A DNA stretch of 64,000 nt. It comes from a virus. Taxonomy: Duplodnaviria; Heunggongvirae; Uroviricota; Caudoviricetes; Demerecviridae. The translations under genes were made by a program, and so were the position numbers. This document shows positions 1 through 64,000 of this stretch, piece after piece. The stretch's first letter is position 1; each line of letters opens with the position of its first letter. Location: IMG/VR virus record IMGVR_UViG_2974604416_000001, positions 1 to 64,000 of that record. One strand, written 5' to 3'. The notes under the pieces are model-generated. The model saw nothing but the letters and a program-made list of their open reading frames with translations. It was not told the origin of the DNA and ran no database searches.

Positions 1-53
1 TTCGTTAAATATTTATCAAACATAGTTTTTCTCCTTACCTAGATATAATACCT

Positions 54-95
54 CGGATTGCAAAAATTTGCAATCCGATTTTATTTTTCCGATAA
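54..95 (+). terminator. rho-independent terminator (plus strand, for a gene upstream of the window)
   Basis: 10-bp inverted repeat cggattgcaa/ttgcaatccg with a 4-nt loop, followed by a T-run (attttattttt). Confidence 0.5.
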
Positions 96-100
96 ATAGA

Positions 101-140
101 AAAACCCTTGAAACAGCAAAGTTTCAAGGGTTCCAAAAAC
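101..140 (-). terminator. rho-independent terminator downstream of NAMPT gene
   Basis: inverted repeat cccttgaaac/gtttcaaggg; the minus-strand reading gives a hairpin followed by tttttctattt. Confidence 0.55.
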
Positions 141-199
141 TACCCTGCGCCGCGAGCCTATTACTATATAAGCGCAGAGCTGGGATTACGTGTCATTAA

Positions 200-1798
200 T
201 TAAAGATAGGTCTCCAATTTAGCACGAATCTTGGCAAGAGAGGTTTCACGCAACAGCTTACCGTTTTTAAATACTGGAGTCAGCATGGACTGGGACTCAC
301 GATCACGAGTAACATTAGCTTCCAAGTACAAGCGGCCATCTTCACCCATACCAACATACAGGAAGCCTTTAGCAGACTTCTTCTTGCTGTCAGTTTTCGG
401 GTCTTTAAAGATAGGAGTCCAATCACCCTCTTTCTTCACAGCAGTGGCTTTCATGGCAGAGCCATGAGTGTCACGGGTGACATACTGGTAGGTGAAGCTA
501 CCAATACCCAGAACTACAGAAGGTACGAAACCTTTCTTCATCAGCTTTTCGTGAATCTTACGCTGACGTTCCAAAGTGATAGAATCACCATAGATAGCCC
601 CAATATGGGAGTCCAACAGCTTGTAGGTTCTCTTGAAGTACTCGTCGCCGTTGGGAGCCCACTCAACGAAAGTACCCCCAAAGATATTCCACAGGCTTTC
701 GATAAGGCCCCATACTTCGTACTGGGAGATATCCTCAAACTCCATCAGGCCATGCTCGTTGACCTTGGTGACTTTAATGAACTTGTGCTGGTCTTGGAGG
801 AAGTAGATGCCTTCTTCCATGATTTCTTGGATACTGTATGCATCAGAGTAATTCAGACCACACAGAATGTCCACAGGATCACCAGAGTCAGGACGAATAA
901 CCAGAGTACCATCACGAGCCATAATCTCGTCTTTCAGAGCAGGCAGATACTCACTTACCAGTTTCCAGAAGTCCCAGGTATCAGACACAACAGACAGGAT
1001 GCCAGTCGGAGTAACGTTGGTCATCAGGTGACGCAGAGACTCCATCTCACCCTCGTTACCATAGGAGCACATTACAGAGTGCTCGGTAGCATCTACAGAT
1101 GCCATAACCAGCTCTTTCTCAACGTCTGCGTTGTAATACTCTTCCGTGAACTCCGCAGCAGGATAGGTATCACTGCCATAGAAGCTGCACAGATGGCCAA
1201 AGCCACTCATTGCAGCAGCTTGGGTACCAAACATGCCACGGTAGGAGAAGTCGTGGCCCATGAACTTAACCATTTCCTTGGAAATAGGAGTTCTCTCAAA
1301 CTGGCGACGGTACGCGAATGCTGTAGTAGCTGAAGTACAGATACCCCACAATTCAGCAGACATTACAGTTTCCAGCATACCAGGAACCCAATGGAAGCCA
1401 TCAACAGTGCTTTCAATGGTCAGGCTCGGAACACCGTAGGGAACCAGAGTACCTTCTTCAACTGCTTTGATTTCAATAGGCAGATAGCCCAAGTCCCAGA
1501 GTGCCTCCATGTGTGCAGTAGGGATTTTCTTGCCCAAGACAGCGTTGGTCATACGGTTCCAACGTTTGATTGCCTTTTTCTTCTCTACACAGAAGAAAGT
1601 CTCATTCCAGCGTTTAATCAGCACTTCTTTAATGAAATACTGGAGACCAACAAAGGCAACTTCGGCATTGTCCGGGATGTTTGCCAGTTTACCGCTGCGG
1701 TTAGTGAAGTTCTCATACGCAGACTGGGACAGCGGGTGGTAGGCAAACGGGTGATAGGTTTTGTAAACATCAGACATAAGAGCAGCGGTAAATTGCAT
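200..1798 (-). CDS. nadV: nicotinamide phosphoribosyltransferase (NAMPT)
   Basis: 532-aa intact ORF with NAMPT-like N-terminus (DVYKTYHP...) and a length typical of the family; TAA stop; no in-frame TAG. Confidence 0.8.
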   Translation of the reverse strand: MQFTAALMSDVYKTYHPFAYHPLSQSAYENFTNRSGKLANIPDNAEVAFVGLQYFIKEVLIKRWNETFFCVEKKKAIKRWNRMTNAVLGKKIPTAHMEALWDLGYLPIEIKAVEEGTLVPYGVPSLTIESTVDGFHWVPGMLETVMSAELWGICTSATTAFAYRRQFERTPISKEMVKFMGHDFSYRGMFGTQAAAMSGFGHLCSFYGSDTYPAAEFTEEYYNADVEKELVMASVDATEHSVMCSYGNEGEMESLRHLMTNVTPTGILSVVSDTWDFWKLVSEYLPALKDEIMARDGTLVIRPDSGDPVDILCGLNYSDAYSIQEIMEEGIYFLQDQHKFIKVTKVNEHGLMEFEDISQYEVWGLIESLWNIFGGTFVEWAPNGDEYFKRTYKLLDSHIGAIYGDSITLERQRKIHEKLMKKGFVPSVVLGIGSFTYQYVTRDTHGSAMKATAVKKEGDWTPIFKDPKTDSKKKSAKGFLYVGMGEDGRLYLEANVTRDRESQSMLTPVFKNGKLLRETSLAKIRAKLETYL

Positions 1799-1808
1799 AT
1801 GGGTATCC

Positions 1809-2039
1809 TTAAATTGAGTATGGAATAAGTAGGTATTCGTCTTTGGTTAGCGGTACAATTACCGTGCGAGCAACTTCACCATTGCAAGGCTCCGCATCTT
1901 CTAATCGGAAAGTTTCCCCTACCACTTGAATTACCTTAAAGACGTGATTTCTGGTATATGTACCTTCCGGTATAGTCAGTTCTTTAAGAACTATTATCCT
2001 GCGTCCTTCTACTGGGTTAGCTCCTTTAGATATAAACAT
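1809..2039 (-). CDS. hypothetical protein
   Basis: 76-aa ORF, TAA stop, tightly packed between prs and nadV. Confidence 0.35.
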   Translation of the reverse strand: MFISKGANPVEGRRIIVLKELTIPEGTYTRNHVFKVIQVVGETFRLEDAEPCNGEVARTVIVPLTKDEYLLIPYSI

Positions 2040-2833
2040 TATTTAGTCCAGTCATAGGTTGCGGTAACATGGTATCCAGCTTCTTGGAGACGTTCTTTAG
2101 CTCCGTAACTGAAAATGCCATGAGTGACATGCAAGTAAAGGTTATTAGCTCCAGCTTCTTTCAGTGCTTTAGCCAACTGCAAGAAGGTACGGCCCCCGTC
2201 ACAAATGTCATCCATAACCAGCAGGTCTTTACCTTGGACATTACCAAACACTACTGGGTCACTAAGCTCACCTGTCTTAGTATCCCGCATCTTACCTGCT
2301 TGAATAACTTCTGAGATATTGTAGGCTTTAGCTGCTTTTTGTACCTTCTTGGTTGCACCGAAGTCTGGAGCTACCAGAGCATCAACAACAGGCACGAACT
2401 CTGGCATTTCCCACGGCACATTAAACACCTTGTCAATCAACGCAGAACCTACGTCACTGTGACAATCGTTAATAACGATAATGTCTACTGGGAGAGTATT
2501 CAACAGCTTAGTGAATACTTTCAGAGAGAATGCTTGACCTGGCTCTGTCACACGGTCTTGTCGTGCATAGGGTAGATATGGAAGATGCAGCACAAGATGG
2601 ACATTACCCAACAGCTCACGAACAGCATCTACAACCAAGGCCAGCAACATAATCTCACCGTTGCGAATATGTGCTTCGATAGTAACTTCTTCTTCAAAGT
2701 CCCACATCTTGGCATCAGCGTAATCCAGTACCACATCGTACTCGCCACCGGCGTACTGCTTAATGTTAATAGGCATTTCGGTGCCACGGGCACCGACAAC
2801 TTTAAACTTGTTCATCATAGGTAAGTCTCCCAC
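2039..2833 (-). CDS. prs: ribose-phosphate pyrophosphokinase (PRPP synthetase)
   Basis: motifs LPYLPYARQDR (Prs PYxxYxRQDR) and PRPP-binding loop LLVMDDICDGGRT; TAA stop. Confidence 0.75.
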   Translation of the reverse strand: MGDLPMMNKFKVVGARGTEMPINIKQYAGGEYDVVLDYADAKMWDFEEEVTIEAHIRNGEIMLLALVVDAVRELLGNVHLVLHLPYLPYARQDRVTEPGQAFSLKVFTKLLNTLPVDIIVINDCHSDVGSALIDKVFNVPWEMPEFVPVVDALVAPDFGATKKVQKAAKAYNISEVIQAGKMRDTKTGELSDPVVFGNVQGKDLLVMDDICDGGRTFLQLAKALKEAGANNLYLHVTHGIFSYGAKERLQEAGYHVTATYDWTK

Positions 2834-3102
2834 TTGTTGGCCTTGGAGTTTACCAAGGAATCGTAGTTGTTGGCAATTTCTTCTTCGCTATGGCCAAACT
2901 CCCTCAAGCGTTTATAGATGAAATCCTGGAGTGCAATGATAGCATCTGCGGCTTCGGAAATATCAGGCTCGTCACAGCGATATGGCTGGTTAATGGCCTT
3001 AGCCAGTTCGCCCATTTCCTCTACAGCCTTGAGGAAGGCAAATTCAGTAGAGGTGTCGCTACGGCGAGACAGTTCTTGAAGGCGATGGTTTATATTCTTC
3101 AT
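2815..3102 (-). CDS. MazG-like nucleotide pyrophosphohydrolase domain protein
   Basis: 95-aa ORF with EEMGELAKAI motif resembling the MazG EExGE motif. Confidence 0.4.
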   Translation of the reverse strand: MKNINHRLQELSRRSDTSTEFAFLKAVEEMGELAKAINQPYRCDEPDISEAADAIIALQDFIYKRLREFGHSEEEIANNYDSLVNSKANKWETYL

Positions 3103-3646
3103 TAGCTTTTCTCCAAAATTGCTTTAATTGCTTTAAGTTTGGTATCTTCGTCCCAATCTAGCTTAACTATGTCAGTTATCTTCTTGATGGGGCTTTCTGG
3201 TACAATCTCTGTACGGGCGATGATTCGCCCATTCTTAGCTAACCATGCTGCTACATTCAGCAGGGACTGGGAGCTATCTGTGCTATTACGGCAATTAACA
3301 CACAGACCGTATTCATCAATTTCGGGCTTACCACACTTGCATATGTAGGTTTTCAGTGGGGGCACAAAAGGTTGCTTAAACTCTCTATACCTATCATAAG
3401 CTCTCTGCAACCTATTAAACTCGTTATTCGCACGATGTTCAGGGTAGTTACGGATGGTGACAGGTATTTGGTACAGCCCTAAAGAATCCCACAACTTGAA
3501 GTAATCCTTAAACAGAGCACTGTACCAAGGCTTTTGTCTGTAGATGTTGAAACCTTCAGGGAACTTAATGCTTAAACGTTTCTTATAGGCAATAACTGGC
3601 AGTGCTTTTTGCGGCAAGCTATTACCGCTAAGATCAATATAAGACA
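3102..3646 (-). CDS. zinc-ribbon protein, function unknown
   Basis: ORF with a CKCG...CVNC cysteine cluster; the likely start is the internal ATG (MSYIDLSG), which has a GGAGGAACC RBS; the upstream part of the tracked ORF overlaps the promoter cassette. Confidence 0.45.
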
Positions 3647-3650
3647 TTGA

Positions 3651-3690
3651 GGTTCCTCCCGATTTATGCAATTATTATATCAAATATCGA
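3651..3690 (-). promoter_or_regulatory. conserved promoter-RBS cassette (extended -10 TGnTATAAT + ATTTATATAAATTGAGAGG)
   Basis: plus strand reads ...gatttatgcaattattatatcaaat...; the reverse complement gives the TATAAT element plus a GAGGA RBS immediately 5' of the gene start. Confidence 0.5.
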
Positions 3691-3715
3691 CGTTTCGGGC
3701 CAGAAATACAATAAT

Positions 3716-4027
3716 TTACCAAACGCCTTCTGAGTATAATTCCTGTCCTGACCCACCGTTACGCTCAATATCAAAGGGTTGGCCACTTGCTAGTACTACC
3801 TGCATAGCCTCTTCCCGATCCATGAATACTCTCCATTGATCAAGGAAGCCCTGCTCTTCTTTGGCGATCACAGACCTACCCGATTCTTTAAGACCAATCC
3901 AATCTGCTTGTTCTCGCATAAGTGGATCCCAGTGGCGTACACCCACCAGAATAAAAACACGGCCATCCTTGAAGGTAATACGGTTAGCGGCACAAACAAC
4001 TTTACGCGGGAACGAGTGCATACTCAA
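3716..4027 (-). CDS. hypothetical protein
   Basis: 103-aa ORF. Confidence 0.35.
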   Translation of the reverse strand: MSMHSFPRKVVCAANRITFKDGRVFILVGVRHWDPLMREQADWIGLKESGRSVIAKEEQGFLDQWRVFMDREEAMQVVLASGQPFDIERNGGSGQELYSEGVW

Positions 4028-4262
4028 TAGCCTCCATCAGGTTGTCATAGATTTCACCTTCTTCATCACTTTCAGCGTAACCACAGTCTGCTTGGAGAGC
4101 CATAAGTACAACTGCTGCTTCTGCTTTGGTTAGGGCCAGAACAATAGGGCGATTTTCCAGAGTAGAGCGCAGCGCGTACATTTCACAGGTTTCTTTTGGC
4201 ATGGCTGGATGATCAGTTGCGTAGTCCAGTGCATTTACTATCAGGTCTTTATCAATAATCAT
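4002..4262 (-). CDS. hypothetical protein
   Basis: 86-aa ORF overlapping its neighbours by a few nt (operon-like packing). Confidence 0.35.
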   Translation of the reverse strand: MIIDKDLIVNALDYATDHPAMPKETCEMYALRSTLENRPIVLALTKAEAAVVLMALQADCGYAESDEEGEIYDNLMEAIEYALVPA

Positions 4263-4570
4263 TCGTTTAGCTCCTTGATAAGGTTTTGGATAACTTCATA
4301 TTGCACGTCGTCATCACTTTCAATAAACTCACTTGCGAGCTGTACCCAGTGTTTAAGATTATCTTTCTCAACCTGAGTAAATCGAGGGGCTGGAATGTGG
4401 AATACGCTGGTGAGGATAATTGATGTTGGGGCAACTCCCTGAATTTCCCCCAACTTCTCTGTAACCGCTTTTGTGTCCCAGTAACTCATTTCTAGGTCGG
4501 TGTGGCCATGAACTATCTCCATCGAGTTAGCTCTAAACATATAAGATACAAGTACTTTCATCAGATGCAA
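4259..4570 (-). CDS. hypothetical protein
   Basis: 103-aa ORF. Confidence 0.35.
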   Translation of the reverse strand: MHLMKVLVSYMFRANSMEIVHGHTDLEMSYWDTKAVTEKLGEIQGVAPTSIILTSVFHIPAPRFTQVEKDNLKHWVQLASEFIESDDDVQYEVIQNLIKELNE

Positions 4571-4752
4571 TCCTTTTCAAAGTCGTCAAGCTTAATTACT
4601 GGGTAAATGTCCTGGGAGTCTCGGAAGGTGCTCCAAAGCTCGTCTGCGTCACTACCAAATTCGTGGCACACAAAGACACCATCAACAAACACCGAACCCA
4701 TAACACCACCGTTGAGTTCATCATCACGAACATGTTTGAGTTCAATTGCCAT
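4561..4752 (-). CDS. hypothetical protein
   Basis: 63-aa ORF. Confidence 0.3.
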   Translation of the reverse strand: MAIELKHVRDDELNGGVMGSVFVDGVFVCHEFGSDADELWSTFRDSQDIYPVIKLDDFEKDCI

Positions 4753-5026
4753 TTTTCAGTACCTCGACATATTTAGAAAGAATCTCGTTGCAGGCTTTCA
4801 TATCTTCTACCTTAGGTGGATTGATGATCTTCTCATCCATAGCCCACGCTCTGGTAATGCCATATAGACCATCTTCAAACTTGGAGGTTAATTCCTTAAA
4901 CTGTTCAACCGACTCTACCGCTTTAATCTTAGCGCAGGCCTCAACCTGCTTAGTAAACTCAGTACTATCGTACTCGGCCTGAACCACTCCAGACACTAGG
5001 GCCAACATTACAAGAAACTTTTTCAT
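4742..5026 (-). CDS. small secreted protein
   Basis: N-terminal signal peptide MKKFLVMLALVSGVVQA; the promoter cassette lies immediately upstream. Confidence 0.45.
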   Translation of the reverse strand: MKKFLVMLALVSGVVQAEYDSTEFTKQVEACAKIKAVESVEQFKELTSKFEDGLYGITRAWAMDEKIINPPKVEDMKACNEILSKYVEVLKNGN

Positions 5027-5029
5027 TTG

Positions 5030-5060
5030 CTATTCTCCTCAATTTATATAGCTATTATAG
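5030..5060 (-). promoter_or_regulatory. conserved promoter-RBS cassette
   Basis: the reverse complement reads ttttttGCTATAATagctatataaattGAGGAG directly before the ATG at 5026. Confidence 0.55.
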
Positions 5061-5095
5061 CAAAAAACGGGCACGATGGCCCGTCTTATTTTACC
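5061..5095 (-). terminator. rho-independent terminator
   Basis: hairpin acgggc-acgat-ggcccgt flanked by an A-run/T-run, sitting between the gene ending at 5091 and the promoter cassette. Confidence 0.5.
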
Positions 5096-5516
5096 ATTTC
5101 CCGCCAGTCAACGGGATATCAAAGATTGTTTCCATCCCAGGGCTCAGGTACAGTCGCTTACCGAACTTCATACCATTGTGATGTTTCTCAAAGCACAGGT
5201 ACGGATTACCCTCTACGTCTCGCTTAACTACATTGGTGTCGTAGCTAAGGTCTCGCATAAAGCGGTTTACGGAGGAGTAAATGTGGATAATCTGTTCGTG
5301 GGAAACAAAGAACCACTTAATTTTTCCACCGTCACTATACCTCCCAAAAAACCCTTGTGCTTGGTCTGGGCTTACTGGGCTAAGGTCTAGTACAAGGCTG
5401 GCAAACATTTGTACAGCGTGTCTAGCAGCACCTACAGAAATTTCTTCTTTATTAAACATGGTCAATCCTCTTAATGTGAAATTTGGTGTCTTCGGTAATG
5501 AAGAAGTGGGAGACAA
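5091..5516 (-). CDS. hypothetical protein
   Basis: 141-aa ORF. Confidence 0.4.
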   Translation of the reverse strand: MSPTSSLPKTPNFTLRGLTMFNKEEISVGAARHAVQMFASLVLDLSPVSPDQAQGFFGRYSDGGKIKWFFVSHEQIIHIYSSVNRFMRDLSYDTNVVKRDVEGNPYLCFEKHHNGMKFGKRLYLSPGMETIFDIPLTGGKW

Positions 5517-5766
5517 AGCCGTCTAGACTATTGAGTGTGCCCAGGAAGAAAGGGGCTTTACCCAATTCTTCTAGCTCAAAACCCTCACCAGTCATGATGC
5601 CACGTACAGTTACTTTACGCTTGTTTGTGTCACCCTCATCAACTACGCAGTACAACATAGATTGACCATTCGGGTGTAGAGTTAAACTAAGAACCTGTGC
5701 TGACTTTGGCAAATCTAGCTCAGTATCCCCAATAAATCTAAGAGGGAAGCGATGGATAGTTTTCAT
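5452..5766 (-). CDS. hypothetical protein
   Basis: 104-aa ORF. Confidence 0.35.
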   Translation of the reverse strand: MKTIHRFPLRFIGDTELDLPKSAQVLSLTLHPNGQSMLYCVVDEGDTNKRKVTVRGIMTGEGFELEELGKAPFFLGTLNSLDGFVSHFFITEDTKFHIKRIDHV

Positions 5767-6215
5767 TTACTAAGCTCCAGAACAATGTTGTTAGCTTGGT
5801 CAACCAGCTTACGTTTGCGGTTAGAGTACACCACCCCTTTGTATCCTCCCAGAAGTTCCCCAAGCAGCTTGGGGCTGCAAGACACACAGTAGCTAAGAAT
5901 CTCCAGCAATTCAGAGAGTCTGATATAGGCTGCTGGGTTACCTTTACCGGCCAAAGTATTTGGGACTTTGGTATCAGGATGTACACCAAAGCTGACCAGA
6001 AATACTGTCAGGGACAGTAGCTTTTGGGCATCCTCAAAAGATACAGCTACTTTGGTCTTATAGTTGTAGAAACCTTTCAGGCCATCAAGCCAATAGATGA
6101 TACCTTCACTATTGGTTCCACGCATGGTCTCAACTGACTGGAACCCCAACTCTTCCATAAAGAGGTTAATCAGTTCGATTTTACGATACAGTTTTACGCC
6201 TTGTGCTTCGCTCAT
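5763..6215 (-). CDS. hypothetical protein
   Basis: 150-aa ORF. Confidence 0.4.
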   Translation of the reverse strand: MSEAQGVKLYRKIELINLFMEELGFQSVETMRGTNSEGIIYWLDGLKGFYNYKTKVAVSFEDAQKLLSLTVFLVSFGVHPDTKVPNTLAGKGNPAAYIRLSELLEILSYCVSCSPKLLGELLGGYKGVVYSNRKRKLVDQANNIVLELSK

Positions 6216-6451
6216 TTTAGCCTCCGTAAAGTTTTAGCCAATTCTCGACATACTTCTATTCGTTGTTTGGTAGTCAACTTTTTCCACTGTGGGGAAGTTT
6301 TAGACTCATAAACCATAGCCTTCTTTATAACCTCTCGCTCCGCAGAAGTTATCAAGGGATACGTTGAACAGTCTTTTAGTATGGCGTGTGCTGGAGTACC
6401 CACCAAAATAAGAAGTAGTACTATATACTTAATCACAACGTTACTCCACAA
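6212..6451 (-). CDS. small secreted protein
   Basis: signal-peptide-like N-terminus (LLLILVGTPAHA). Confidence 0.4.
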   Translation of the reverse strand: MWSNVVIKYIVLLLILVGTPAHAILKDCSTYPLITSAEREVIKKAMVYESKTSPQWKKLTTKQRIEVCRELAKTLRRLK

Positions 6452-6998
6452 TAATTTTGTGATGGTCGGCTACTTCAATCTCTTTAGAACCCAAACGGTC
6501 GATCACTTCTTCAAGAAGAAGATACCGACCCCAAGCATCCCAGCCTACATCCATGCTACGACCGAAGCCTTCCAAGTTGCCATGAGAGTGGCCATAGATA
6601 TGCAGGCTGCCGCGACCTTGGTCTTGCCAAGCTCGGATAGCATAATGGCACATCACAATCTTTGTTCCATCAAATTTACGGCAGTACAGATCATGAACAT
6701 TAGCTACGCCTACGTCAAGAAGCTGTTCCTCTGTAACGTTATCCAACCATTCATCATGGTTCCCACGGATGATAATCTTGTTACCGGTCATGGCCCTAAG
6801 CACATCCAGAGTAAATCCAGCTTTTCCAAAACTAAAATCGCCCAAGATGTATAGGGTATCAGTCTCTCGTACAATATCATTGTGATATTCAATGAGAGCC
6901 TCTGTCATTGCTTCACGAGATTCCCAAGGACGATGTTCAGGACACACATTAAGGATGTTGCGGTGTCTATGATGAAGATCACTTGTAAAATACACCAA
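6441..6998 (-). CDS. calcineurin-like Ser/Thr protein phosphatase (metallophosphoesterase)
   Basis: motifs SDLHH, GDFSFG and GNHD characteristic of PPP-family metallophosphatases. Confidence 0.65.
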   Translation of the reverse strand: MVYFTSDLHHRHRNILNVCPEHRPWESREAMTEALIEYHNDIVRETDTLYILGDFSFGKAGFTLDVLRAMTGNKIIIRGNHDEWLDNVTEEQLLDVGVANVHDLYCRKFDGTKIVMCHYAIRAWQDQGRGSLHIYGHSHGNLEGFGRSMDVGWDAWGRYLLLEEVIDRLGSKEIEVADHHKIIVE

Positions 6999-7164
6999 TT
7001 TAACTCACTCCTCTTCTTCTTCTTTAAGTCTGTTAATTAGATGTTCTATTTGTTCTTGAGATAAACTAAAGAACTCCGAATTGCCACTAGCCTACTGTAA
7101 ATTAGTTTTTCTGAACTGACTAAATTCACTATGTAAGGATTGTTCTAAAATTCATAGGCGTCCA

Positions 7165-7398
7165 TTACTTCTCCCTAGAGGAATAGATGGCTATCATAAT
7201 AAAGATAGCCACAGAGGACAGGATAATCGCTGCTTGTCTGCTAAGTTCAAACTGAGGAAACTCCAGTAGACGTGCCCACATAAATATCAGTGGAGCTGTG
7301 TCAAACATCAGTAAACTGGCAAAACTAAAAAATATGAAAGGCATTGCCAGCAAAACAAAAACCGTAGCAGCCAATGCTTTAAGCAGTAGTTTAATCAT
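7165..7398 (-). CDS. small membrane protein
   Basis: 77-aa hydrophobic ORF. Confidence 0.4.
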   Translation of the reverse strand: MIKLLLKALAATVFVLLAMPFIFFSFASLLMFDTAPLIFMWARLLEFPQFELSRQAAIILSSVAIFIMIAIYSSREK

Positions 7399-7400
7399 AA

Positions 7401-7691
7401 TTAAAACCTCAAAGTCATCTCTAAGGATACACCCATATCGTTAGTTCTGCAACCTGTTACGAACTCACTAACAAGGTTAGCAGCAGGCATTCCTTCTAAG
7501 TCTATGCCTAGCTTTACACTAAATACTCTACGGTCACCGTAGTCAGCTACGTAACCTATTTGTGGCTTACCCATGAGCCCGTCAAAATATAGCTCCATTA
7601 AGTCTCTAATCCCGAATCGGCAGGTACGCGGGACAGTGATGGTGCCTTCTATATGTGTCCAAACGCTCATGTAATCTCTCCTCTCATTCAA
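7401..7691 (-). CDS. hypothetical protein
   Basis: 96-aa ORF preceded by a promoter cassette at 7685-7720. Confidence 0.4.
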   Translation of the reverse strand: MNERRDYMSVWTHIEGTITVPRTCRFGIRDLMELYFDGLMGKPQIGYVADYGDRRVFSVKLGIDLEGMPAANLVSEFVTGCRTNDMGVSLEMTLRF

Positions 7692-7744
7692 TATAAATAT
7701 TATATCAAATAAGTGGCTTGTTAGCTACAGATATTATATAAAAG

Positions 7745-7776
7745 AAAAGCCCGTCAAGGGACGGGCTTTAGACATT
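7745..7776. terminator. rho-independent terminator (bidirectional-looking)
   Basis: aaaagcccgtc-aagg-gacgggcttt hairpin flanked by A-run and T-run. Confidence 0.5.
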
Positions 7777-7965
7777 ACGGACGAGGGGTTAGTACCGCAC
7801 CACCAGTAAACATAGGTAGTACTATGGATACTAGGATGGCTACAATAGCTACTACAACAATTAGCTCAATCAGGGTGAATCCTTTCATATTATGCCCCCA
7901 TAATGGTAGAAACGATAGCATATACAGCGATTACTACACCAATCATAGGTACGATGACAACAAGA

Positions 7966-8355
7966 TTACTTTTCTTGAACATTTTTAACAGCCTTATCCA
8001 CAAGTGGAGTTTCTGGTTGAGAGTTAATTACGTCTTTTGGCTTAGCCTGTAGTGTCTTGTTTTCCAGCTCTGTTGGCATTTCTACCTCCACCTCAGCAAC
8101 TGGACGCTGCAACCTTGGTGCCACCTCATTAATTGGTCGCATAATTGGAGAGGTCAGAGATTTAAACACAAGATACACCAGCGTTAAGATGGTCATCACT
8201 AGACAGCCATAACCGAACACGGAATATTTGTTATTGAACTCTTTTACTTTGGGGTGTCTATTAACACCCCAGATAAACACACCCCATACCAGCATACTAA
8301 ACAGCATTACTGCTACGGGAATCCAGACAATAATCTCTAGGTTAGCGAATGTCAT
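7966..8355 (-). CDS. membrane protein
   Basis: 129-aa ORF with hydrophobic N-terminal segments. Confidence 0.4.
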   Translation of the reverse strand: MTFANLEIIVWIPVAVMLFSMLVWGVFIWGVNRHPKVKEFNNKYSVFGYGCLVMTILTLVYLVFKSLTSPIMRPINEVAPRLQRPVAEVEVEMPTELENKTLQAKPKDVINSQPETPLVDKAVKNVQEK

Positions 8356-9215
8356 TATTTAGCCACCATGTTTTGAACAGCAATAGAGTCCAGCATTTCA
8401 GTAGGTACGAATACCTTGTTTTCAGACTGGGCCAGTTTTTCAAGAACTTCGAGTTGACGAAGTTTCAGGTAGTTTTGACTGAACATCTTATCAGCAACCA
8501 TCGCGGTGGTAGATGCTTTCATCATTTCCAGTTCACGACGCTGGGTTTCAACCTCTTTGTCGGTTTGGATTTGCAGCAAGTCAAGGTTACGCTGAGCCAG
8601 TACTTGGTCTTCGTTTTCCTTGCGCTTTGCGGCGTTTTCTTGAGCATCAGTGATGATTTTCGGGTAATCAACATTAGTCAGGCCAGCAACCTTAACAATG
8701 AAAGGAGTACCTTTCAGCTTCTTTTGCAGCTCAGACTGTACGAACTCGTTAACACGGTCTCGGTTGGATGCAATCTCCGCAATAGTGAACTTAGTCAGAA
8801 TTTGCGGCATCAAGGTGTTAATCTTGGTAGATGCTGTACGGTCATACACATCAGCCAATCGAATAACTGCCAGTTGGTCTGCTTGGCTCTGGGCTGGGAT
8901 GATACTAAAGATTTGGTCGTACTCTTTAGGGTCAATGGCCAGAGTCATGGATACCCCATAGGTAAGATTCAACTTATCTTTAGGCATAAAGGTCTTAAAC
9001 TCTCGGTTAAAGACTTGGTCAGAAGCCTCCAACAGTACCAGTTTATCACAGTAAGTCCAGCAGTGGTCTAAGCGAAACTTAGACGGTTGGATAACCCCAT
9101 CCTGGAAGCCTTTAGTGGTCTGAACCTTACCAACATAGGAGGTAGGAACTTCTACAGCGGTACCGCAACCAGACAGACCAATAACAGCAGCCAACATCAA
9201 CAGATATTTTTTCAT
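8355..9215 (-). CDS. lipoprotein
   Basis: signal peptide with lipobox LSGC, 286 aa; a promoter cassette lies upstream at 9236-9270. Confidence 0.5.
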   Translation of the reverse strand: MKKYLLMLAAVIGLSGCGTAVEVPTSYVGKVQTTKGFQDGVIQPSKFRLDHCWTYCDKLVLLEASDQVFNREFKTFMPKDKLNLTYGVSMTLAIDPKEYDQIFSIIPAQSQADQLAVIRLADVYDRTASTKINTLMPQILTKFTIAEIASNRDRVNEFVQSELQKKLKGTPFIVKVAGLTNVDYPKIITDAQENAAKRKENEDQVLAQRNLDLLQIQTDKEVETQRRELEMMKASTTAMVADKMFSQNYLKLRQLEVLEKLAQSENKVFVPTEMLDSIAVQNMVAK

Positions 9216-9552
9216 TTATTTCTCCACTTGGTTTATCAATTTATGTGAATATTATATCAAAGAACGGGGTTTCTAGCAAAAATTATCGCATAAGAGCGAA
9301 GGGCCAGGTAATTGCAATATAAATGGCAGATACTACGGCAATTACTGTCATTCTAGCTGCGGCATTAGCTCTTGGGAGCATCATAAGTTTTACGCGAACT
9401 TTCGCAACTTTCTGTCTATGTCTTTCTGGCAGTTTTTCAAGCGGGACGTACCCCCATATACATTCTGGTCAGCATCACCGCTGAACCGATACCCAGAAGT
9501 ACAGAAATAGAGGTGTAAACTACTAGAAAGTAGTGTAAAAACATGTCAGTAA

Positions 9553-10464
9553 TTAAAAAGCTCCCTCATTTACAAAGAAATCTTCTATCACGGCTCTACG
9601 ACCTTGGTCATCAAGGCTATCCCATTCTTTTTTGGAGTAGTTATCCCGAATAACCTCTATTACCCCATAGAACTCTTCATCGAAATGTTCTTTAGGGTTG
9701 TTACCAAATATCTGGTCAGAGGCTTTGGAACTACGCATCAAGAATTTCTTAGTAAGGTAGTGGTTAGTTTTGAGCTTAAAGAGTAGCTCACCATTGGTGG
9801 AGTATACCATCCAGCCTTCATGTTCTGCTGTTTTTGCGGCTCCCAGAGCCCAGCCAAGGGTTGTTGCTACTACTTTGTGGTGCAGCAAGCCCATATCTCT
9901 TGCAAGAGCATTACGCTCTTCAAAAGAAAACACCTTCTCAGGGGTTTTTACTCTCAAAAGGTGCAACCCAAAAGTTTCATTAACAATATGCGGGTCGCTG
10001 GGGTCTACTACCTCAAAAGTAAGGGTAGTAAGCTCCGGAAACTTCACCAGCTCCTGTACCTTACTATGTGGGATAGAGTTAAAGAACCTAGTAATACCTA
10101 GAGCCACAAAATCGGAGTCTAGCGACCCAGTAGTAGAGAATAACAGACGATGCATACCCAGCTCTTCTACCACTGTAACATTCAGCATAAATCCATTAAC
10201 TTTATAGTCAAGAATTACCTCCGTATCAATAGGTAGACCTACTCCAGTGTTACGTTCCCCGAAGTTGTATACTTTAACCATTGGCTCTACGACTAATTGT
10301 TCACCACGGAACACCGTGCCACGAAACAGTTCCAACTCTGGGGTCCACAGGTTCTTGTAGAACACTTTGCGAGCATATTTGTAGATGGTGTATTCACCAC
10401 ATTCGGTGGCCTTCACTAAGCCCTCGGCAACAAGTCGTTGGGCCATTTCATAAGTAGCTTTCAT
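9553..10464 (-). CDS. ATP-dependent RNA ligase (Rnl-like)
   Basis: nucleotidyltransferase motif I KVNGFM (KxNG, the RNA-ligase-type lysine adenylation motif); 303 aa. Confidence 0.55.
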   Translation of the reverse strand: MKATYEMAQRLVAEGLVKATECGEYTIYKYARKVFYKNLWTPELELFRGTVFRGEQLVVEPMVKVYNFGERNTGVGLPIDTEVILDYKVNGFMLNVTVVEELGMHRLLFSTTGSLDSDFVALGITRFFNSIPHSKVQELVKFPELTTLTFEVVDPSDPHIVNETFGLHLLRVKTPEKVFSFEERNALARDMGLLHHKVVATTLGWALGAAKTAEHEGWMVYSTNGELLFKLKTNHYLTKKFLMRSSKASDQIFGNNPKEHFDEEFYGVIEVIRDNYSKKEWDSLDDQGRRAVIEDFFVNEGAF

Positions 10465-10472
10465 AACATTCC

Positions 10473-10868
10473 TTAAATAAGTTTGATAGATGCACGAAGT
10501 TTACGCTCTTGACCTTCACGTACTTCTTGAGGTACACCATGAACAGAGTCGTTACCATGACGGTTTTCTACAACAATAGAGACAAAGCGAGCCCCATGTT
10601 GTTTAGCGATGTCTTGGTAGATTGCTACATCTTTTTCTGTAGTAGCTGTGTTATGTACAACTACGCTGGTACCATCCTCTAAAAGCTGACGAACAGTTAA
10701 CTGACACCAGTGGTGGGCTAGGTGGATTTTACTGATATCAAAGTCGTAGTTAGGCCCCCAGTAGTCATCTGCGGCTACTGTAGTGAAATTCAAACCTTCA
10801 AACATCTCTGCCAGGGTAGATTTACCAGCCCCCGAAACTCCACGGATAAGGATAAGTGTCTTTTCCAT
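10473..10868 (-). CDS. pnk: polynucleotide 5'-kinase (P-loop kinase domain)
   Basis: Walker A GVSGAGKST at the N-terminus, similar to the T4 Pnk kinase domain; adjacent to the RNA ligase. Confidence 0.55.
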   Translation of the reverse strand: MEKTLILIRGVSGAGKSTLAEMFEGLNFTTVAADDYWGPNYDFDISKIHLAHHWCQLTVRQLLEDGTSVVVHNTATTEKDVAIYQDIAKQHGARFVSIVVENRHGNDSVHGVPQEVREGQERKLRASIKLI

Positions 10869-10869
10869 T

Positions 10870-11070
10870 TTAGAACCCCAAAAATTTAAGAATACCTGAA
10901 ATAGCTATTACAGCTAGTCCAGCGTATACCATAGGATTAGTTATTTTCCAATATTTCCAGTATTTTGGTTTATCATAGAAATAGCCACCTACCAAGGTTA
11001 GGCCCCAACCAAAAATAAACAGGCTCAAAATTGGAAATTCGCGGATAAACTCGATCATTTGTTTCTCCAT
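10870..11070 (-). CDS. small membrane protein
   Basis: 66-aa hydrophobic ORF; a promoter cassette lies at 11071-11105. Confidence 0.4.
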   Translation of the reverse strand: MEKQMIEFIREFPILSLFIFGWGLTLVGGYFYDKPKYWKYWKITNPMVYAGLAVIAISGILKFLGF

Positions 11071-11308
11071 TCAATTTATACGAATATTATAACAAAAAAG
11101 TGGTTATTAGCCACCTTTATCTTGCAATAAGCAACCACTCAGGGCTGCTTCCAGTTGGTCAATATAAGCTTTCTATTTTAGTCTATCAACCAGCAAACCT
11201 CGGGCTCTCTCTACCCTAGAATCTGGTACTTTGTCTAAGATAAACACGGGTTTTTCTGGCATTTTGCTGGCGCAAGGAACGAAAACCTCTTTGTTTACAT
11301 AAACTATT

Positions 11309-11654
11309 TCAGTCTTTACTATAGGTTTTTGCTAGCAGCCTGTTAACATCAATCCAAGGAGTCCAGCAACCCAAATACTTGCTCGCATACTGTGCCCTCC
11401 TGCTTTTTGGCCATAAGAGCCCTAATTTTCTCTTCATAAGTCTTAGCCTGCTAATCTGCTTGAGCCTGCTAAAGTTTACCTTGCGCCCGCAGGCTTTCCT
11501 AAGCCTAAGCCGCAAGTTGTACGCGCTGGTTATTGTCTTCAATGACTTGTTTTAGGGATTTTACACTAGAGTCTAACTACTCTGACCTGCGTTCTTCTTG
11601 GCTAAACTTTTCTTTGTACTCCTAGACCTCTTTGGTTAATGAAGCTATCTCCAT
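11309..11654 (-). CDS. coiled-coil protein(s) containing several in-frame TAG codons
   Basis: minus-strand translation from the ATG at 11654 reads MEIASLTKEV-TAG-EYKEKFSQEERRSE-TAG-LDSSVKSLKQVIEDNNQRV...; boundaries are uncertain. Confidence 0.3.
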
Positions 11655-11751
11655 TTCCTGTCTGACAAAGAAAACCTAGAGCTAAGCGACCAGCAATAGT
11701 AACTAACCAATTGCTACCTTAAATTTAAGTGGTATCATCTTATACTCCAAA

Positions 11752-11781
11752 AGCGGGCACAAGGCCCGCTTAATGTTATTT
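11752..11781 (-). terminator. rho-independent terminator
   Basis: agcgggc-acaa-ggcccgct hairpin with a flanking A-run (T-run on the minus strand). Confidence 0.5.
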
Positions 11782-12336
11782 AATGCTAATTGTTTCAGCC
11801 AGTCCGGTATCGAATGCTCGGTTGGTTTGAACATCACTAACAACTTGACACATCTTATCCAGATCAACTTTCGGGTAGCCCGCCAGATTCATCCAGAAAC
11901 CAGACCAAACGTACTCAAGGTTGCTTTTGTAAGTAGCACATGCTTCCAGTTTACGGTCTTGCGAGAGCTGGAACTCTTTACGACCACCCTGCATAGCAGC
12001 TTGGATATTCAGATAAACTTTTTGGTCAACAACCTGACCCTTCTCCTGAATCCACTGCATCATAGCCTTGGAGCCACCCTCCCCATAACGGGAACTCATT
12101 TCAGCCTCCACATACTTAGTCAGGTCGTTGATAAGCATATCTGGAATCTGTGCCATGTCCTTAACGGTCATGGTCAACGCGCTCAAGGTATTGCGTGAGT
12201 TTTCGTTATACTTGTTAATGGTCTGTTCTTGTCGTACAGCTTCGTTTTTATATGTGATGTAAGTCGTGAAACCCACACCGGCAGAAACGAAAACCAGAGC
12301 AAGTACAATAGCCAGAGCAATAAGTGCTGCTTTCAT
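11776..12336 (-). CDS. membrane-anchored protein
   Basis: start MKAALIALAIVLALVFVSAG with a GAGGAG RBS; the start ATG overlaps the upstream stop (TAATG). Confidence 0.45.
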   Translation of the reverse strand: MKAALIALAIVLALVFVSAGVGFTTYITYKNEAVRQEQTINKYNENSRNTLSALTMTVKDMAQIPDMLINDLTKYVEAEMSSRYGEGGSKAMMQWIQEKGQVVDQKVYLNIQAAMQGGRKEFQLSQDRKLEACATYKSNLEYVWSGFWMNLAGYPKVDLDKMCQVVSDVQTNRAFDTGLAETISIK

Positions 12337-13391
12337 TAAAACATCTCCTCTTGATGAAATTTGCGGCCGATAAAGGCCATGCCTACAATTTGTAATACAA
12401 CCAGAACAAAGATAACCCAAGGGTTCGCTTTCACAGAACTATCGAACAAGTCTTTAAACTCTTTATTGCTTACCCTTACGAAGTGTTTCTCAACCAAAGC
12501 CATCTGGTTTTTCAGCATGTCTAGGTTAAGTACATCACCCAAAGCTGCCTGACGAAGCTGAGTAATGAGTACTGCGTTATTCATGCCCATTGCGAAAGTG
12601 TGTGCCCTGAACCAGTTTACCTTGCCCTCAGCACCTACACCATAAATCATAATGAGCGCGTTTTTGTCTCCACCCTTTACCTGATACAACACGCTATCTG
12701 CGTATGCCTCAGTTGGGTAGTCTGTTACAATCACCCAAGGTGCTACTTGCTTTTTAGCACCATTTTCCTTCAACCACTCTCTTAGGTATTCGTTGAATCC
12801 TTGTACTGAAACCTTGCTGTTATTATCTACCAAACTCACTCTGTAGTAGTCAAACGTGGAGGGCTCTTTTACATTGGAAATAATCTCACTCTTGGGCGGA
12901 AGGAGAACTGTATCCTCCATAGCCTTCAAGAAATTATTAGTTGTGGTGGTGAGCGTTGCAGGCTCCCCAACTACAACTTTAGACCAGCGAGGAGGCTCGT
13001 GGCTACCACGACGGTCAATACGGTCGATGGTAAAGTTTCCTACGCTAGACCTAACTACCCAATCCCAGTCGTTAGTATGTTCATCACAGTAGATAGGTGT
13101 ACACGTCCTATTACCTTTACTATCGCTGGAGCATGACTCTCCACACTTGTATTGGTGCTCGCAGGAAGTGTACTGCTTCTCCTTTCCAGTGATCTTACCA
13201 TGTAGCAAGTTGGTTTCCAACGTACCTGACCACATGGACATTACAGTAAACATGGTTCCCAGTAGTGCTGCTACGACTCCAGCACCGAAATGCGCTAACA
13301 CTTCTTTGGGACTAATGCTTTTACCGTAATACAACCTGCTGCCAATGACCACAAAAACTGTGGCCATAAAGAACCATGCAAAGTAAATCAT
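12336..13391 (-). CDS. integral membrane protein
   Basis: 351-aa ORF with N- and C-terminal transmembrane segments. Confidence 0.5.
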   Translation of the reverse strand: MIYFAWFFMATVFVVIGSRLYYGKSISPKEVLAHFGAGVVAALLGTMFTVMSMWSGTLETNLLHGKITGKEKQYTSCEHQYKCGESCSSDSKGNRTCTPIYCDEHTNDWDWVVRSSVGNFTIDRIDRRGSHEPPRWSKVVVGEPATLTTTTNNFLKAMEDTVLLPPKSEIISNVKEPSTFDYYRVSLVDNNSKVSVQGFNEYLREWLKENGAKKQVAPWVIVTDYPTEAYADSVLYQVKGGDKNALIMIYGVGAEGKVNWFRAHTFAMGMNNAVLITQLRQAALGDVLNLDMLKNQMALVEKHFVRVSNKEFKDLFDSSVKANPWVIFVLVVLQIVGMAFIGRKFHQEEMF

Positions 13392-13762
13392 TTACTTAAT
13401 TCCTTTTCATACTTAGAGATAGCTGCTTCTACCAAGTTCAGGGAGTTAGCTGCGATGCGCTTAGCCTGCTCATTCTCATAAACAGTAGTTGCAAAGGTCT
13501 GAATACCATAAGCACCAAGCATAGTGTATGCTGTCTTTTGGGATGGCGTAATCATGAATAACACCAGCAGAACCCCAGATACATAAATTACGGTTCTGAG
13601 CGGTAGTTTGGCTAGATTACCAAACTCTTTTGGGTCAATTCTGCTAAGTATAGTTGCTACTATAGATAGCACAAAGAAAATACCTAGTAGGAAAGCATAC
13701 CCACTTTCCCCTTCCTTGGTACAGATAGTTTCAGCCAAATAAATAAAAAGTGCAAGTTCCAT
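13388..13762 (-). CDS. membrane protein
   Basis: 124-aa hydrophobic ORF. Confidence 0.4.
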   Translation of the reverse strand: MELALFIYLAETICTKEGESGYAFLLGIFFVLSIVATILSRIDPKEFGNLAKLPLRTVIYVSGVLLVLFMITPSQKTAYTMLGAYGIQTFATTVYENEQAKRIAANSLNLVEAAISKYEKELSK

Positions 13763-14361
13763 TAACGTTTTCCTCTAAATGAAGTCTTATTGTCGAAGCC
13801 ATGCTTTTCCAGTTTATCTTTATCACTCAACTGAACCATCTCTGGCTCGCTCGCATGACGGCCAAACCAAGCGTTGATTTCAGTAAACAGAAGTTGTGGG
13901 TCAACGTTCTGGAATACTCGAAGTTCTGGGTGGAATTTTGCAACTTCTCCACCGATATTAAGCTGTGGGTTGGTGAATACACCAGTGTCATAGTACCCTT
14001 TCTCGTTTACATAGGTACCTACAAGAACCATTGGTGCATTATACTTATCGGTGTACTCTTTCAAGGTGTCCAGATACTCCATAGCGTAATCTCTTGACCA
14101 GTGAGACCAACGTCTGGTTTTTAGGTCTGGCAGCACAACCCCTTTCTCATCTACGTACACAATCAGTACGGTTTGGTTAACAATCAGCACTTGCCCTTTA
14201 AACCAACGTCCATCTTCCAGATGACCTGACAAGGTTCTGTGCTTAGCTGGAAGTGCCTTCTCTACTTGCTGGGTCTTTCTGTCCCAGACGATTTTCGGGT
14301 CTTGACCATACATATAGAAGATATGGTCATACACGTCCTTAAACCGTTGAATAATCTTCAT
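13762..14361 (-). CDS. hypothetical protein
   Basis: 199-aa ORF; a promoter cassette lies at 14375-14410. Confidence 0.4.
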   Translation of the reverse strand: MKIIQRFKDVYDHIFYMYGQDPKIVWDRKTQQVEKALPAKHRTLSGHLEDGRWFKGQVLIVNQTVLIVYVDEKGVVLPDLKTRRWSHWSRDYAMEYLDTLKEYTDKYNAPMVLVGTYVNEKGYYDTGVFTNPQLNIGGEVAKFHPELRVFQNVDPQLLFTEINAWFGRHASEPEMVQLSDKDKLEKHGFDNKTSFRGKR

Positions 14362-14417
14362 AAGCTCTCCTCATTCAATATAAATATTATATCAAATAAC
14401 GTCCTTGTTAGCTACGA

Positions 14418-15164
14418 TTATTCCGCTATGATGAAGGTCTCACCTTTGGTGAAAACTCGGTCTGCGTACCGGTCTCTAAAATGGGCTACCAAGTTACCTT
14501 CTGGAGTAATTTCTATCAGACATAACAATCTTTTAAAGACGTACCCCAGATCCAGGTATACACGGTTATTCACGATAGTAGGCCTATCTACTACCGTATG
14601 TCCATGAAATACGTACTTCACATCTGGCAGAGCATCGCACTGTTGTCCATAGATAATATCTCTACCCCACATTGCTTCTCTTTCCAGAACACCACTGGTA
14701 TCAGCGTCAACTGCGCTGGTAAAGTCTCCCCAGGTCTTGAAACGGGCTGGTACTTCTGCGTGGACAAAGGCGTAGCGATTTCCGTGAAAGTCTACACTAA
14801 GATGCACTGGCAGTTTTAATACATCTTCTGCATAGGTCTTTAAAACATGGCGCTCTTCGTTGAGAGCCCAGACTCCCCCGTTAAAATACACCCAGTTACC
14901 AGAGGGTTCATCTTTGTGGGCAAAATCTGCCAGAAACTGGTCATGATTACCTCTTACTGTGAGGTAAGCACCCGTCTGATCATATAGGAAGAATTTCAGT
15001 GTATCTGCGGAGTCAGGCCCTCTATCAACCAAATCACCACAGTTAACCAGCAGGTCTTGAGTTACATCAAATCCTACTTTATTTAGCATTTTGTGTAAAG
15101 TACGAATGTTTCCATGCAGGTCGGTGCATACAAACAGTCTACCAGAATTTTTTACCACTTGCAT
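14418..15164 (-). CDS. calcineurin-like metallophosphoesterase
   Basis: motifs CTDLHGN, GDLVDRG and GNHD. Confidence 0.6.
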   Translation of the reverse strand: MQVVKNSGRLFVCTDLHGNIRTLHKMLNKVGFDVTQDLLVNCGDLVDRGPDSADTLKFFLYDQTGAYLTVRGNHDQFLADFAHKDEPSGNWVYFNGGVWALNEERHVLKTYAEDVLKLPVHLSVDFHGNRYAFVHAEVPARFKTWGDFTSAVDADTSGVLEREAMWGRDIIYGQQCDALPDVKYVFHGHTVVDRPTIVNNRVYLDLGYVFKRLLCLIEITPEGNLVAHFRDRYADRVFTKGETFIIAE

Positions 15165-15180
15165 AGAAGCTCCTTATACG

Positions 15181-15206
15181 AAAAAAGCTGGCCGAAGCCA
15201 GCTCAT
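15181..15206 (-). terminator. rho-independent terminator
   Basis: aaaaaa-gctggc-cgaa-gccagc hairpin with the T-run on the minus strand. Confidence 0.5.
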
Positions 15207-15880
15207 AGATTACGGTTCCAATGTAAGAAACCATAGGCACATATCGCAAGTATTGGTAGAAACTACCAACTATGCAACGAACCTATAATACACACCCCCA
15301 ACCACTATACCCAGCTACTACTTAATCCATTAGCCATGAGTACAGAAGCCACCTATATACCGCCTAAATATTGTAGCTCTACCGCTGTGTAAGGTATGTC
15401 ATGCTAAGACATGAACATGCCTAAACTTAGGAGTCCAAGGGTTAGGTAGCAAATGTACCCTGCTAAGTAGATCCAGCCGTACCCTTGTAAGTTTCTAGGA
15501 ACGTAATCCCTGGTTGCCTATATCTAGCAGCAGGAACCAAATACTATGTTCTATATGGACTACGGAAGAGACGCGGAGTACTACTACTAAACCACACCCT
15601 AAACCTACCCAATGAAGAAACCCAGCTTATTAAGCCTCTAAATGAGAAACATTATAGCTGCAAAAGGCAGTAGGGTTATATACTGGAGGCCCTCCTATAG
15701 TATCTAGGTAGTGATAAGCTAAACTACTAAGAACTAAAGTTCTTTTATAGTTATTTGTTGCAGAAAGGCAGTCATACGTCCTCCCTGATTAGCACGCTGA
15801 TTTCTCAGCCAAATTTGTAAACCCCATGTTTACAGCACTATTATAGCTCTTATTGCGGCATAAGTCAAGCTATTTTTTAT
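15199..15880 (-). CDS. TAG-containing coding region, product unknown
   Basis: minus-strand frame is open except for multiple TAG codons and ends in TAA near 15199 (...MCLWFLTLEP-TAA); boundaries are approximate. Confidence 0.3.
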
Positions 15881-16377
15881 TTCGCCCCATCAAGGAGTGC
15901 GATCTCTAGTGTCGCTAACGCATCTGTTAGGGGGTTATGCCAATCATTCAGTCTTTTTCTGCCTAAGAGCATGTACATGCTCTCTAGCTTAGTTGGCTTC
16001 TCAAACATTTTTTGGCTATCGACTAGCTTATCTACCATTCTTTTGCATCTAATATCATGTTCCATACCGGCATGAAAAATTAGGGATGCTAGGAGTTTGG
16101 TTTCTTTGCCCCAAGAGTATATGATATCACAGTCTTTTGTGGCCTCCAGAAGGGATAGTACAGCATCTTTACAGGTGTGCTTACCCTGCCACAACTCTTC
16201 TTGGACTACTACGTGATTTTTTACGTAGTGGTTTATCTTCTTTCCTTTCTGAGAAATAGTAAATAGTAGAGAATCGGTTACTACCAGATTATCCCCATCC
16301 TGGTAGCCTTTTGCTAGAGCTACTGCTAGAGGGAATGTTCCGTTCATCTCTAGGTCTAGCGCACAAAACTGCTTCAT
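15877..16377 (-). CDS. DEDDh 3'-5' exonuclease (DnaQ-like)
   Basis: Exo I motif ALDLEMNG and Exo III motif HNPLTDALAT. Confidence 0.6.
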   Translation of the reverse strand: MKQFCALDLEMNGTFPLAVALAKGYQDGDNLVVTDSLLFTISQKGKKINHYVKNHVVVQEELWQGKHTCKDAVLSLLEATKDCDIIYSWGKETKLLASLIFHAGMEHDIRCKRMVDKLVDSQKMFEKPTKLESMYMLLGRKRLNDWHNPLTDALATLEIALLDGAK

Positions 16378-16655
16378 TTGATATCCTATAGGTTACAAGG
16401 GCTTTCCCCCCACCAATGGGTGCTAGGTCAAGCACCTCAAAGGGGATTTTTTCGTAAAACTTCTGGTAATTAGATACTACGAACTCTCGGATTAGATTAC
16501 CTTCAAGGTCAGGGATAAGTATATCAGTTAGGAGTCTACGATACTCTTTAACTATCTCATGGATAAAGATATCCTCCTAACTACAGGAGCCATCCCAGAT
16601 CCTGGGCTACACCTCGGTTTCGTAGTAGACTAACAGATTTACCAACGTACCAAGA

Positions 16656-17279
16656 TTAGTTAACGGCTATAAAATAGAACTCATGCCACTGGACTAGGGC
16701 ATCGTACTCTGCGTCATGCAAGGTTCCTTCTGGTTTTAGTCTAGAGGCCGCCTCTTCCGCATACTCTCTTGCAGCATCTAGCAGCTCTTTAGGGCGAGAC
16801 ATTTTGAAAGAGCGTAAGTCTCTGCGGCAGTTGTACCCAAACAGGCTTTCAAAGAAGCCTAAACCACCACTGGATGTGCCCACCAGCTCAAAGTCGCAAT
16901 TTTGCTCCAGTAAGTACTCGATCTTGGGCAGGTCATGTGTAATTCCTTTTGACATGAGGACAACCTGTTCTGCCTTGAGCTGTCGGGCCCTGCCGCTCAG
17001 GGCGTGAATTTCACTTACCAAGTCTCGTGCAACCCATTGTAGTGGTTGGGTATTGCCCAAGTACCTGCCTAGCTGTGCTGGATTATGTTCTACCCAGAAT
17101 TTCAGAGTACTTGGTTGTACAACCCCGTCCTCTTGCCACATAGGTTTGTAGGTTAAGCGTCGGAGGTTCTCGGGGGAAGTACCATAACAGATACCAATAT
17201 CCAGTAGCTGACCATTGGGCTCGTCTTTGCTGAGGTACTCTAGGTCAATCATAACTAGAAGAATGTCTAACTCTTTCAT
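16656..17279 (-). CDS. DEDD-family exonuclease-like protein
   Basis: motifs IDLEYL and HDAEYDA. Confidence 0.45.
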   Translation of the reverse strand: MKELDILLVMIDLEYLSKDEPNGQLLDIGICYGTSPENLRRLTYKPMWQEDGVVQPSTLKFWVEHNPAQLGRYLGNTQPLQWVARDLVSEIHALSGRARQLKAEQVVLMSKGITHDLPKIEYLLEQNCDFELVGTSSGGLGFFESLFGYNCRRDLRSFKMSRPKELLDAAREYAEEAASRLKPEGTLHDAEYDALVQWHEFYFIAVN

Positions 17280-17317
17280 AAATGCTCCTAAGAGAAAGGG
17301 GCATATTGCCCCTATGA

Positions 17318-18250
17318 TTACTTGGAAATCTTGACCAGCTTATCAGACAGGTCTTGAATTACCCGTTGAATCGGGAAGGCTTCCACTGCCTTAAAGGTGG
17401 CGTAACGAAGTGCGTTGTCGGCTACTTCCATTACGGAATCATTTACGGTGAGACGACCATTACTGGATTTCAGAATGGTGTGAACCACGGTTACGATACC
17501 CAGGGTAACAAACGGGTTGTCTTTAACCCAGGAGTTGGCACCCATCAGTCGTCCTACAAAGCCAACCTTAACCGGCATGATGGAGAACGCGATTTGCTTG
17601 ATGACCTCCACAGCAGCCATACCAGTGGCTACGTCGATAGCGTCGTTTACCACGGTCTTGGAGGTGTTAGCGATGTTTTGGGTAGCGGCTTGTACAAAAG
17701 TTTGTTCGGACATTTCTTTTTCCTTAGCGTAGGCGATATTTACAGTTTCATCAAGGGTTTTACGTGCGTATGCTGGGTCACCACTATACTTCGAGTACCC
17801 CAGTGTATCTTTGCCTACTGCGGTATCTTTACCTACGCAATAGGTTTCTTCAATAATAAATGCGGTATCAGGGCCAGCAATCTCTACAGACATGATACGC
17901 CTTTTGTCTTTCATGGCCTCTACAAACTGAACCATGTTTTCGATGACGCGGGTTTGAACGGGGGCTGCACTCTCCAGATCTTCAAAGGTTTCAGTAAAGT
18001 AGACCAGTGTGATGCACATCTTGTCACTACGAGACACTCTCAATACGTTTAGCGGAACGGCTCGCGCTGTCATCATATCAGTAAGTGTACAGTACACCAT
18101 TCCACGGCCTTTATTGCCCCGATGCTCTTTAGCGTAAATACCGGGAGCGTCTACCATGAAATGGTTTGCGTAGTCTGCGCTCCGGTTTACTAGGGTTTCA
18201 AATACTTTAAGGCCGATATATTCATGCTTAAATCGCAGCTTTACCATCAT
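17318..18250 (-). CDS. hypothetical protein
   Basis: 310-aa ORF. Confidence 0.45.
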   Translation of the reverse strand: MMVKLRFKHEYIGLKVFETLVNRSADYANHFMVDAPGIYAKEHRGNKGRGMVYCTLTDMMTARAVPLNVLRVSRSDKMCITLVYFTETFEDLESAAPVQTRVIENMVQFVEAMKDKRRIMSVEIAGPDTAFIIEETYCVGKDTAVGKDTLGYSKYSGDPAYARKTLDETVNIAYAKEKEMSEQTFVQAATQNIANTSKTVVNDAIDVATGMAAVEVIKQIAFSIMPVKVGFVGRLMGANSWVKDNPFVTLGIVTVVHTILKSSNGRLTVNDSVMEVADNALRYATFKAVEAFPIQRVIQDLSDKLVKISK

Positions 18251-18440
18251 TTACTTCCTTAATCTTGGCCATAGTTCGAGAAAGCACGGCTTCGGCTTCT
18301 TCCGCAGTCATACCGTCTTGTGTGGCTTTTTGCAGGTCTTGAATGTTGAAGGATAGCAAATCCAACAGCATCTTGTTCTGGACTGCCATTTCATATACAC
18401 GGGCTTTCAGTTGTCGTTCAGTTTTGTACTTAGGTGGCAT
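18228..18440 (-). CDS. hypothetical protein
   Basis: 70-aa ORF; a promoter cassette lies at 18455-18485. Confidence 0.35.
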   Translation of the reverse strand: MPPKYKTERQLKARVYEMAVQNKMLLDLLSFNIQDLQKATQDGMTAEEAEAVLSRTMAKIKEVNDGKAAI

Positions 18441-18808
18441 ATCTCTCTCCTCACTTTCTAATAAATATTATATCAACAAATCAGGTTGGAAACAACCTTT
18501 ATTGTATTTCGTTGTCGGTCTTTACTGATACGATGTATCCTTTTACCAGAGTTTCTAGGTTTAGAATTTTTAGCATCGTATACGTTTGATAATCTGGGTA
18601 CTCGGTTTGCAGTTTTTGGAGATACTTCTACGGATTTACCGTGCTATGCTCAATTACCTCACCCGAGCTTAAGGTTATAACTAGATGAGAGCGTTTCACA
18701 CTATTCCCTCCAACTCAATTTACCTTTTCCTGCTTGGATTAGAATCTACCACTCCCGTCTGGAGATAGAAAATCCTAGCTTGCGCAGGAAAAGTCTATTG
18801 GGCTCAGT

Positions 18809-18850
18809 AAACAAAAAAGAGTCCCACAGTGCCCGTGCTTGGGACTCATT
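18809..18850 (-). terminator. rho-independent terminator
   Basis: 8-bp stem gagtccca/tgggactc with the A-run on the plus strand (T-run on the minus strand). Confidence 0.5.
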
Positions 18851-19658
18851 AATTCTTAATTTTTTCATAGCTCAAAGTTGCCAGGATCTGCCTGCCGTTT
18901 CTCCTGCGCCTCGGGGGTGTTTGACACCTACTCCTAGAGGTACGGGAAACCGCTAGGGAGAACTTCTAGTTGTACATCAGCAGAGCCAGATACTATGGGC
19001 ATAAGATTCAGACCAATTAGTGGGCTAAAACCTTCAAGGGTAATTTTTTCAGTAAGTGGCTTTGTATTTTTATGCTCCAGCAGTATGTTCTACTGCCGGG
19101 CCTACTCGCAAATTAGGTCGGGGGATACACAAAGGTTATCTTCCCTCTACCTCAGATAGGCAAAGTATGGGTTAAATACTGATTGGATCGTAAAGCTTGG
19201 CAGCTTGGAAAGCCCCTAAAGTCTAATAACAATCGTAGTATCAGTAGGTTTCACATACTTTTTAACTAACTCAATCTAGCTTCTAAAAGACTTGAAGTCG
19301 CTAGACATAAACACAGCTTTCTTATCTGGAAAGACTGGAGCGGCCAAACAGAGCTTAAAGTCTTTGATAACGTCCCAGCTATAAGGGTCATAGCCCAACT
19401 ATGCCAACAATAGCTAAGGTCTGCTATGAAACTACGGGGCTCCAAAAACTTCTCTGGTTACTGCGTAGCGGTCTACGTTATCCCAGATTGGGCCAGAAAA
19501 CAGAATCTAGCCAGAGCCATCGTACTACTCAAAAGGATAGCCAAACTAGGATACAGCTTCTAGTTGCTAAAAGATATTCCCTACTTGGGGGATTTCTGTC
19601 CCAAGTAGGGTATTGCTTTTAAGTAGTGTGCTTAGAGAAACAAGCAACTACTCACTCA

Positions 19659-19946
19659 TTAGACCTCCCGATTAATAAGCACGTCAGCTCTCAAGGCGTT
19701 GAGGGCGCTACTAAAGTCGGGGCCAGCACCTGTATGGATGGTACCGTATAGCTCCAATACTACTGTGCTAGTACCGATACAGTAGTAACCAACGTCACCC
19801 TCACCAGCTTCTGGTAGAGGTACTACAGGGTAACGTACATTACCAATCTTGAAAAACTCGGGAGCATCAAGGCGTGCACTGTAATCGCGATCACTCATTA
19901 GTAGAGTCCTCTGTGGTAGGAGCTGCTTCTTCTTTAGCAGGCTCAT
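19659..19946 (-). CDS. hypothetical protein
   Basis: 95-aa ORF. Confidence 0.35.
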   Translation of the reverse strand: MSLLKKKQLLPQRTLLMSDRDYSARLDAPEFFKIGNVRYPVVPLPEAGEGDVGYYCIGTSTVVLELYGTIHTGAGPDFSSALNALRADVLINREV

Positions 19947-20118
19947 TGATAGTAATCGGTTGCAGACTGGTCAGGGGCTGAATAACTTGGGTGATAATAG
20001 CCTGGGCTCCACGCAAAGAAATACCCTCAGCTTTAACAACCGCATCCAGATTGTCGATAATGTTATTGATTTGGGTGTTGGAGATAGCGAATACTTGCTC
20101 GTTTACTTGCTGGGTCAT
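19891..20118 (-). CDS. hypothetical protein
   Basis: 75-aa ORF. Confidence 0.3.
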   Translation of the reverse strand: MTQQVNEQVFAISNTQINNIIDNLDAVVKAEGISLRGAQAIITQVIQPLTSLQPITINEPAKEEAAPTTEDSTNE

Positions 20119-20128
20119 ATCTAATACC

Positions 20129-20977
20129 TTATACAGCCATTTTAGCTGTTAAACTCCCTTGTGGGAAATAGTCAATCATTTCAAAATCCTCTAAGCCAAT
20201 CATATGGAAGGCATCCACACCAAACATTTTGAATAGCTCTTTAGCTTTTTTGCTCAGTACCAATTCTGGTCTGTTTTCAGCAGGGGTTCTTGTTAGCTGA
20301 GTCTTAACTTGTTCTACCTGATTTGAGTAGACATGCGAGTTTACTGAGATATGGGAGTAGATGCCGGGAGTCAGCCCCAGAATCTCGGAAAAGCATAACA
20401 GTAATGCCCCATAAAACACGTAATTAAAGGGTGCCCCTAAGAAGAGGTCATTAGAGCGCATAACCACGGTGAGGTTGAGCAGCTTTTCTACACCTATGTC
20501 TTTTACATTAAAGACAGAAGTATAGTGGCATGGCGGTAGTGCCATTTGGTCTAGCTCTGCTGGGTTCCACATGCTGATCACAGCCCTACGAGAATACGGG
20601 TCTGCTTTTAGCAGCTCTTCTACGTATTTTAGCTGGTTAACTCCATTGAAGTCAACTAACTGCTTTCCGTATACAGGCCCCAGTTCACCATCTGTGTAGC
20701 CTAACGCTACAGCTTGGGCGTCATAGTTAGGAGTCCAGAAGTTGGGTTTGTCAGGGTCTCCATACAAAATCTGGGAAAGCTCCCTGACATTAGTACTCCC
20801 ACGACACATCCAGATAAGCTCAGCTATTGCCCCTTTCCAAAATACCTTCTTGGTAGTAAGACAAGAAAAGCCCCACCACATATCCCAGTCAATCTGGTAT
20901 GGTACTACTCTCTGTATGGAGCCCACACCAGTCCTATCCTCTACATGCTCACCGTATCTGAGCACTTCTTCAAGCAT
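20129..20977 (-). CDS. thyA: thymidylate synthase
   Basis: motifs DRTGVGS, WNP..LDQMALPPCH and RSNDLFLG; 282 aa; TAA stop; no TAG. Confidence 0.8.
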   Translation of the reverse strand: MLEEVLRYGEHVEDRTGVGSIQRVVPYQIDWDMWWGFSCLTTKKVFWKGAIAELIWMCRGSTNVRELSQILYGDPDKPNFWTPNYDAQAVALGYTDGELGPVYGKQLVDFNGVNQLKYVEELLKADPYSRRAVISMWNPAELDQMALPPCHYTSVFNVKDIGVEKLLNLTVVMRSNDLFLGAPFNYVFYGALLLCFSEILGLTPGIYSHISVNSHVYSNQVEQVKTQLTRTPAENRPELVLSKKAKELFKMFGVDAFHMIGLEDFEMIDYFPQGSLTAKMAV

Positions 20978-20993
20978 GGTCAGATAACCTTCT

Positions 20994-21236
20994 TCACCAT
21001 AAAGCTACATCAATAAAATTCTCCACTTTGAAACTTCGCCAAGCTAAAGCCTCTAAATCAAAATACCGGATAACGTCCTCAGCCTCTTCATACCCACCGC
21101 CCTTAGGCTGCCAATACTCTGAAATTACTGAGGGGTCTAGAGTGGCGTAGGCTTCTCGAACTGTGCCATCTTTTTTGTAGAAGAAGAATCTAAACTCCCC
21201 AGTTTTAGGGAGCTTCTCAAGAATTTCCTGCTTCAT
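20994..21236 (-). CDS. hypothetical protein
   Basis: 80-aa ORF. Confidence 0.35.
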   Translation of the reverse strand: MKQEILEKLPKTGEFRFFFYKKDGTVREAYATLDPSVISEYWQPKGGGYEEAEDVIRYFDLEALAWRSFKVENFIDVALW

Positions 21237-21588
21237 TATTAATAAACCTCACGAAGTCTCTTAGCCCTTGAATTGTGAAGAGCTTAAGGAGGGTTGGGTC
21301 AGTAAAGGAGCTACTGTCGGCAATAGCGTCCATGTAGGGCTGCTTTTTATTGACAATAGGCATAGACCCTGGAGCTGCTGTAACTACAAATTTTTCAGAC
21401 TTGAGCCACTCTACCACTTCCAGCAGGTTAGCCAGGTTAGTAGTGTTAGCAAAAGTTTTGGGGCCGATAAATGGGAGTACTTTCTTGATTTCGTCTACTA
21501 CTGCTGCTTTAGTAGGTTTGTTCTTGAAAGTACCCAACTTGAAATCAGATACAGAAAGACCTTGCTGCATGTAGAATCTGTCGCCCAT
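21217..21588 (-). CDS. hypothetical protein
   Basis: 123-aa ORF. Confidence 0.35.
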   Translation of the reverse strand: MGDRFYMQQGLSVSDFKLGTFKNKPTKAAVVDEIKKVLPFIGPKTFANTTNLANLLEVVEWLKSEKFVVTAAPGSMPIVNKKQPYMDAIADSSSFTDPTLLKLFTIQGLRDFVRFINNEAGNS

Positions 21589-21762
21589 TTTACTCTCCTG
21601 CTTCGATAATCTTTTTCAGCTTCTCTTTACGCTCACGGATAAGTTTCAGCTCACGTAGCAACTCCAGCTCTTCATCACCGATTACATCCAGAACTTTTTT
21701 CGCTTTGTCCACGCTACCGGTGAAGTTACCATTAATATCCCAAAGGCTCATACTGCGTCTCC

Positions 21763-22038
21763 TTAGTGCTTAGTTTCAGTTGCGGATTCCATCGTTGCAA
21801 TGCCAACTTCGATATAGCTGTCAACTGCACGTACCAACCATTCCATCGTGTCTGCCAGGGCATAGGTATGGCATGACCGGTTGATATCTGGTTCCTTGGT
21901 ATCGTAACCAGCTTCTTCCATCTGGTTTTTGCGCTCATTTTTGGCGCTCATGTACACTTCGTCAATAGACGATCTTAGCGCAATAAGGAGGTCAACTTCA
22001 GCCTTATCACGAATCAACTTGAAAGTAATTTCGTCCAT
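21763..22038 (-). CDS. hypothetical protein
   Basis: 91-aa ORF. Confidence 0.35.
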   Translation of the reverse strand: MDEITFKLIRDKAEVDLLIALRSSIDEVYMSAKNERKNQMEEAGYDTKEPDINRSCHTYALADTMEWLVRAVDSYIEVGIATMESATETKH

Positions 22039-22382
22039 ACTCTACCTTATCTGGTCGCATTTTTGATACCCAGTCAAACAGTGTTGCTCGACTTAGGCGC
22101 TTACCCATAGCAGCAGCAGTTAGAATGTAAGAACGTACTGGAGTACCGAACTCGTACATTTCTAAAAACTCTTCCTTGGTAAGAGCTTCTGCTTCTTCTG
22201 TGAGGCTTGGCTGGGGCCAAGAACTATACCCAGCTTCTTGAACCTACTCTTGAAACATTGTTTTTGACTTAGCAGGCCATATCAAATGAAGTGCATTCAT
22301 GCTGATGCTGCCATCGTTATTTTTAAAGAACTGGTCTTGGGCCCAGAACTCCAAACTATTAGGGTTTCTGCTAAGTTTCATA

Positions 22383-22664
22383 TCAATTACCTTTCATACG
22401 ACGCAGAGCATTAGTAGCTCGCTTCAATTTGCGGTTAAGAACGGCAATCTCGGCTTCTTGCTCGATAATCCGAGTACGCTGCTCCGCCTCTTTGGTGGCA
22501 AGCTCATTAGTACGCATACCGTTCTGGATATTGCCGTAGTACAGACGCTCAAGGAATGCCACGGAGCATTTACCAAATTCAGAAGTACCCGCCTTGAACG
22601 AATACATAATTTCCAGAGCCCATACCAGTTCGTCTTTGTTAAATACTTTAGTGGTATCAGTCAT
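22383..22664 (-). CDS. hypothetical protein
   Basis: 93-aa ORF. Confidence 0.35.
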   Translation of the reverse strand: MTDTTKVFNKDELVWALEIMYSFKAGTSEFGKCSVAFLERLYYGNIQNGMRTNELATKEAEQRTRIIEQEAEIAVLNRKLKRATNALRRMKGN

Positions 22665-22835
22665 TAGTTTGCTCCTTTTTAAATACTACGAGGTTTTTAT
22701 GCTTTTCTTTAAGAGTTTTCAAATGTGCTTCCGTTACTCCGGTAAGCACACGTAGTGGGTTAAGCGGTTTGCTTGGTGGAATCATAACTACGTAGTTAGA
22801 CTCCAGTGCTTGTTTTCTATTACAGAATACATCCA

Positions 22836-23222
22836 TTAATCTTCTCCGCTCTCTTCTTCACAATCTGTACAGGTCTGCTCTGCGCTATTATTACTGCGCT
22901 CTTCGCCCCAGCACCACCAGCCACAGGTTTCGCACTGGAAGTACTCTAAACGGATAGTTTCGTCAACAACTGCCTGCTCAAATCGCTCGTAGAGTGCTTC
23001 CATACGATTGTCAAATTTCGGTTGGTTAACACTACCCTCACAAAGATACTTAGAGCATAGTTCTGTTAGCTGTTCTTGGAACACACCACGAAGCTCAAAC
23101 AAAGCATTGCAAGAACCGATTAAGTATTCAGCCCCTTCGCTTACCAGCTTTTTAAACTCAGTCTCGTAGGCTGTAAGTTCTTTGCTTTGGCACATATCAA
23201 GTTCTCCTCTCAATTTATGCAA
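22836..23222 (-). CDS. zinc-binding protein
   Basis: C-terminal cysteine cluster CETCGWWCWG...CTDC; promoter cassette at 23206-23240. Confidence 0.4.
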   Translation of the reverse strand: MHKLRGELDMCQSKELTAYETEFKKLVSEGAEYLIGSCNALFELRGVFQEQLTELCSKYLCEGSVNQPKFDNRMEALYERFEQAVVDETIRLEYFQCETCGWWCWGEERSNNSAEQTCTDCEEESGED

Positions 23223-23269
23223 TAATTATATCAAAAATTTGAGTAGTCGGCTAGTAATATTTTGGAATG

Positions 23270-23298
23270 AAAAAAGCCTTACCCGCTAAGGTAAGGCC
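23270..23298 (-). terminator. rho-independent terminator
   Basis: gccttacc-cgctaa-ggtaaggc hairpin preceded on the plus strand by gaaaaaa. Confidence 0.5.
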
Positions 23299-23303
23299 TA
23301 AAC

Positions 23304-23510
23304 TTATGCTTTCTTGATGAACTGAACAATCTCTGCTGGAGTACGCAAGACGGTACCGTCTTCCTTGATAAGAGCAGGAGCACTGCGAATGCCGTACTGT
23401 CTAGCAACCTCAATATCAGTTTCAATATTGAAATCAATATTCTTACTGACTAGCTCATTATGAAGTGCTACACAGGCTTTGCAATTTTCAGTCTTAAACA
23501 ATGTGATCAT
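23304..23510 (-). CDS. nrdH: glutaredoxin-like protein (NrdH-like)
   Basis: 68 aa with an N-terminal CKAC redox motif; lies in the RNR neighbourhood. Confidence 0.5.
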   Translation of the reverse strand: MITLFKTENCKACVALHNELVSKNIDFNIETDIEVARQYGIRSAPALIKEDGTVLRTPAEIVQFIKKA

Positions 23511-24309
23511 TTCTACCTCTCAAGTGACCTTCTGGACTACTAAATACGTGAATTAAAGTACTAAACTAACTCTGAACCCTTTAACTGCTGGGCTATTTTT
23601 GGTGCCTGTTGCCACAAAACAAGAATTACCCCAGAATAAACCCCACTTAGGTCATATAGTGGTGCCTAGTAAAAGTAGGCCTAACCAGCAGCTTCAAAGT
23701 ACTGGGTAGGTACTGGTAGGGGCTGCTAACTTAGATCATCAACTACTGAGAAGGCACCCTATAGGGACTTATCCTGCAAGTGGTTTATATATGTTACAGA
23801 GCTTTTATCGACACTGTAGTTGTTTAGTTGGTCTATTTTTACTGGCAACACCCCTTCTGAGGCTCTAATAGCTATAAAGTTATTAAGGAATTGTGGCTCA
23901 TATTCCCAAATTATAACCTGGTTCTAGTTTAGCTAGGTTAGCACACTAATGGCCTCCTAGCGCTACTAGGCAGGGAACTATCTCTCCCTTAGCTGCTCCT
24001 GCTTCTACATAACGGTTTCCGTACTTAGATTTTTAAATCCTTCCAGAATCTCCGTCTGGTAGGCTACTACCCAGTAACTAAGTACACCAAGCAGAATAGT
24101 ACCGGCACGAAGAGCTAGAGTTTTAGGGTCTTTTATATCCTGTAAAAGAAGCTCTATCATAGCTAGGATAGAGCTTTTTGGTGGCTGCTACGACACGGTA
24201 GTTTTCTCCGTAGGACGAACTCTCTCAATACTTAGTATATGATATAGCGCCACCAAAGTAAATAAGTTTTTAGGATAAAGACGAAAGCCTCGCATTGCGA
24301 GGCTCTTTA

Positions 24310-25137
24310 TTACTCCAGAGATTGTAGATAATCTAGGGGATTATCATACTCGCCAAACAGGCCATGCTTGGCCATGACGGCGTAAATGTGTTCTGCCTCT
24401 TCGTCTTCCAGGTCTACAGACAGAACCATTTCCTTGACGGTATCAATATGTACCAGCTCACAGTTTTCATATGCCCCAGCTTGCACAAACTGGATCCACA
24501 CACCATACGCTTCTTCTTTAAGAGCACCAATAACTGCACGAGCCCACATGGTGGTGAAGATACGGTTATTAATATCTTGCTCGTCTGGCAGCCAGATAGT
24601 GGCATTAGTGCTAAAGATTTGAGAAATTTCTTCCTTACTTAGGAAGGGCAGTTGATATTCCTCAAACAGTGCATAACACCAATCCAGTGAAGCCTGAACA
24701 TGCTTGATAGGCTCTTCGCCAGAACCCACGGAACCCATTGACATGTTATGTGACATGATAATGGTATTACGCACTGGTAGAATGACATCACCGCACAGCA
24801 TAGTCAGTGTGTGTGCTGAGCTAGCTCGACCATATGCTTCGGTGATTACTACAGCCTGACTGCGGGCAATAGCCGAAGATAGGTGGGATGCTGTGGTTAC
24901 GTAGCCACCATCACCATTTAGTACAATAGAGACTGTATCTTGGCTACCCGCAGCATACAGGGTATCCAGAAGGGGTACCAAAGGCTGATAATCTTCCAGA
25001 GCTGAAGGCATATACGCTCGATAGTTAGTTACACCCACACGTTGAGGGTCTTGGCTGGCTGTGATAATTACTGACGGGATAGTCTCAGGGCTTACCAGTG
25101 CATATTGCTGTTGGTCGTTGTTCAGTTTCTTCATCAC
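24310..25137 (-). CDS. ClpP/S49-like serine peptidase-like protein
   Basis: 275-aa ORF with a LNGDGGYV segment; weak assignment. Confidence 0.3.
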   Translation of the reverse strand: MMKKLNNDQQQYALVSPETIPSVIITASQDPQRVGVTNYRAYMPSALEDYQPLVPLLDTLYAAGSQDTVSIVLNGDGGYVTTASHLSSAIARSQAVVITEAYGRASSAHTLTMLCGDVILPVRNTIIMSHNMSMGSVGSGEEPIKHVQASLDWCYALFEEYQLPFLSKEEISQIFSTNATIWLPDEQDINNRIFTTMWARAVIGALKEEAYGVWIQFVQAGAYENCELVHIDTVKEMVLSVDLEDEEAEHIYAVMAKHGLFGEYDNPLDYLQSLE

Positions 25138-25802
25138 AGGTTATTCTCCACAAAGTTAACAATATTCTCTTTACCAAGAGACTTATCGTTTATAAAGGTA
25201 AGGTCAAAACTAACCCCATTCAGAGAGTTTTCTGAAATATGGTTATCTTTTACGGCTTCTTCTGGGTTTATGATATTCAACATGACAAAACCCATTGACT
25301 TTAGAAGTCGAAATTCGTCTGGGAATCTTGTGTCGTCTACAACAATGGTACAGCCTTCATTGTCTATAATAGACTACTGCATTAGGTCTACCCAAAATGT
25401 ATCCCTGATCCTCTGGCGAAAGAACTCTGTGCCCACTTTTTGCAGTAGCTCTCTACCCCTTATGGAGTCTACTATAAGTCCGGATTCCTGAGCCCAGGAT
25501 ACAAACTTATTTGTAGTCTAATCGACCTTAAGAGCCCCTAGCAGTTCTATCATAGCATACTCTACCTCTTGTCGAGAGATGCCCTTGGTCTTGACATAGG
25601 TGTTATCCTTGTCCCCATAAAGTGCTTCATGCACTACTTCTGGTTCGTTTACCTATGACAGGATTTCAGTTAGAAATATTTTCAGAGGCTAAGCAAAGCT
25701 GAGAATAACTGGGTCAGTCTCTGGATACTTATACAGGAACTACTTTGCTACGGCACTTTTGCCACAGCCCTTACTGCCAGATAGGCTAATTTTATTTGCC
25801 AT
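25135..25802 (-). CDS. deoxynucleoside monophosphate kinase (contains about 5 in-frame TAG)
   Basis: minus-strand frame MANKISLSGSKGCGKSAVAK-TAG-FLYKYPE...; P-loop and overall similarity to T4 gp1 dNMP kinase; boundaries approximate. Confidence 0.45.
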
Positions 25803-25829
25803 AATAATGGGCTCCAGTTCTTAAAGTTA

Positions 25830-26230
25830 CTTGCTTCATGTACTTCATCCTATGTTTCCCAAAGTAAACCTACCCGTTGGTTGGGTCGTCTACTTCGTCA
25901 TTTAACACCAAAGAAGCTATACGCAGTGACTCTTCCCACGCTGCCTTATTCTTTGGTGTTAGATTACTGTAGGAATCTCTTGTCCATGTAAACTAATGTC
26001 TTTTGTATACAACTTTGGTTAGGTCATTGGAAAATTCTGGATGGTCAACTCTATTCAATGCCACAAACGCAGTAGCAATCTTGTCTATTTTGGTTGCCCC
26101 CCTTGCTTCATAGTAAACAACGCAAGATAGAGCTTTGAGTTCGGAACGCGCATACTTACACGACCCTGCCTAGTTACCTCCAAAGCTGAGCATAAGCCCA
26201 AGCACTAAAATTAAATGTTTCATATTGGAT
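25830..26230 (-). CDS. secreted SleB-type cell-wall-hydrolase-like protein (TAG-containing)
   Basis: minus-strand frame MKHLILVLGLMLSFGGN-TAG-AGS... with an ALNRV motif; boundaries approximate. Confidence 0.25.
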
Positions 26231-26539
26231 TACCTCCGGTAAAGGTCTACCCTTACTGGAGGCTCATCATCAATATCCCATGCTAGTTTGTTATTTTTAC
26301 GTGAGTATTTGGTTCTATCAGAAAACACAGCACATCGGTTATACTTATGAGCATGTTTCGCAACGAAGTTTTTCATTTTCTATCTCCTTTTTTACTTCTT
26401 GTTTAAATCGTGCTTTTGACGGGGGTATAATACCCTCCCACCAACCTCTAAGGTGTTTACCCTTTTCTTTTGGCTTCCACTTACAATCACCTAGGTAGTA
26501 CTTTCTTCCCAATGGTTTCATCGTACACTCCTTAAAGAA

Positions 26540-26568
26540 AAGGCGGGACTATGCCCGCCTAATTCAAT
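26540..26568 (-). terminator. rho-independent terminator
   Basis: aggcggg-actat-cccgcct hairpin with A-run/T-run. Confidence 0.5.
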
Positions 26569-27038
26569 TACTTCTGGCCGCGAGGTTTACGCTGTTTGCG
26601 GGACTGGGCCAGGTACTCAGCCCATGCTTCCACTGCCAGTGGGTTCAGTGCCAGACCTGGGCGACCATTCTTACCTACAGTTTCTACCAGAATCGGCTCG
26701 CGGGAGCCAAAGGTCAGAACGGTGCCTTCCTTAAACTTGGCACTTACAAAACCGGAACCGTTCTTGGTGATCGGCTTACCGGTCTTGCGGTCCTTCTTAC
26801 CGGTAGCACGCGGCAGGCATTCTACAATGCGAACCACTGCTTTAGGGAAGGAGCCCTTGTTTTTAGGGGTTTTACGCGCAGGCTTTTCTTTGCCCACAGC
26901 TGCCTCAGCCACCGCATCATTCGGATGCTTTTTCAGGTGACGAGCCAGACGTGCTTCCCGATTCTTGATGGTTTTTTCACGCTTCGGGTCAGCTTTAGTT
27001 ACGGTTTGTGCTACTTGGGCAGGTTTCTTCTTAGCCAT
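26568..27038 (-). CDS. lysine/alanine-rich basic protein in a GC-rich island
   Basis: 156-aa ORF; local GC content is clearly higher than in the flanking DNA. Confidence 0.45.
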   Translation of the reverse strand: MAKKKPAQVAQTVTKADPKREKTIKNREARLARHLKKHPNDAVAEAAVGKEKPARKTPKNKGSFPKAVVRIVECLPRATGKKDRKTGKPITKNGSGFVSAKFKEGTVLTFGSREPILVETVGKNGRPGLALNPLAVEAWAEYLAQSRKQRKPRGQK

Positions 27039-27102
27039 TACATTTTTCCTCTTTTTTAGTTTATTTGATAATTATACAGAAAGTTAAGGTGAAGATCAAC
27101 GA

Positions 27103-27576
27103 TTATTTCATTTCATTCAAGGACTTATTGCAAAGTTCATCTGCTCGCTCATTGCCAACATTACCCGAGTGCCCTGCTACTTTAGCCAGTTGAAGATTGC
27201 CAACTTCTTGTCCGACTGAGTGCCACAGTGCCCAGATATTCTTGATAATCTCAAGATTCTTGATGGGGCCAGGGGTTTTCTTCTGCCAGCCACGAGACTG
27301 CCATCCATCCATCCATTGAGTTACCACGCTGACACAGAAGGCAGAGTCAGTAAAGATAGTGACGCCACCATTCATACGATAACGCTGGGCGTTTTTCTGT
27401 ACGTGGGCTAAGGCTTCTTTAATAGCTTGAAGCTCCATAGCGTTGTTGGTGTCATTACCGTGGGCTTTAGTCTTAAAGCCCAGTTCTACGCCATCCTGAT
27501 ATACCACAAAAGCCCAAGAAGCGGGGCCAGGATTACCACGACTAGCTCCATCGGTGTAAATCTCGTACATCATCAT
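27103..27576 (-). CDS. rnhA: ribonuclease H
   Basis: motifs TDGASRGNPG and AGHSGNVGNERAD. Confidence 0.75.
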   Translation of the reverse strand: MMMYEIYTDGASRGNPGPASWAFVVYQDGVELGFKTKAHGNDTNNAMELQAIKEALAHVQKNAQRYRMNGGVTIFTDSAFCVSVVTQWMDGWQSRGWQKKTPGPIKNLEIIKNIWALWHSVGQEVGNLQLAKVAGHSGNVGNERADELCNKSLNEMK

Positions 27577-27845
27577 TCCTCACATTCGCAACATACTTGA
27601 TAGGTTTCATCCCAACTGGCCATAATAACACCACAGCAGGCACAAGGGGTCACATCCCCCTGAAGACGCTTGATAAGCTCTACCAGAGATTCATCAGTAT
27701 CGTCTGACACAAGGTGGCCGTACCCATCAAATACTTCACCTTTGTAGAATACAGAACCGGTACAACCCTTCTCCCAGTAAACAATACAGTTAGCAAGACT
27801 TTTTGGCAGAGTATCTACATCGCGGTTAAAAATATGAAGTTCCAT
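27573..27845 (-). CDS. zinc-binding small protein
   Basis: cysteine cluster CACCG...CCECEE; promoter cassette at 27851-27890. Confidence 0.4.
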   Translation of the reverse strand: MELHIFNRDVDTLPKSLANCIVYWEKGCTGSVFYKGEVFDGYGHLVSDDTDESLVELIKRLQGDVTPCACCGVIMASWDETYQVCCECEE

Positions 27846-27912
27846 AATTTCTTCCCTCTCTCAATTTATATAAATATTATAGCAAATAATCGGGTTATTA
27901 GCTAGTTTTATT

Positions 27913-28428
27913 TTAATCTTTGCTAAGTACATAAGCCTGACGGAGGTATGGAACTCCTTTAACCACTTCGTAGCCTCCAATATTAAAATAGAAGCAGGTG
28001 GATTTTTGCTCAAAATCTGACAGCTTAGCTACTGTTTCATCCCGCAAATAGATAAAACTATCTTTATGCTCTACATTACCAATCTCAGAAATCATAATAT
28101 GATCTGCGGCTGGAATACAGGAGTCAATCAACTTACGGCCACCTAAAACCACCACTTCGGTAAGATCCATATCTGCTGCTTCCAGCATTTCAGCTAGGCG
28201 ATTATAATCCTCTACGACAACCAAAGGTTTAAGGCGTTTACGTGCAGCTTCCGGCAAGGTTACATAGGTAGAACGTGAACATGCAAAGATACGACCACTG
28301 GCAACTTCGGTCATATCCATGAAGTGCTTCATATCTTCCTTAATATGTCCCCAAGGCAACTTACCAGAAGTATCTCCAAAAAGCAGTTTATTACCAATCT
28401 TTGCAGTAGCCATAATAATTGTCAGCAT
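27913..28428 (-). CDS. frd: dihydrofolate reductase
   Basis: DHFR-like N-terminus (MLTIIMATAKIGN...TSGKLPW) and GGRKL segment; GAGGAG RBS; promoter cassette at 28441-28475. Confidence 0.65.
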   Translation of the reverse strand: MLTIIMATAKIGNKLLFGDTSGKLPWGHIKEDMKHFMDMTEVASGRIFACSRSTYVTLPEAARKRLKPLVVVEDYNRLAEMLEAADMDLTEVVVLGGRKLIDSCIPAADHIMISEIGNVEHKDSFIYLRDETVAKLSDFEQKSTCFYFNIGGYEVVKGVPYLRQAYVLSKD

Positions 28429-28481
28429 AAGAAATCTCCTCAATTTATGTAAATATTATAGCAAATTACTGGCTCTTGGGC

Positions 28482-28512
28482 AAGAAAAACCGCCCAACAA
28501 AGTGGGCGGTTA
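28482..28512 (-). terminator. rho-independent terminator
   Basis: accgccca-acaaag-tgggcggt hairpin with the A-run on the plus strand. Confidence 0.5.
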
Positions 28513-28516
28513 AGGG

Positions 28517-29638
28517 TTAAAGCCATTTATTTACGGCGTCTGCCAGTTCTTCTTCGGAGTCCATTCCAGCGGAAGCTACCCTATAAGTAAGAATCTGAGT
28601 TTCTTGCGGGGCAACTTGCAACTTACTAAGGTCTATGAACTTCTCTACCCAAGGAATTGGGTTAGACTTAGGTGTGTTAGCCAGAGCTTCTAGTTGAATT
28701 CCCAGAGGGGCTAAGGCGTTTTTGGTGACGTAAGAGCTATAGCGTTTTAGTATGTCTGCGCTTAAACCAACCAATGTAGTACCTTCTGGTAGTACATAGT
28801 CAGCCCAGTCATTTTCTATTTCCTTAATCTGAGTAAACAACTCAATTACGTACCCAGAATTTACTACTTCAGCGTATTCATCAGGCCACTCTTCTTTCAG
28901 AATTGCTAGAATTGCTAAATCTGCTTGTGCGTGTAAGAACTCATCTTTGATAATGAGAGTAAGTATATTAGCAATACCAGGGAGAATATCTTGGTTTGCC
29001 AAACCAAAGTTACATGCAAAAGAGGTGTAGAATAGAACCTACTCAAGAGCGTATAGCGCGAAATATGCTTTTACAAGCAAGATTCGCAGATAGTACTCTA
29101 CCTCTTTTAGTTTCGGGAGGCTGTATGTTTCTTTGTTTTGCAGGTAGCTCAGTCCAAGACCGTACAATTCATCAAACACAGAGGAAACCTAGCTAACCCT
29201 ACGAGCCACAAAAGGATTATTGCGAATCTCGTTCTTGATAGCCTAATCAGCATCTGGCATTACTGACTTTATAATGTGAGTGTACGAGCGAGAGTGTAAA
29301 CTCTCAAAGTACCCAATCTGGATTAGCAAACCCTCCAGTTCTTCATTGGAGCACAGGGCCAGCAATACCATCCCAGGGATTCGTCCAGCAAGAGAATCCC
29401 CCAACACTTGGAACGCCAGATTTTTGATACACAGCTGCCTATTCTACTCGGAAAGTGTGGGCCACTGGGCAATATCCTTGTGAAGTGGTATTTCAGTTTC
29501 TAGCCAAAACTGGGAACGCTGCTTTAGGGCAAAGTCCTCAAGACTTTTATACTTTACTGTGGTATAGTCTTGGAGTCCCAGCTGCTCCCCAAGGAATAGA
29601 AAATCTTTTCCGTCTTTTTCTAGGTTTAGTAGATTCAT
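28517..29638 (-). CDS. nrdB: ribonucleotide reductase small subunit (contains in-frame TAG codons)
   Basis: N-terminal NrdB-like segment (ORF 29444-29638) and C-terminal segment (28517-29002) in one gene interrupted only by TAG; GGAGAAC RBS. Confidence 0.55.
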
Positions 29639-29995
29639 TTAGTTCTCCAAGTAATTATCTGTAAACGCCAGAGAAGAAAGGGTACTGAACCATGTCAGCA
29701 CCCCATTTCTCAAACTGCTCTTTATGTCGTTCATCAATCTCTACGACGTACCCGTACTTCCATACACCAGTCACTTTGGCAATCCAAGAGTACCCAAATA
29801 CTACCTAGTGAACTTGTCTGCCAATCATGTCTGTCATAGAGTGCAGCCCCCACCAGAACAGGATTCTTCCTTCATTGAAGAAGAAACAGAGCCTGTATCA
29901 GTGTTGCAGTAGTACATGGTCTTCAAACCGTAATGACGCGCCATCTACCAAAGACCCAGAAGAACCTTCATAGGAATCTTCTCGTCTGGGTAGTC

Positions 29996-32086
29996 CTAGT
30001 ACCTGTGATACTCGTTGGTACTGATTGCTTGAGTCATCCAACGCTGTACTACAGCCATAGCTTTAATATACTCGAACTGGTCAATATCATAAGCTACCTG
30101 ATAGCTAGACAGAGAAGTGAACTCTGTAGCTTTAGGGGCTACTGTCACAATAACGTTTCCACCAGAACGTTTGGTAGTTACGATAGAGCGAATGGGTTCA
30201 ACACCATTAGTTGCTCCTAGCAGCACTGAGGAGGATTCCCCAGGCATACAGGCCGTGAATGTAGAGTTACGAACACCGTAGAGCTTCATTTCCTTTCGCA
30301 GAGCTTCCCAGTCTAACTTAGTTGGGGTAGTTACTAGAGAATCTGAGTTTTTGTTAATCAAGTCAACTGGCAGAATGCCATCACTCATTTTAGTACGGTG
30401 ATATAGCTCACAAGCCCCACGCTCTTTAGCCAGTCGGATAGAAGCCTTAACAATACTGTAAAGCATTTGTTCGCCCTACTCATTGATAAGGTCACGAGCT
30501 TCTTGCCCTTCGTATGACAGACCATTTTCTGCCAAGTATCCCGCTAAGTTAATAAAGCCAATAGCTATGTTTCTACGTTGCTTAGCCAGCTACTTAATGG
30601 CTGGGAATGGGATATCCTGTAGATCAATGATAGTATCAATGAACTTCACTAGAAGGTACATAGACTTATCCCAGTCAGTGATTCTACCAAGCACTGCGCC
30701 ACCGAGGTTACACAGACTTACTTCCCCATTTTTCGGGTCTGGGCTAGTTTCATACAGGCCCAGAGGACTGTTGAAAGGTTTGGTAGGTTGTACTATTTCC
30801 ATACACAGGTTAGACTGGCATACAGGGTCTTTAAAAAGCGACTAGGCATTGGTGTTATAAACATCCTGCCAGTACATCCTACCACTCTCCAGACGACGTT
30901 GCATATAGGTATGTACCAGTTCCGTTGCTGGGATATAGCCAGACTATTTAGCCTCGCTGTAAAGTTTACGGAATAGCTCCAAGTCGTCGCTATAGAAAGC
31001 TGCGTACATATCCTCATGTCCGTACAAGGACACTAATTTTACGTTTTCACCCTTCGCGTAGAGTTCGTGTAGGATTCTATTATCCTGTAGTGCGTAGTCT
31101 AAGAACTCAATACGCTTGTCTTCGGACACCCTTTGAGACTTTAGGTTCAACAAGTCTGCAATTTCTGGGTCAAAGAATGGGTAAAACACAGTAGCGGAGC
31201 CGCCCCTAGCTTGTTGAGTAAGGGACTTAGTAAGCCTGTCTACAGCCCTGTAGAACGGTAATTTTCCTGTGTGCTAGAAGCTACCGTCACGAACAGGATC
31301 TCCCACACTTCTAGTGGTACCAATCCAACCAATACCAGCCCTAGCAGCCGTCATCTTAAAGATAACAGAGTTTGCCACATCTAAGCTGTTGATAGAGTCT
31401 CCCGCCTGAATTAGGCAGCAAGAAGCGAATCCTCGGTCATGAGTTCTCAAGCCTAACAGAGGGGGGGTAGGTACGTTTACCTTTTGTAGGGAAAACTCAT
31501 CGTACAAGTCTAGTAGCTCTTGGATAGTCCAGTCATTACGTCTACCTTTAGCGTCTACCCCAGTAGCCATACACATACCCATATACATGAATTGTGGTGT
31601 TTCCAGGATAGATTGGGTGTTAATGTCCTTTAACAGGTACTTGTCTGCACACTGCTTTAGTCCACCGTAGGTAAACAACTCATCCCTAGAATGGTCAATA
31701 TGGGCTGCGAAGGCACACATCTCGTCTAGGGAATACATGGTTGAGAAGTGCTGCCATTTGTTAGTGGACTCCATATGTTTAACGAAAGCTAACAAATTAG
31801 GTGGATTATATTGCCCATGCACTGCTTTACGCAGTTGAGCTAGGTAGAGCTTTTTAGCTGGCACATCATAGGAGTATTCTTCACTGATTAGGGACTCTGC
31901 GGCGTTTATCAGACTCTTTTGCAGCTGCTCTGAGGTACACTCTTCTGGCAGATTACCAATTGCAATCCCAGCGATTGCTGCCCAAGAGGCTTCTTCACCC
32001 TAGCAGGCCCATTCAGCCCATTGATTTAACTTGATAGGGTCAAAGGCTTCTTTTGTTCCGTCTCTTTTTACGATTGTCTTGATCAT
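29996..32086 (-). CDS. nrdA: class Ia ribonucleotide reductase large subunit, 696 codons including 6 in-frame TAG
   Basis: ATP-cone N-terminus MIKTIVKRDG; QSNLCMEIVQPTKP matches E. coli NrdA QSNLCLEIALPTKP; NSTFTACMPGESSS and TNGVEP motifs; all ORF pieces share one frame separated only by TAG at 32000-32002, 31274-31276, 30944-30946, 30842-30844, 30590-30592 and 30476-30478. Confidence 0.7.
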
Positions 32087-32857
32087 TTAAGTATCCAACT
32101 GATTTGGGGCTGGTAAAGATATCCCACTTCCCAAACAAAAATAGCATAATTAACAGCGGAGGAAGCACCGTCATCAATATCGTCTTTTAGACACTTGATT
32201 CGGTATGAGAATATATCAACATGCTTTAGCTGGCCTACAGTAGAGAAGAATTTACCTCTGGCTTGGGAGGTTAAAAAGTCTAGGCGTAGTAGCATGATAA
32301 CTTTTCCACCCTTAGTGCCCCTAAGCAAATGTAGAGCATGCTCTACGTATTTCTGTGCCTGCTTATATGGAGGGTTTGTTATAATGGTTGTTACTGGTTC
32401 ACCGTAGTACATAAAGGGTAGTTTTTCTGTATTAAAGAAGTCTACTACCTCTGTAGGGAAGCCTCTGCTGTTTATATAGCCATAGTCGTAGATGTCTGAG
32501 GAGTATACTGAGAAACCCTATTCCTCCAGTGGGGTAGAAACTTTTCCCGTACCAACTGAGGGCTCCCAGAGTATCTCTCCAGTATTTAGGTACTTTAAAG
32601 CATGTTGTACGAAATCTGGTGGAGAAGTGTAGAAGTCTAGTGCCTACACATCACTTCTACGGATAGTATTAGCACTGGCCATGGGTGCCTGCCTTGCGAA
32701 TTTCAAATCCGTGTTTTACTAACTCACTAGTGACTGCTTCTAGGGGTAGATGATATGCTACTGGGCCTATGTACTCTTCTGCTATTTCTCGGATTTCCTT
32801 AGCAGACACAAATTCTCCGTTTAGTGTATAATGAATCATGACTCTGGATCCTCTCAA
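32083..32857 (-). CDS. DNA amino-methyltransferase (TAG-containing)
   Basis: motif IV ITNPPY in the downstream piece; N-terminal piece 32669-32857 lies upstream. Confidence 0.45.
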
Positions 32858-32904
32858 ATTTTAAGTAAATAAAATCCCCCAACTGACGCTGGGGGATTTT
32901 TGTA

Positions 32905-33702
32905 TTAATCCCAGAAATCAACAAAGAACTCTGCGGTCTCTGAGCGCACGGACTTAAGCAGTTCTATTACAGCTACTGGCTTACGTTCGTATGTTTCAAG
33001 CTTTTCAAGCAGCTCTACCAGAGGAGAGTCACCGGGAAGGTCACACTGCTTCTAGTCACCAGTAAGCACTAGCTTACCAGAAGAACCTAGACGCTGAGTT
33101 AAGCACTTTAGTGCCTCCCTAGACAGGTTCTGCGCTTCGTCCGCTAAAACAACAGTAGGGATATGACCACCCAGAGTTCTACCGCGCATGTGCTCTACGG
33201 CCAGAACTTCAATAGCCTCTGTTTCTACTAGTTCCTTTAGTTTGTTAGGGTTTACGTAATAACTGAACCCATCAAAGTATGGAGCAATCCAGGGCTTCAT
33301 CTTCTCGTAGAGGGAGCCTGGTAGAGAACCTAGACTCGGGCCAAGCGGTACGTTAGGACGAATTAGGATAATTTTTCCGATCTTACCTTCTAGGAGCTGT
33401 TGGATGTAGTACGCAGATGGCAGGAAAGTTTTACCTGTACCAGCTGGGCCAATACCTACAACCACTGAAAAGTTTTTCAGGGTATTCAAATACTTACGCT
33501 GCTCGTCATTCTTGGGAGTAAGTTCGCGTGGCGCTCTTACATCCTGTTTCTTACTACCATAGCTGGCAGGGAAAGAAGTGACGTTATTATGGCTACTATG
33601 GGCCGGGCCTGCCTACTCGTCTGTATTCAGAGCTCCTTGGCGTGCAAGACGACGAAGCTCTTTACGAGAAAGACGTTGGGGTTCCGCAGCTGGTTTTGTC
33701 AT
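32905..33702 (-). CDS. phoH: PhoH-like ATPase (one in-frame TAG at 33052-33054)
   Basis: Walker A GPAGTGKT; conserved motif reads VLTGD-TAG-KQCDLPG (the GDxxQxDLP PhoH motif), continuing to a TAA at 32905. Confidence 0.65.
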
Positions 33703-33749
33703 ACGATGTATCTCCGAGGCAAAGGTGGATTAGAAGTTAGTTTTCTCTC

Positions 33750-33790
33750 TCACCTATATAGTATAGCAAAAATGGAGGTATGCTGCAACT
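33750..33790 (-). promoter_or_regulatory. conserved promoter-RBS cassette upstream of phoH
   Basis: atatagtatagcaaaaatggaggtatg (reverse complement gives the TATACT/TATAAT-type element plus RBS). Confidence 0.4.
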
Positions 33791-34355
33791 ATTATTTTAA
33801 ATCCGGTAGGGCATCTACTAGTTGCTCTATGGAATCAAAATACTTCATAGGGAATTTCTTATCCCTATACACTTTAGCTCTAGTCTCCTAATGCCGGTAC
33901 CCAGTTCCACCAGATAAAGCTAGGTCTATAGCAATAGGTGTGCGCTTACCCCTCATAAGTCTTTGTATGCGTCCAATTAGCTGGGCTATTAGTGACTAGT
34001 TATCACTACTAGAAGTGAGTATTAGACAAGACAGTATACTTAGTGATAGACCTTCCGAGAATATAGAAGTAGTGGATACCACCCCCTAGTACTTACCTTC
34101 TTGCACTTGCTCCAAGATGGCAGCCCGGTTCTTTTCCTCTGAAATAATTAGTGCCCACTTCTTTCCAGTTACTTCTTCCAGCACACTGGCAAGTGTTCGA
34201 GAGAAGTCTACTCGGTCTGAGGTGATAAGAGGTATGTGCCCGCTAAAATGGGCCTAAGCCTACAAGCAAACTATTTCCTTTAGGTAAACATCCTGACTAT
34301 ATAAATCTGTCACCTAGTTAGCCCAACCACCAGGCTGTGCTGTTAGGTTAAATTT

Positions 34356-35220
34356 CTACTTGGAGTAGGTTCTGAGAACTATTGGAATCATCACGTTCTC
34401 TTCTTTCGGGATTACAACATTCTTGCTGAACCACCCTGGGAATAAAACATGCTTACCGTCTTTACGGATTAGTGTACCACTAAGACCTAGCTTAATACCA
34501 GCGAAACTATGTACTAGTACTTTTTCAAAGGTGGACGCTGGGCAATGATGTACTTCATCCATAATCAGTAAACCAAACTCTCTACATAAGGATTGGGCAT
34601 GCTTCTGTACGGTTTGTATGTTACCAATTACTATAGGGGTAGAGGTATCTACCTGACCACCCCCGATTATAGAAGGTGTAAAGCCAAAATGTTTCCTAAC
34701 TTCTTGCACCCACATATCTCGAATATCCGTAGTCGTGGTGACTACCAGCGTCTTTAGCTGCAATTTGTGGGCTATAGCCAGCTAAGTAATAGTTTTACCA
34801 AACCCAGGTATTGCGTTAATAATCCCATTTAGCTAAAATCCCCCTATTTTAGGGTAACTAAGGAACTATTCCATAGCCATATCCTGAGATTCCCTCAACA
34901 CAAATAGAGGGTCTGGTATTTTCTACGGAACCTTAGAAGTTCTGTCTACAAACTCAAACTGACAACCCTAACCTGTTACCCGTTTGCACATACCAATGAT
35001 GGTATCTATGTGTCCCGAAGGGAAGGAATAGGCCTGTTTAGCTGTTGATATAGTCTTAATCTGGAGCTAGATTGGTTGAAACTTCTGATTAGGGCTTTGT
35101 TTAGGTAAAATAAACGTAAGAAGCTCTACCTATTGCTGGTGTTCTTCTGGCGTAAGCCGCATATATACTTGGTCTGATATAACCACCTTTCGTGGCTAGC
35201 TTAAAGCTTCTTTCTACGTG
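34356..35220 (-). CDS. SF2 (DExH) helicase, with at least 4 in-frame TAG in the N-terminal region
   Basis: Walker A IPGFGKTIT and DEVHH (DExH) motif; frame continues upstream through TAG at 34782-34784, 34833-34835, 34866-34868 and 34923-34925; 5' boundary uncertain. Confidence 0.5.
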
Positions 35221-35227
35221 AACAATT

Positions 35228-35482
35228 CTACGTGTCTCCAAAATCTAAAGGCATGTAACACATTGCCCCTAGTTTAACTAGGTAAACATATAAGTAGCCC
35301 CTAGAAGCAACTACACGTTCTAGGCCTCCCTCTGGGAGTTTGTACCACATTTCTACCCTGCTATCTTCTAGTTGGTTTGCCTTTATAATTTTAGCTGGCA
35401 CTACATCATAGTAGGTACTTTTTACCCACTTAAACACCCTGCCTTGGTTATTTATAAAGTTTAGCGTTCCACTATTAGCCAA
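35228..35482 (-). CDS. hypothetical protein
   Basis: 84-aa ORF. Confidence 0.35.
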   Translation of the reverse strand: MANSGTLNFINNQGRVFKWVKSTYYDVVPAKIIKANQLEDSRVEMWYKLPEGGLERVVASRGYLYVYLVKLGAMCYMPLDFGDT

Positions 35483-35715
35483 CTCCTACAAAGTATTGCA
35501 TATCTTGTGCAATGGGTACAGCCTATAGGGTGTCTTGTTGTTTACCTACAACCAGAGACGCCTTTCGGTATAGGTCTATCCTGGGGCGTTCTAGTCATCT
35601 AGTAAGTATTTCTCCATAGCTGAGGTTATGTACGTTTTTGGGCCGTCCTTCTCTATGCTTACATACTACCTTAAAGGAAATAGGGGCAAATTTGCCCCTA
35701 TAAAGTTCTTCAAGC

Positions 35716-38124
35716 TCATAGTGCAGCTACGGTTGGGTACTGCTTCTGCAACTTACCACAAGAGTAGTCGAAGGAACCACCGTCCTCGGAGTCAGAATCA
35801 ACGCCCATAGGCGCCCCAGGGATCATTAGTCCACGGTCTTTCTGAATGTTACGTACAACAAGCTCCAAATACTCTTCCACACATGACTCATGAACTTCTG
35901 CTACTACCGAGTCATGAACCATACAAAGGATTTGAGCGTCGAGCTTACGTGCATTAATCTCTGCTTCTGCGTCAATAGCCCCCAGCAGCAGGATATCAGA
36001 AGATGCCCCTTGGATGATGGCATTAAACCCAGAACGCAGCTCTTCACCGATAACACCACGGTCACTAGAGGTGATGTTACGTAGGCGACGCTTACGGCCA
36101 AAGTGGCTGTAAATGAAGCCGTGGTTCAGAATCTGATTGTGGCACTCAGTAATCCACTGCTTCAAACGAGGGAATCGCTTGAAGTACACAGCGATGTATT
36201 CTTCTGCCTTTTCCTTGGTGCAAGGAACAAATGGTTCACCAGTTTTCAGGCTTTGTTCCAGAAGCGCTTCGTTAACTGCCTGCGCAACTTTAGCAGGGCC
36301 AGAACCGTACAAGATACCGAAGGTGATCGCTTTAGCGGCTTGACGCAGTGCTGGGAACAGCTTCTTAACTTCCTGTGGCTCACAGGACAAACCAAACACC
36401 ATGTGCGCGATGTTACTGTGGAAGTCAGGATACTTAGCTGGGTCTCTGGTCATGTTGATAAAGACTTGTTGTAGGCCCTTATCTCCAGACAGGGCAGCAG
36501 CCACCCAAACTTCCGCAGTGGTCATATCCACCGCTACGATTCTGTACCCTTCTCTTGCCTTAATACAGCCCTTGACGAGTGCGTCATCACGAGGAAGCTG
36601 TTGCAGGTTCAACGTACCACTGGAGGATAGACGACCAGAGGTTGTGGTGTGCAAGTGGAAGCCAGTACGTAGACGACCATCGAGGTCTACGTGATCCAGT
36701 GCTTTCTCGATGTAGGTGTTTAGCAGCTTAGAGAACTTACGGTACTCTAGGATTGCTTTAGCAATACTGGAATCTTGGTCTGATGCCAGTTTTTCCAAAG
36801 CTTCTGCGTTGGTTGAGTCTTGCTTGGTATCAGTCATGATACCAGTCGGTGTCAACCCTTCGTAATCAAACAGCAGTGTGCGCAGTTGAACAGGAGAGGC
36901 TGGGTTAAACGCTGAACCTTTGTCAAGTTCGTATCTGTTTACACTGTCGAACTGGTAGATTCGTTCTTGTGCTTCACGAATTTTTTCTGATACTACGGCA
37001 CTTGCTTCTTTAAGTCGAGAAACGCTGAAAGGTACACCACGAGATTCGATGCGCTGCAAGAAGCGGTTGCCTGGAATCAAGATGTTGGTGTAAAGAGAGT
37101 TTAGCTGTGGATTTTTACGAATAAGCGGCAAGAACTTATTGTGCAGACGCAGAGTAGCATCAGGGTCTTTTGCCGCGTAGACCTTAAGGATGTCCCAAGG
37201 GATGAGGTCGTAAGTAAAATCCTCTTTCTTGACATTATGCAGTGTGCAGTACGACTTTTTAAATTCTTCCAGCTCTAGGTCATAGTCACCCAAGTCAGTG
37301 TAGTCGATGGCCAAAGACTTCAAACCATGCGTACCAGTACGTTCGTCAAGGGTATAATGCTGCAACATGGTATCATGCATACGGTTTTCATCGTATGCCT
37401 TGTTAAAGTCGATACCGAAATGGTACTCAAACCAGTGTTGGTCAAACTTCAAGTTATGAAACACAATGTCCGCCGGAGAGTCAAAAATTTGCTGCACCAG
37501 ACCAATAAGCTTGGTATCAAACAAATCCGCATGGATATACCGGCCATAGCCCGGAGTGTCACAGAAGCACAAGCCTAGTGGGTAGCCTTTGCGGGCATAC
37601 AATGCTGTGGTTTCCGAGTCCATACCAACTGCCGGACTTTTACCGGACATGACATTTTGCACAACTTGACTAAGGTAGCTTTCCGCTTCCTTGTAGTCAG
37701 TGATACCTTCCCAGCTGCCTTCTGCTTTTGTTTGGCCAGAAACCAACAACTGACGGATCTTGGAAATGGTTTTTTCCATTACCGGTTTGTTCTCTGGTCG
37801 GAAAGAGAGAACAGCCGGAGAAATAGACGCAATAAACTTTGCGTTAGCCCAGGCGTCCTTGGGAGGGGCAATAAGTCCAGTGTAATCTGTTACCGAGGTA
37901 ACTCGGCTATACTCTTTCAAAGCCTCAGAACCTACCAGAATAGTGAAATCGTACTCCATTGGGTTAAACTGGATGTCAATGTTCTTCTTGGTCGGCTTCT
38001 TAATAGAAGGGTCAGAACATAGATGGTAAACATCTACTGGGATAGTCCCATTGAAGTAAATGTTAGAATAGTTCTGTCGGTTGGGGCTTTTATCTACTAC
38101 GGCAATTTTAGGTACTTTGGTCAT
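35716..38124 (-). CDS. pol: DNA polymerase I family with 3'-5' exonuclease domain
   Basis: about 800-aa intact ORF; exo motifs (GMDSETT...) and PolA palm motifs (VHDSVVAEV, ITFGILYGSG); TGA stop; zero in-frame TAG. Confidence 0.85.
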   Translation of the reverse strand: MTKVPKIAVVDKSPNRQNYSNIYFNGTIPVDVYHLCSDPSIKKPTKKNIDIQFNPMEYDFTILVGSEALKEYSRVTSVTDYTGLIAPPKDAWANAKFIASISPAVLSFRPENKPVMEKTISKIRQLLVSGQTKAEGSWEGITDYKEAESYLSQVVQNVMSGKSPAVGMDSETTALYARKGYPLGLCFCDTPGYGRYIHADLFDTKLIGLVQQIFDSPADIVFHNLKFDQHWFEYHFGIDFNKAYDENRMHDTMLQHYTLDERTGTHGLKSLAIDYTDLGDYDLELEEFKKSYCTLHNVKKEDFTYDLIPWDILKVYAAKDPDATLRLHNKFLPLIRKNPQLNSLYTNILIPGNRFLQRIESRGVPFSVSRLKEASAVVSEKIREAQERIYQFDSVNRYELDKGSAFNPASPVQLRTLLFDYEGLTPTGIMTDTKQDSTNAEALEKLASDQDSSIAKAILEYRKFSKLLNTYIEKALDHVDLDGRLRTGFHLHTTTSGRLSSSGTLNLQQLPRDDALVKGCIKAREGYRIVAVDMTTAEVWVAAALSGDKGLQQVFINMTRDPAKYPDFHSNIAHMVFGLSCEPQEVKKLFPALRQAAKAITFGILYGSGPAKVAQAVNEALLEQSLKTGEPFVPCTKEKAEEYIAVYFKRFPRLKQWITECHNQILNHGFIYSHFGRKRRLRNITSSDRGVIGEELRSGFNAIIQGASSDILLLGAIDAEAEINARKLDAQILCMVHDSVVAEVHESCVEEYLELVVRNIQKDRGLMIPGAPMGVDSDSEDGGSFDYSCGKLQKQYPTVAAL

Positions 38125-38169
38125 ATACTCAGGTCTCCTTAAACCTCTGTCCAATCAATCTCATCAATA

Positions 38170-39002
38170 AACTTCTTCAAGTAGTCTACCTCAGGCTTAC
38201 TAAGTCCGCCTGGGTCTCCGCCTTGTGGTAGTATATGGTTCTACACATATACTCTAAAGTGCTTAGATAGCACTTTTGATAGGTTCTGAGCAGCAGCATT
38301 ACCTGCGTCATCATTATCCATCAATATCACTACTTTTTTCGTATCTGCCGCAACTAAAGGTAGGCACTTTTGGTCAACTGTTCTATGTGTAACAGTTGAG
38401 GCACCAAATACCTAAGTCACGTTAGACACCCCCTTGTCCATAAGGTTGGCAACGTCAAATATGCCTTCCACTAGAATAGTTACTCCATTACTCTGCACAG
38501 CAGGGTAGAAGGGTATTTTTGCACCATCTGGGTAGGCTAAATACTTCGGCTTTAAGTCACTATACATAGAACGCTAGATTACTGCGCATAGGTTGCCTGT
38601 TACCAAGTCTGTAATTGGGAAACATAGGCGCCCCTCCCAGTTAGAGTGGGTGAACGCTTCTAATTTCTTGTAGGTATCCTACGATATATCTCTGTAGGTC
38701 TACGCAAAAGGCTCAATGGACGGTGGCAGGGTTATGCCCACGGAGAAAATGTTGAGCTCTTGTAATTTTCTCTTGAACTGTCGTATCTTTGGGGAAACTT
38801 TTGGTAGTTCCACACCCAAGTATTCATGAATAGACTTACCTTTGAAACCACACGCATAACAGTGGTATACTCCTAGCTCTTTGTCAATGTACATTGATGG
38901 TGAAGAGTCTTCGTGTTCTGGATTTAAGCACAGCACTAGGTAGTCCTTACCTTTTTCCTTAAAAGGAATGCCACGCTGCTCTAGTAGCTCTTTTACATTC
39001 AT
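38170..39002 (-). CDS. DnaG-like DNA primase (TAG-containing)
   Basis: N-terminal CHC2 zinc finger CLNPEHEDSSPSM...YHCYACG; frame continues through TAG at 38700-38702, 38679-38681 and 38574-38576; 3' boundary approximate. Confidence 0.55.
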
Positions 39003-39267
39003 ATTACCTCACTTTCCAATATTATACACCTAAAAAGGCCTGTGATCAAGATTTATAACAAAAAAGGAGATGATTTTACTCATCTCCTTGTTCTTCTTGC
39101 GGCACTTTGACTATGCTTTGCGGGATAATTTTCATGTAGTCCCACGACATATGGGTCACGAAGTTGATACCTGCTGGGAGGTTACGCAACTTAGCTACTG
39201 TAAGTGTCAGAACTGAGCCAGATTTATTAATGGTGAACTACATATCCACCTAGTCTAACAAACCTTT

Positions 39268-40434
39268 CTACATACGAGTGGCTCCGTTTTCATCTACTTG
39301 ATACGGTGAAATAACCAGAACTTTCTGCTTCCTGGCTATTGTGTTCTTAAGCATAGTTGCTAACTGTGTTTGAACTTTCCAATCCAGCCTATCCAGAGTT
39401 TTTACGCCCTCAAGTATAAGCTGGTTTACATAGTCAACAATTACCGTGGTTACTAGTCCAGGGTATTTTGCCTTTAGTGTCGTTAGTACTAAATCAATGG
39501 TGGAGATTTTTAGGTTCCTATCATCAATTACTACTATCGGTAAAATCTGTTTTAGGTGTTGCTTGAAATACGTTTCGTGGCTTTGGAATAGGTCTCTCGT
39601 AGGAGGCTCTTCTAGTGCTTTTAGTTGATCCATTAAGTAATCAAAACCACCTTCGTACTGTGCGGCTTGGGAAAGCTACAACTGTACTTGTTCAAAGTGG
39701 TTCATAGTACCATTACGTAGTGCAGAGAATCTGACACCACTGGCAGTCTACCAAAATCTCTGGTATGTTTCCTCAGCAGTCATTTCGATAGTACAGTACG
39801 GGGCTATTTTACCAACCATCCAATGGTGGGCACAGATGTTAATACAAAGTGCTGATTTACCAACTCCTCGATATCCACCTAGAAGAATAAGCTCTTCTTC
39901 CTTACCTCCCAGAAACTCCATATCCCAGCGCTCTGATAACCCAAGGGTTGAGAACTAGGTTTGGGTTTCTTCCTCCGCACGAAACATTGAAATTTCGTTA
40001 CCGTAGAATACTTTGTCAGAACTGTCTATCTCCTCTTCCACTAGCATCTAAATAGCCTAGAGTTCTTCCACTATCTCCTGTGGCCCTAACAAGGGTAAGT
40101 TGTCTGCAAACTTGTCTAACTTCTCGATAGCGATATGCTGGATGTGCTCGGCTTCTAGTTGCTCCAACTATAGTGAGATTGGTACGTCCGGTAGCTCCAC
40201 CTTTTCAAGTGCTAGTACCTAATGCAGGACGGAAGAGTTTCTGGAGTTAAACAGCTTTAACTCTTCAAAAGATGGGACTCTGGCATGTGCTTCGTAGAAG
40301 TTATTTACTGATCGATATACGCTGGAGAATAGGCCCGAGAAGTACTACGATTTCAGCTTTTCCATCTAAGCTAGCTTTTGCTCCTAGTCTGTAGACTATA
40401 GCAAAAGCCCTAGAGTTGTGCTTTGTAGTGACAT
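39268..40434 (-). CDS. DnaB-like replicative helicase (about 11 in-frame TAG)
   Basis: Walker A GYRGVGKSALCI and H3-like VIVDYVNQLIL; start ATG at 40434 with an AAGGAGC RBS. Confidence 0.55.
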
Positions 40435-40460
40435 CTAAGCTCCTTGAGTAATAAAACAAA

Positions 40461-40497
40461 ACAAAAAAGGAGGCACTTAGGCCTCCTTCTTTATAGC
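40461..40497 (-). terminator. rho-independent terminator
   Basis: aggaggc-actta-gcctcct hairpin followed on the minus strand by ttttttgttttgtttt. Confidence 0.6.
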
Positions 40498-40515
40498 TCT
40501 GAAGCCAGAACTTTA

Positions 40516-41253
40516 TTACTCAGCAGCTTCTTTAGCCTTCTTGGCGTCAGCAGCAGCCTTTTTAGCTGCTCCATCATAGTCAACAGCGCTCAGGCCACGA
40601 CGGGTCAGCATGGACTTAACGGAACGCTCGCCCTTGCCAGTTGCTTCAACCAGTTGTGCAACGGTCATTTCAGCAACGTCCAAACCTTCGAACTAATCGG
40701 CAGAAGCCTTACGTGCGCTAGCTTCCTGCTTCGGAATAGCAGCGATGCGACCTTCGCGGTGCAGGGACAGAGCCTTACCACGAATCTGCGGCAGGGTACG
40801 ACCCAGAGCAGCAGCAACTGCGTCAATAGAAGCGCCTTCGTTGGCCATTTCTACGAACACTGCTTCTTCTTGTTCGGTATAAGTACGAACTACTTCCTTC
40901 TTCGGAGTAGCCTTAACCAGAGAGGTCAGTTCCTCAGACAGAACCTTACCTTGTACGGTACGGGCATTAACTTCGAAGGACAGTTGACCAGCCAGTTCAG
41001 CGTAGGTAAACACACCCGGATTAGCGTTCAGGACGCTATGCAGTTCAGCAGTCTGCTCAGGAGACCATGCGGTCTTTTGGGCTGACAGAGACTCAACAGT
41101 ATAACCAGCCTTACGCAGCTTAGCTGCTACAGAGCGAGAAGTAGTGTCCAGCTTCTCAGCCAGGTCAACAACAACTTCTTTGCTTACGCTTGCCATACCG
41201 TCAACAGTGCTGAACAGGGTATTGGTCATTTCTTCGTTCCACTTCTTAGCCAT
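40516..41253 (-). CDS. alanine-rich protein in a GC-rich island (one in-frame TAG at 40693-40695)
   Basis: start MAKKWNEEMT with a GGAGAGA RBS; frame passes the TAG and ends in TAA at 40516; local GC about 55 percent. Confidence 0.45.
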
Positions 41254-42025
41254 TTGTATTTCTCTCCACAAGCTCTTTAATAGAGCCAATAGTTATTCCT
41301 AGTCCTACAGCTTTCTTATAGGAGCTGGATGTTGTTTTAGATTCATCTTCGCATACGAGGAAGTTAGTTGCCTTAGTTACTGTATCTTTTACAGTGTAAC
41401 CTAAAGAGGTTAAGTAGGTTTTCGCTTCGTCGCGGTTTTTAAAGTCATTCAAAGAACCAGTAATTACTATGACTAAGCCGTTATTAATAGGTGTTACATT
41501 GATTGGGGCTTTAGTACTAGGAACTACTCGGTCTTCTAGGTCGAACACCCAAGGATTCTCAATAGCAAATTCTTGGAGTAAACCGGTCAACCTAGGGGTT
41601 ACTACGTCCTTCATAGTGAAGGCTTGTTCCAAAGAACTGGCTTGTGCTGCTAAAGTTTTTGAAGCAGTAGCACCAAAGCCAGTAATGGCTAAGCCTTCTA
41701 GGAACTTGTCCATTGGAATCTTGGTCGTCTTGTCTACCAACTCTTTGTGTAGCTTATTAGCCATGAGGTCTGAAAAACCTGCATTTATAAAGTCTTCGAC
41801 AGTCAAACCAAGAAATTCAGGTATCGTTGATACCGAAATCTTTTCCAATGTTGCTGGGCCAAATCCTTTTACGGATAGAGCTTTGCAAAACTTTTCTAGT
41901 CGCTTGCCAGTCTGAGCTGCGCAACCAGCTTTGTTCGGGCATTTCAGTGTGACCGCAATCGGTGACACTACCCGTTCCAACAGTGTACCACAGCTTGGAC
42001 ACTGTGTTGGCGGAATAATCTTCAT
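41246..42025 (-). CDS. ligB: NAD-dependent DNA ligase, C-terminal subunit (Zn finger, HhH, BRCT)
   Basis: CPSCG...CPN zinc finger, HhH region and BRCT-like tail; own RBS GAAGGAGC; separate frame from ligA. Confidence 0.7.
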   Translation of the reverse strand: MKIIPPTQCPSCGTLLERVVSPIAVTLKCPNKAGCAAQTGKRLEKFCKALSVKGFGPATLEKISVSTIPEFLGLTVEDFINAGFSDLMANKLHKELVDKTTKIPMDKFLEGLAITGFGATASKTLAAQASSLEQAFTMKDVVTPRLTGLLQEFAIENPWVFDLEDRVVPSTKAPINVTPINNGLVIVITGSLNDFKNRDEAKTYLTSLGYTVKDTVTKATNFLVCEDESKTTSSSYKKAVGLGITIGSIKELVERNTNG

Positions 42026-42040
42026 TGAAGCTCCTTCACA

Positions 42041-42071
42041 CTTTGTACATACAGTATATCAAGTTTTGGGG
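42041..42071 (-). promoter_or_regulatory. conserved promoter-RBS cassette upstream of ligB
   Basis: reverse complement reads TTGATATACTgtatgtacaaagtgtGAAGGAGc; an additional TTGACG-17-TATACT promoter lies at about 42120-42150. Confidence 0.45.
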
Positions 42072-42203
42072 AAGTGAGCAATAACTATTTCACATTGAGG
42101 AGAACCCAATCCTCTAAGGTGGTGCTCTCCAAAGCAGATAAACAGTATAGCCCTAAAGAACGTCCACGTCAACCGCAGTTTAAAATGCTAACGGTAGTGT
42201 GGG

Positions 42204-43169
42204 TTAATCCGCTCTTCCAACAATAGTTGGGATAATGTCCCCAGCTCGAATAACCGCTACCTTACACCCAATTTCCAGACCTAGGGTCTCGATATACGTG
42301 ATGTTGTTCAAAGTAGCCCGGCTAATTGAAGTTCCCTTGATATCTACAGGTTCCAAAATGGCTACTGGAGTGACTCTGCCAGAAGAACCTACTTGCCACA
42401 CTACGTCCAGTAAGGTTGTCTCTACAGGCGGTTCGTCCTCTTTCACAGCATAAGCTCCGCGTGGGAACTTAGATGTGTAACCCAGTTCTGCAAACACCTT
42501 GTTATCATCTACTCGATAGACGACACCATCCTGTGGTGCGGTGTCAGCGTAGGGTCTATGGAGGGCTACATCAAATCCTTGGGCGTCTAGAATTTGCATA
42601 TCAGCGCTGTAGCTGTCTGTCATTGCTGGTACTAAGCCGTAAGCAATGAAAACAACACCATACTCTTCAAATACTCTCTTGGCTTCATTAAGGTCTTTTT
42701 CAGTAACTAGCTTACCAGAAACAATGTTTCTTGAGTTGGCAGAGGCTTTGGTAGCTACCACTTCCCCAGGTACTTGGACAATACCTTTCGCACCAAAAAA
42801 TCTATGAGGGATTTGGAGCAATTTGAGTTTATCAGTTACGTCCTGACCCTTCTCCCCGTCACCACGAGTGGTAGCACGAGCTAGGTGCCCGTCGAGGTAA
42901 ACCAGCTCAACAGCATTACCATCATACTTTGGGGAATCAACTAGCTGCTTGCCTGCGCAAGAGGTAGGAATCTTGTCGCCCCGCTTCGGATATACTTTTT
43001 GCAGAGAATACATCGGGTATGCCAGTGGGATGTCACCAGTAGGCCCAATACTTTTTTCTGCATTGTAGTACATAACCAAAGCATCATACTGCTCGTCAGA
43101 CAACTCTGGGGTGCCTTTGGCGTACAGCTCCTGATGGTGCTTAATTAGCTTTTCGATTTCTAAATTCAT
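42204..43169 (-). CDS. ligA: NAD-dependent DNA ligase, N-terminal adenylation subunit
   Basis: KxDG adenylation motif in SPKYDGNAVELVY; ends in TAA, 180 nt and one frame shift away from ligB (two-gene arrangement as in T5). Confidence 0.75.
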   Translation of the reverse strand: MNLEIEKLIKHHQELYAKGTPELSDEQYDALVMYYNAEKSIGPTGDIPLAYPMYSLQKVYPKRGDKIPTSCAGKQLVDSPKYDGNAVELVYLDGHLARATTRGDGEKGQDVTDKLKLLQIPHRFFGAKGIVQVPGEVVATKASANSRNIVSGKLVTEKDLNEAKRVFEEYGVVFIAYGLVPAMTDSYSADMQILDAQGFDVALHRPYADTAPQDGVVYRVDDNKVFAELGYTSKFPRGAYAVKEDEPPVETTLLDVVWQVGSSGRVTPVAILEPVDIKGTSISRATLNNITYIETLGLEIGCKVAVIRAGDIIPTIVGRAD

Positions 43170-43353
43170 AAAGTAGCTTTAACTCCTCATTCGAGAGGAT
43201 ATTAGCAAAAGCTGCTAATAGCCCATCTATGGTCTCGTCATTGTAGGGTAGGGTAATGCCATCTTTGGTGGGGAAATACTCCTCATCCCAAGTTGACCAA
43301 AACCACCTTCGGATACTGAGATATAGTTTTCCATTAAACTCGGACACTACCAT
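43141..43353 (-). CDS. hypothetical protein
   Basis: 70-aa ORF. Confidence 0.35.
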   Translation of the reverse strand: MVVSEFNGKLYLSIRRWFWSTWDEEYFPTKDGITLPYNDETIDGLLAAFANILSNEELKLLYEFRNRKAN

Positions 43354-43451
43354 TCTTATGGTATCCTGTGTGTCTTTGTATTGGCAGATATCAATGGAAA
43401 AGCATTCAGTAGAATCGGGGCCCAGTTCTGGCCCCGCCTAGGGAAGAGACA

Positions 43452-43718
43452 TTAGAACACTGAATTAAGCGGCTGAATGCTATTCACGAAACGCGGTTGC
43501 ACAGCAAAAATACGCTCATTAGTGCGGTCATAGATGACCAGATGGGGTTTACCGCCCAGAGCTTCTGCCAGCTGTGTACGGTGTTTATCGGTGATTTGGG
43601 GTTCCCACTTGCCAGGAGTTACAGTGGCTTGAATGAATTGGCGCTTACCGCCAACATACATTTCAAGGAAAAATTCATCCAGCTCTACAGCTTTAGCTTT
43701 CAGTACGGAAAATTGCAT
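43452..43718 (-). CDS. hypothetical protein
   Basis: 88-aa ORF. Confidence 0.35.
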   Translation of the reverse strand: MQFSVLKAKAVELDEFFLEMYVGGKRQFIQATVTPGKWEPQITDKHRTQLAEALGGKPHLVIYDRTNERIFAVQPRFVNSIQPLNSVF

Positions 43719-43738
43719 GTATTCTCTCCTAGTTATTA

Positions 43739-44137
43739 TTACTTGTTGAAGTTGCCGTTTTGAATGGCAGTGGCAAGGTATTGAGCTGCTTTGCCGGTCA
43801 GCTTACCAACGATTTCTTGGTCTACATCTTCTACACCGATAGCTTCCAGAGCTGCGGTTAGGGCTTTGTGGGCGCTGTCTTTGTTGACACGACCACCACC
43901 GGTTCCGGCACCAGCGGATGCTGCCTTCGGTTCAACTTTTTTCAGGACATACACACCAGCGTTGGTCAGGATAACACGGGCACTGTTCGGAGTAAGACCG
44001 AACTCAGTAGCGATGTTATTCACGATTTCCATCGTGACCTTAGGACGTTCTTCCTCGGGATACGCACTGATATCCTCTTTGTAGGTCTCGATTACTTGCT
44101 GTTTCAGTTCATCGGTGATAGGTACTGGCTTAGACAT
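43739..44137 (-). CDS. hypothetical protein
   Basis: 132-aa ORF; promoter cassette at 44160-44195. Confidence 0.4.
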   Translation of the reverse strand: MSKPVPITDELKQQVIETYKEDISAYPEEERPKVTMEIVNNIATEFGLTPNSARVILTNAGVYVLKKVEPKAASAGAGTGGGRVNKDSAHKALTAALEAIGVEDVDQEIVGKLTGKAAQYLATAIQNGNFNK

Positions 44138-44223
44138 TTACTTTCCTCGTTTTGTTGTTAAAGAGTTTTTCTCAATTCATGCAGATATTATAACGTGAAT
44201 CGGTGTTTCTAGCAATTTTTATT

Positions 44224-44574
44224 TTACAATGGAGTTTGGTACAGAACAACTTCTTGTAGATTCCCTATACGGACATTGGCTAGATTTCCGTCTCTAGGTG
44301 CCAGTGCTTTCTGGGCATGTAATGTGCGACCACGCATAATCCAGACAATCAGAGCTATAGACACACGCTGCCCATAAATGAAAAGGAACGGGTTGCCTAA
44401 CTTGTCATGCTTCCCCGCGGCCCCTGTAGCACCATATTCGTTACCATCCTTCCAACGCAGGCATGTGCTAGAAGTTTCATCATATACAAAGAGTTCATCT
44501 AACTCTTCTTTGGTAAGTTTCACCATTGTCTCACCCGTAAAAATTAAGAGGGCGTCTTTGCCCACAGGTTGCAC
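44224..44574 (-). CDS. hypothetical protein
   Basis: 116-aa ORF. Confidence 0.35.
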   Translation of the reverse strand: MQPVGKDALLIFTGETMVKLTKEELDELFVYDETSSTCLRWKDGNEYGATGAAGKHDKLGNPFLFIYGQRVSIALIVWIMRGRTLHAQKALAPRDGNLANVRIGNLQEVVLYQTPL

Positions 44575-44712
44575 CTTCTCTACAGGCGGTACAACAGTAG
44601 CCTACCCGCCTCGTAGTACCCCACTTATCAGTGTGTTGTATCGGACTACCCTCATACGCTGCTATTAACCTGCTACAGTAGTAGCAGCGTGCAAACACGC
44701 TGCCGTACATAA

Positions 44713-45414
44713 TTAGTCTCTCCGGTTGGCAGCCATGCGCGCTTTTCGCATAGTCTCATAGAGAATTTCCTTGATCTCGTCAGAGGACATGCTGGTAGTA
44801 AGCGACTTGAGGTTTACGCCCAAGGCTTCCAGATGCTTCAAGGAACCCAGATCCCACCAGTGATAGTTAACGTTGCGGTGTCTTTCGCTGTCAAGAAGGT
44901 ATACGCGGTATTGACCTTCTCCATGGTACTTACGAACTTCACCAATGCAACCATAACCGGAAACCCACACAAGCTCACCCATATCGAAGGTATCTTCTGG
45001 GCCTTGCTTGTAGCACTGGTCAGGCATTTGAGCAGGCCACAGAGGGTTCGGGGTTTCCGTTGTGCGAAGCAGCGCACCACTACGCCATAGAGCCATACGA
45101 AGTGCTTCTGTCGGGCGGCACAGACGCTTAGACAAGTCTGCCAGCGACACACCGTTTAGATAGCCTTCAATCAGACTTTCTAGCTCAACGCCTTCAATGG
45201 GGGTGCCACGCTTTAGCTTACGTCGAGCAGTATCACGTTCCTTATCTTCGTTATACTTCTCGATAATATCGGCCAATCGCTTGGTGTTGTAGGCGATGCC
45301 TAGGGTTTCACACGCCAGCTTTTTAGTTGCCCCATCCTCAAGCATTTTGATAACTTGGGGGATAAGAGCCTCATTATAATCCTGTTTTGGGCCACGGGCC
45401 ATAGTAACCTCCAC
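44713..45414 (-). CDS. hypothetical protein
   Basis: 233-aa ORF; promoter cassette at 45416-45450. Confidence 0.4.
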   Translation of the reverse strand: MEVTMARGPKQDYNEALIPQVIKMLEDGATKKLACETLGIAYNTKRLADIIEKYNEDKERDTARRKLKRGTPIEGVELESLIEGYLNGVSLADLSKRLCRPTEALRMALWRSGALLRTTETPNPLWPAQMPDQCYKQGPEDTFDMGELVWVSGYGCIGEVRKYHGEGQYRVYLLDSERHRNVNYHWWDLGSLKHLEALGVNLKSLTTSMSSDEIKEILYETMRKARMAANRRD

Positions 45415-45470
45415 TTTCCAATTTATGGAATAATTATATCAAAAATACAGGGTTTGAGGCAACGCTTATT

Positions 45471-45848
45471 TTACATTACCAATCCGGTTGAAATAAATGC
45501 GTCGAACTTACTTGCAGTATGCATGTCAGTTAACGGAGTCACTCGACCCTCAAAGCGGTTGAACCAGCTATGAGCTACCCCACATTCATCCATCCACTCC
45601 TTATCTCGGTCGGTGAAGGCTTCTTCTGGGTAGTGTAGGAACTGGATAGCAAAATTCCACTTGCATAGAGCTTGACTAACAGCATCTTTTTGATCGGAGG
45701 TGCTATAACTACCCAGGTAATGAGCATGTGCTGGTTTCAGTTCAGCAAACTCTTCTGGAGTCATGTCGATCAGCATAACACACGCGGTTTCTGGGACTTC
45801 TTCAAACAGTACGAGTACTTTCATTTTATTCTCCATATCCAACTGCAA
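45471..45848 (-). CDS. hypothetical protein
   Basis: 125-aa ORF. Confidence 0.35.
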   Translation of the reverse strand: MQLDMENKMKVLVLFEEVPETACVMLIDMTPEEFAELKPAHAHYLGSYSTSDQKDAVSQALCKWNFAIQFLHYPEEAFTDRDKEWMDECGVAHSWFNRFEGRVTPLTDMHTASKFDAFISTGLVM

Positions 45849-46058
45849 AAGTGTCGGGTGCTTGAGTGGGCCGAATCATTGCTGCCCACTCCAAATCTAC
45901 CAGGGCATTAGTTACTTTACGGGAACGGCCTGCAACATTGGACTGCCTACGGGAAGGCTTACAGCTACCCCAGAAAAGCTCTTCCTTGTCCAGATCCATT
46001 ATGTGCTGAAACTGACGAGCTACGAGATCATGCAGATAAGTTACTTTTGCCATTTTAA

Positions 46059-46520
46059 TCACCAGTCGTAAGTGAAGCCAGAATAACCACCATGAAGGAT
46101 TTCCCACATGAGGGTTTCGATTTTTTCTCGGGTCATTTCAGTGTACTCTGCAATCTCTGCATCGGAAGCACCGTTAACAACCATATGTACGGGTTCTTCC
46201 ATAAGAGTAACAAAGTCGCAGAAAGTATGACGCTCTTGGTCAAAGCAAGAATCTTTGCCTATGAACTTCCGAAACTCGGGGTAGCGTTCACGAGACGGAA
46301 CCCAGTCCAGCTTTGGCAGTACCTCAGCCAGTTCACTGAAAACTTCCCAAGCCAGTTTTAGGTCTCGGGTCTGGGTAGCTTCCTCAAGCAGTGCAACTGC
46401 CCCACTTTGGATTTGTCGGTGGCATTGCACCAGATTTTTAGCAGATACCAGCATATTAGATTCCCCATGCTTTGTGATGAATGTCCAGAAGAGCCATAAC
46501 CACTCGGTTAGCTCGACCAC
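46059..46520 (-). CDS. hypothetical protein
   Basis: 153-aa ORF. Confidence 0.35.
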   Translation of the reverse strand: MVELTEWLWLFWTFITKHGESNMLVSAKNLVQCHRQIQSGAVALLEEATQTRDLKLAWEVFSELAEVLPKLDWVPSRERYPEFRKFIGKDSCFDQERHTFCDFVTLMEEPVHMVVNGASDAEIAEYTEMTREKIETLMWEILHGGYSGFTYDW

Positions 46521-46641
46521 CTACTCTACGCATTTTCTTGGAAATATGGGTAGTCTTTTGGGCCAGTTGGGACTTGGCAATGTGGTCAAGTTCGTCCCAA
46601 CGACGGTCGAGCAGGTCATACAAATCGGTGCTTCGTTTCAT
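46456..46641 (-). CDS. hypothetical protein
   Basis: 61-aa ORF; promoter cassette at 46655-46690. Confidence 0.3.
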   Translation of the reverse strand: MKRSTDLYDLLDRRWDELDHIAKSQLAQKTTHISKKMRRVGGRANRVVMALLDIHHKAWGI

Positions 46642-46837
46642 TGCTAAGTTCCTCGTTTCAATTTATGCAATAATTATAGCAATTATTCAGGTCGTGGGCA
46701 ATAGATATTTTAAATCGGGATAACGCCTGATTAGTTGCTCCAGATTTTTACGTAAGTTTGGCTCATAGGGCTCCAACAACGCTGGAGCCGCAAAGAAAGC
46801 CACACTGAAAGGGTACACTTTACACATCATCCATTAG

Positions 46838-47026
46838 TTACCTCGGCCAGAACCTATTGTGCTGCCTCTCAATGGCACGCAACTTCCTATAGGTCTTGTT
46901 AAAGAGACCTTTATTATTGCGCTGCTTACGGGAGTAGCACCAAGGGTTTAAATCATTGTATGCCCTGAGATATTGTGACATGTAGATTTCATGCAGTTCA
47001 GATAGGTAGGTCACGTGCTTAGACAT
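46838..47026 (-). CDS. hypothetical protein
   Basis: 62-aa ORF. Confidence 0.3.
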   Translation of the reverse strand: MSKHVTYLSELHEIYMSQYLRAYNDLNPWCYSRKQRNNKGLFNKTYRKLRAIERQHNRFWPR

Positions 47027-47039
47027 TTTATATCCTCAA

Positions 47040-49967
47040 TTATAGCTCTAACATCTCAGAGTAGTCTACAGGAGACTCTTCCTTAAGTGCAGAAGGAAGC
47101 GGTAGACTATTAAAGGAGCAATACTTCTCTACGTTAAATAGGGCGTTTGCTGGTTCCCATACCCAATGTTTAGCATCCAAAGGAATACCTAGCATACTGA
47201 ACAATAGTGTAGGGATTTTGTTGTTATAATGTACACCGGCTCTAAACAGCTTTGGTAGGTTTACAAGACACAAGTCAATAAACTTGGCCTTCTTCCAACC
47301 CGCTTCTAGCTGTGCATCCATGATTTGACACAGCTCGTCCCATAACCCTGGAATCATCATGAATCGGTACGCTTTCTCAGCCTTCTTCAAGGTGTTATCC
47401 TCTAGGAAGTCGATAATCATATCCACAGTGATATCCTCTACTCCAGAGAAGTGTTGGACAGCTTTGTAGATCATCTGAGCATTATTTATCCTTCGTGTGT
47501 TAGGGATATTTTTACTCATGTAGATTTTAGTAGCGTACAAATTCAAGTGCTCCTCTGAATACATAGCCAAAGCTTTGTACTCAAGCAAGTTTTCTTCACA
47601 CGGAGGAAGAATAGTTACCTTGCTGGTTTTCTTGAGCATATTGTAGCGGACGTAGAACTGGTACTTGTTATGCTCCCGCATCTTCCGTAAAAAGAAGATG
47701 GTTTGCAAATCACCAACCATACCCTTATCAAAAGATGACAAGCACTTAGCTGGGGTAGACACCCCACCGTTAGCATCACCAGAAGTCCAGTAATGGACGT
47801 AAATCGGGTGACGCTCTCGACAGATAGCTTGAATGCGAATTGCTGGACTGTTTAAGCCAGATGACGTAATACAATACACATGGGTAAAGTACTTCTGGAA
47901 GTCAACACCAGAGGTCATACTTGGGCTTGTAATACAGATATCCACACATAGCTCTTTGAGGGCTTTTGTTGGTACAGCAGCGTCCATAATCATACGTACG
48001 TCTTCGTCATCCCGACTTTCTGCGTGAATCTCCACAATAGTAGGGACGCGCACTCCGTTAGCAATACAATGCTGTTGGATGCCGTAAGACAACTCGTCAA
48101 TCTGCTTAGGGCCGTAATCGGTTACTACTAGGATACGCATTGGTAGACCAGAGCTAGCGTTTGTTAGCATATGACCAACAATATCAGGCTCAGTCTTGTG
48201 CTCGTACACTTTGGCATCTAGGTGAGTAGGAACCTCAGACTGGTAGGTAATGGTTGGTTTTGTGTGCCCGACCAAAGCTGAGTAGGCTTCCACAGTCTCG
48301 CTAGAGGTATCACCGTCTGCCAAGATCACGTAATCACACTGAATCATTAGTAGATACAGTGCGTTAAGGATTCGGTCTCGGCGTTCAGAGTCAATGATAG
48401 CACTATCGAGGAGTTCTTGAATGGTGCTGTCAGACTCATCAATAAACAAAGTTTTGGTACCGGGGATACCAGTGAACCTTTCCGCAACTTTGTGCAAGCT
48501 GTGGATAGTGGTAGCGATACCGTTCTTGTTTATTTCGAAACCTAGCTTGGTGTACACGTCCAAATCCATCGCAGAAGCGATGGATTCTACCAGAGTAACA
48601 CGGTTGGTGACAGCTAGGATAGAACCCAACTTACCACGCTTCTGTAGCTCACGAACAGAATAGGTTTTACCCATACCCAGGGATGCTTTCAGAAAACTGA
48701 GCTTACCACGTTCAGGGAACGAGTCAGGTAGCACAAGCTTGCCCATAGGAGAAGGCTCACAATCGTGAATTTGGTGCTTCCACTTATTCTCCTTAGGAAA
48801 GGAAACACTACGAGCAACGTCGGCAATAGACCTAGCCATAGCGAAGCGGAAACCGTTATGTAGGTAATCTTTGACCTTTTTCGTGCTGCCATGACGTTTT
48901 GAGTAGCTCCGTAGAATGGGTGTAAGAATATTGCGCTCAAAGTCTTTAATGTCCAGACCTTCCTGTAGCGCATCAAAGTAAAGGGTGTGTACAGTTTTAA
49001 TGTACATGTTATCACTTACTTTACCGGTCATGATATCATTACACTTTCTCTGCAAGTTTGCTGGTAGCTGTGCTACGGCTTTATCAATCTCTGGATTAGC
49101 TAAAACAGGAATACCATCTAGTTTAGCCATGATTTCCAGGTGGTGCTTATTCAGCTCCTCGTATTCTGTTGCCTCAATAGCCGACTCCAGAGCTTTTGGG
49201 ATAGTAGCACTACAGCCAAAAGTGTAATACAGCCTATCTGTATTGTGGAAAGGGTCAGCCAGCCCCTCAAGAGTTGGGGGAGCCGTAATCAGAATACGTG
49301 CAGGAGAGTAGGTGGTATTGTCAAGGAATCCTTGCAGCTTCTGGTTAATTTGGTCAATCAGAAAACGGATTTGACCACCAGTAAGCTCGTGCTCATTCAC
49401 AAAGTAGAAGTGCGCACGAATACCGGAACTGATACCTGCCGAAGAGGATGCCAGAACAATGTGACCCATAGTCTCAGGGAAAAATTCTGGGAACTCTTGG
49501 TGTAGTAGGCCCACAATGTACTTACCAACTTCTGGCAAGTCAATTGGGTTAGGCGCAGACATATCGACCCAAGAGTCAATGTCAAACGCGATTAGCTTGA
49601 AGGGTGCATTGTGACTATCGAATGCTACCTTAGTACGTGGAACAAGGGTATCTTGTCCCACTTTCTTTTTACCCACTACCATCAGCAGGTTAGGGTTATT
49701 TTGGGATTTGCGTAGGAATTTTACAGCACTCTTAATGCTATCAGGATTTGCTTCCTGTACTACTTCGTAGTAAAACTTCTTCCTTAGATCGCCGGATTCT
49801 GCTTTTAGCAGAAACGGCACAGGCATACCATCTTCCAGCTTGAAGGTAGACGTTATGCTTTTAGTAAAGCTGGGGGTGTGAGTCAAAGGTACATACTCTT
49901 CCCTCATGCTATTATCTGAGGTTCGGATGTACCTACGCACCAATCTTGGAGCTAGGATAGAGAACAT
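47040..49967 (-). CDS. primase-polymerase (AEP-like DxD) / SF3-type helicase fusion-like replication protein
   Basis: 975-aa intact ORF; LIAFDIDS (hhhDhD) near the N-terminus and Walker A KASLGMGKTYS centrally; zero in-frame TAG. Confidence 0.45.
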   Translation of the reverse strand: MFSILAPRLVRRYIRTSDNSMREEYVPLTHTPSFTKSITSTFKLEDGMPVPFLLKAESGDLRKKFYYEVVQEANPDSIKSAVKFLRKSQNNPNLLMVVGKKKVGQDTLVPRTKVAFDSHNAPFKLIAFDIDSWVDMSAPNPIDLPEVGKYIVGLLHQEFPEFFPETMGHIVLASSSAGISSGIRAHFYFVNEHELTGGQIRFLIDQINQKLQGFLDNTTYSPARILITAPPTLEGLADPFHNTDRLYYTFGCSATIPKALESAIEATEYEELNKHHLEIMAKLDGIPVLANPEIDKAVAQLPANLQRKCNDIMTGKVSDNMYIKTVHTLYFDALQEGLDIKDFERNILTPILRSYSKRHGSTKKVKDYLHNGFRFAMARSIADVARSVSFPKENKWKHQIHDCEPSPMGKLVLPDSFPERGKLSFLKASLGMGKTYSVRELQKRGKLGSILAVTNRVTLVESIASAMDLDVYTKLGFEINKNGIATTIHSLHKVAERFTGIPGTKTLFIDESDSTIQELLDSAIIDSERRDRILNALYLLMIQCDYVILADGDTSSETVEAYSALVGHTKPTITYQSEVPTHLDAKVYEHKTEPDIVGHMLTNASSGLPMRILVVTDYGPKQIDELSYGIQQHCIANGVRVPTIVEIHAESRDDEDVRMIMDAAVPTKALKELCVDICITSPSMTSGVDFQKYFTHVYCITSSGLNSPAIRIQAICRERHPIYVHYWTSGDANGGVSTPAKCLSSFDKGMVGDLQTIFFLRKMREHNKYQFYVRYNMLKKTSKVTILPPCEENLLEYKALAMYSEEHLNLYATKIYMSKNIPNTRRINNAQMIYKAVQHFSGVEDITVDMIIDFLEDNTLKKAEKAYRFMMIPGLWDELCQIMDAQLEAGWKKAKFIDLCLVNLPKLFRAGVHYNNKIPTLLFSMLGIPLDAKHWVWEPANALFNVEKYCSFNSLPLPSALKEESPVDYSEMLEL

Positions 49968-51552
49968 GAATTGACAACCTCTTAATTATAACTTAGGCTC
50001 ACATAAAATCCGTCCAAAGTACGTATTTCAGTGGCACTTTTTTAAGGGTGTGAAAAAGCCTAGCCCTTCGAGCGTCGATATGGACGTGGACTAGGCAGTT
50101 TCAGAAATAAACCCCAATATACAACACCAGGCAGGAGCTCTAAAGAGCTTTTTGTACCCAAAACCAAACCCTTCTTTCGAAGGTAAACAAAGACTATACT
50201 AAAACCTATTCGACCGTACACTGGTGTGGTTAAGTCTTCCAGCATTACTAGCTGTTCCCCAACATCTAGTAACACTTTCTCTCTATATAATACCAGATTA
50301 CTTGATAGAGTCCCACCTCACACAATACATCTGAACCACTCTTATCACGTCGTAACTCTATTGTTTGGAACAATGGGTTCCAGAAGGCTATACGGTGCTA
50401 GTGGTTCGCACTAGCTGCCACCTCCCACTCAAGTTATGTAACGGAAGCGCTTTGGCATAGGTCAGTTAGCATACTGCCTATTATTACCTGTAATTTAATA
50501 CAAGAGACCAACTATTGTCGAATACTTTTCAGTATTTGTTACCACCCTACTACAAGGAAGTAACAAATACTGCTTCGGGGGAAGCAGTATTCGGGTTTAC
50601 TCAGACTCTCCAGTGATCCTGTGGCGTCCACTGGCATCTATTCAGTTTTCCATCTGTTACGTTTTCACTTCTGCGACCACATCCATAGACACACGTAAAA
50701 CATGTCCAGCCTTGCCAGCTTTTGGGATGTACCATTTTGCTTTGTTTTCGGTCTGGGGCAGGGAAATTGTCGCCAACCTGCCTGGTGTTGCATATTATAC
50801 TGCTTTAACCGTAAGCAGTACCCAATCTGTTTCAAGCAACCTCTTTCGAGGTGGGATTCTCCCGCTAAAGAGATTCCCGTCTAAGGAGGAAAACCGCGCT
50901 GGCTTCCTCGAATTCCCTAAAGTATGTGAGCTTCTGGCCTTTGAGCGACCATTGGCGTTACGTCGGAGCTGGGTGTGATCCCACAACTGAATCTACCTCC
51001 ATAGACCAGTCTCACAGCTTTACCTCTACTACTACAAAGATTCTCTGCCTGTCTTTTCACAGGTTTCACCTGCGGCAAGGCTGTCAAAGAATAGGAGGCT
51101 GCTTCATAATCTCGGTACCAAATAGGCCGCTAAACCTAAAAGGATACTGACCGGCAGCAGAGGACTCGTAACCCGCATCCATTACTGGATATTCCTCACC
51201 AACGCTTTCAGGAGGTAGACAATGTCACGTACTAACATTGCCTAGTACTTACGGCGCTGACCACGAACGTGGCTAGCTAGGGAAACCCCTAGTAATACCG
51301 ACTTTTCGGGAAAACCTTGTTCACAGACCTGAGAGGGTTTATTTCTCAGTTCATGCATATAGTATATCAAAAAACATGGTGAGGAGCAAGAACTGTTTCA
51401 AAGTGCCCAATCCCCAGCAGTTTTTCTATTTGTATAGTTTATCAAATACGGTGGCAGAAGGCAATATTTGCGTCAGCAAAATTTAACCCTGCGCCGCAGC
51501 CCTCATTTCGGAATACGCCAACGGGTTACGCGTAAACATGTTAATCTAAGTC

Positions 51553-51581
51553 TTGACATTTTGGCTTGTTTTTGATATACT
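51553..51581 (+). promoter_or_regulatory. sigma70 consensus promoter for nrdD
   Basis: TTGACA, 17-nt spacer, TATACT; followed by a GGAGG RBS and the ATG at 51609. Confidence 0.65.
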
Positions 51582-51608
51582 GTGTAAATTAAATGACGGA
51601 GGTAAAAT

Positions 51609-53609
51609 ATGTTAAAATAGGGTTCACTTCAAAAGAGTAATGGCCGCCTTGAGCAGTGGGATGATTCCAAGCTGATTAAGGCAGTTAATAAAGCTGCGGC
51701 AAGGGCTGGGGAGACTATTGACTTCGATAAGCTAATTCCGCTGGTAAATAAGAGCACTTCTGTTAGTGAGTTGTACCATAAACTGATGGTTGCCTTGCAG
51801 CTATTGGGATATGAAAAAACCGCAGAAAGCTACTCGCAGTACCGCTCCTACAAGAAGGAGTTTGGTGGACTGCTAATGGAAGTCTGGGAAAAGACACAGA
51901 AAGCACTGGCATATGGGGACAAGAGCAATGCGAACGTTGATTCGCTAATTATCAGCTCTAAGCAGTCCTTGGTGCGTGGGTACGTGAGTAAGGAGCTGTA
52001 TAAGCACAACTTCCTGACCGTAGATGAACAAGAAGCCATTCAGGACGGGTATATTTACATTCACGACCTAGACCAGTTGCTTTACCCGCAAATTAATTGC
52101 TGCTTGTTCGACATAGGCGCTGTAATGCGTGGTGGCTTTGAAATGGCCAATACGAAGTACACAGAACCTCAGTCACTGAGGACTGCCCTACAGCTTATCT
52201 CGGATATTATCCTGTGTGCTAGCTCACAGCAGTTTGGTGGATTTACTGTGCCGGAGCTGGATAAAATACTAGTTCCGTACTACGAAAGGTCTCTGGACAA
52301 GCACTTAGTTGATGCCTATACCTGGAACATCCAAGACGCCTACTCCTATGCAGTAGAGAAAACTGAGGACGAATTAAAGCAAGGTTTGCAGGCTCTTAGC
52401 TTGAAAACTAACACAATCCCGTCCTCTCGTGGTGACTTCGCGTTTACTACAGTAACTTTTGGGTTGCTTGACGACCCAGAAACTGCGGGAACTCAAAAGA
52501 ATATTGCCAAGGCCATCCTCAGAGACAGAATGTCTTATGATACTCCACCTGTTTTCCCTAAGCTGGTGTATCTATACAACGAAGAGACTGACCAAGAAGA
52601 TTTGTTTGACCTAGCTATTGAGTGTTCGTGCCGATGCCTATATCCTGACTTCCTAAGCTTGAGTGGTGAAGGTTATGTACCGGATATGTACCGTAAGCAT
52701 GGTAAAGCTATCAGCCCAATGGGTTGTCGTGCTTTCCTATCCGAAGGTTGTGGTAGCTTTGTTGGTCGCGCTAATATCGGTGCAGTATCACTTAACTTGC
52801 CGATGATTTACATGAAAGAAGGGGATTTCTGGGAGAACCTTCGTTTCTACATGGAAATGATTAGAACTCTTCACAAGAAGCGCTATGAGTACCTGGCCAA
52901 GGCCCCCTGTTCCACAAACCCGCTGGCATTCACTCAAGGTGGTTTGATGGGTGGCACAAAGCAGCCAGACGAACCTATTGGTGACATTGTGAAAAATTTC
53001 ACAGCGAGCTTTGGTATCACAGCTCTCAACGAACTAAATATGTTGAAAGAAGGGAAACCTCTACACGAATCAGAGGGCAGCTTTGTTAATGAGGTGCTAG
53101 GTTTTATCAATAATCTAATTACCGAGTACAAAGAAGCAGATGAAAATCTCTACGCGCTGTATGCTACCCCAGCTGAGAGCTTGTGTGGGACTCAAGTACA
53201 ACAGTTTAGGAACAAGTATGGTATTATTGCTGGGGTTTCTGATAGAGAGTACTTTTCTAATAGTTTCCACATGCACGTATCTGCTGAAATCAGTCCGTTC
53301 CGTAAGCAGGATTTAGAGTACCAGTTCTTCCACCAAGTAACGGGTGGCCGGATTCAATATACTCGTCTAGACACGGATAAGCCAAACGTTGTTAAAGGGG
53401 TTATCCTACGTGGCATGATGCTAGGATTCTATTCCGGTGTAAATGGAAACAAGTGCTTCTGCCAAGACTGCGCCCACAACGCTAATTACGAAATGCTAGA
53501 GTGTGACAAGTGTGGTAGCACTAACATTGCCCAAATTGACCGGGTATGTGGCTACCTGGGATTTACCAGAGTATCTGGGGACACACGCATGAATAAAGCA
53601 AAACTTTAG
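51609..53609 (+). CDS. nrdD: anaerobic ribonucleoside-triphosphate reductase (in-frame TAG at codon 4)
   Basis: ATP-cone N-terminus; glycyl-radical motif RVCGYLGF; C-terminal zinc ribbon CDKCGS; frame from the ATG at 51609 reads M-L-K-TAG-G-S-L-Q... then the 612-aa tracked ORF. Confidence 0.75.
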
Positions 53610-53635
53610 GAGATTAAAGATAGGAGAAGTATGTA

Positions 53636-53960
53636 ATGTTGTTATAGAAACAGCCAATCGGATATTTTGAGGATGGTATGATTACCATCCTATTATTTGC
53701 GGGAGAAGGTAGGCCCCCCAGGTCTTATGCTCCTTTATCTAGGGAGGAAGTCTAGAGACTACTTGAATTCCCTAAAACTACGTCATTGCATTTGTACAAC
53801 GTAACAGAGACAAACATAGAGGAGGTGATAGCCTTGCTTCGTTTTATAAAATCTCTTTACAACACACCCATTTTTTGTTATCATGATTATGAACTATCAG
53901 AGGGCTCTAGATTGACGTTGGATGCCCTAGCCAATAAGTTAATTATGACAGGAGCAATAA
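53636..53960 (+). CDS. hypothetical protein (TAG-containing)
   Basis: plus-strand frame MLL-TAG-KQPIGYFEDGMITILLFAGEG... ending in TGA at about 53958; lacks an NrdG-type cysteine cluster. Confidence 0.25.
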
Positions 53961-53961
53961 A

Positions 53962-54441
53962 ATGAAATCAATCGTACTTCTTTTAGGACTAATCTCAGCT
54001 TCAGCTTTTGCTAGCCCAGTAGGTTTAGTTTATTACCCACAACAGCAAGGTGTACAAGCAATCTATGACAACTTCTACGTCGGGTATGCTGGCAAGGGCC
54101 GTGATGACACCACAGTAATCGTAAAAGAAAACTATGGCGTCACACAAGACCAAACCTATATCTCTACTGAACGTGAGTGGTTTGACTACAATGTTCAAGT
54201 AGGTATGGTTGGGTATACAGATTATAAGGTGTACCCATTCGCAGGTCTTACCTATAGCAATGACCGTAGTAATGAGGTAATCACCATTGATTCCCAGCAC
54301 TACGCAACCTATGACCATAGTGACCACACTGTTGGGTTTGAAGCAGGTTTGCTTTACGAGTTCTACCCACACGCATTGGCGGGTTTGAAATTCTCCACCC
54401 AGTATGAGACGGTGCATTTCGGACTTGGGGTTAAGTTTTAA
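53962..54441 (+). CDS. Lom/Ail/OmpX-family outer membrane beta-barrel protein
   Basis: signal peptide MKSIVLLLGLISASAFA, alternating aromatic beta-strand pattern and C-terminal ...GVKF; strong RBS. Confidence 0.6.
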   Translation: MKSIVLLLGLISASAFASPVGLVYYPQQQGVQAIYDNFYVGYAGKGRDDTTVIVKENYGVTQDQTYISTEREWFDYNVQVGMVGYTDYKVYPFAGLTYSNDRSNEVITIDSQHYATYDHSDHTVGFEAGLLYEFYPHALAGLKFSTQYETVHFGLGVKF

Positions 54442-54444
54442 TCA

Positions 54445-54476
54445 AGGGAGCCTCAGGGCTCCCTTTGTTTTTGGAG
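54445..54476 (+). terminator. rho-independent terminator
   Basis: agggagcc-tca-gggctccct followed by ttgttttt. Confidence 0.6.
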
Positions 54477-54483
54477 AGAATAT

Positions 54484-56652
54484 ATGCCTATTTATGTTGG
54501 CAACACTGGGGCCTAGAAAATATTAGGTCTAACAAAAACCTCCCAGGATTAGTGGAACGTAAAGCCAGATACTATATTCCACTCCTCCCTGCCGTATGTA
54601 GAAGTAATCGAGCATTATATGCCTGTTGCGTATAAACACTAGGCTGCACCTTATGACTATTTAGTAAAAGATTATAACCCAGACTACTGGGGGACAGTAA
54701 CAGTATATGACTGGTTCAATTACTACAATTACGCACCAATAAATGGAAATAAATATCATAATATTCATTACTATGAATAGGTGCTTACCGATTAGGTAAA
54801 ATCATTCCTTAGGTACACAAATAATTAGTACATACTAATTTATCACTTGAGCAACGGTGCCCAAGTGATGATGCCATAGCATAATTCTGATATAAAGACC
54901 ACCCATAAAGGGGACTTGCAATACCTAGACTAGACAGAAGGTAACATATAGACCCCCAACTAGGGGTATAGGTCTAGAATGGATCAACTCAAAGCTATTG
55001 ATAGTCCGTGGGACTTAACTGGGTACCAAGACGTATATTGGTTTCAGTACGCCTTTGTACAGCCTTCTGCAAGCGGAGTTGTTACAACCACTAATGGTAT
55101 AGTAAGCACTCTTGATATCACTGTTACTGGTATTACTATCCTGCAGTTAGTAGGTCTTAACCTAGTCTAGGCAACTCCAGGAGCTAACCCGCTGTCTACG
55201 TAGCCACTGAACCCTTAGCAGCAAGGGGCCGTTCTTATATCAAGAGATTCCTTGAACATTTAGGGAGTTGAGTATAAGAACAAAAAGTTTCTGCAAGTGC
55301 TTACTAACCCCATTACTACTACAGGTAGTTAGGCTGTAAACGTCTCTACTTAGAACTTATAGGTTACAAATCTGTACGCCTCTTCTCCCAGCTTCCAATG
55401 GGGGACTAGACTAGACTATCTAGCTAAATATCGTGACGGGGGCTTCATGAACGTAGATATAACCTAGGGTTCTTCACAGTACACCTTAATAAACTATCCT
55501 CTGGGGCAGGAGTGGTACTCTAATGTCCCTGCTGTAGGTGCTTGGGGCGTGCTGCCAGGCAATAATATGACAACATATAGTGGGGCTGTGCCAGGGTACT
55601 GGCCTTATAGTTTTTATGGTGGTGCGTCAGTTGGGGTTAATTCTTGGAAAGGTAGTATTAGGAAACCCAAAGAGCTTATTTAGCAGTCTTGGTAGCACAC
55701 CTTTACTAGACTTAGCTAGACCGATACCTGGACTCTAGGTCAGTACTTTAACCAAGGGCTAGCAAATCGCCTTGGTTCTGAGGTTCAATACTTCTAGGGC
55801 GTGTAGATTACCTCTCTAAGTAAGTAGTAGGGTATTGCGTTTGATAGTTCACACCCTAGCATCAATTAGGGTGCCCAATATAAGATGTTCTCGCCAGATT
55901 CGCAAATGGTTGCAAGAATTGGTAAAACATACGCAGCAGCTATCCCACAAGATACCTTTAGCGGGTCACCCTACTATTCTGGGACACGGAATTTTCCGTA
56001 GTACGAAGATGATATTCTTGTATCAATAATTGATTTGGGGTAGGAAGAGCAGTAGACCAACAACTTCTTCCTAACATCCTACATTCAAGACCAAGATTTA
56101 ATTAACCTGTCCTATGCTAATACCTTGAGGTTTATTGTATCGGGTGGCGTTATCTCATACCAAGAGAATAACTTTAACCCAAGCTACAACATACCTAAGT
56201 AGTGCTTATTCTATAGATAGCCGTATGATGGGGTTGGTGGGCAATGGTACAAGTCTGTGCAAGCCAATAATGGTTCCCCTGTATAGTTTGGTTATCCAAA
56301 TTGGTACTACAGCAACTACGACTTACCTACAGATATGATAGGATTCCCTTTCCAATCAAACCATATACGTAATAGGTAGGTTTCTGTGGTAAGCTTGCCA
56401 GTAGGTGCACAATATATCTTGAAAGAAGAGCTGAATCCACAGTCAAGCTACGCGTGGAACGGGCCAGACCAAGTTAGGGGGGTACGAAGCTCTATCTAGT
56501 ATCTTCGTAGAATCTCATAGTCCAGAATTGAGGTGCGCCTCAACGTACATAAGACACAGTAGCACAGTAGGTTCTCTAATGGTGGGTATCTTGGTTTCGG
56601 TACTTTTGGGTCTAGCGTAGTTCAAAACTTCTAGATATGCCCTATACTGTAA
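54484..56652 (+). CDS. large Tyr/Gly/Asn-rich protein, 723 codons with about 50 in-frame TAG (fiber/OMP-like?)
   Basis: the frame from the ATG at 54484 to the TAA at 56650 contains no TAA or TGA but many TAG; the tracked 63-aa ORF 54979-55170 is an internal TAG-free piece of this same frame. Confidence 0.4.
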
Positions 56653-56730
56653 TTTTAAAACATTTTATTGATTTCCTCCGAACCGTTTATTTGCTATAAT
56701 TGTCTTATAAATTGGAACGGAGGAATAAAA

Positions 56731-56937
56731 ATGTTAGTTGGACTTGATAGTATCGTTGACATTACTGAGCTGCAGGTGGTTCCGAGCGAAGCACATCCAG
56801 AGTACATGGAATTGACCTATAAATACAAGATTGCCCACTATGGTGAAATGGATCAAACTTTCAGCACTGATCTGGGCGCGGCTATTACTAACCGTCTGCA
56901 AGTGTTCTTGCAGGAAGGCATTGAAAGCGAGGAATAA
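56731..56937 (+). CDS. hypothetical protein
   Basis: ATG with an AACGGAGGAAT RBS. Confidence 0.35.
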   Translation: MLVGLDSIVDITELQVVPSEAHPEYMELTYKYKIAHYGEMDQTFSTDLGAAITNRLQVFLQEGIESEE

Positions 56938-56939
56938 AA

Positions 56940-57209
56940 ATGGAACAAGATATTGAACAACTGAGTGTACCGGTAACTGTAGGCAAAAACAGCGTAGTAG
57001 TTATCGCCCCCAACTTTGACCGTTTGGAAGATGAGGGCATTATCGGTCTTGATTGTACCTTATATCTAAACGTACTGGGAAACGTGGAGCAAGATGAAGA
57101 TTCTGAACAATGCACTGAGGCTCTTTTGGAAGAAGCCTCCGCTTTCTTCCACAAAGCCCTTGAAGATTTCGCAGCATACGCTCTCTCTACACAGAAGCCC
57201 GAAGTCTAA
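56940..57209 (+). CDS. hypothetical acidic protein
   Basis: 89-aa ORF. Confidence 0.4.
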   Translation: MEQDIEQLSVPVTVGKNSVVVIAPNFDRLEDEGIIGLDCTLYLNVLGNVEQDEDSEQCTEALLEEASAFFHKALEDFAAYALSTQKPEV

Positions 57210-57229
57210 TATATTTGGTGAAACCCCAA

Positions 57230-57501
57230 GTTTCACCATTACAGACTACAGGTTTTTCGGCTGCCCCAAGTGCGGTGCAAAGCACCGATTTGGGCACTTA
57301 GCGGGGTATCGTGACTGCTATCGCTGTTGGTACGAGTTCAATCCCGAAACACATGACACTTGCAAACCTTTAAGATTGTATACAGAGTATTTGTATGAAC
57401 CTCTTCCAGAGGAATATGAAGCTCGGTACTACGAAATCAAGGCGCGAGCAAAGTGTTGGTATCCAAAAAACTGGAGGCCCGGATGGAAACCCACGTTGTA
57501 A
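57230..57501 (+). CDS. zinc-ribbon small protein, start unclear
   Basis: CPKCG...CYRC cluster; no clean ATG near the frame start. Confidence 0.25.
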
Positions 57502-57550
57502 TTGAGCTAACTTAGGATGAAGCAGATTCTCTTCTATGTAAGTTGCGATA

Positions 57551-57597
57551 AAATAAGTTTTGCATAACAGCCAATTATTTGAGATAATAATCACATA
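57551..57597 (+). repeat. 47-bp direct repeat copy 1 (contains promoter TTGCAT-17-GATAAT)
   Basis: identical to 58003-58049. Confidence 0.8.
57561..57589 (+). promoter_or_regulatory. sigma70-type promoter
   Basis: TTGCAT, 17 nt, GATAAT. Confidence 0.55.
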
Positions 57598-57616
57598 AAT
57601 TAATGAAGGAGCTTTT

Positions 57617-58003
57617 ATGCTTATCAAGCTAGTGATGGGTGATCCATCCAACGATGGTCACGGAATCTCGGAAACTGTGCTTTTATCCACAGAATATACT
57701 GCAAAGCAAATTCAGGGTTTTGTAGAATCCGCAGAACGTGCCTTGGGTCTCAAAATGGAGGATATTGCTCACGAATACGAAGAGCCCTACATCTCCGGTG
57801 AACATAGAGAAGCTCTTATGCTGGCTGGCGTAGTAGGCCCCGAGGACTTTGAAGCCTGGGACGGTAATTTCTGGGTAACATCGGAAGATTATCTGCATAT
57901 TTACCTTTCTCTTGCAGAAATGGGTAATGGAGGTAAGTCCGTTGGTGAAGTTCTGGAAGTAGAGCAGTTAGATATTGGTGGCTATGGGCTCTACCAACAT
58001 TAA
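57617..58003 (+). CDS. hypothetical protein
   Basis: 128-aa ORF with an AGGAG RBS; flanked by the 47-bp direct repeats. Confidence 0.45.
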   Translation: MLIKLVMGDPSNDGHGISETVLLSTEYTAKQIQGFVESAERALGLKMEDIAHEYEEPYISGEHREALMLAGVVGPEDFEAWDGNFWVTSEDYLHIYLSLAEMGNGGKSVGEVLEVEQLDIGGYGLYQH

Positions 58004-58049
58004 AATAAGTTTTGCATAACAGCCAATTATTTGAGATAATAATCACATG
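58003..58049 (+). repeat. 47-bp direct repeat copy 2 (promoter)
   Basis: identical to 57551-57597; -35 at 58012-58017 and -10 at 58035-58040. Confidence 0.8.
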
Positions 58050-58427
58050 AAATCGGGAACGTTAAGTTGCTTGTTTCATGAAGTGGCGTAACGCAGAGCG
58101 GTGCACCGACTCATACGTGTGACATAGCTTCCTTTAATTAGTGAAGCACCACGAGGGCAGACCAAGCTCCTCAGAAAACAATCTTGGAAATTCTAGTTAA
58201 GTCCACAGCGGAGTAGACAGTAACTAATATCTGCTAGAGGGTGCCGATCTTGTGTGTTGAAGGCTACTAGGGCTACCACACAATACTTACGCAATGCCAG
58301 CTTAGTAAGCGATTAGCTGTAAGTCCCTGACACTGGAAAACCATCGGAAAACTTCTGGGTTAGATACCAGACTGGAAGTGAGTTACATAGCCCGAGTGCT
58401 TCAGACTTCCACACTTTAAAATAAAAG

Positions 58428-58456
58428 TTGCTATTCACTCTGATTCTTGTTACAAT
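58428..58456 (+). promoter_or_regulatory. sigma70-type promoter
   Basis: TTGCTA, 17 nt, TACAAT. Confidence 0.5.
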
Positions 58457-58519
58457 ATTAGAATCAAAGAACGAAAAGAAACTTGGTTGGTGAGCAGTGA
58501 AAGCGTTGTAAAATACTTC

Positions 58520-58548
58520 TTGCCCAATACTGAAAAGTTTGTTATAAT
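58520..58548 (+). promoter_or_regulatory. sigma70-type promoter
   Basis: TTGCCC, 17 nt, TATAAT. Confidence 0.5.
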
Positions 58549-58759
58549 AATCGTACAAAATCAAAAAGGCGTTGGCTTCTCCTCGACGGGTGCCAAAAAA
58601 TTACCGCCCACAAATTAGTCGCCAAGAGAGTGACTATAGCTGGGAAGAAGCTGGAATCGTCAACCAGCACTCTGTTGGCGCAGAGTTAGTATATTGTAGG
58701 TCGGGGCCACGCCAAAGTGCAATTAGGCCCTAGGAGCTAACGACCTTTTTGATTTTAAT

Positions 58760-58848
58760 GGATGTTTTGAGCAGTATGGTGAGCTTCAGCGGGCTGTAAC
58801 CCCGTGGTCTCTAGGGGCCTGTAGGTTCGAATCCTACAACATCCACCA
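58760..58848 (+). tRNA. tRNA-Tyr(GUA), class II
   Basis: acceptor GGATGTT/AACATCC, anticodon loop CUGUAAC, T-arm GTAGGTTCGAATCCTAC, encoded CCA. Confidence 0.6.
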
Positions 58849-58854
58849 ATTTCT

Positions 58855-58940
58855 GGAGGTTTTGAGCAGTATGGTGAGCTCAGGTGGCTGTAACCCACTA
58901 ACTTCTACGTTTATAGGTTCGAATCCTATAACCTCCACCA
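58855..58940 (+). tRNA. tRNA-Tyr(GUA) second copy, class II
   Basis: acceptor GGAGGTT/AACCTCC, loop CUGUAAC, encoded CCA. Confidence 0.55.
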
Positions 58941-58945
58941 ATTTC

Positions 58946-59062
58946 TGGACTTGTAGCGACAACGGCTCGATAGGCGTACCCTGTGTGCGGAGTAATCTGT
59001 AATCACTATCAGGTAAAATCCCTATGGAGCGGTGACTGGTTGGAATCCAGTATAGTCCACCA
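58946..59062 (+). ncRNA. 117-nt tRNA-like element (T-arm + acceptor + CCA, no resolvable cloverleaf)
   Basis: 3' end ACTGG-TTGGAAT-CCAGT ATAGTCC A CCA and 5' GGACTTG; the interior does not fold as a standard D/anticodon arm. Confidence 0.3.
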
Positions 59063-59069
59063 ACTTAAT

Positions 59070-59144
59070 ATTGGCGTGTTCTAACGGTAAGATGCAGGTC
59101 TCCAAAACCTTGCGATGAGGGTTCGAATCCTTCCGCCTTTGCCA
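59070..59144 (+). tRNA. tRNA-Trp(CCA) with two U:U mismatches in the acceptor stem
   Basis: anticodon loop CUCCAAA identical to E. coli tRNA-Trp; discriminator G; CCA encoded. Confidence 0.5.
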
Positions 59145-59152
59145 ATTTTTAT

Positions 59153-59228
59153 AGACCGCTAACTTAATGGTTAGAGTACCCGCCTCTTAAGCGGAAGGTT
59201 CTGAGTTCGAGTCTCAGGCGGTCTACCA
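59153..59228 (+). tRNA. tRNA-Lys(CUU)
   Basis: acceptor AGACCGC/GCGGTCT; loop CUCUUAA. Confidence 0.55.
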
Positions 59229-59235
59229 ATTTAAT

Positions 59236-59309
59236 GCTCGGTTATTTTAACGGGAGAATCCTTCCCTTACAAGGAAGAGGAGTTGGTTCGATTCCAACAC
59301 CGAGTACCA
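59236..59309 (+). tRNA. tRNA-Val(UAC)
   Basis: anticodon stem CTTCC/GGAAG; loop CUUACAA. Confidence 0.6.
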
Positions 59310-59315
59310 GTTAGT

Positions 59316-59391
59316 TGAGACGTTGTGTAATTGGTTAGCACATGTGACTTTGACTCACATAGTTAGGGTTCGAGCCCCTACGTCTCTGCCA
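59316..59391 (+). tRNA. tRNA-Gln(UUG)
   Basis: anticodon stem TGTGA/TCACA; loop CUUUGAC; 1:72 U:U mismatch. Confidence 0.55.
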
Positions 59392-59397
59392 ATTTAA

Positions 59398-59472
59398 GGT
59401 CAGGTAGACTAAGTTAAGTCACTAGGGATCATGCACCTAGGAATGCTGGTTAAAGTCCAGTCATGACCACCA
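59398..59472 (+). tRNA. aberrant tRNA with a 9-nt anticodon loop (GAUCAUGCA; CAU core) and a TTAAAGT T-loop
   Basis: normal acceptor, D-stem GACT/AGTC and anticodon stem CTAGG/CCTAG, but the loop is 9 nt. Confidence 0.4.
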
Positions 59473-59477
59473 ATTTT

Positions 59478-59553
59478 GGATAGTAAGCACATGAGGATGT
59501 GCGGTAGGCCGTTAACCTACAGGTAGAAGGTTCGAATCCTTCACTATCCGCCA
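59478..59553 (+). tRNA. tRNA-Asn(GUU)-like (loop CCGUUAA, C33)
   Basis: acceptor GGATAGT/ACTATCC; anticodon stem GTAGG/CCTAC. Confidence 0.5.
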
Positions 59554-59558
59554 ATTTT

Positions 59559-59635
59559 GGGTTAGAAGCACATATGGTATGTGCGGTCGCCTGTTAAGCG
59601 AATGGTAGAAGGTTCGAATCCTTCCTGGCCCGCCA
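59559..59635 (+). tRNA. tRNA-Asn(GUU)
   Basis: loop CUGUUAA; paralog of the previous tRNA with a different acceptor stem. Confidence 0.55.
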
Positions 59636-59649
59636 AATTAAAATAAATA

Positions 59650-59678
59650 TTGCTATCAAGCCAATAACTTGATATAAT
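59650..59678 (+). promoter_or_regulatory. sigma70-type promoter
   Basis: TTGCTA, 17 nt, TATAAT. Confidence 0.55.
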
Positions 59679-59703
59679 ATTCACAGAAATTGAGGAAAAG
59701 CTA

Positions 59704-59883
59704 ATGAGCAAAGTTTGCAGGTTAGGTGAGAGTAAGGCTCTCAACGTGGCTAAGCGACGTAATCTACGTAAGAAGATGCGTGAGCTAATTAACCAGCACG
59801 TTCAGCCAGAAATGCAAGCAGAGTTTCACACGGCCTTCAATAAAGTATGTGAGGCTTACTGCCTAAGTTTAATGCGTCACTAA
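59704..59883 (+). CDS. small basic protein (59 aa)
   Basis: GAGGAAAAG RBS plus ATG; the 3' end overlaps the 5' acceptor strand of the next tRNA. Confidence 0.3.
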   Translation: MSKVCRLGESKALNVAKRRNLRKKMRELINQHVQPEMQAEFHTAFNKVCEAYCLSLMRH

Positions 59884-59951
59884 TTCAATTGGTTTAGAAT
59901 ATCCGGCTTTTAACCGGAAGGTTGTAGGTTCGAGTCCTACGTGGCGTACCA
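59874..59951 (+). tRNA. tRNA-Lys(UUU)
   Basis: anticodon stem TCCGG/CCGGA; loop CUUUUAA. Confidence 0.6.
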
Positions 59952-60007
59952 TTTAACAAACTGTGAAGGTAGTACAGGACTTAATGTCGGGAATCCTTCT
60001 GGTTTAT

Positions 60008-60082
60008 GCTCCTATCGACTAGCGGTTAGGTCACTACCCTTTCAAGGTAGTAACATGGGTTCGAATCCCATTAGGAGTACCA
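60008..60082 (+). tRNA. tRNA-Glu(UUC)
   Basis: anticodon stem CTACC/GGTAG; loop CUUUCAA. Confidence 0.6.
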
Positions 60083-60169
60083 AACTCTCCCTTGCAGTCT
60101 ACGGACGCTATGGGTTTTTGGAGCACGCAAGGCTCTGCCCAATGTAAAGTCGCCTTGCAACAATTCTAC

Positions 60170-60244
60170 GCTCTGTTAGTTTAATGGAAAGAACACTTCG
60201 CTACGGACGAAGAGATCTGGGTTCGATTCCTAGACGGAGTACCA
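60170..60244 (+). tRNA. tRNA-Arg(ACG)
   Basis: anticodon stem CTTCG/CGAAG; loop CUACGGA. Confidence 0.6.
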
Positions 60245-60549
60245 CTTTTGCCTTGGCCGGCAATAAGTCTAGCTAGTAGACTATAACAGCAAGCACGGTT
60301 ATGGGCCGTATAGCTCATGCGTCCAGCAACTCGACGTAAAATAGGAGCCCTCTTGTTGATTATTGGTATAATCATCCGGAAATAGCCTAACCGTTAGAAA
60401 GGCTGGCCTGTTCCCTCTGACAATGTCAGGTGGAAGTATCTCTTAGATGTCCAGAGCGGATCCCGTTGGGTTGATGCGTGTGTCGGTCTAATTCATACAA
60501 GCCATCAGGATTAGCCATCCATAGAGGGGTTTTTAAAGCGTTTTCTGGC
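60245..60549 (+). ncRNA. 305-nt non-coding spacer inside the tRNA operon (candidate structured RNA)
   Basis: no ORF, no tRNA fold; lies between tRNA-Arg and tRNA-His. Confidence 0.2.
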
Positions 60550-60626
60550 GTGGGCATAGGTTATGTCAGGTTAAACTCCACGTTGTGACCGTGGGAAAAT
60601 GGGTTCAAATCCCATTGCTCACCCCA
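60550..60626 (+). tRNA. tRNA-His(GUG)
   Basis: anticodon stem CCACG/CGTGG; loop UUGUGAC; discriminator C73; T-arm ATGGGTTCAAATCCCAT. Confidence 0.6.
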
Positions 60627-60647
60627 GAGAACGTTTTAAAATAATGA

Positions 60648-60676
60648 TTGCTGTCAAGTCAATAACTTGATATAAT
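60648..60676 (+). promoter_or_regulatory. sigma70-type promoter immediately upstream of the suppressor tRNA
   Basis: TTGCTG, 17 nt, TATAAT; near-identical to the 59650 promoter. Confidence 0.55.
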
Positions 60677-60690
60677 ATTTACATAAATTC

Positions 60691-60765
60691 GGGGATGTAG
60701 CTCAATGGGAGAGCAGCGGACTCTAAATTCGCCGGTTGTGGGTTCGAGTCCCATCATCTCCACCA
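60691..60765 (+). tRNA. amber suppressor tRNA, anticodon CUA, with alanine identity elements (G3:U70, A73)
   Basis: GGGGATG-TA-GCTC-AATGGGA-GAGC-A-GCGGA-CUCUAAA-TTCGC-CGGTT-GTGGG-TTCGAGT-CCCAT-CATCTCC-A-CCA; anticodon C60723 U60724 A60725; the acceptor closely resembles the adjacent tRNA-Ala. Confidence 0.75.
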
Positions 60766-60771
60766 AATTTA

Positions 60772-60845
60772 GGGGAATTAGTGATAATGGTAGCACTTCT
60801 GCCTTGCACGCAGAAAGCGAGGGTTCGATTCCCTCATTCTCCACC
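60772..60845 (+). tRNA. tRNA-Ala(UGC)
   Basis: acceptor GGGGAAT/ATTCTCC with G3:U70; loop CUUGCAC; A73. Confidence 0.65.
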
Positions 60846-60854
60846 AATTTCATT

Positions 60855-60929
60855 CTCTGGGTAGGCAAGTGGTATGTCGTCTGGTTTGGGGCCAGAAAGT
60901 CGAGTGTTCGATTCACTCTCCAGAGACCA
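60855..60929 (+). tRNA. tRNA-Pro(UGG)
   Basis: anticodon stem TCTGG/CCAGA; loop UUUGGGG. Confidence 0.55.
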
Positions 60930-60953
60930 ATCTTCTTAGTAAGGATTCTTAGT

Positions 60954-61154
60954 ATGAGAAATAAAACTAAGATGTTTATTACAAAACATCGAGGTGAACA
61001 GTATATTCAGAAAACTGGAACCTTAAATTTTATATCTCTAAAAGACGGAAGTATGATTCCTGGGGACGTAGCCGAAGAATTGGATAGACTGAATAAGTTT
61101 AAACGTGATTTCGGGTCAGAAACTGGATGGAAGTTCATCTTTACTATACCTTAA
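60954..61154 (+). CDS. small protein (66 aa) inside the tRNA array
   Basis: TAAGGA RBS plus ATG. Confidence 0.35.
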   Translation: MRNKTKMFITKHRGEQYIQKTGTLNFISLKDGSMIPGDVAEELDRLNKFKRDFGSETGWKFIFTIP

Positions 61155-61157
61155 TTG

Positions 61158-61233
61158 ACGCGCTTGGGAGGTAAGGTATCTCACTGGTCTCATAAGCCAG
61201 TAGAAGTGGGTTCGATTCCCACTTGCGCAACCA
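61158..61233 (+). tRNA. tRNA-Met/Ile2-like (CAU) with a poorly paired acceptor stem
   Basis: anticodon stem CTGGT/GCCAG; loop CUCAUAA; standard T-arm and CCA. Confidence 0.4.
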
Positions 61234-61420
61234 AATTAGTGCCTTGTACTTTTCCTGCTTGGCATTAGTAACCTTGAGCTTACAAGGTAAAAGAAAGCCT
61301 GTTCAGGCAATCCACTTTCCCTGTTAAATAAGGTGGATATTGGTAGTAGAAATGTGTGAGACCGTCAGAGGGCACTACCCTTCCTCTGTCCCCGTATTAA
61401 GGTAAGCGGGCCAAATTAAT
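61234..61420 (+). ncRNA. 187-nt non-coding spacer (candidate structured RNA)
   Basis: several inverted repeats (for example ccttgta...tacaagg); no ORF and no tRNA fold. Confidence 0.2.
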
Positions 61421-61497
61421 GCTCTCGTGATGGAATTGGCATACATACTACGCTTAGAACGTAGGTTCTGTGGGTTCGAGTCCCACCGAGAGTACCA
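61421..61497 (+). tRNA. tRNA with Leu anticodon UAG but a class I (short) variable arm
   Basis: anticodon stem CTACG/CGTAG; loop CUUAGAA; 5-nt variable loop. Confidence 0.5.
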
Positions 61498-61503
61498 AAT
61501 TAT

Positions 61504-61581
61504 AGAGGGGTAGCTCCAAGTGGTTAGAGCATTCGTTTCATACGCGAACGCGTGTCGGTTCGATTCCGACTCCCTCTACCA
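61504..61581 (+). tRNA. tRNA with a compressed anticodon arm (stem TTCG/CGAA, loop UUUCAUA or 5-nt UUCAU)
   Basis: normal acceptor, D and T arms; the anticodon arm is 2 nt short; anticodon ambiguous (CAU or UCA). Confidence 0.35.
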
Positions 61582-61597
61582 AATTATGTATTGAGTA

Positions 61598-61669
61598 GTT
61601 GCTGTAGTTCAGTAGGTAGAACAGCCCTCTCATCGGGGTACGTCGAAGGTTCGAATCCTTCCAGCAGAT
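61598..61669 (+). tRNA. tRNA-like gene, irregular anticodon arm, no encoded CCA
   Basis: D-arm TAGTTCAGTAGGTAGAAC and T-arm GAAGGTTCGAATCCTTC present. Confidence 0.3.
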
Positions 61670-61963
61670 AATCTCAATATGTGATAACACAACTGAATGT
61701 GGGTTCGACTCCCATCTCTGGCAATCCCAGGGTAGCCTTAATGGTAAAGGCAGAGGTTGTGGTGCCAAAGTCGGGCACAGAAAAACAGACTAATAAATAC
61801 AGAGTTGGCCGCTGCCACTGCCCTGTCACGTCAGGGACTACTAAAAACGTAGAACCCTTCAGCAAGGTTCCCTCTCTGTATAACGCGCGCAATACTTGAG
61901 CCTTGCAAGTATAAAGAAAGGCAGCTAATAAGTGCTTTCCAAAGAGAGTATTTATTAGTTAAT

Positions 61964-62040
61964 GGGGAAATGACGGAACTGGCATACGTGTCATCTTCAA
62001 ACGGTGAATTTTCTGGGTTCGACTCCCAGTTTCCCTACCA
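61964..62040 (+). tRNA. tRNA with Leu anticodon CAA but a class I variable arm
   Basis: anticodon stem TCATC/GGTGA; loop UUCAAAC; acceptor GGGGAAA/TTTCCCT. Confidence 0.5.
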
Positions 62041-62124
62041 AAATTAGTACTACCTTGGGAGAATGCGTTTCGGTACCGAGGCAAAATTCAAGAGTGGGAT
62101 TAAAGGCCCTTTTGGTAGTACTTT

Positions 62125-62199
62125 GGAGCTGTAGCTGAAATGGATTAGTACGTGGTTGAAACCCACGGGATGTTGGATCGTTACCAACCGGCTCCACCA
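62125..62199 (+). tRNA. tRNA-Phe(GAA)
   Basis: anticodon stem CGTGG/CCACG; loop UUGAAAC. Confidence 0.55.
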
Positions 62200-62206
62200 A
62201 ATTAAT

Positions 62207-62281
62207 GCGGCTATAGTGTTAATGGTAACACGAGACCTTGCCAAGGTTTAATTATCGGTTCGAGTCCGATTAGTCGCTCCA
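62207..62281 (+). tRNA. tRNA-Gly(GCC)
   Basis: loop UUGCCAA; discriminator U. Confidence 0.6.
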
Positions 62282-62286
62282 ATTAC

Positions 62287-62360
62287 GCAGTTAAGCACGA
62301 GGTGTGTCGCCGGCCTTCCAAGCCGCGCAGAGTAGGGTTCGATTCCCTCTAGCTGCTCCA
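62287..62360 (+). tRNA. tRNA-Gly(UCC)
   Basis: loop CUUCCAA; discriminator U. Confidence 0.5.
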
Positions 62361-62440
62361 ATTTGGTTCCCTCGAAGCTGGGACGTAAGCACAAGATTAA
62401 ATCGGAAGCCTTTAACGTCTTGTGGCCAAAAACTAATTAT

Positions 62441-62515
62441 GGGGCTATAGTATAATGGCTATTATCGGTCACTGTCTATGACAAGATGAGGGTTCGATTC
62501 CCTCTAGTCCCGCCA
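62441..62515 (+). tRNA. tRNA-Asp(GUC)-like
   Basis: loop CUGUCUA. Confidence 0.45.
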
Positions 62516-62521
62516 AATTCC

Positions 62522-62597
62522 GGTTCCATCGTTTATGTGGATAAGATACCTCCCTGTCACGGAGGAGTACAGGGTTCGAACCCCTGTGGAACCGCCA
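62522..62597 (+). tRNA. tRNA-Asp(GUC)
   Basis: anticodon stem CCTCC/GGAGG; loop CUGUCAC. Confidence 0.6.
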
Positions 62598-62604
62598 AAT
62601 TAAT

Positions 62605-62680
62605 GCTTCCATCGACTAAGCGGTTAGGTCGTCAGACTTTCAATCTGAAAATGCGAGTTCGATCCTCGCTGGAAGTACCA
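62605..62680 (+). tRNA. tRNA-Glu(UUC) second copy
   Basis: anticodon stem TCAGA/TCTGA; loop CUUUCAA. Confidence 0.55.
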
Positions 62681-62923
62681 AATTCAGAGCGCAGGCAATA
62701 GGGACTCCGGTGCGGTGGTTGCCAATAGTTACGCAGCGACGAGTGAGACCTCTGAATAAAAAGCAACCTGGCCCTCTCCCAGCAATGGTGATGGAGCTTC
62801 CTTTCCTGTAACAAGGTTCCAGTCCGCGACGGGTAAAAGGTTACATACAGACAATATAAGACCTGAGCTTACAGGTGAAAGGGAGATTGGGTTTGTCTTT
62901 CAACCGTACCTCCCAAGTATTTT
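62681..62923 (+). ncRNA. 243-nt non-coding spacer (candidate structured RNA)
   Basis: inverted repeats ttcagag...ctctgaa; no tRNA fold. Confidence 0.2.
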
Positions 62924-62999
62924 GCTAGGTTCGTACAGCAGGTTAGTACAGACGGCTGATAACCGTCAGACACAGGTTCGAGTCCTGTACCTAGTACCA
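62924..62999 (+). tRNA. tRNA-Ile(GAU)
   Basis: anticodon stem GACGG/CCGTC; loop CUGAUAA. Confidence 0.6.
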
Positions 63000-63005
63000 A
63001 TTTAT

Positions 63006-63081
63006 AGTGTGTTAGCTCAGTAGGTAGAGCAGGCTCTTGATAAGGGTCAGGTCACTGGTTCAAATCCAGTACGCACTACCA
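63006..63081 (+). tRNA. tRNA-Ile(GAU) second copy
   Basis: loop UUGAUAA. Confidence 0.55.
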
Positions 63082-63085
63082 ATTT

Positions 63086-63160
63086 GTTTGGTTAGTTTAA
63101 TAGGCAAAACACCGCCTTGGTAAGGCGGAATCGCAGGTTCGACTCCTGCACTGAACACCA
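63086..63160 (+). tRNA. tRNA-Thr(GGU)
   Basis: anticodon stem CCGCC/GGCGG; loop UUGGUAA. Confidence 0.6.
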
Positions 63161-63332
63161 GAAGTGCATTCAAGCCTATGAGAGTTATATGCTTGTAAAT
63201 ATCTCTTGTAACTCCCAGTTAGAAAGAGTACCCTAGCTGGTAAAACTAGAAGGTATCCCGCTGCGCGTACTAACCGCCAAGTTGTAAGAACTAAGTAGTT
63301 AGTAGGGTTGAAAGGGCAACCCACTCATTTTT

Positions 63333-63407
63333 GCTCCTAAAGCATTGCTGGCGATGCAGTTGCCTTGTAAGCATCTGAACTAGGTTCGATTCCTAGTGGG
63401 AGCACCA
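63333..63407 (+). tRNA. tRNA-Thr(UGU)
   Basis: loop CUUGUAA. Confidence 0.55.
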
Positions 63408-63413
63408 ATTTAC

Positions 63414-63504
63414 GGAAGATTAGTCTAATGGTAAGGCAGCTGTTTGCTAAACAGTCGGACACCTAAGTAGGGTCTTACAGGTTCGAGTCCTGTATCTTCC
63501 ACCA
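63414..63504 (+). tRNA. tRNA-Ser(GCU), class II
   Basis: loop UUGCUAA; long variable arm. Confidence 0.6.
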
Positions 63505-63519
63505 ATTTCTGGAGTGTTG

Positions 63520-63750
63520 ATGAACTACGCCAAGAAAATTGCTAAAAAGCAAGAAAAGATTAGCAAACTCCAGCTAGAACTAGCGCAGCTAGTTATGGAG
63601 TTTCAAGATTCCTGTACACATACATATGTTCCAGTAAGGCACTGGGATGACGATGATGGGTACTCTAAGCGTCTTTGCACTCACTACACTGAGTTTAGAT
63701 GTGTTCATTGTAAGCACACAACCGTAGAGGCTAAGACCTTTAATAGTTAA
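63520..63750 (+). CDS. small zinc-ribbon protein (76 aa)
   Basis: GGAG RBS plus ATG; CTH...CVHCKH cluster. Confidence 0.4.
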   Translation: MNYAKKIAKKQEKISKLQLELAQLVMEFQDSCTHTYVPVRHWDDDDGYSKRLCTHYTEFRCVHCKHTTVEAKTFNS

Positions 63751-63751
63751 T

Positions 63752-63841
63752 AGAAGGTTCGCATAATGGTATTGCAGCAGCTTGGAAAGCTGTAGACACC
63801 TAAGTAGGGTCTTGTGGGTTCGAGTCCCACACCTTCTGCCA
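63752..63841 (+). tRNA. tRNA-Ser(GGA), class II
   Basis: anticodon stem GCAGC/GCTGT; loop UUGGAAA; long variable arm shared with tRNA-Ser(GCU). Confidence 0.55.
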
Positions 63842-63844
63842 ATT

Positions 63845-63932
63845 ATGGGCAACGTAGGCAAATGGTAAAGCTGGTCTCTTGTAGCTTTGGCGAACGAGAC
63901 GTTTGTGGGTTCGAGTCCCACCGTATACCCAC
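63845..63932 (+). tRNA. tRNA-like gene, unresolved (possibly an 8-nt anticodon loop)
   Basis: T-arm GTGGGTTCGAGTCCCAC; internal hairpin AAAGCTG-GTCTCTTG-TAGCTTT. Confidence 0.3.
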
Positions 63933-63936
63933 TTCT

Positions 63937-64000
63937 TTTGGAAGGTCAATCCGACAGCAGGCGACGGAACTTGTCTTGAAAACAAGCGAGGTTTAATAGA
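63937..64000 (+). tRNA. tRNA-Ser(UGA), 5' part (truncated by the window end)
   Basis: anticodon stem CTTGT/ACAAG; loop CUUGAAA. Confidence 0.4.

Follow-up and report, generated by a model that had tools for sequence, protein, structure and literature searches.

The reference record of phage T5 lists 25 tRNAs and three further RNAs (RNA1, RNA2 and RNA3), which are annotated as 'tRNA-like stable RNA' and have no function assigned there. Five stable RNAs besides these are recorded as well, together with numerous promoters and small ORFs. Arrays of this sort are a known feature of T5-like phages. The DNA analyzed here, a stretch of 64,000 nucleotides referred to as the window, comes from AhSzw-1, a T5-like Aeromonas phage of the genus Shenzhenvirus (Demerecviridae), and matches MG676225 to 100% with the same coordinates.

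Organization of the tRNA gene region

The region 58760-64000 is the tRNA gene region of this phage, with every gene on one strand. Next to some 33 ordinary tRNA genes it contains an alanine-type TAG reader and four conserved tRNA-shaped RNAs which cannot decode. ARAGORN called 31 tRNAs, and the Rfam model RF00005 (gathering score 29) found 31 at or above the gathering score when the whole window was searched and 32 when 58000-64000 was searched alone, in agreement with the at least 30 genes of a preliminary description. The array had also been called oversized, which is a relative term, T5 having 25 tRNAs; the 32 tRNAs of AhSzw-1 were already in print (PMC7157608). The set would provide the phage with a nearly complete decoding capacity of its own. 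The following members were called by ARAGORN (Rfam scores at the end of each line):

58760..58848, +, tRNA-Tyr(GUA) copy 1, class II, 42.4 bits
58855..58940, +, tRNA-Tyr(GUA) copy 2, 54.7 bits
59070..59144, +, tRNA-Trp(CCA), acceptor stem with two U.U mismatches, 40.4 bits
59153..59228, +, tRNA-Lys(CUU), 62.8 bits
59236..59309, +, tRNA-Val(UAC), 56.3 bits
59316..59391, +, tRNA-Gln(UUG), 56.4 bits
59478..59553, +, tRNA-Asn(GUU) copy 1, C33 instead of the usual U33, 52.4 bits
59559..59635, +, tRNA-Asn(GUU) copy 2, the copy conserved genus-wide, 52.7 bits
59874..59951, +, tRNA-Lys(UUU), 66.4 bits
60008..60082, +, tRNA-Glu(UUC) copy 1, 65.8 bits
60170..60244, +, tRNA-Arg(ACG), 59.1 bits
60550..60626, +, tRNA-His(GUG), G-1 encoded, C73, 44.5 bits
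60772..60846, +, tRNA-Ala(UGC), 62 bits
60855..60929, +, tRNA-Pro(UGG), 53.4 bits
61159..61233, +, initiator-like tRNA(CAU), C1.A72 mismatch, weak acceptor stem, 34.9 bits
61421..61497, +, tRNA-Leu(UAG), 57.1 bits
61504..61581, +, ordinary tRNA(CAU), Met or Ile2, 52.8 bits
61964..62040, +, tRNA-Leu(CAA), 50.6 bits
62125..62199, +, tRNA-Phe(GAA), 48.4 bits
62207..62281, +, tRNA-Gly(GCC), 58.1 bits
62441..62515, +, tRNA-Asp(GUC) copy 1, U37, 51.9 bits
62522..62597, +, tRNA-Asp(GUC) copy 2, 48.6 bits
62605..62680, +, tRNA-Glu(UUC) copy 2, 61 bits
62924..62999, +, tRNA-Ile(GAU) copy 1, 63.9 bits
63006..63081, +, tRNA-Ile(GAU) copy 2, 63.6 bits
63086..63160, +, tRNA-Thr(GGU), 66 bits
63333..63407, +, tRNA-Thr(UGU), 50.5 bits
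63414..63504, +, tRNA-Ser(GCU), 58.4 bits
63752..63841, +, tRNA-Ser(GGA), 56 bits

The two copies each of Tyr(GUA), Asn(GUU), Asp(GUC), Glu(UUC) and Ile(GAU) were confirmed by ARAGORN. The suggestion that they could be charged differently found no support, since every pair has the same anticodon and discriminator base; both copies are expected to take the same amino acid. The array is mosaic, with copies present or absent patchily between relatives. This holds also for the duplicates, which appear to be variants from different lineages that recombination has combined. In the annotation of Akh-2 several array members are marked as pseudo. The gene at 61504-61581, previously credited with a compressed 4/5-bp anticodon arm, turned out to be a standard tRNA with a 5-bp stem and the 7-nt loop UUCAUAC.

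CCA is encoded in 33 of 34 tRNA and tRNA-like genes, as had been noted for most members, and the conserved spacer, earlier given as AATTT, takes the form A(1-3)TT directly after 25 of the 33 CCA ends. The density of this motif is 4.96 per kb in the array versus 0.36 per kb in the rest of the window, and 21 spacers are 3-15 nt long, mostly 5-8. Long transcripts would be cut into tRNAs at these spacers, which are short, rich in A/U and read A(1-3)UU after the CCA. The motif itself was observed, and by comparison with the RNase E consensus it may be a cleavage site of this type. RNase P would cut at the 5' side, with trimming back to the encoded CCA.

Besides the tRNA genes, the region and its upstream sequence contain promoter-like modules, structured RNAs and small ORFs:

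58428..58456, +, promoter-like module P1 (TTGCT-N18-TACAAT), family D11 pattern
58520..58548, +, promoter-like module P2
59650..59678, +, promoter-like module P3
60648..60676, +, promoter-like module P4, immediately 5' of the amber-decoding tRNA
58556..58759, +, conserved structured leader RNA with a closing terminal helix of about 24 bp, directly 5' of tRNA-Tyr
61762..61963, +, conserved multi-hairpin spacer RNA with a 17-bp hairpin at its end, just before tRNA-Leu(CAA)
59704..59883, +, small ORF inside the array, 59 aa, no family match
60954..61154, +, small ORF, 66 aa
63520..63750, +, small ORF, 76 aa, Cys/His-rich, no family match

In the window the promoter pattern was found 17 times versus 3.7 expected, and P4 is conserved in L010 too, again 5' of the suppressor tRNA. 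The array would be driven by at least four promoters of the phage. The structure of the leader RNA was compared in 5 phages, and its identity across the genus is 85-96%. The spacer RNA shows 5 compensatory pairs and 88-100% identity, and an ORF within it is frameshifted in Akh-2. In GenBank, the CDS 60705-61154 extends the 66-aa ORF over three tRNA genes.

An amber-decoding tRNA with the alanine identity set

60691..60765, +, tRNA(CUA), amber decoder, 69.5 bits

This tRNA has the highest Rfam score of all tRNAs in the window and is 100% identical among 5 phages. The alanine identity set is present (G1-C72, G2-C71, G3:U70, G4-C69 and A73), and the nearest full-length relatives of this tRNA are tRNA-Ala genes. 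In a homologue with about 70% identity, G3:U70 and A73 are retained and other parts of the acceptor stem have changed in a compensatory manner. Full-length versions of two helicases, primase, PhoH, D5, T-holin and both RNR subunits (alpha and beta) are obtained only with TAG as a sense codon, so that in-frame TAGs lie in essential genes. The positions of TAG are maintained across clades, between phages with a protein identity of 64-84%, which bears out the earlier premise of a recoded phage. Reading TGA or TAA as sense brought no comparable gain.

In non-recoded DnaB-like homologues the residue opposite TAG is Ala in 51 of 108 cases, Ser in 20 and Gln in 2, and the BLOSUM62 sums are +195 for Ala, +103 for Ser and -80 for Gln. 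XPB-like helicases have Ala opposite TAG in the Walker-A region, and a TAG-TAG-TAG run is located within a hydrophobic segment. We also counted in favor of alanine that, according to the T5 record, T5 tRNA-Ala with a replaced anticodon is an effective amber suppressor. Two observations count against it: variable sites of RNR show mixed residues opposite TAG (E, K/R, H, G, T), and in sister phages Gln is the second commonest sense replacement of TAG (10 of 67). Because a tRNA(CUA) with the alanine identity set would read the in-frame TAGs, and because non-recoded homologues have Ala at these positions, alignments and identity rules indicate that TAG most likely stands for alanine and not for the glutamine assumed by databases.

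Unusual members that may decode

59398..59472, +, tRNA-like, CAU core in the 9-nt loop GAUCAUGCA, CCA, 41.1 bits
62287..62360, +, tRNA-Gly(UCC), 5-nt D loop, bulged anticodon stem, U73, CCA
63942..64000, +, 5' part of tRNA-Ser(UGA), gene runs to 64034, past the window end

The tRNA-Gly(UCC), the tRNA-Ser(UGA) and perhaps the element at 59398 are plausible as odd decoders. ARAGORN called 59398-59472 and tRNA-Gly(UCC) only with relaxed settings; tRNA-Ser(UGA) was not called in AhSzw-1. Six genomes retain the tRNA-Gly(UCC), a four-genome alignment shows 3 compensatory pairs for it, and it is probably functional; tRNA-Ser(UGA) shows compensatory anticodon-stem changes across lineages. Both genes, as well as the cloverleaf at 61597-61670 described below, were absent from the preliminary list. 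For 59398-59472, the alignment to the Rfam tRNA model gave a 5-bp stem (CUAGG/CCUAG) and the 9-nt loop with the CAU core that had been reported, and the MFE fold agrees. Its T loop is UUAAAGU, its D loop has no GG, and the G18-G19/C56 elbow contacts are missing. It occurs only in AhSzw-1 and AhSzq-1, two genomes of 98% identity, with 1 substitution and hence no comparative support.

Four tRNA-shaped RNAs that do not decode

58947..59062, +, 116-nt tRNA-like RNA, acceptor GGACUUG/AUAGUCC, A73, CCA, D-arm-like hairpin
61590..61678, +, clamped tRNA-like RNA, cloverleaf 61597-61670 inside the outer helix AUUGAG/CUCAAU
61688..61761, +, permuted tRNA-like four-way junction, closing helix CACAAC/GUUGUG
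63845..63932, +, tRNA-shaped RNA without CCA, 28.9 bits, just under the gathering score

These elements are non-decoding tRNA-shaped RNAs, because in those other than the 116-nt element the stems covary while the wrong-sized loops have a non-conserved sequence; the covariation was derived from 5-7 genomes of one genus, with one alignment fitted to the model. The 116-nt element, earlier placed at 58946-59062 with 117 nt, has an acceptor stem, A73, CCA and a T arm (loop UUGGAAU; MFE z = -2.35). In place of the anticodon arm it has an irregular rod of about 52 nt with a GUAA cap, and there is no anticodon loop. It had no match in Rfam at E <= 10 and was found only in AhSzw-1, AhSzq-1 and Mru1, with 3 neutral substitutions that give no comparative support.

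The clamped RNA 61590-61678 (Rfam 43.6 bits; MFE z = -2.44) contains the cloverleaf 61597-61670, whose 'anticodon' loop is 6 nt long and which lacks CCA. Within 61590-61678, 15 of 26 pairs are compensatory in six lineages, and the loop varies between CUCAUC, UUCGGU, CUUACC, CUUAUC and UGGGUUG. What had appeared as a T-arm-only fragment at about 61670-61724 is one arm of the larger module 61688-61761, which consists of the T arm (61699-61715), a variable 6-bp hairpin (61716-61732) and a D-arm-like hairpin with a GG loop (61735-61751). Among 7 sequences 99.4% of cells are paired and 13 of 26 pairs are compensatory, a result reached by 0 of 500 shuffles; the MFE fold yields the same structure, and the Rfam YrlA model scored 24.5 bits versus its gathering score of 69. 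In the element 63845-63932 an internal loop divides the acceptor into 4+3 bp; the D stem has 3 bp, the T arm is canonical, and the 5-bp stem (GUCUC/GAGAC) carries a loop of 17-18 nt, not the 8 nt considered earlier. This element is 91-97% identical in five genomes versus about 75% for coding DNA, contains 3 compensatory pairs, and is absent from L010 and L012.

RNA1 and RNA2 of T5 also fold into an acceptor stem, a T arm and a long central arm, resembling the 116-nt element; no sequence homology was found between the AhSzw-1 elements and the T5 stable RNAs. In our reading, the four non-decoders are of the same kind as the T5 'tRNA-like stable RNAs with unknown functions'.

Alternative explanations

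The preliminary description had considered further decoding specialists. We regard it as very improbable that the irregular tRNAs are quadruplet or quintuplet frameshift suppressors or additional stop-codon readers serving the recoded genome, although 59398-59472 combines its CAU core with CCA and a score of 41.1 bits, and ARAGORN reads the Mru1 orthologue of 61597 as tRNA-SeC(UCA), a gene annotated as 'suppressor tRNA' in GenBank. The conserved irregular elements are neither extra codon readers nor frameshift suppressors: their loops have 6 nt or 17-18 nt or are replaced by the GUAA-capped rod. Classical frameshift suppressors have an 8-nt loop, which no irregular member shows, and two lack CCA. 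The 61597 element, moreover, is clamped by an outer helix, its loop differs by lineage while the stems covary, and the TAG-like gain is missing for TGA and TAA. The only anticodon-like core, at 59398, is confined to two nearly identical genomes and lacks the elbow contacts.

The irregular members could instead be tRNA genes decaying into pseudogenes, and scars of recombination, in an array with rapid turnover. This would fit the mosaic array, the pseudo flags in Akh-2, the clade-restricted, nearly invariant 59398 and 116-nt elements and the permuted module, which resembles a fossil tRNA-tRNA junction and whose model also matches real junctions. We consider this unlikely, since compensatory changes preserve every helix of 61590-61678, 61688-61761 and 63845-63932; together with the high identity of the latter they limit plausible decay to 59398 and, perhaps, to the 116-nt element. 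A similarly small chance is given to the non-decoders being decoys or sponges for host tRNA-targeting nucleases (PrrC-like, PtuAB, PARIS, colicin-like) which spare the real tRNAs. There is precedent for phage tRNAs acting against defences that cleave tRNA: T5 tRNA-Tyr counters retron Eco7 (PMC11555353), and an anticodon-loop escape hypothesis exists for phage tRNAs (PMC10264068). An Rnl1-like RNA ligase adjoining a PNK-like kinase gives the phage a tRNA repair pair of the T4 type, and two tRNA-Tyr genes head the array behind strong promoters. However, anticodon nucleases read the anticodon loop, and a decoy would be expected to retain the target loop, whereas the loops of these elements have the wrong size and no conserved sequence. 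Two elements have no CCA end, and this analysis identified no target nuclease in Aeromonas.

Taken together, the region is in our view likely to be best explained by promoters, processing, an alanine amber decoder, recombined duplicates and three classes of irregular member. The tRNA(CUA), presumably transcribed from its own promoter, would be the one indispensable member of the array and would read the in-frame TAGs that interrupt helicases, primase, ribonucleotide reductase, holin and other genes. The non-decoders may keep the tRNA elbow for recognition by tRNA-processing enzymes, and they might then act as punctuation in the processing or stability of the long transcripts and of the structured spacer RNAs.

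The tRNA array and its source phage

The 5.6 kb around the array matched Aeromonas phage AhSzw-1 (MG676225), a T5-like siphophage of the genus Shenzhenvirus (Demerecviridae), with 100% identity and at the same coordinates. The same region is present in four sequenced relatives, AhSzq-1, AhP_Mru1 (Mru1), Akh-2 and vB_AdhS_TS3 (TS3). Three more relatives (L010 to L012) were recovered from metagenome assemblies by way of the NadR-like protein encoded downstream of the array, using protein database and contig look-ups; a scan of IMG/VR for relatives with this protein found none.

ARAGORN detected 31 tRNA genes, which extend from 58760 to 63841 and share the + strand. With its gathering score as cutoff, the Rfam tRNA model found 31 genes in the whole window and 32 when 58000-64000 was searched alone, in agreement with the preliminary description, which had counted at least 30 genes in 5.3 kb. 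The relaxed ARAGORN run proposed there recovered two extra genes, 59398-59472 and tRNA-Gly(UCC) at 62287-62360. A tRNA-Ser(UGA) gene (63942-64034) crosses the window end, beyond which the array goes on with another tRNA(CAU), Leu(UAA) and Cys. An encoded CCA end is present in 33 of 34 tRNA or tRNA-like genes and is directly followed by A(1-3)TT in 25 of these 33, a combination whose density in the array exceeds that elsewhere in the window about 14-fold; the spacers between genes are tight (3-15 nt, mostly 5-8). The encoded CCA, the conserved spacer and all five duplicated isoacceptors of the preliminary description were thus found again, and together with the gene counts they demonstrate that its basic observation was correct. 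Only the term "oversized" has to be taken as relative, since T5 has 25 tRNAs and 32 have already been published for AhSzw-1 (PMC7157608).

Features of the array treated in the text
58556-58759, +, leader RNA
58947-59062, +, 116-nt element
59398-59472, +, tRNA-like gene with a 9-nt anticodon loop
60691-60765, +, tRNA(CUA), the amber decoder
61504-61581, +, tRNA(CAU)
61590-61678, +, clamped element
61688-61761, +, permuted module
61762-61963, +, spacer RNA
62287-62360, +, tRNA-Gly(UCC)
63845-63932, +, tRNA-like element with a large loop

The array is a genuine tRNA region of the T5 type. More than 15 tRNA genes (31-33) are clustered on one strand, combined with four promoter modules, three small ORFs, four tRNA-like elements and conserved structured spacers interspersed between the genes. 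The promoter module has the sequence TTGCT-N18-TAYAAT with a TG-extended -10 element, and its copies in the array are located at 58428, 58520, 59650 and 60648, the last one directly upstream of tRNA(CUA). In total 17 copies of this family were found in the window compared with 3.7 expected; those in the array are on the + strand and those outside are mostly on the - strand (e.g. 9251, 44187, 46673). Searches of the three small ORFs against Pfam and PHROG revealed no HNH or other family match. The GenBank record of AhSzw-1 annotates no tRNA at all, and its CDS AhSzw1_89 (60705-61154) is drawn over the genes for tRNA(CUA), tRNA-Ala and tRNA-Pro, which is an annotation error.

All 20 amino acids are covered by the tRNA set once the genes just beyond the window are counted. 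In four-codon boxes the set is biased towards tRNAs with U34, as would be expected from the 44% G+C of the phage and the 61% G+C of its host (PMC7157608).

Reassignment of TAG

The preliminary description had assumed a recoded phage, and this was borne out: TAG is read as sense. With TAA and TGA as the only stops, fragments of the GenBank record fuse into full-length genes, and the essential genes among them carry the following numbers of in-frame TAG codons.

In-frame TAG codons in fused genes
RNR alpha (750 aa): 8
RNR beta: 4
XPB-like helicase: 16
DnaB-like helicase: 15
primase: 5
PhoH: 2
D5: 1
T-holin: 16

The TAG-bearing genes are located in 15203-41292 (e.g. 28517-29638, 29834-32086, 33792-35273, 38139-39008, 39076-40476 and 23507-24340). 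Alignments to solved NrdA and NrdB structures span the TAG sites without a break, and many of the sites are common to phages with a protein identity of only 64-84%. TAG is absent from DNA polymerase, ligase and the origin-binding protein. Reading TGA or TAA as sense gave no gain comparable to that with TAG. A PDB search with the DnaB-like helicase returned no match. Just upstream of the array a 736-codon frame (54442-56652, + strand) delimited by TAA/TGA contains 37 in-frame TAGs (5%); read with TAG as Ala it had no match in Pfam, and GenBank annotates small fragments of it only.

A change of code has been predicted before, as code 15 (TAG=Gln) for MG676225, MG676224 and MK318083, in a supplementary table (Table S1) only (PMC11210395). 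The code 15 phages, which comprise crAss-like and other gut phages, share with AhSzw-1 a Sup-CTA tRNA, in-frame TAG in a subset of genes and a low coding density under code 11. In contrast to them, AhSzw-1 is a T5-like phage in culture whose host, a gammaproteobacterium, uses the standard code, and its amber decoder has alanine instead of glutamine identity. This tRNA(CUA) reached the top score in the window (69.5 bits), is 100% identical in five phages and has a canonical 7-nt loop, CUCUAAA. Its acceptor stem contains G1-C72, G2-C71, G3:U70 and G4-C69 followed by A73, a set shared by the adjoining tRNA-Ala(UGC). Under the established identity rules these positions make up the AlaRS set, and AlaRS does not read the anticodon. 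In the divergent homologues of L010 and L011 G3:U70 and A73 are conserved; the L010 suppressor, about 70% identical, retains GGGG/CUCC with G3:U70 and A73, while positions 5-7 have changed with compensation. The closest full-length relatives of tRNA(CUA) in the phage database are tRNA-Ala genes, and a scan of IMG/VR with its anticodon arm gave 0 matches.

The proteins point to the same amino acid. Opposite TAG, non-recoded homologues of the DnaB-like helicase (30-37% identity) have Ala in 51 of 108 cases, Ser in 20 and Gln in 2, with BLOSUM62 sums of +195, +103 and -80, respectively. In XPB-like helicases Ala is aligned to the TAG that follows the Walker-A GKT, and in a membrane protein three successive TAGs lie within a hydrophobic segment. 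When a sister phage has a sense codon in place of TAG, Ala is the most common replacement (16/67), followed by Gln (10/67); the Gln codon CAG is one transition away from TAG. Close database homologues show Q at every TAG site, which we set aside as most likely a product of code 15 gene calling. Judged from the tRNA identity elements and the aligned homologues, TAG is most probably read as alanine, and a literature search for TAG = Ala found no such report. Hou and Schimmel and McClain and Foss (1988) reportedly described the G3:U70 identity rule and a laboratory amber suppressor tRNA-Ala(CUA). The phage tRNA has the same G3:U70, A73 and CUA anticodon as this laboratory construct; in contrast to it, the phage tRNA is natural and invariant in five phages, and the phage's own genes depend on it.

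Duplicated and unusual tRNAs

Differently charged copies of the duplicated isoacceptors, as considered in the preliminary description, are at odds with the finding that anticodon and discriminator are identical within each pair. The distribution of the copies is patchy, with Ile copy 1 in Mru1 and TS3, Ile copy 2 in Akh-2 and both in AhSzw-1, and the duplicates look like lineage alleles joined by recombination.

Several members that are good tRNAs in other respects depart from near-universal rules. Asn copy 1 (59478-59553) has C33 and Asp copy 1 (62441-62515) has U37. These exchanges are in line with a published proposal that the tRNAs of phages evade anticodon nucleases (PMC10264068) and are not evidence for it. 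Two U.U mismatches are found in the acceptor stem of tRNA-Trp (59070-59144), C1.A72 and two U.U mismatches in an initiator-like tRNA (61159-61233), and a G1.U72 wobble opens seven tRNAs. In the place of the 76-nt tRNA(CAU) of AhSzw-1, L010 (3898-3987) and L012 (3721-3810) contain a tRNA(CAU) of 90 nt whose acceptor stem (GGCCCCU...) is Ile2-like and whose variable region consists of 18 unpaired nt.

In tRNA-Gly(UCC) the D loop has only 5 nt and the anticodon stem contains a bulge; the gene retains U73, CCA and an invariant CUUCCAA loop and shows three compensatory pairs. It is probably a working tRNA missed by the default detectors.

Covariance analysis of the irregular members

The preliminary description had singled out five irregular members and named, as the outcome that would speak against it, a covariance-model search identifying them as standard tRNAs. 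This outcome applied to one of them. The gene at 61504-61581, described as having a compressed anticodon arm, turned out to be an ordinary tRNA(CAU) with a 5-bp anticodon stem and the 7-nt loop UUCAUAC (52.8 bits with Rfam); a competing hairpin is favored in its free-energy fold and may account for the compressed arm. It combines a score of at least 29 bits, a 7-nt loop and a usable 3' end. The score was also reached by 59398 (41.1 bits) with a loop of 9 nt and by the gene at 61597 in the clamped element (43.6 bits), which has a 6-nt loop and lacks CCA. The match at 63852-63924 remained at 28.9 bits, and the 116-nt element and the permuted module gave no match. Apart from 61504 and 59398, the five members singled out there are conserved non-decoding tRNA mimics.

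The 9-nt loop that the preliminary description had given for 59398-59472 is genuine: the alignment to the Rfam covariance model showed the loop GAUCAUGCA on a perfect 5-bp stem. Alternatively, a G.A pair could close the arm to a loop of 7 nt, AUCAUGC. With the T loop UUAAAGU and a D loop without GG the usual elbow contacts are missing. Blastn in distant mode against 50,697 phage records gave no match beyond the clade, and within it the gene was found solely in the nearly identical genomes of AhSzw-1 and AhSzq-1, with one base differing between the copies, so there is no sign that it is maintained. Frameshift-suppressor tRNAs of the sufD and sufJ type have an 8-nt anticodon loop. The gene resembles them in its enlarged loop on an otherwise tRNA-like body but differs in having 9 instead of 8 nt and no known frameshift site.

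The element at 58947-59062 had been described as a 117-nt tRNA-like element, and in its acceptor and T arm this is correct: it has the acceptor GGACUUG/AUAGUCC, A73, CCA and a T arm. An irregular rod of about 52 nt capped by a GUAA tetraloop takes the place of the anticodon arm, and the element is no decoder. Three phages contain it, and the three substitutions between their copies are neutral for the structure. Neither Rfam (E <= 10) nor blastn in distant mode against the 50,697 phage records revealed a match, in the latter case beyond the clade. At a 60% threshold only, ARAGORN proposed a tRNA-Arg(CCU) with a 38-nt intron; this model has a poor D stem and sets the intron inside the anticodon, and we rejected it because there is no plausible splicing mechanism and no conservation. 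A tmRNA was likewise dismissed. The ARAGORN tmRNA models detected none in the window or in the elements at 58947 and 63845, permuted-tmRNA matches of Rfam in the window were at chance level only, and the 116-nt element has A3-U70, not G3:U70.

The clamped element (61590-61678), which the preliminary description did not list, is a cloverleaf with a 6-nt loop in the anticodon position and is enclosed by an outer helix, AUUGAG/CUCAAU. All five helices are kept in six lineages, with compensatory changes in 15 of 26 pairs, and the loop reads CUCAUC, UUCGGU, CUUACC, CUUAUC or UGGGUUG depending on the lineage. The Mru1 copy (6929-7008 in the Mru1 sequence L003, 42131-42209 in the Mru1 record) is called tRNA-SeC(UCA) by ARAGORN and annotated as a suppressor tRNA in GenBank, a label which this comparison identifies as an artefact.

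The T-arm-only fragment of the preliminary description is one arm of a larger conserved module at 61688-61761. Here a 6-bp closing helix (CACAAC/GUUGUG) surrounds three arms: a T arm, a 6-bp hairpin whose sequence varies and a hairpin resembling a D arm, with GG in its loop. The module thus has the parts of a tRNA cloverleaf in a circularly permuted order. When four genomes were compared, 99% of the cells paired, with 4 compensatory pairs, compared with 30-50% in slid controls. On seven genomes, in an alignment fitted to the model from the first four with two of the added lineages new to the model, 99.4% of the cells pair, 13 of 26 pairs are compensatory and 0 of 500 shuffles were equal. The best Rfam match is YrlA (RF02553), a tRNA mimic among the bacterial Y RNA-like RNAs, which has a permuted tRNA-like domain and shows closing stem, T arm, short hairpin and GG-loop D arm in the same order. 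Membership in this family was rejected, as the match reached 24.5 bits compared with a gathering score of 69, covers only positions 25-83 of the 114 in the model and lacks the Ro-binding stem, and the same region of the YrlA model matches ordinary tRNA-tRNA junctions. Such junctions were also the only other matches to our own model of the module, which suggests that it probably arose from one.

At 63845-63932 the acceptor consists of 4+3 bp with an internal loop, the D stem of 3 bp is followed by a 5-bp stem with a loop of 17-18 nt, where an 8-nt loop had been suspected, and a canonical T arm is present without CCA. Its Rfam score lies just below the gathering threshold of 29. The element is 91-97% identical in five genomes compared with about 75% for coding DNA and shows three compensatory pairs; it was not found in L010 and L012.

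Structured spacers and transcript processing

Between the second promoter module and tRNA-Tyr the ends of the leader RNA (58556-58759) form a helix of about 24 bp. It is conserved in five phages and is a candidate for a stable RNA or an RNase III substrate. The spacer RNA at 61762-61963 is a conserved multi-hairpin structure with five compensatory pairs and a 17-bp hairpin right before tRNA-Leu(CAA). An ORF of 52 codons (61741-61899) in this spacer is non-coding, since Akh-2 and TS3 have a 1-nt insertion directly after the ATG. A hairpin motif, TGAGCYT..CARG with an AAAG-rich tail, occurs at 61275-61293, 61897-61916 and 62864-62881 (0.01 copies expected), each time in an array spacer upstream of a tRNA cluster.

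RNase E prefers to cut A/U-rich single strands just after a purine. The conserved CCA-A(1-3)UU junctions would accordingly be its targets, RNase P would generate the 5' ends, and the 3' ends would be shortened by exonucleases as far as the encoded CCA.

Possible roles of the non-decoding elements

Covariation of the stems argues against plain decay for three of the non-decoders. The non-decoders retain the tRNA elbow, formed by a canonical T loop and a D loop with GG, as well as an acceptor-like helix, the features by which RNase P and other tRNA-handling enzymes recognize their substrates. We tentatively propose that they punctuate the long transcripts for processing or stability; this is our best guess and the weakest part of the account, with the odds leaning somewhat against it. 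The clamped element, the permuted module and the spacer RNA may also form a single composite RNA (61590-61963).

The preliminary description had offered other roles. Extra decoders are disfavored because the loop sizes are wrong and the loop sequences are not conserved while the stems covary, and frameshift suppression is likewise disfavored by loops of 9, 6 and 17-18 nt whose sequences are unconserved or occur in two genomes only. A role as decoys for anticodon nucleases would fit a phage exposed to host defences that cleave tRNAs, and such pressure is suggested by a T4-type tRNA repair pair, an Rnl1-like RNA ligase (9553-10464, - strand; phrog_562) adjoining a PNK-like P-loop kinase (10473-10868, - strand; AAA_33, phrog_505). 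Simple decoys would be expected to present the anticodon loop of the target, and the loops are of the wrong size and unconserved, so that we regard this role as improbable. The tRNAs of this phage family are known to defeat tRNA-cleaving defences, and together with the adjoining repair pair this connects the region with phage-host conflict.

Comparison with phage T5

The T5 record (NC_005859) lists 25 tRNAs in a tRNA region with many promoters and small ORFs. T5 and AhSzw-1 belong to the same family and share the early-region location, the one-strand array, the many promoters, the small ORFs and the encoded CCA. Two T5 transcripts, RNA1 (144 nt) and RNA2 (125 nt), are recorded as "tRNA-like stable RNA with unknown functions", RNA3 as "putative tRNA-like RNA", and five more stable RNAs (I, III, IV, 2H and X) are listed. 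RNA1 and RNA2 fold into an acceptor, a T arm and a central arm that is long and irregular, a design also seen in the 116-nt element, and both phages have structured stable RNAs between tRNA clusters, the leader and the spacer RNA being parallel to the other T5 stable RNAs. Comparison of the AhSzw-1 spacers and tRNA-like elements with the T5 stable RNAs gave T-arm matches only and no sequence homology. The permuted module has no counterpart in T5, where its model matched junctions only. T5 also lacks tRNA(CUA); according to its record, the T5 tRNA-Ala becomes an effective amber suppressor once its anticodon is replaced.

The shared design identifies the irregular members as new members of a known, never explained kind of RNA. 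In them structural selection acts without a usable anticodon loop, which makes the old observation of T5-type tRNA-like stable RNAs testable. If this is true, they would be functional RNAs like those that have awaited an explanation in T5 for decades.

Implications

Taken together, we consider it likely that in the Shenzhenvirus phages a defined group of essential genes is translated with TAG as alanine and that these phages maintain at least three non-decoding tRNA mimics, one of them a permuted, YrlA-like four-way junction. The GenBank record of AhSzw-1 splits many essential genes into fragments, and the databases read TAG as Gln; if TAG is Ala, the public proteins contain a wrong residue at each TAG site. 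Among viruses this would be, as far as we found, the first reassignment of a stop codon to alanine, and the phage-host pair concerned is cultured and tractable. A natural tRNA-Ala(CUA) needed by a lytic phage would add a new stop-to-sense assignment, and A. hydrophila with its isolated phages would provide an experimental system for the question why only some genes are recoded.

Follow-up and report, generated by a model that had tools for sequence, protein, structure and literature searches.

The gene at positions 60,691–60,765 (+) of the analysed sequence raises the question of how a phage reads the codon TAG, since the gene encodes a tRNA with the amber anticodon CUA but appears to belong to the alanine type. 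The window, that is, the whole analysed stretch of 64,000 nucleotides, is the first 64 kb of the genome of the phage AhSzw-1, a cultured, lytic T5-like phage infecting Aeromonas hydrophila. Phages differing in code from their host have so far been reported to read TAG only as glutamine, and the genome of AhSzw-1 was previously listed under translation table 15 (TAG = Gln) by default. The results described below indicate that this phage very probably reads TAG as alanine, although the charging of the tRNA with alanine is inferred.

The tRNA Gene and Its Surroundings

A 75-nt tRNA with the anticodon CTA at position 33 was found by ARAGORN at exactly 60,691–60,765 (+). Comparison with the Rfam RF00005 model gave a score of 69.5 bits (E-value 8.7e-15; gathering score of 29) over model positions 1–71 of 71 without non-standard pairs, which is the best tRNA score in the region 60,500–61,800. 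Note that the minimum free energy structure calculated using ViennaRNA did not reproduce the cloverleaf either for this tRNA or for its normal neighbours, so this analysis was not useful here. The acceptor stem contains the pairs G1:C72, G2:C71, G3.U70 (G at 60,693 and T at 60,759), G4:C69, A5:U68, U6:A67 and G7:C66, followed by the discriminator A73 and an encoded CCA. The D stem is GCUC/GAGC with the D loop AAUGGGA, the anticodon stem is GCGGA/UUCGC, and the T arm is GUGGG-UUCGAGU-CCCAU. The 7-nt anticodon loop CUCUAAA contains U33, the anticodon C34 U35 A36 and A37, as is appropriate for a UAG-decoding tRNA.

According to the review of tRNA identity (PMC9976931), the identity elements of bacterial tRNA-Ala are A73, G2-C71, G3.U70, G4-C69 and G20, and no element is located in the anticodon. 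All four acceptor determinants are present in the tRNA under study. Thus, the original prediction of a canonical cloverleaf with a CUA anticodon and alanine identity elements was confirmed and extended. In addition, the best BLAST hits outside the genus were annotated as tRNA-Ala genes. Outside the anticodon arm, the tRNA is 86–92% identical to the tRNA-Ala genes of the phages Wofford, PSTCR5 and Aeh1, compared to 52–62% identity to tRNA-Gln genes. The gene can therefore be considered a tRNA-Ala by its body and predicted charging, but not by its decoding, since its anticodon is not an alanine anticodon (NGC). The tRNA is 100% identical in the phages AhSzq-1, Akh-2, TS3 and AhP_Mru1.

The gene is located in an array of 31 tRNA genes (58,760–63,841), all on the + strand. 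An ordinary tRNA-Ala(UGC), also containing G3.U70 and A73 (Rfam score of 62 bits), is located immediately downstream at 60,772–60,846 (+); the end coordinate of 60,845 in the original prediction is one base short. The two genes are only 64% identical outside the anticodon arm, and the CUA tRNA is therefore not a recent copy of its neighbour.

A sigma-70-like promoter candidate was found at 60,648–60,676 (+). It consists of TTGCTG (60,648–60,653), a 17-nt spacer and TATAAT (60,671–60,676), with TG at 60,668–60,669 forming an extended −10 element; the −10 hexamer ends 14 nt before the tRNA. The promoter was originally described as consensus, but this is an overstatement, since the −35 hexamer matches TTGACA at only three of six positions and the site was not listed by the consensus scan. 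However, it has the same TTGCnn-17-TGnTATAAT layout as the listed sites at 58,520 and 59,650, and it is conserved as TTGCAG-17-TATAAT in AhP_Mru1. The function of this promoter is inferred.

In-Frame TAG Codons in the AhSzw-1 Genome

To evaluate whether TAG is used as a sense codon, ORF coverage of the region 1–58,700 was calculated. Coverage was 76% under the standard code and 92% with TAG as sense, compared to 79% for TGA and 86% for TAA. As the greedy ORF set included some wrong-strand ORFs, for example, opposite the major capsid gene, it was replaced with ORFs selected by homology. It was revealed that 36 homology-supported genes contain 241 TAG codons, and all of these genes end in TAA or TGA. 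If TAG is a fifth alanine codon, it makes up about 20% of alanine-family codons in these genes.

A number of genes that are fragmented in the RefSeq annotation are rejoined when TAG is read as sense. The gene of the ribonucleotide reductase alpha subunit, NrdA (29,834–32,086, −), contains eight in-frame TAGs and corresponds to three separate CDSs in RefSeq. Its product aligns end to end with solved NrdA structures across all the TAGs (E-value 4.5e-143, residues 5–749), and the gene is intact and TAG-free in the phage TS3. The gene of the beta subunit, NrdB (28,517–29,638, −), contains four TAGs and is annotated as two CDSs. The D10-like helicase gene (33,792–35,261, −) contains 16 TAGs and only its 360-nt fragment is annotated, and the DnaB-like replicative helicase gene (39,076–40,476, −) contains 15 TAGs and is split into two CDSs. 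In-frame TAGs were also found in the genes encoding DNA primase (38,139–39,002, −; five TAGs), endolysin (25,792–26,223, −; three TAGs) and holin (23,507–24,295, −; 16 TAGs in 262 codons; PHROG 860, E-value 8.9e-34), the last being one of the most TAG-dense genes in the window. An ORF of 722 codons with 37 TAGs (54,484–56,652, +) does not belong to any recognisable family and fills a 2.2-kb stretch that has no ORF of 80 aa or more under the standard code.

The distribution of TAG codons is uneven. The pre-early (first-step-transfer) genes, namely A1-like and neighbouring genes (200–3671, −), contain no TAG at all, and the second copy of the terminal repeat (106,717–109,226 of the genome) is also TAG-free. 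The T5 record describes the first-step-transfer DNA as entering the cell first. These genes must be expressed before the rest of the genome, including the tRNA cluster, enters the cell. The genes of DNA polymerase (35,716–38,154, −), ligases A and B (41,246–43,169) and the origin-binding protein (47,040–49,967) are also TAG-free. TAG is present in the genes of helicases, primase and ribonucleotide reductase, and it is dense in late structural and lysis genes; in addition to the holin gene, 66 TAGs were found in the tape measure gene and 84 in the tail fibre gene. The terminase gene carries 15 TAGs and the portal gene carries six. This allows us to assume that expression of the TAG-containing genes depends on the CUA tRNA, which is probably transcribed from the sigma-70-like promoter together with the tRNA array; the timing of expression is inferred.

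Amino Acid Corresponding to TAG

To determine the amino acid inserted at TAG, the TAG positions were compared with those of standard-code relatives. Against T5, 296 TAG sites were aligned, of which 73 corresponded to Ala (24.7% versus a background of 7.4%, 3.35-fold) and 13 to Gln (1.05-fold). The log-likelihood values were −794.7 for Ala, −857.0 for Ser and −907.1 for Gln. At columns invariant in at least six standard-code T5-like genomes, 12 of 13 TAG sites corresponded to Ala and one (97,178–97,180) to Gln (binomial P 5e-14). None of the TAGs of the window is located at a fully invariant column, but 4 of 7 window sites with a consensus of at least 80% (P 4e-4) and 7 of 12 with a consensus of at least 60% (P 2e-6) corresponded to Ala. 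These include the TAG at 34,782–34,784 in the D10-like helicase gene, which follows Walker A (GFGKTIT[TAG]LAIA), and the TAGs at 39,238–39,240, 39,676–39,678 and 40,168–40,170 in the DnaB-like helicase gene; at all these columns, Ala is the consensus of at least 80% of 11 standard-code relatives.

Gene-matched random sites gave 7.2 ± 2.0% Ala, compared to the observed 30.9%. An artefact of X scoring was excluded by rewriting TAG as Q, W or G in the query, and Ala remained the top residue even when TAG was written as Q. Note that only about 25–31% of all TAG sites align with Ala in distant relatives, compared to 39–41% of ordinary GCN codons, and many TAGs lie at variable positions. Alignment to distant PDB homologues of NrdA and NrdB was uninformative, since the 12 TAGs fell opposite a mixture of residues (E, R/F, Q/K, H, T/R, T, G/S, L and H, V, G, A, respectively) and the sites were too variable and too few. 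Amino acid composition did not discriminate either, as GCN-Ala is not depleted in TAG-rich genes.

In the closest relatives, CAG/CAA was the commonest replacement of TAG (12 of 19 in AhP_Mru1), which taken alone favours Gln. However, TAG<->CAG exchange was 1.8–5.3%, compared to 8–18% for the synonymous TTG<->CTG and TTA<->CTA exchanges. Opposite the TAGs of TS3, GCN (18) was more frequent than CAR (14), despite the need for two to three substitutions. We attribute the frequent replacement of TAG by CAG to the fact that CAG is the only viable transition neighbour of TAG, and the comparison with close relatives alone was considered misleading.

Interpretation of the CUA tRNA

Taken together, these results are best explained by an amber-decoding tRNA built on a tRNA-Ala body. 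Bacterial AlaRS recognises the acceptor stem and not the anticodon, so the host AlaRS should charge this tRNA with alanine despite its CUA anticodon, and Ala would then be inserted at UAG. The original suggestions that the tRNA supplies the decoding of in-frame TAG and that TAG is read as alanine are thus supported by comparative evidence, and we consider this reading highly probable, although it has not been shown biochemically and the way in which release factor 1 is overcome in genes with as many as 84 TAGs remains unexplained. There are precedents for the ability of such molecules to suppress amber codons. The T5 GenBank record notes that T5 tRNA-Ala with a replaced anticodon becomes an "effective amber suppressor", and Mukai et al. 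describe G3:U70 allo-tRNAs converted to CUA that "efficiently translated the amber codon" in E. coli (PMC5389517). Those are laboratory constructs used at single codons, whereas the tRNA described here is natural, fixed in a phage genus and serves hundreds of codons, including those in essential genes.

Reading of TAG as glutamine was assumed for this genome by automatic annotation and has been shown for crAss-like phages; Cook et al. 2024 list MG676225, MG676224 and MK318083 under table 15. A CUA anticodon containing U35 could attract GlnRS, and the amber suppressor tRNA-Trp is indeed aminoacylated with glutamine (PMC9976931). Nevertheless, this reading is very unlikely. Gln is at the background level opposite TAG in T5 and 112 log-likelihood units worse than Ala, it accounts for one of the 13 invariant-column sites, and TAG and CAG do not exchange at the synonymous rate. 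The tRNA contains G1:C72, G3.U70 and A73, while both phage tRNA-Gln genes in the alignment contain U1 and G73, and G73, a weak 1:72 pair and G3:C70 are probably determinants for E. coli GlnRS. In addition, the gene caller behind the table 15 assignment seems to test only tables 4, 11 and 15 and so could not have returned Ala. Ambiguous decoding, in which the tRNA is charged mainly with Ala but appreciably with Lys or Gln through recognition of U35/A73, or in which host near-cognate tRNAs contribute, is also unlikely, but a minor fraction of other residues, for example, Lys inserted through LysRS, which reads U35 and A73, cannot be excluded. Lys (1.36-fold), Glu (1.37-fold) and Ser (1.3-fold) are slightly enriched opposite TAG, TAG sites are biased to variable positions, and several engineered E. 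coli amber suppressors may insert Lys or Gln. On the other hand, the signal at invariant columns is almost purely Ala, and Lys, Glu, Gln and Ser are the one-step mutational neighbours of TAG (AAG, GAG, CAG, TCG), which explains their mild excess without mischarging. Engineered tRNA-Ala(CUA) also appears to insert Ala faithfully in E. coli.

The possibility that the TAGs are true stops, resulting from pseudogenes, assembly errors or programmed truncation, is supported only by the fragmented annotation in public records and is contradicted by the data. The phage is cultured and lytic, and five independently sequenced genomes share the 100% identical tRNA and most TAG positions (87% conserved in AhP_Mru1 and 71% in TS3). 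Moreover, essential genes carry TAGs, the reading frames continue across the TAGs with homology on both sides, and TAG, but not TGA, restores coding density. The same is true for the assignment of the gene as tRNA-Pyl by ARAGORN and in the TS3 record, which is based purely on the CTA anticodon and is almost certainly wrong. The gene fits the general elongator tRNA model perfectly, with GG in the D loop and GTTCGAG in the T loop, which tRNA-Pyl seems to lack, and it is homologous to tRNA-Ala. PylRS and pylBCD are probably also required for the use of tRNA-Pyl, and nothing of that name was annotated in the analysed stretches of the phage records, the host genome not being included. Another odd tRNA-like gene (61,597–61,670) was considered as an opal suppressor, but this was judged unlikely, because reading TGA as sense does not improve coding density.

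Comparison with Other Recoded Phages

Stop-codon recoding in phages is currently described as TAG-to-Gln or TGA-to-Trp. Like the TAG-to-Gln phages (crAss-like, Lak and other gut phages: Borges et al., Peters et al., Yutin et al.), AhSzw-1 infects a standard-code host and carries a CUA suppressor tRNA, its in-frame TAGs are concentrated in late structural and lysis genes and absent from the earliest genes, and its coding density collapses under table 11. The difference is that TAG is located at conserved Ala positions and the tRNA has AlaRS rather than GlnRS identity. We found no report of TAG read as Ala in phages. If this reading is correct, the reassignment is set by which synthetases ignore the anticodon, and not only by the promiscuity of GlnRS and TrpRS. 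In addition, AhSzw-1 is a cultured, genetically tractable phage of a proteobacterium with a two-step DNA injection that separates TAG-free from TAG-containing genes, rather than an uncultured gut phage. A natural tRNA-Ala(CUA) that evidently must compete successfully with release factor 1 can also be of interest for genetic code engineering.

Ala-type CUA tRNAs (G3.U70, A73) were also found in metagenomes as about 23 distinct sequences. Of 32 loci of at least 4 kb carrying such a tRNA, 22 are clearly TAG-recoded locally, compared to 0 of 11 loci with non-Ala-type CUA tRNAs found using the same search pattern. The G3.U70 pair is retained, amid compensatory stem changes, in the related CUA tRNAs of the loci L107 and L183 and of 58 metagenomic copies. 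In two unrelated lineages with Ala-type CUA tRNAs, TAG falls on conserved Ala positions, namely in the PhoH motifs DEAQNT and LAYMRGR and in the terminase Walker B. Public protein databases already contain these proteins with Gln at TAG, which would be a mistranslation if alanine is correct and would affect protein families, structure prediction and any alignment-based inference of the code, which becomes circular. It is somewhat more likely than not that TAG = alanine is a widespread and so far unrecognised phage genetic code, so that a part of the phages assigned to table 15 is mis-assigned; under this reading, since single genes carry up to 84 TAGs, AhSzw-1 must also possess an undiscovered way to neutralise release factor 1. 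The search for homologues of the terminase of the locus L134 gave only eight hits, which is too few for a column test, and was used only qualitatively. The large ORF of L107 (1421 aa, 24 TAGs) was found to be of low complexity.

Genome organization and the CUA tRNA of the phage AhSzw-1

The window represents the first 64 kb of the 115.7-kb genome of the T5-like Aeromonas phage AhSzw-1 (MG676225/NC_047950; Demerecviridae, genus Shenzhenvirus; host Aeromonas hydrophila), and its region 28000-50000 is 100% identical to positions 28000-50000 of that genome (megablast). The relatives of the phage are AhSzq-1 (97%), AhP_Mru1 (92%), and TS3 and Akh-2 (about 73% nucleotide identity).

Analysis using ARAGORN revealed 31 tRNA genes at positions 58760-63841, all located on the + strand. 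Several isoacceptors are duplicated in tandem (Tyr x2, Asn x2, Asp x2, Ile x2, Glu x2, Met x2) and small ORFs are interspersed among them. The array contains a 75-nt tRNA with the anticodon CTA (60691-60765), which is followed by tRNA-Ala(UGC) (60772-60846). The Rfam tRNA model scored the CUA gene at 69.5 bits (E 8.7e-15); the match was full length, had no non-standard pairs and was the best score in the neighbourhood. The acceptor stem consists of the pairs G1:C72, G2:C71, G3.U70, G4:C69, A5:U68, U6:A67 and G7:C66, the discriminator is A73, CCA is encoded, and the anticodon loop is CUCUAAA. The identity elements of bacterial tRNA-Ala are A73, G2-C71, G3.U70, G4-C69 and G20, with no determinant in the anticodon (PMC9976931, Table 1). 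All four acceptor elements are present in the CUA tRNA, and G20 is plausible (D loop AAUGGGA), although its numbering is ambiguous. Note that the RefSeq CDS HOT04_gp089 ("hypothetical protein", gene position 60705-61154, + strand) overlaps three tRNA genes (CUA, Ala and Pro) and is almost certainly spurious; the RefSeq and GenBank records of AhSzw-1 annotate no tRNA in this region.

The promoter proposed in the original prediction was found upstream of the CUA tRNA, namely TTGCTG (60648-60653), a 17-nt spacer and TATAAT (60671-60676), with TG at 60668-60669. However, it had been described as a consensus promoter, whereas its -35 hexamer matches the consensus at only 3 of 6 positions and it was not listed by the promoter scan. 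It shares the TTGCnn-17-TGnTATAAT layout of two listed promoters in the array and is conserved in AhP_Mru1.

In addition, an odd tRNA-like gene (Rfam tRNA score of 43.6 bits) was found at 61597-61670 on the + strand. ARAGORN reported it as "???" with a 2-base anticodon, while in AhP_Mru1, which differs by one base in the anticodon stem, it was called SeC(tca) and is labeled "suppressor tRNA" in GenBank. Its loop UCUCAUC would give the anticodon UCA, but with C33 and U37; CCA is absent and the acceptor stem contains a mismatch. Since reading TGA as sense does not improve coding density, this gene is probably not a working opal suppressor. T5 has unexplained "tRNA-like stable RNAs" in the same region.

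Distribution of in-frame TAG codons

In order to evaluate recoding, positions 1-58700 were tiled with non-overlapping ORFs. The tiling covered 76% of the sequence under the standard code and 92% when TAG was read as sense; the controls gave 79% for TGA and 86% for TAA. The RefSeq annotation, made under table 11, splits NrdA into three CDSs, NrdB into two and the DnaB-like helicase into two, leaves terminase as a 207-nt stub and annotates no tRNAs. With TAG read through, NrdA aligned to solved structures over residues 5-749 (E 4.5e-143) across 8 TAG codons. In 36 homology-supported genes, TAG accounts for 241 of 1192 alanine-family codons, and these genes end in TAA (28) or TGA (8). The base following TAG is only mildly purine-enriched (72% against 63%, P 0.025).

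The pre-early genes (200-3671 and the second repeat copy at 106717-109226) contain no TAG codons, and neither do the genes of the polymerase, both ligase subunits, the origin-binding protein and SSB. The primase gene contains 5 TAG codons, the DnaB-like helicase 15, the D10-like helicase 16 and the D13 homologue 24, while the holin gene contains 16 in 262 codons and the endolysin gene contains 3. All late genes carry TAG codons, including tail fibre (84), tape measure (66), Pb3 (34), terminase (15) and portal protein (6), whereas the genes of the most abundant proteins carry few of them (major capsid 2, major tail 3). A 722-codon ORF (54484-56652, + strand) located between nrdD and the tRNA array contains 37 in-frame TAG codons (5% of its codons); it has no PHROG match and only a 192-nt fragment of it is annotated publicly. 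Two early-region ORFs of unknown function on the opposite strand (15203-15775 and 18865-19659) have a very high TAG density, 18 in 190 codons and 15 in 264 codons, respectively, and are interspersed among TAG-free neighbours; the first looks like a multi-pass membrane protein. The TAG load differs gene by gene within the genus: TS3 has intact, TAG-free NrdA and NrdB (positions 39101-42660 of the TS3 locus L002), where AhSzw-1 (28517-32086) has 8 and 4 TAG codons. TAG codons are therefore being gained or lost on a short time scale.

Comparative analysis of the TAG codon

Close relatives mostly conserve TAG, and where they differ, CAG/CAA is the commonest counterpart, which at first favoured Gln. 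However, this comparison is confounded, because CAG is the only viable transition neighbour of TAG. A comparison with T5 (standard code, 44% amino acid identity) showed that, of 296 TAG sites, 73 align with Ala (24.7% against a background of 7.4%, 3.35-fold), while Gln is at background (13 sites, 1.05-fold). An empirical substitution model built from the ordinary codons of the same alignments gave log-likelihoods of -794.7 for Ala, -857.0 for Ser and -907.1 for Gln.

Then, 19 standard-code T5-like loci were assembled from IMG/VR, each about 40-45% identical to AhSzw-1 and free of in-frame stops. At columns invariant in at least 6 of these genomes, 13 TAG sites fall on Ala 12 times and on Gln once (binomial P 5e-14); ordinary GCN codons match the invariant residue 71% of the time in the same late-gene set. 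Inside the window, no TAG lies at a fully invariant column. At a consensus of >=80%, 4 of 7 window sites are Ala (P 4e-4), namely 34782-34784, just after the helicase Walker A, and 39238-39240, 39676-39678 and 40168-40170 in the DnaB-like helicase. At a consensus of >=60%, 7 of 12 window sites are Ala (P 2e-6). Gene-matched random sites gave 7.2 +/- 2.0% Ala (maximum of 14.8% in 2000 draws) against 30.9% observed, and writing TAG as Q, W or G in the query left Ala on top.

A rate test showed that TAG<->CAG exchanges at 1.8-5.3%, while truly synonymous first-position T<->C changes in Leu codons run at 8-18% and average non-synonymous ones at about 1.1%. TAG is conserved like an isolated codon, namely 87% in AhP_Mru1 and 71% in TS3, against 75% and 64% for CAG. 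Opposite the TAG codons of TS3, the largest class in AhSzw-1 is GCN (18), ahead of CAR (14), even though GCN needs 2-3 substitutions. Analysis of the amino acid composition was uninformative.

Origin of the CUA tRNA and possible decoding of TAG

The CUA tRNA is 100% identical in AhSzq-1, Akh-2, TS3 and AhP_Mru1, although these genomes diverge to 73% nucleotide identity. Outside the genus, its best full-length matches are annotated as tRNA-Ala. Excluding the anticodon arm, it is 92%, 90% and 86% identical to the tRNA-Ala genes of Streptomyces phage Wofford, the T5-like Providencia phage PSTCR5 and Aeromonas phage Aeh1, respectively, but only 64% identical to the adjacent tRNA-Ala(UGC) and 52-62% identical to tRNA-Gln genes. 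Thus, it is a tRNA-Ala body with a new anticodon arm and not a recent copy of its neighbour.

It is inferred that the host AlaRS charges this tRNA with alanine, because the enzyme does not read the anticodon. According to the T5 record, T5 tRNA-Ala with a replaced anticodon is an "effective amber suppressor", and Mukai et al. reported that G3:U70 allo-tRNAs given a CUA anticodon "efficiently translated the amber codon" in E. coli. The T5 record also describes the terminal repeat as first-step-transfer DNA that enters the cell first. The tRNA gene lies at 60.7 kb and arrives only with the rest of the genome, which fits the total absence of TAG from the pre-early genes. The TAG density in the holin and structural genes would make lysis and assembly depend on the accumulation of the suppressor, which is the regulatory logic proposed for TAG-to-Gln phages.

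Cook et al. 2024 listed MG676225, MG676224 and MK318083 as table 15 in their Table S1 and remarked that recoding "appears sporadically" in Demerecviridae. Their gene caller seems to offer only tables 4, 11 and 15. No report of a natural TAG-to-Ala code in phages was found in full-text literature searches. So the recoding of this genome has been flagged before, but the alanine assignment and its tRNA basis appear to be new. The tRNA described in the original prediction was confirmed, and the interpretation that TAG is read as alanine was supported. We consider it very likely that this tRNA makes TAG an alanine codon; the remaining doubt mostly concerns ambiguous decoding. The only TAG found at a column that is invariant Gln in 8 standard-code relatives is in the major tail protein gene, outside the window (97178-97180 of the AhSzw-1 genome; 33178-33180 of the locus L006). 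If TAG is Ala, this is a Gln-to-Ala replacement at a conserved site, or a hint of some Gln insertion.

CUA tRNAs of the Ala type in other sequences

A pattern for an Ala-like 5' half plus a CUA anticodon was used to search for similar tRNAs. In metagenomes (contigs L111-L182), 78 CUA tRNAs were found, of which 58 (about 23 distinct sequences) have G3.U70 and A73. Of 32 such loci of at least 4 kb, 22 are clearly TAG-recoded locally, against 0 of 11 for the non-Ala-type CUA tRNAs. Most are AT-rich (24-38% GC), and the contigs L138, L144, L145, L169 and L171 carry two tandem Ala-type CUA tRNAs.

In one lineage (metagenomic contig L172), a PhoH-like ATPase with 22 in-frame TAG codons (5822-6988, - strand) has TAG at the Ala of the DEAQNT and LAYMRGR motifs and at 3 of the 4 columns where distant homologues are at least 50% Ala. 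The 220-codon segment that was searched has only 3 GCN-Ala codons but 15 TAG codons, so in this lineage TAG may be the main alanine codon. The relative L183 has an Ala-type CUA tRNA next to phoH (L183 6001-7014 (+) and c[5125,5200]). In another lineage (L134), the terminase Walker B position is TAG where 4 of 5 distant homologues have Ala. The closest database homologues show Q at these positions, and public database proteins of these lineages (P0001-P0005 and P0045-P0047) carry Gln where the DNA has TAG. For P0001, a codon-by-codon comparison with the DNA proved that all 8 discrepancies are TAG codons written as Q, which means a table-15 translation. If TAG is Ala, these entries are wrong and any alignment-based inference of the code that uses them is circular.

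The same pattern revealed a tRNA in a 135-kb IMG/VR contig with 29% GC (L107; IMGVR_UViG_3300002494_000025), which is 86% identical to that of AhSzw-1, differs mostly by compensatory stem changes and keeps G3.U70 and A73. This Ala-type CUA tRNA is located next to tRNA-Ala(UGC) and a tmRNA gene and near a 1421-codon ORF with 24 TAG codons (L107 7073-7148, 6825-6900, 7155-7514 and 800-5065, all on the + strand). L107 has no protein homology to AhSzw-1. The same tRNA occurs on a 236-kb metagenomic contig (L174).
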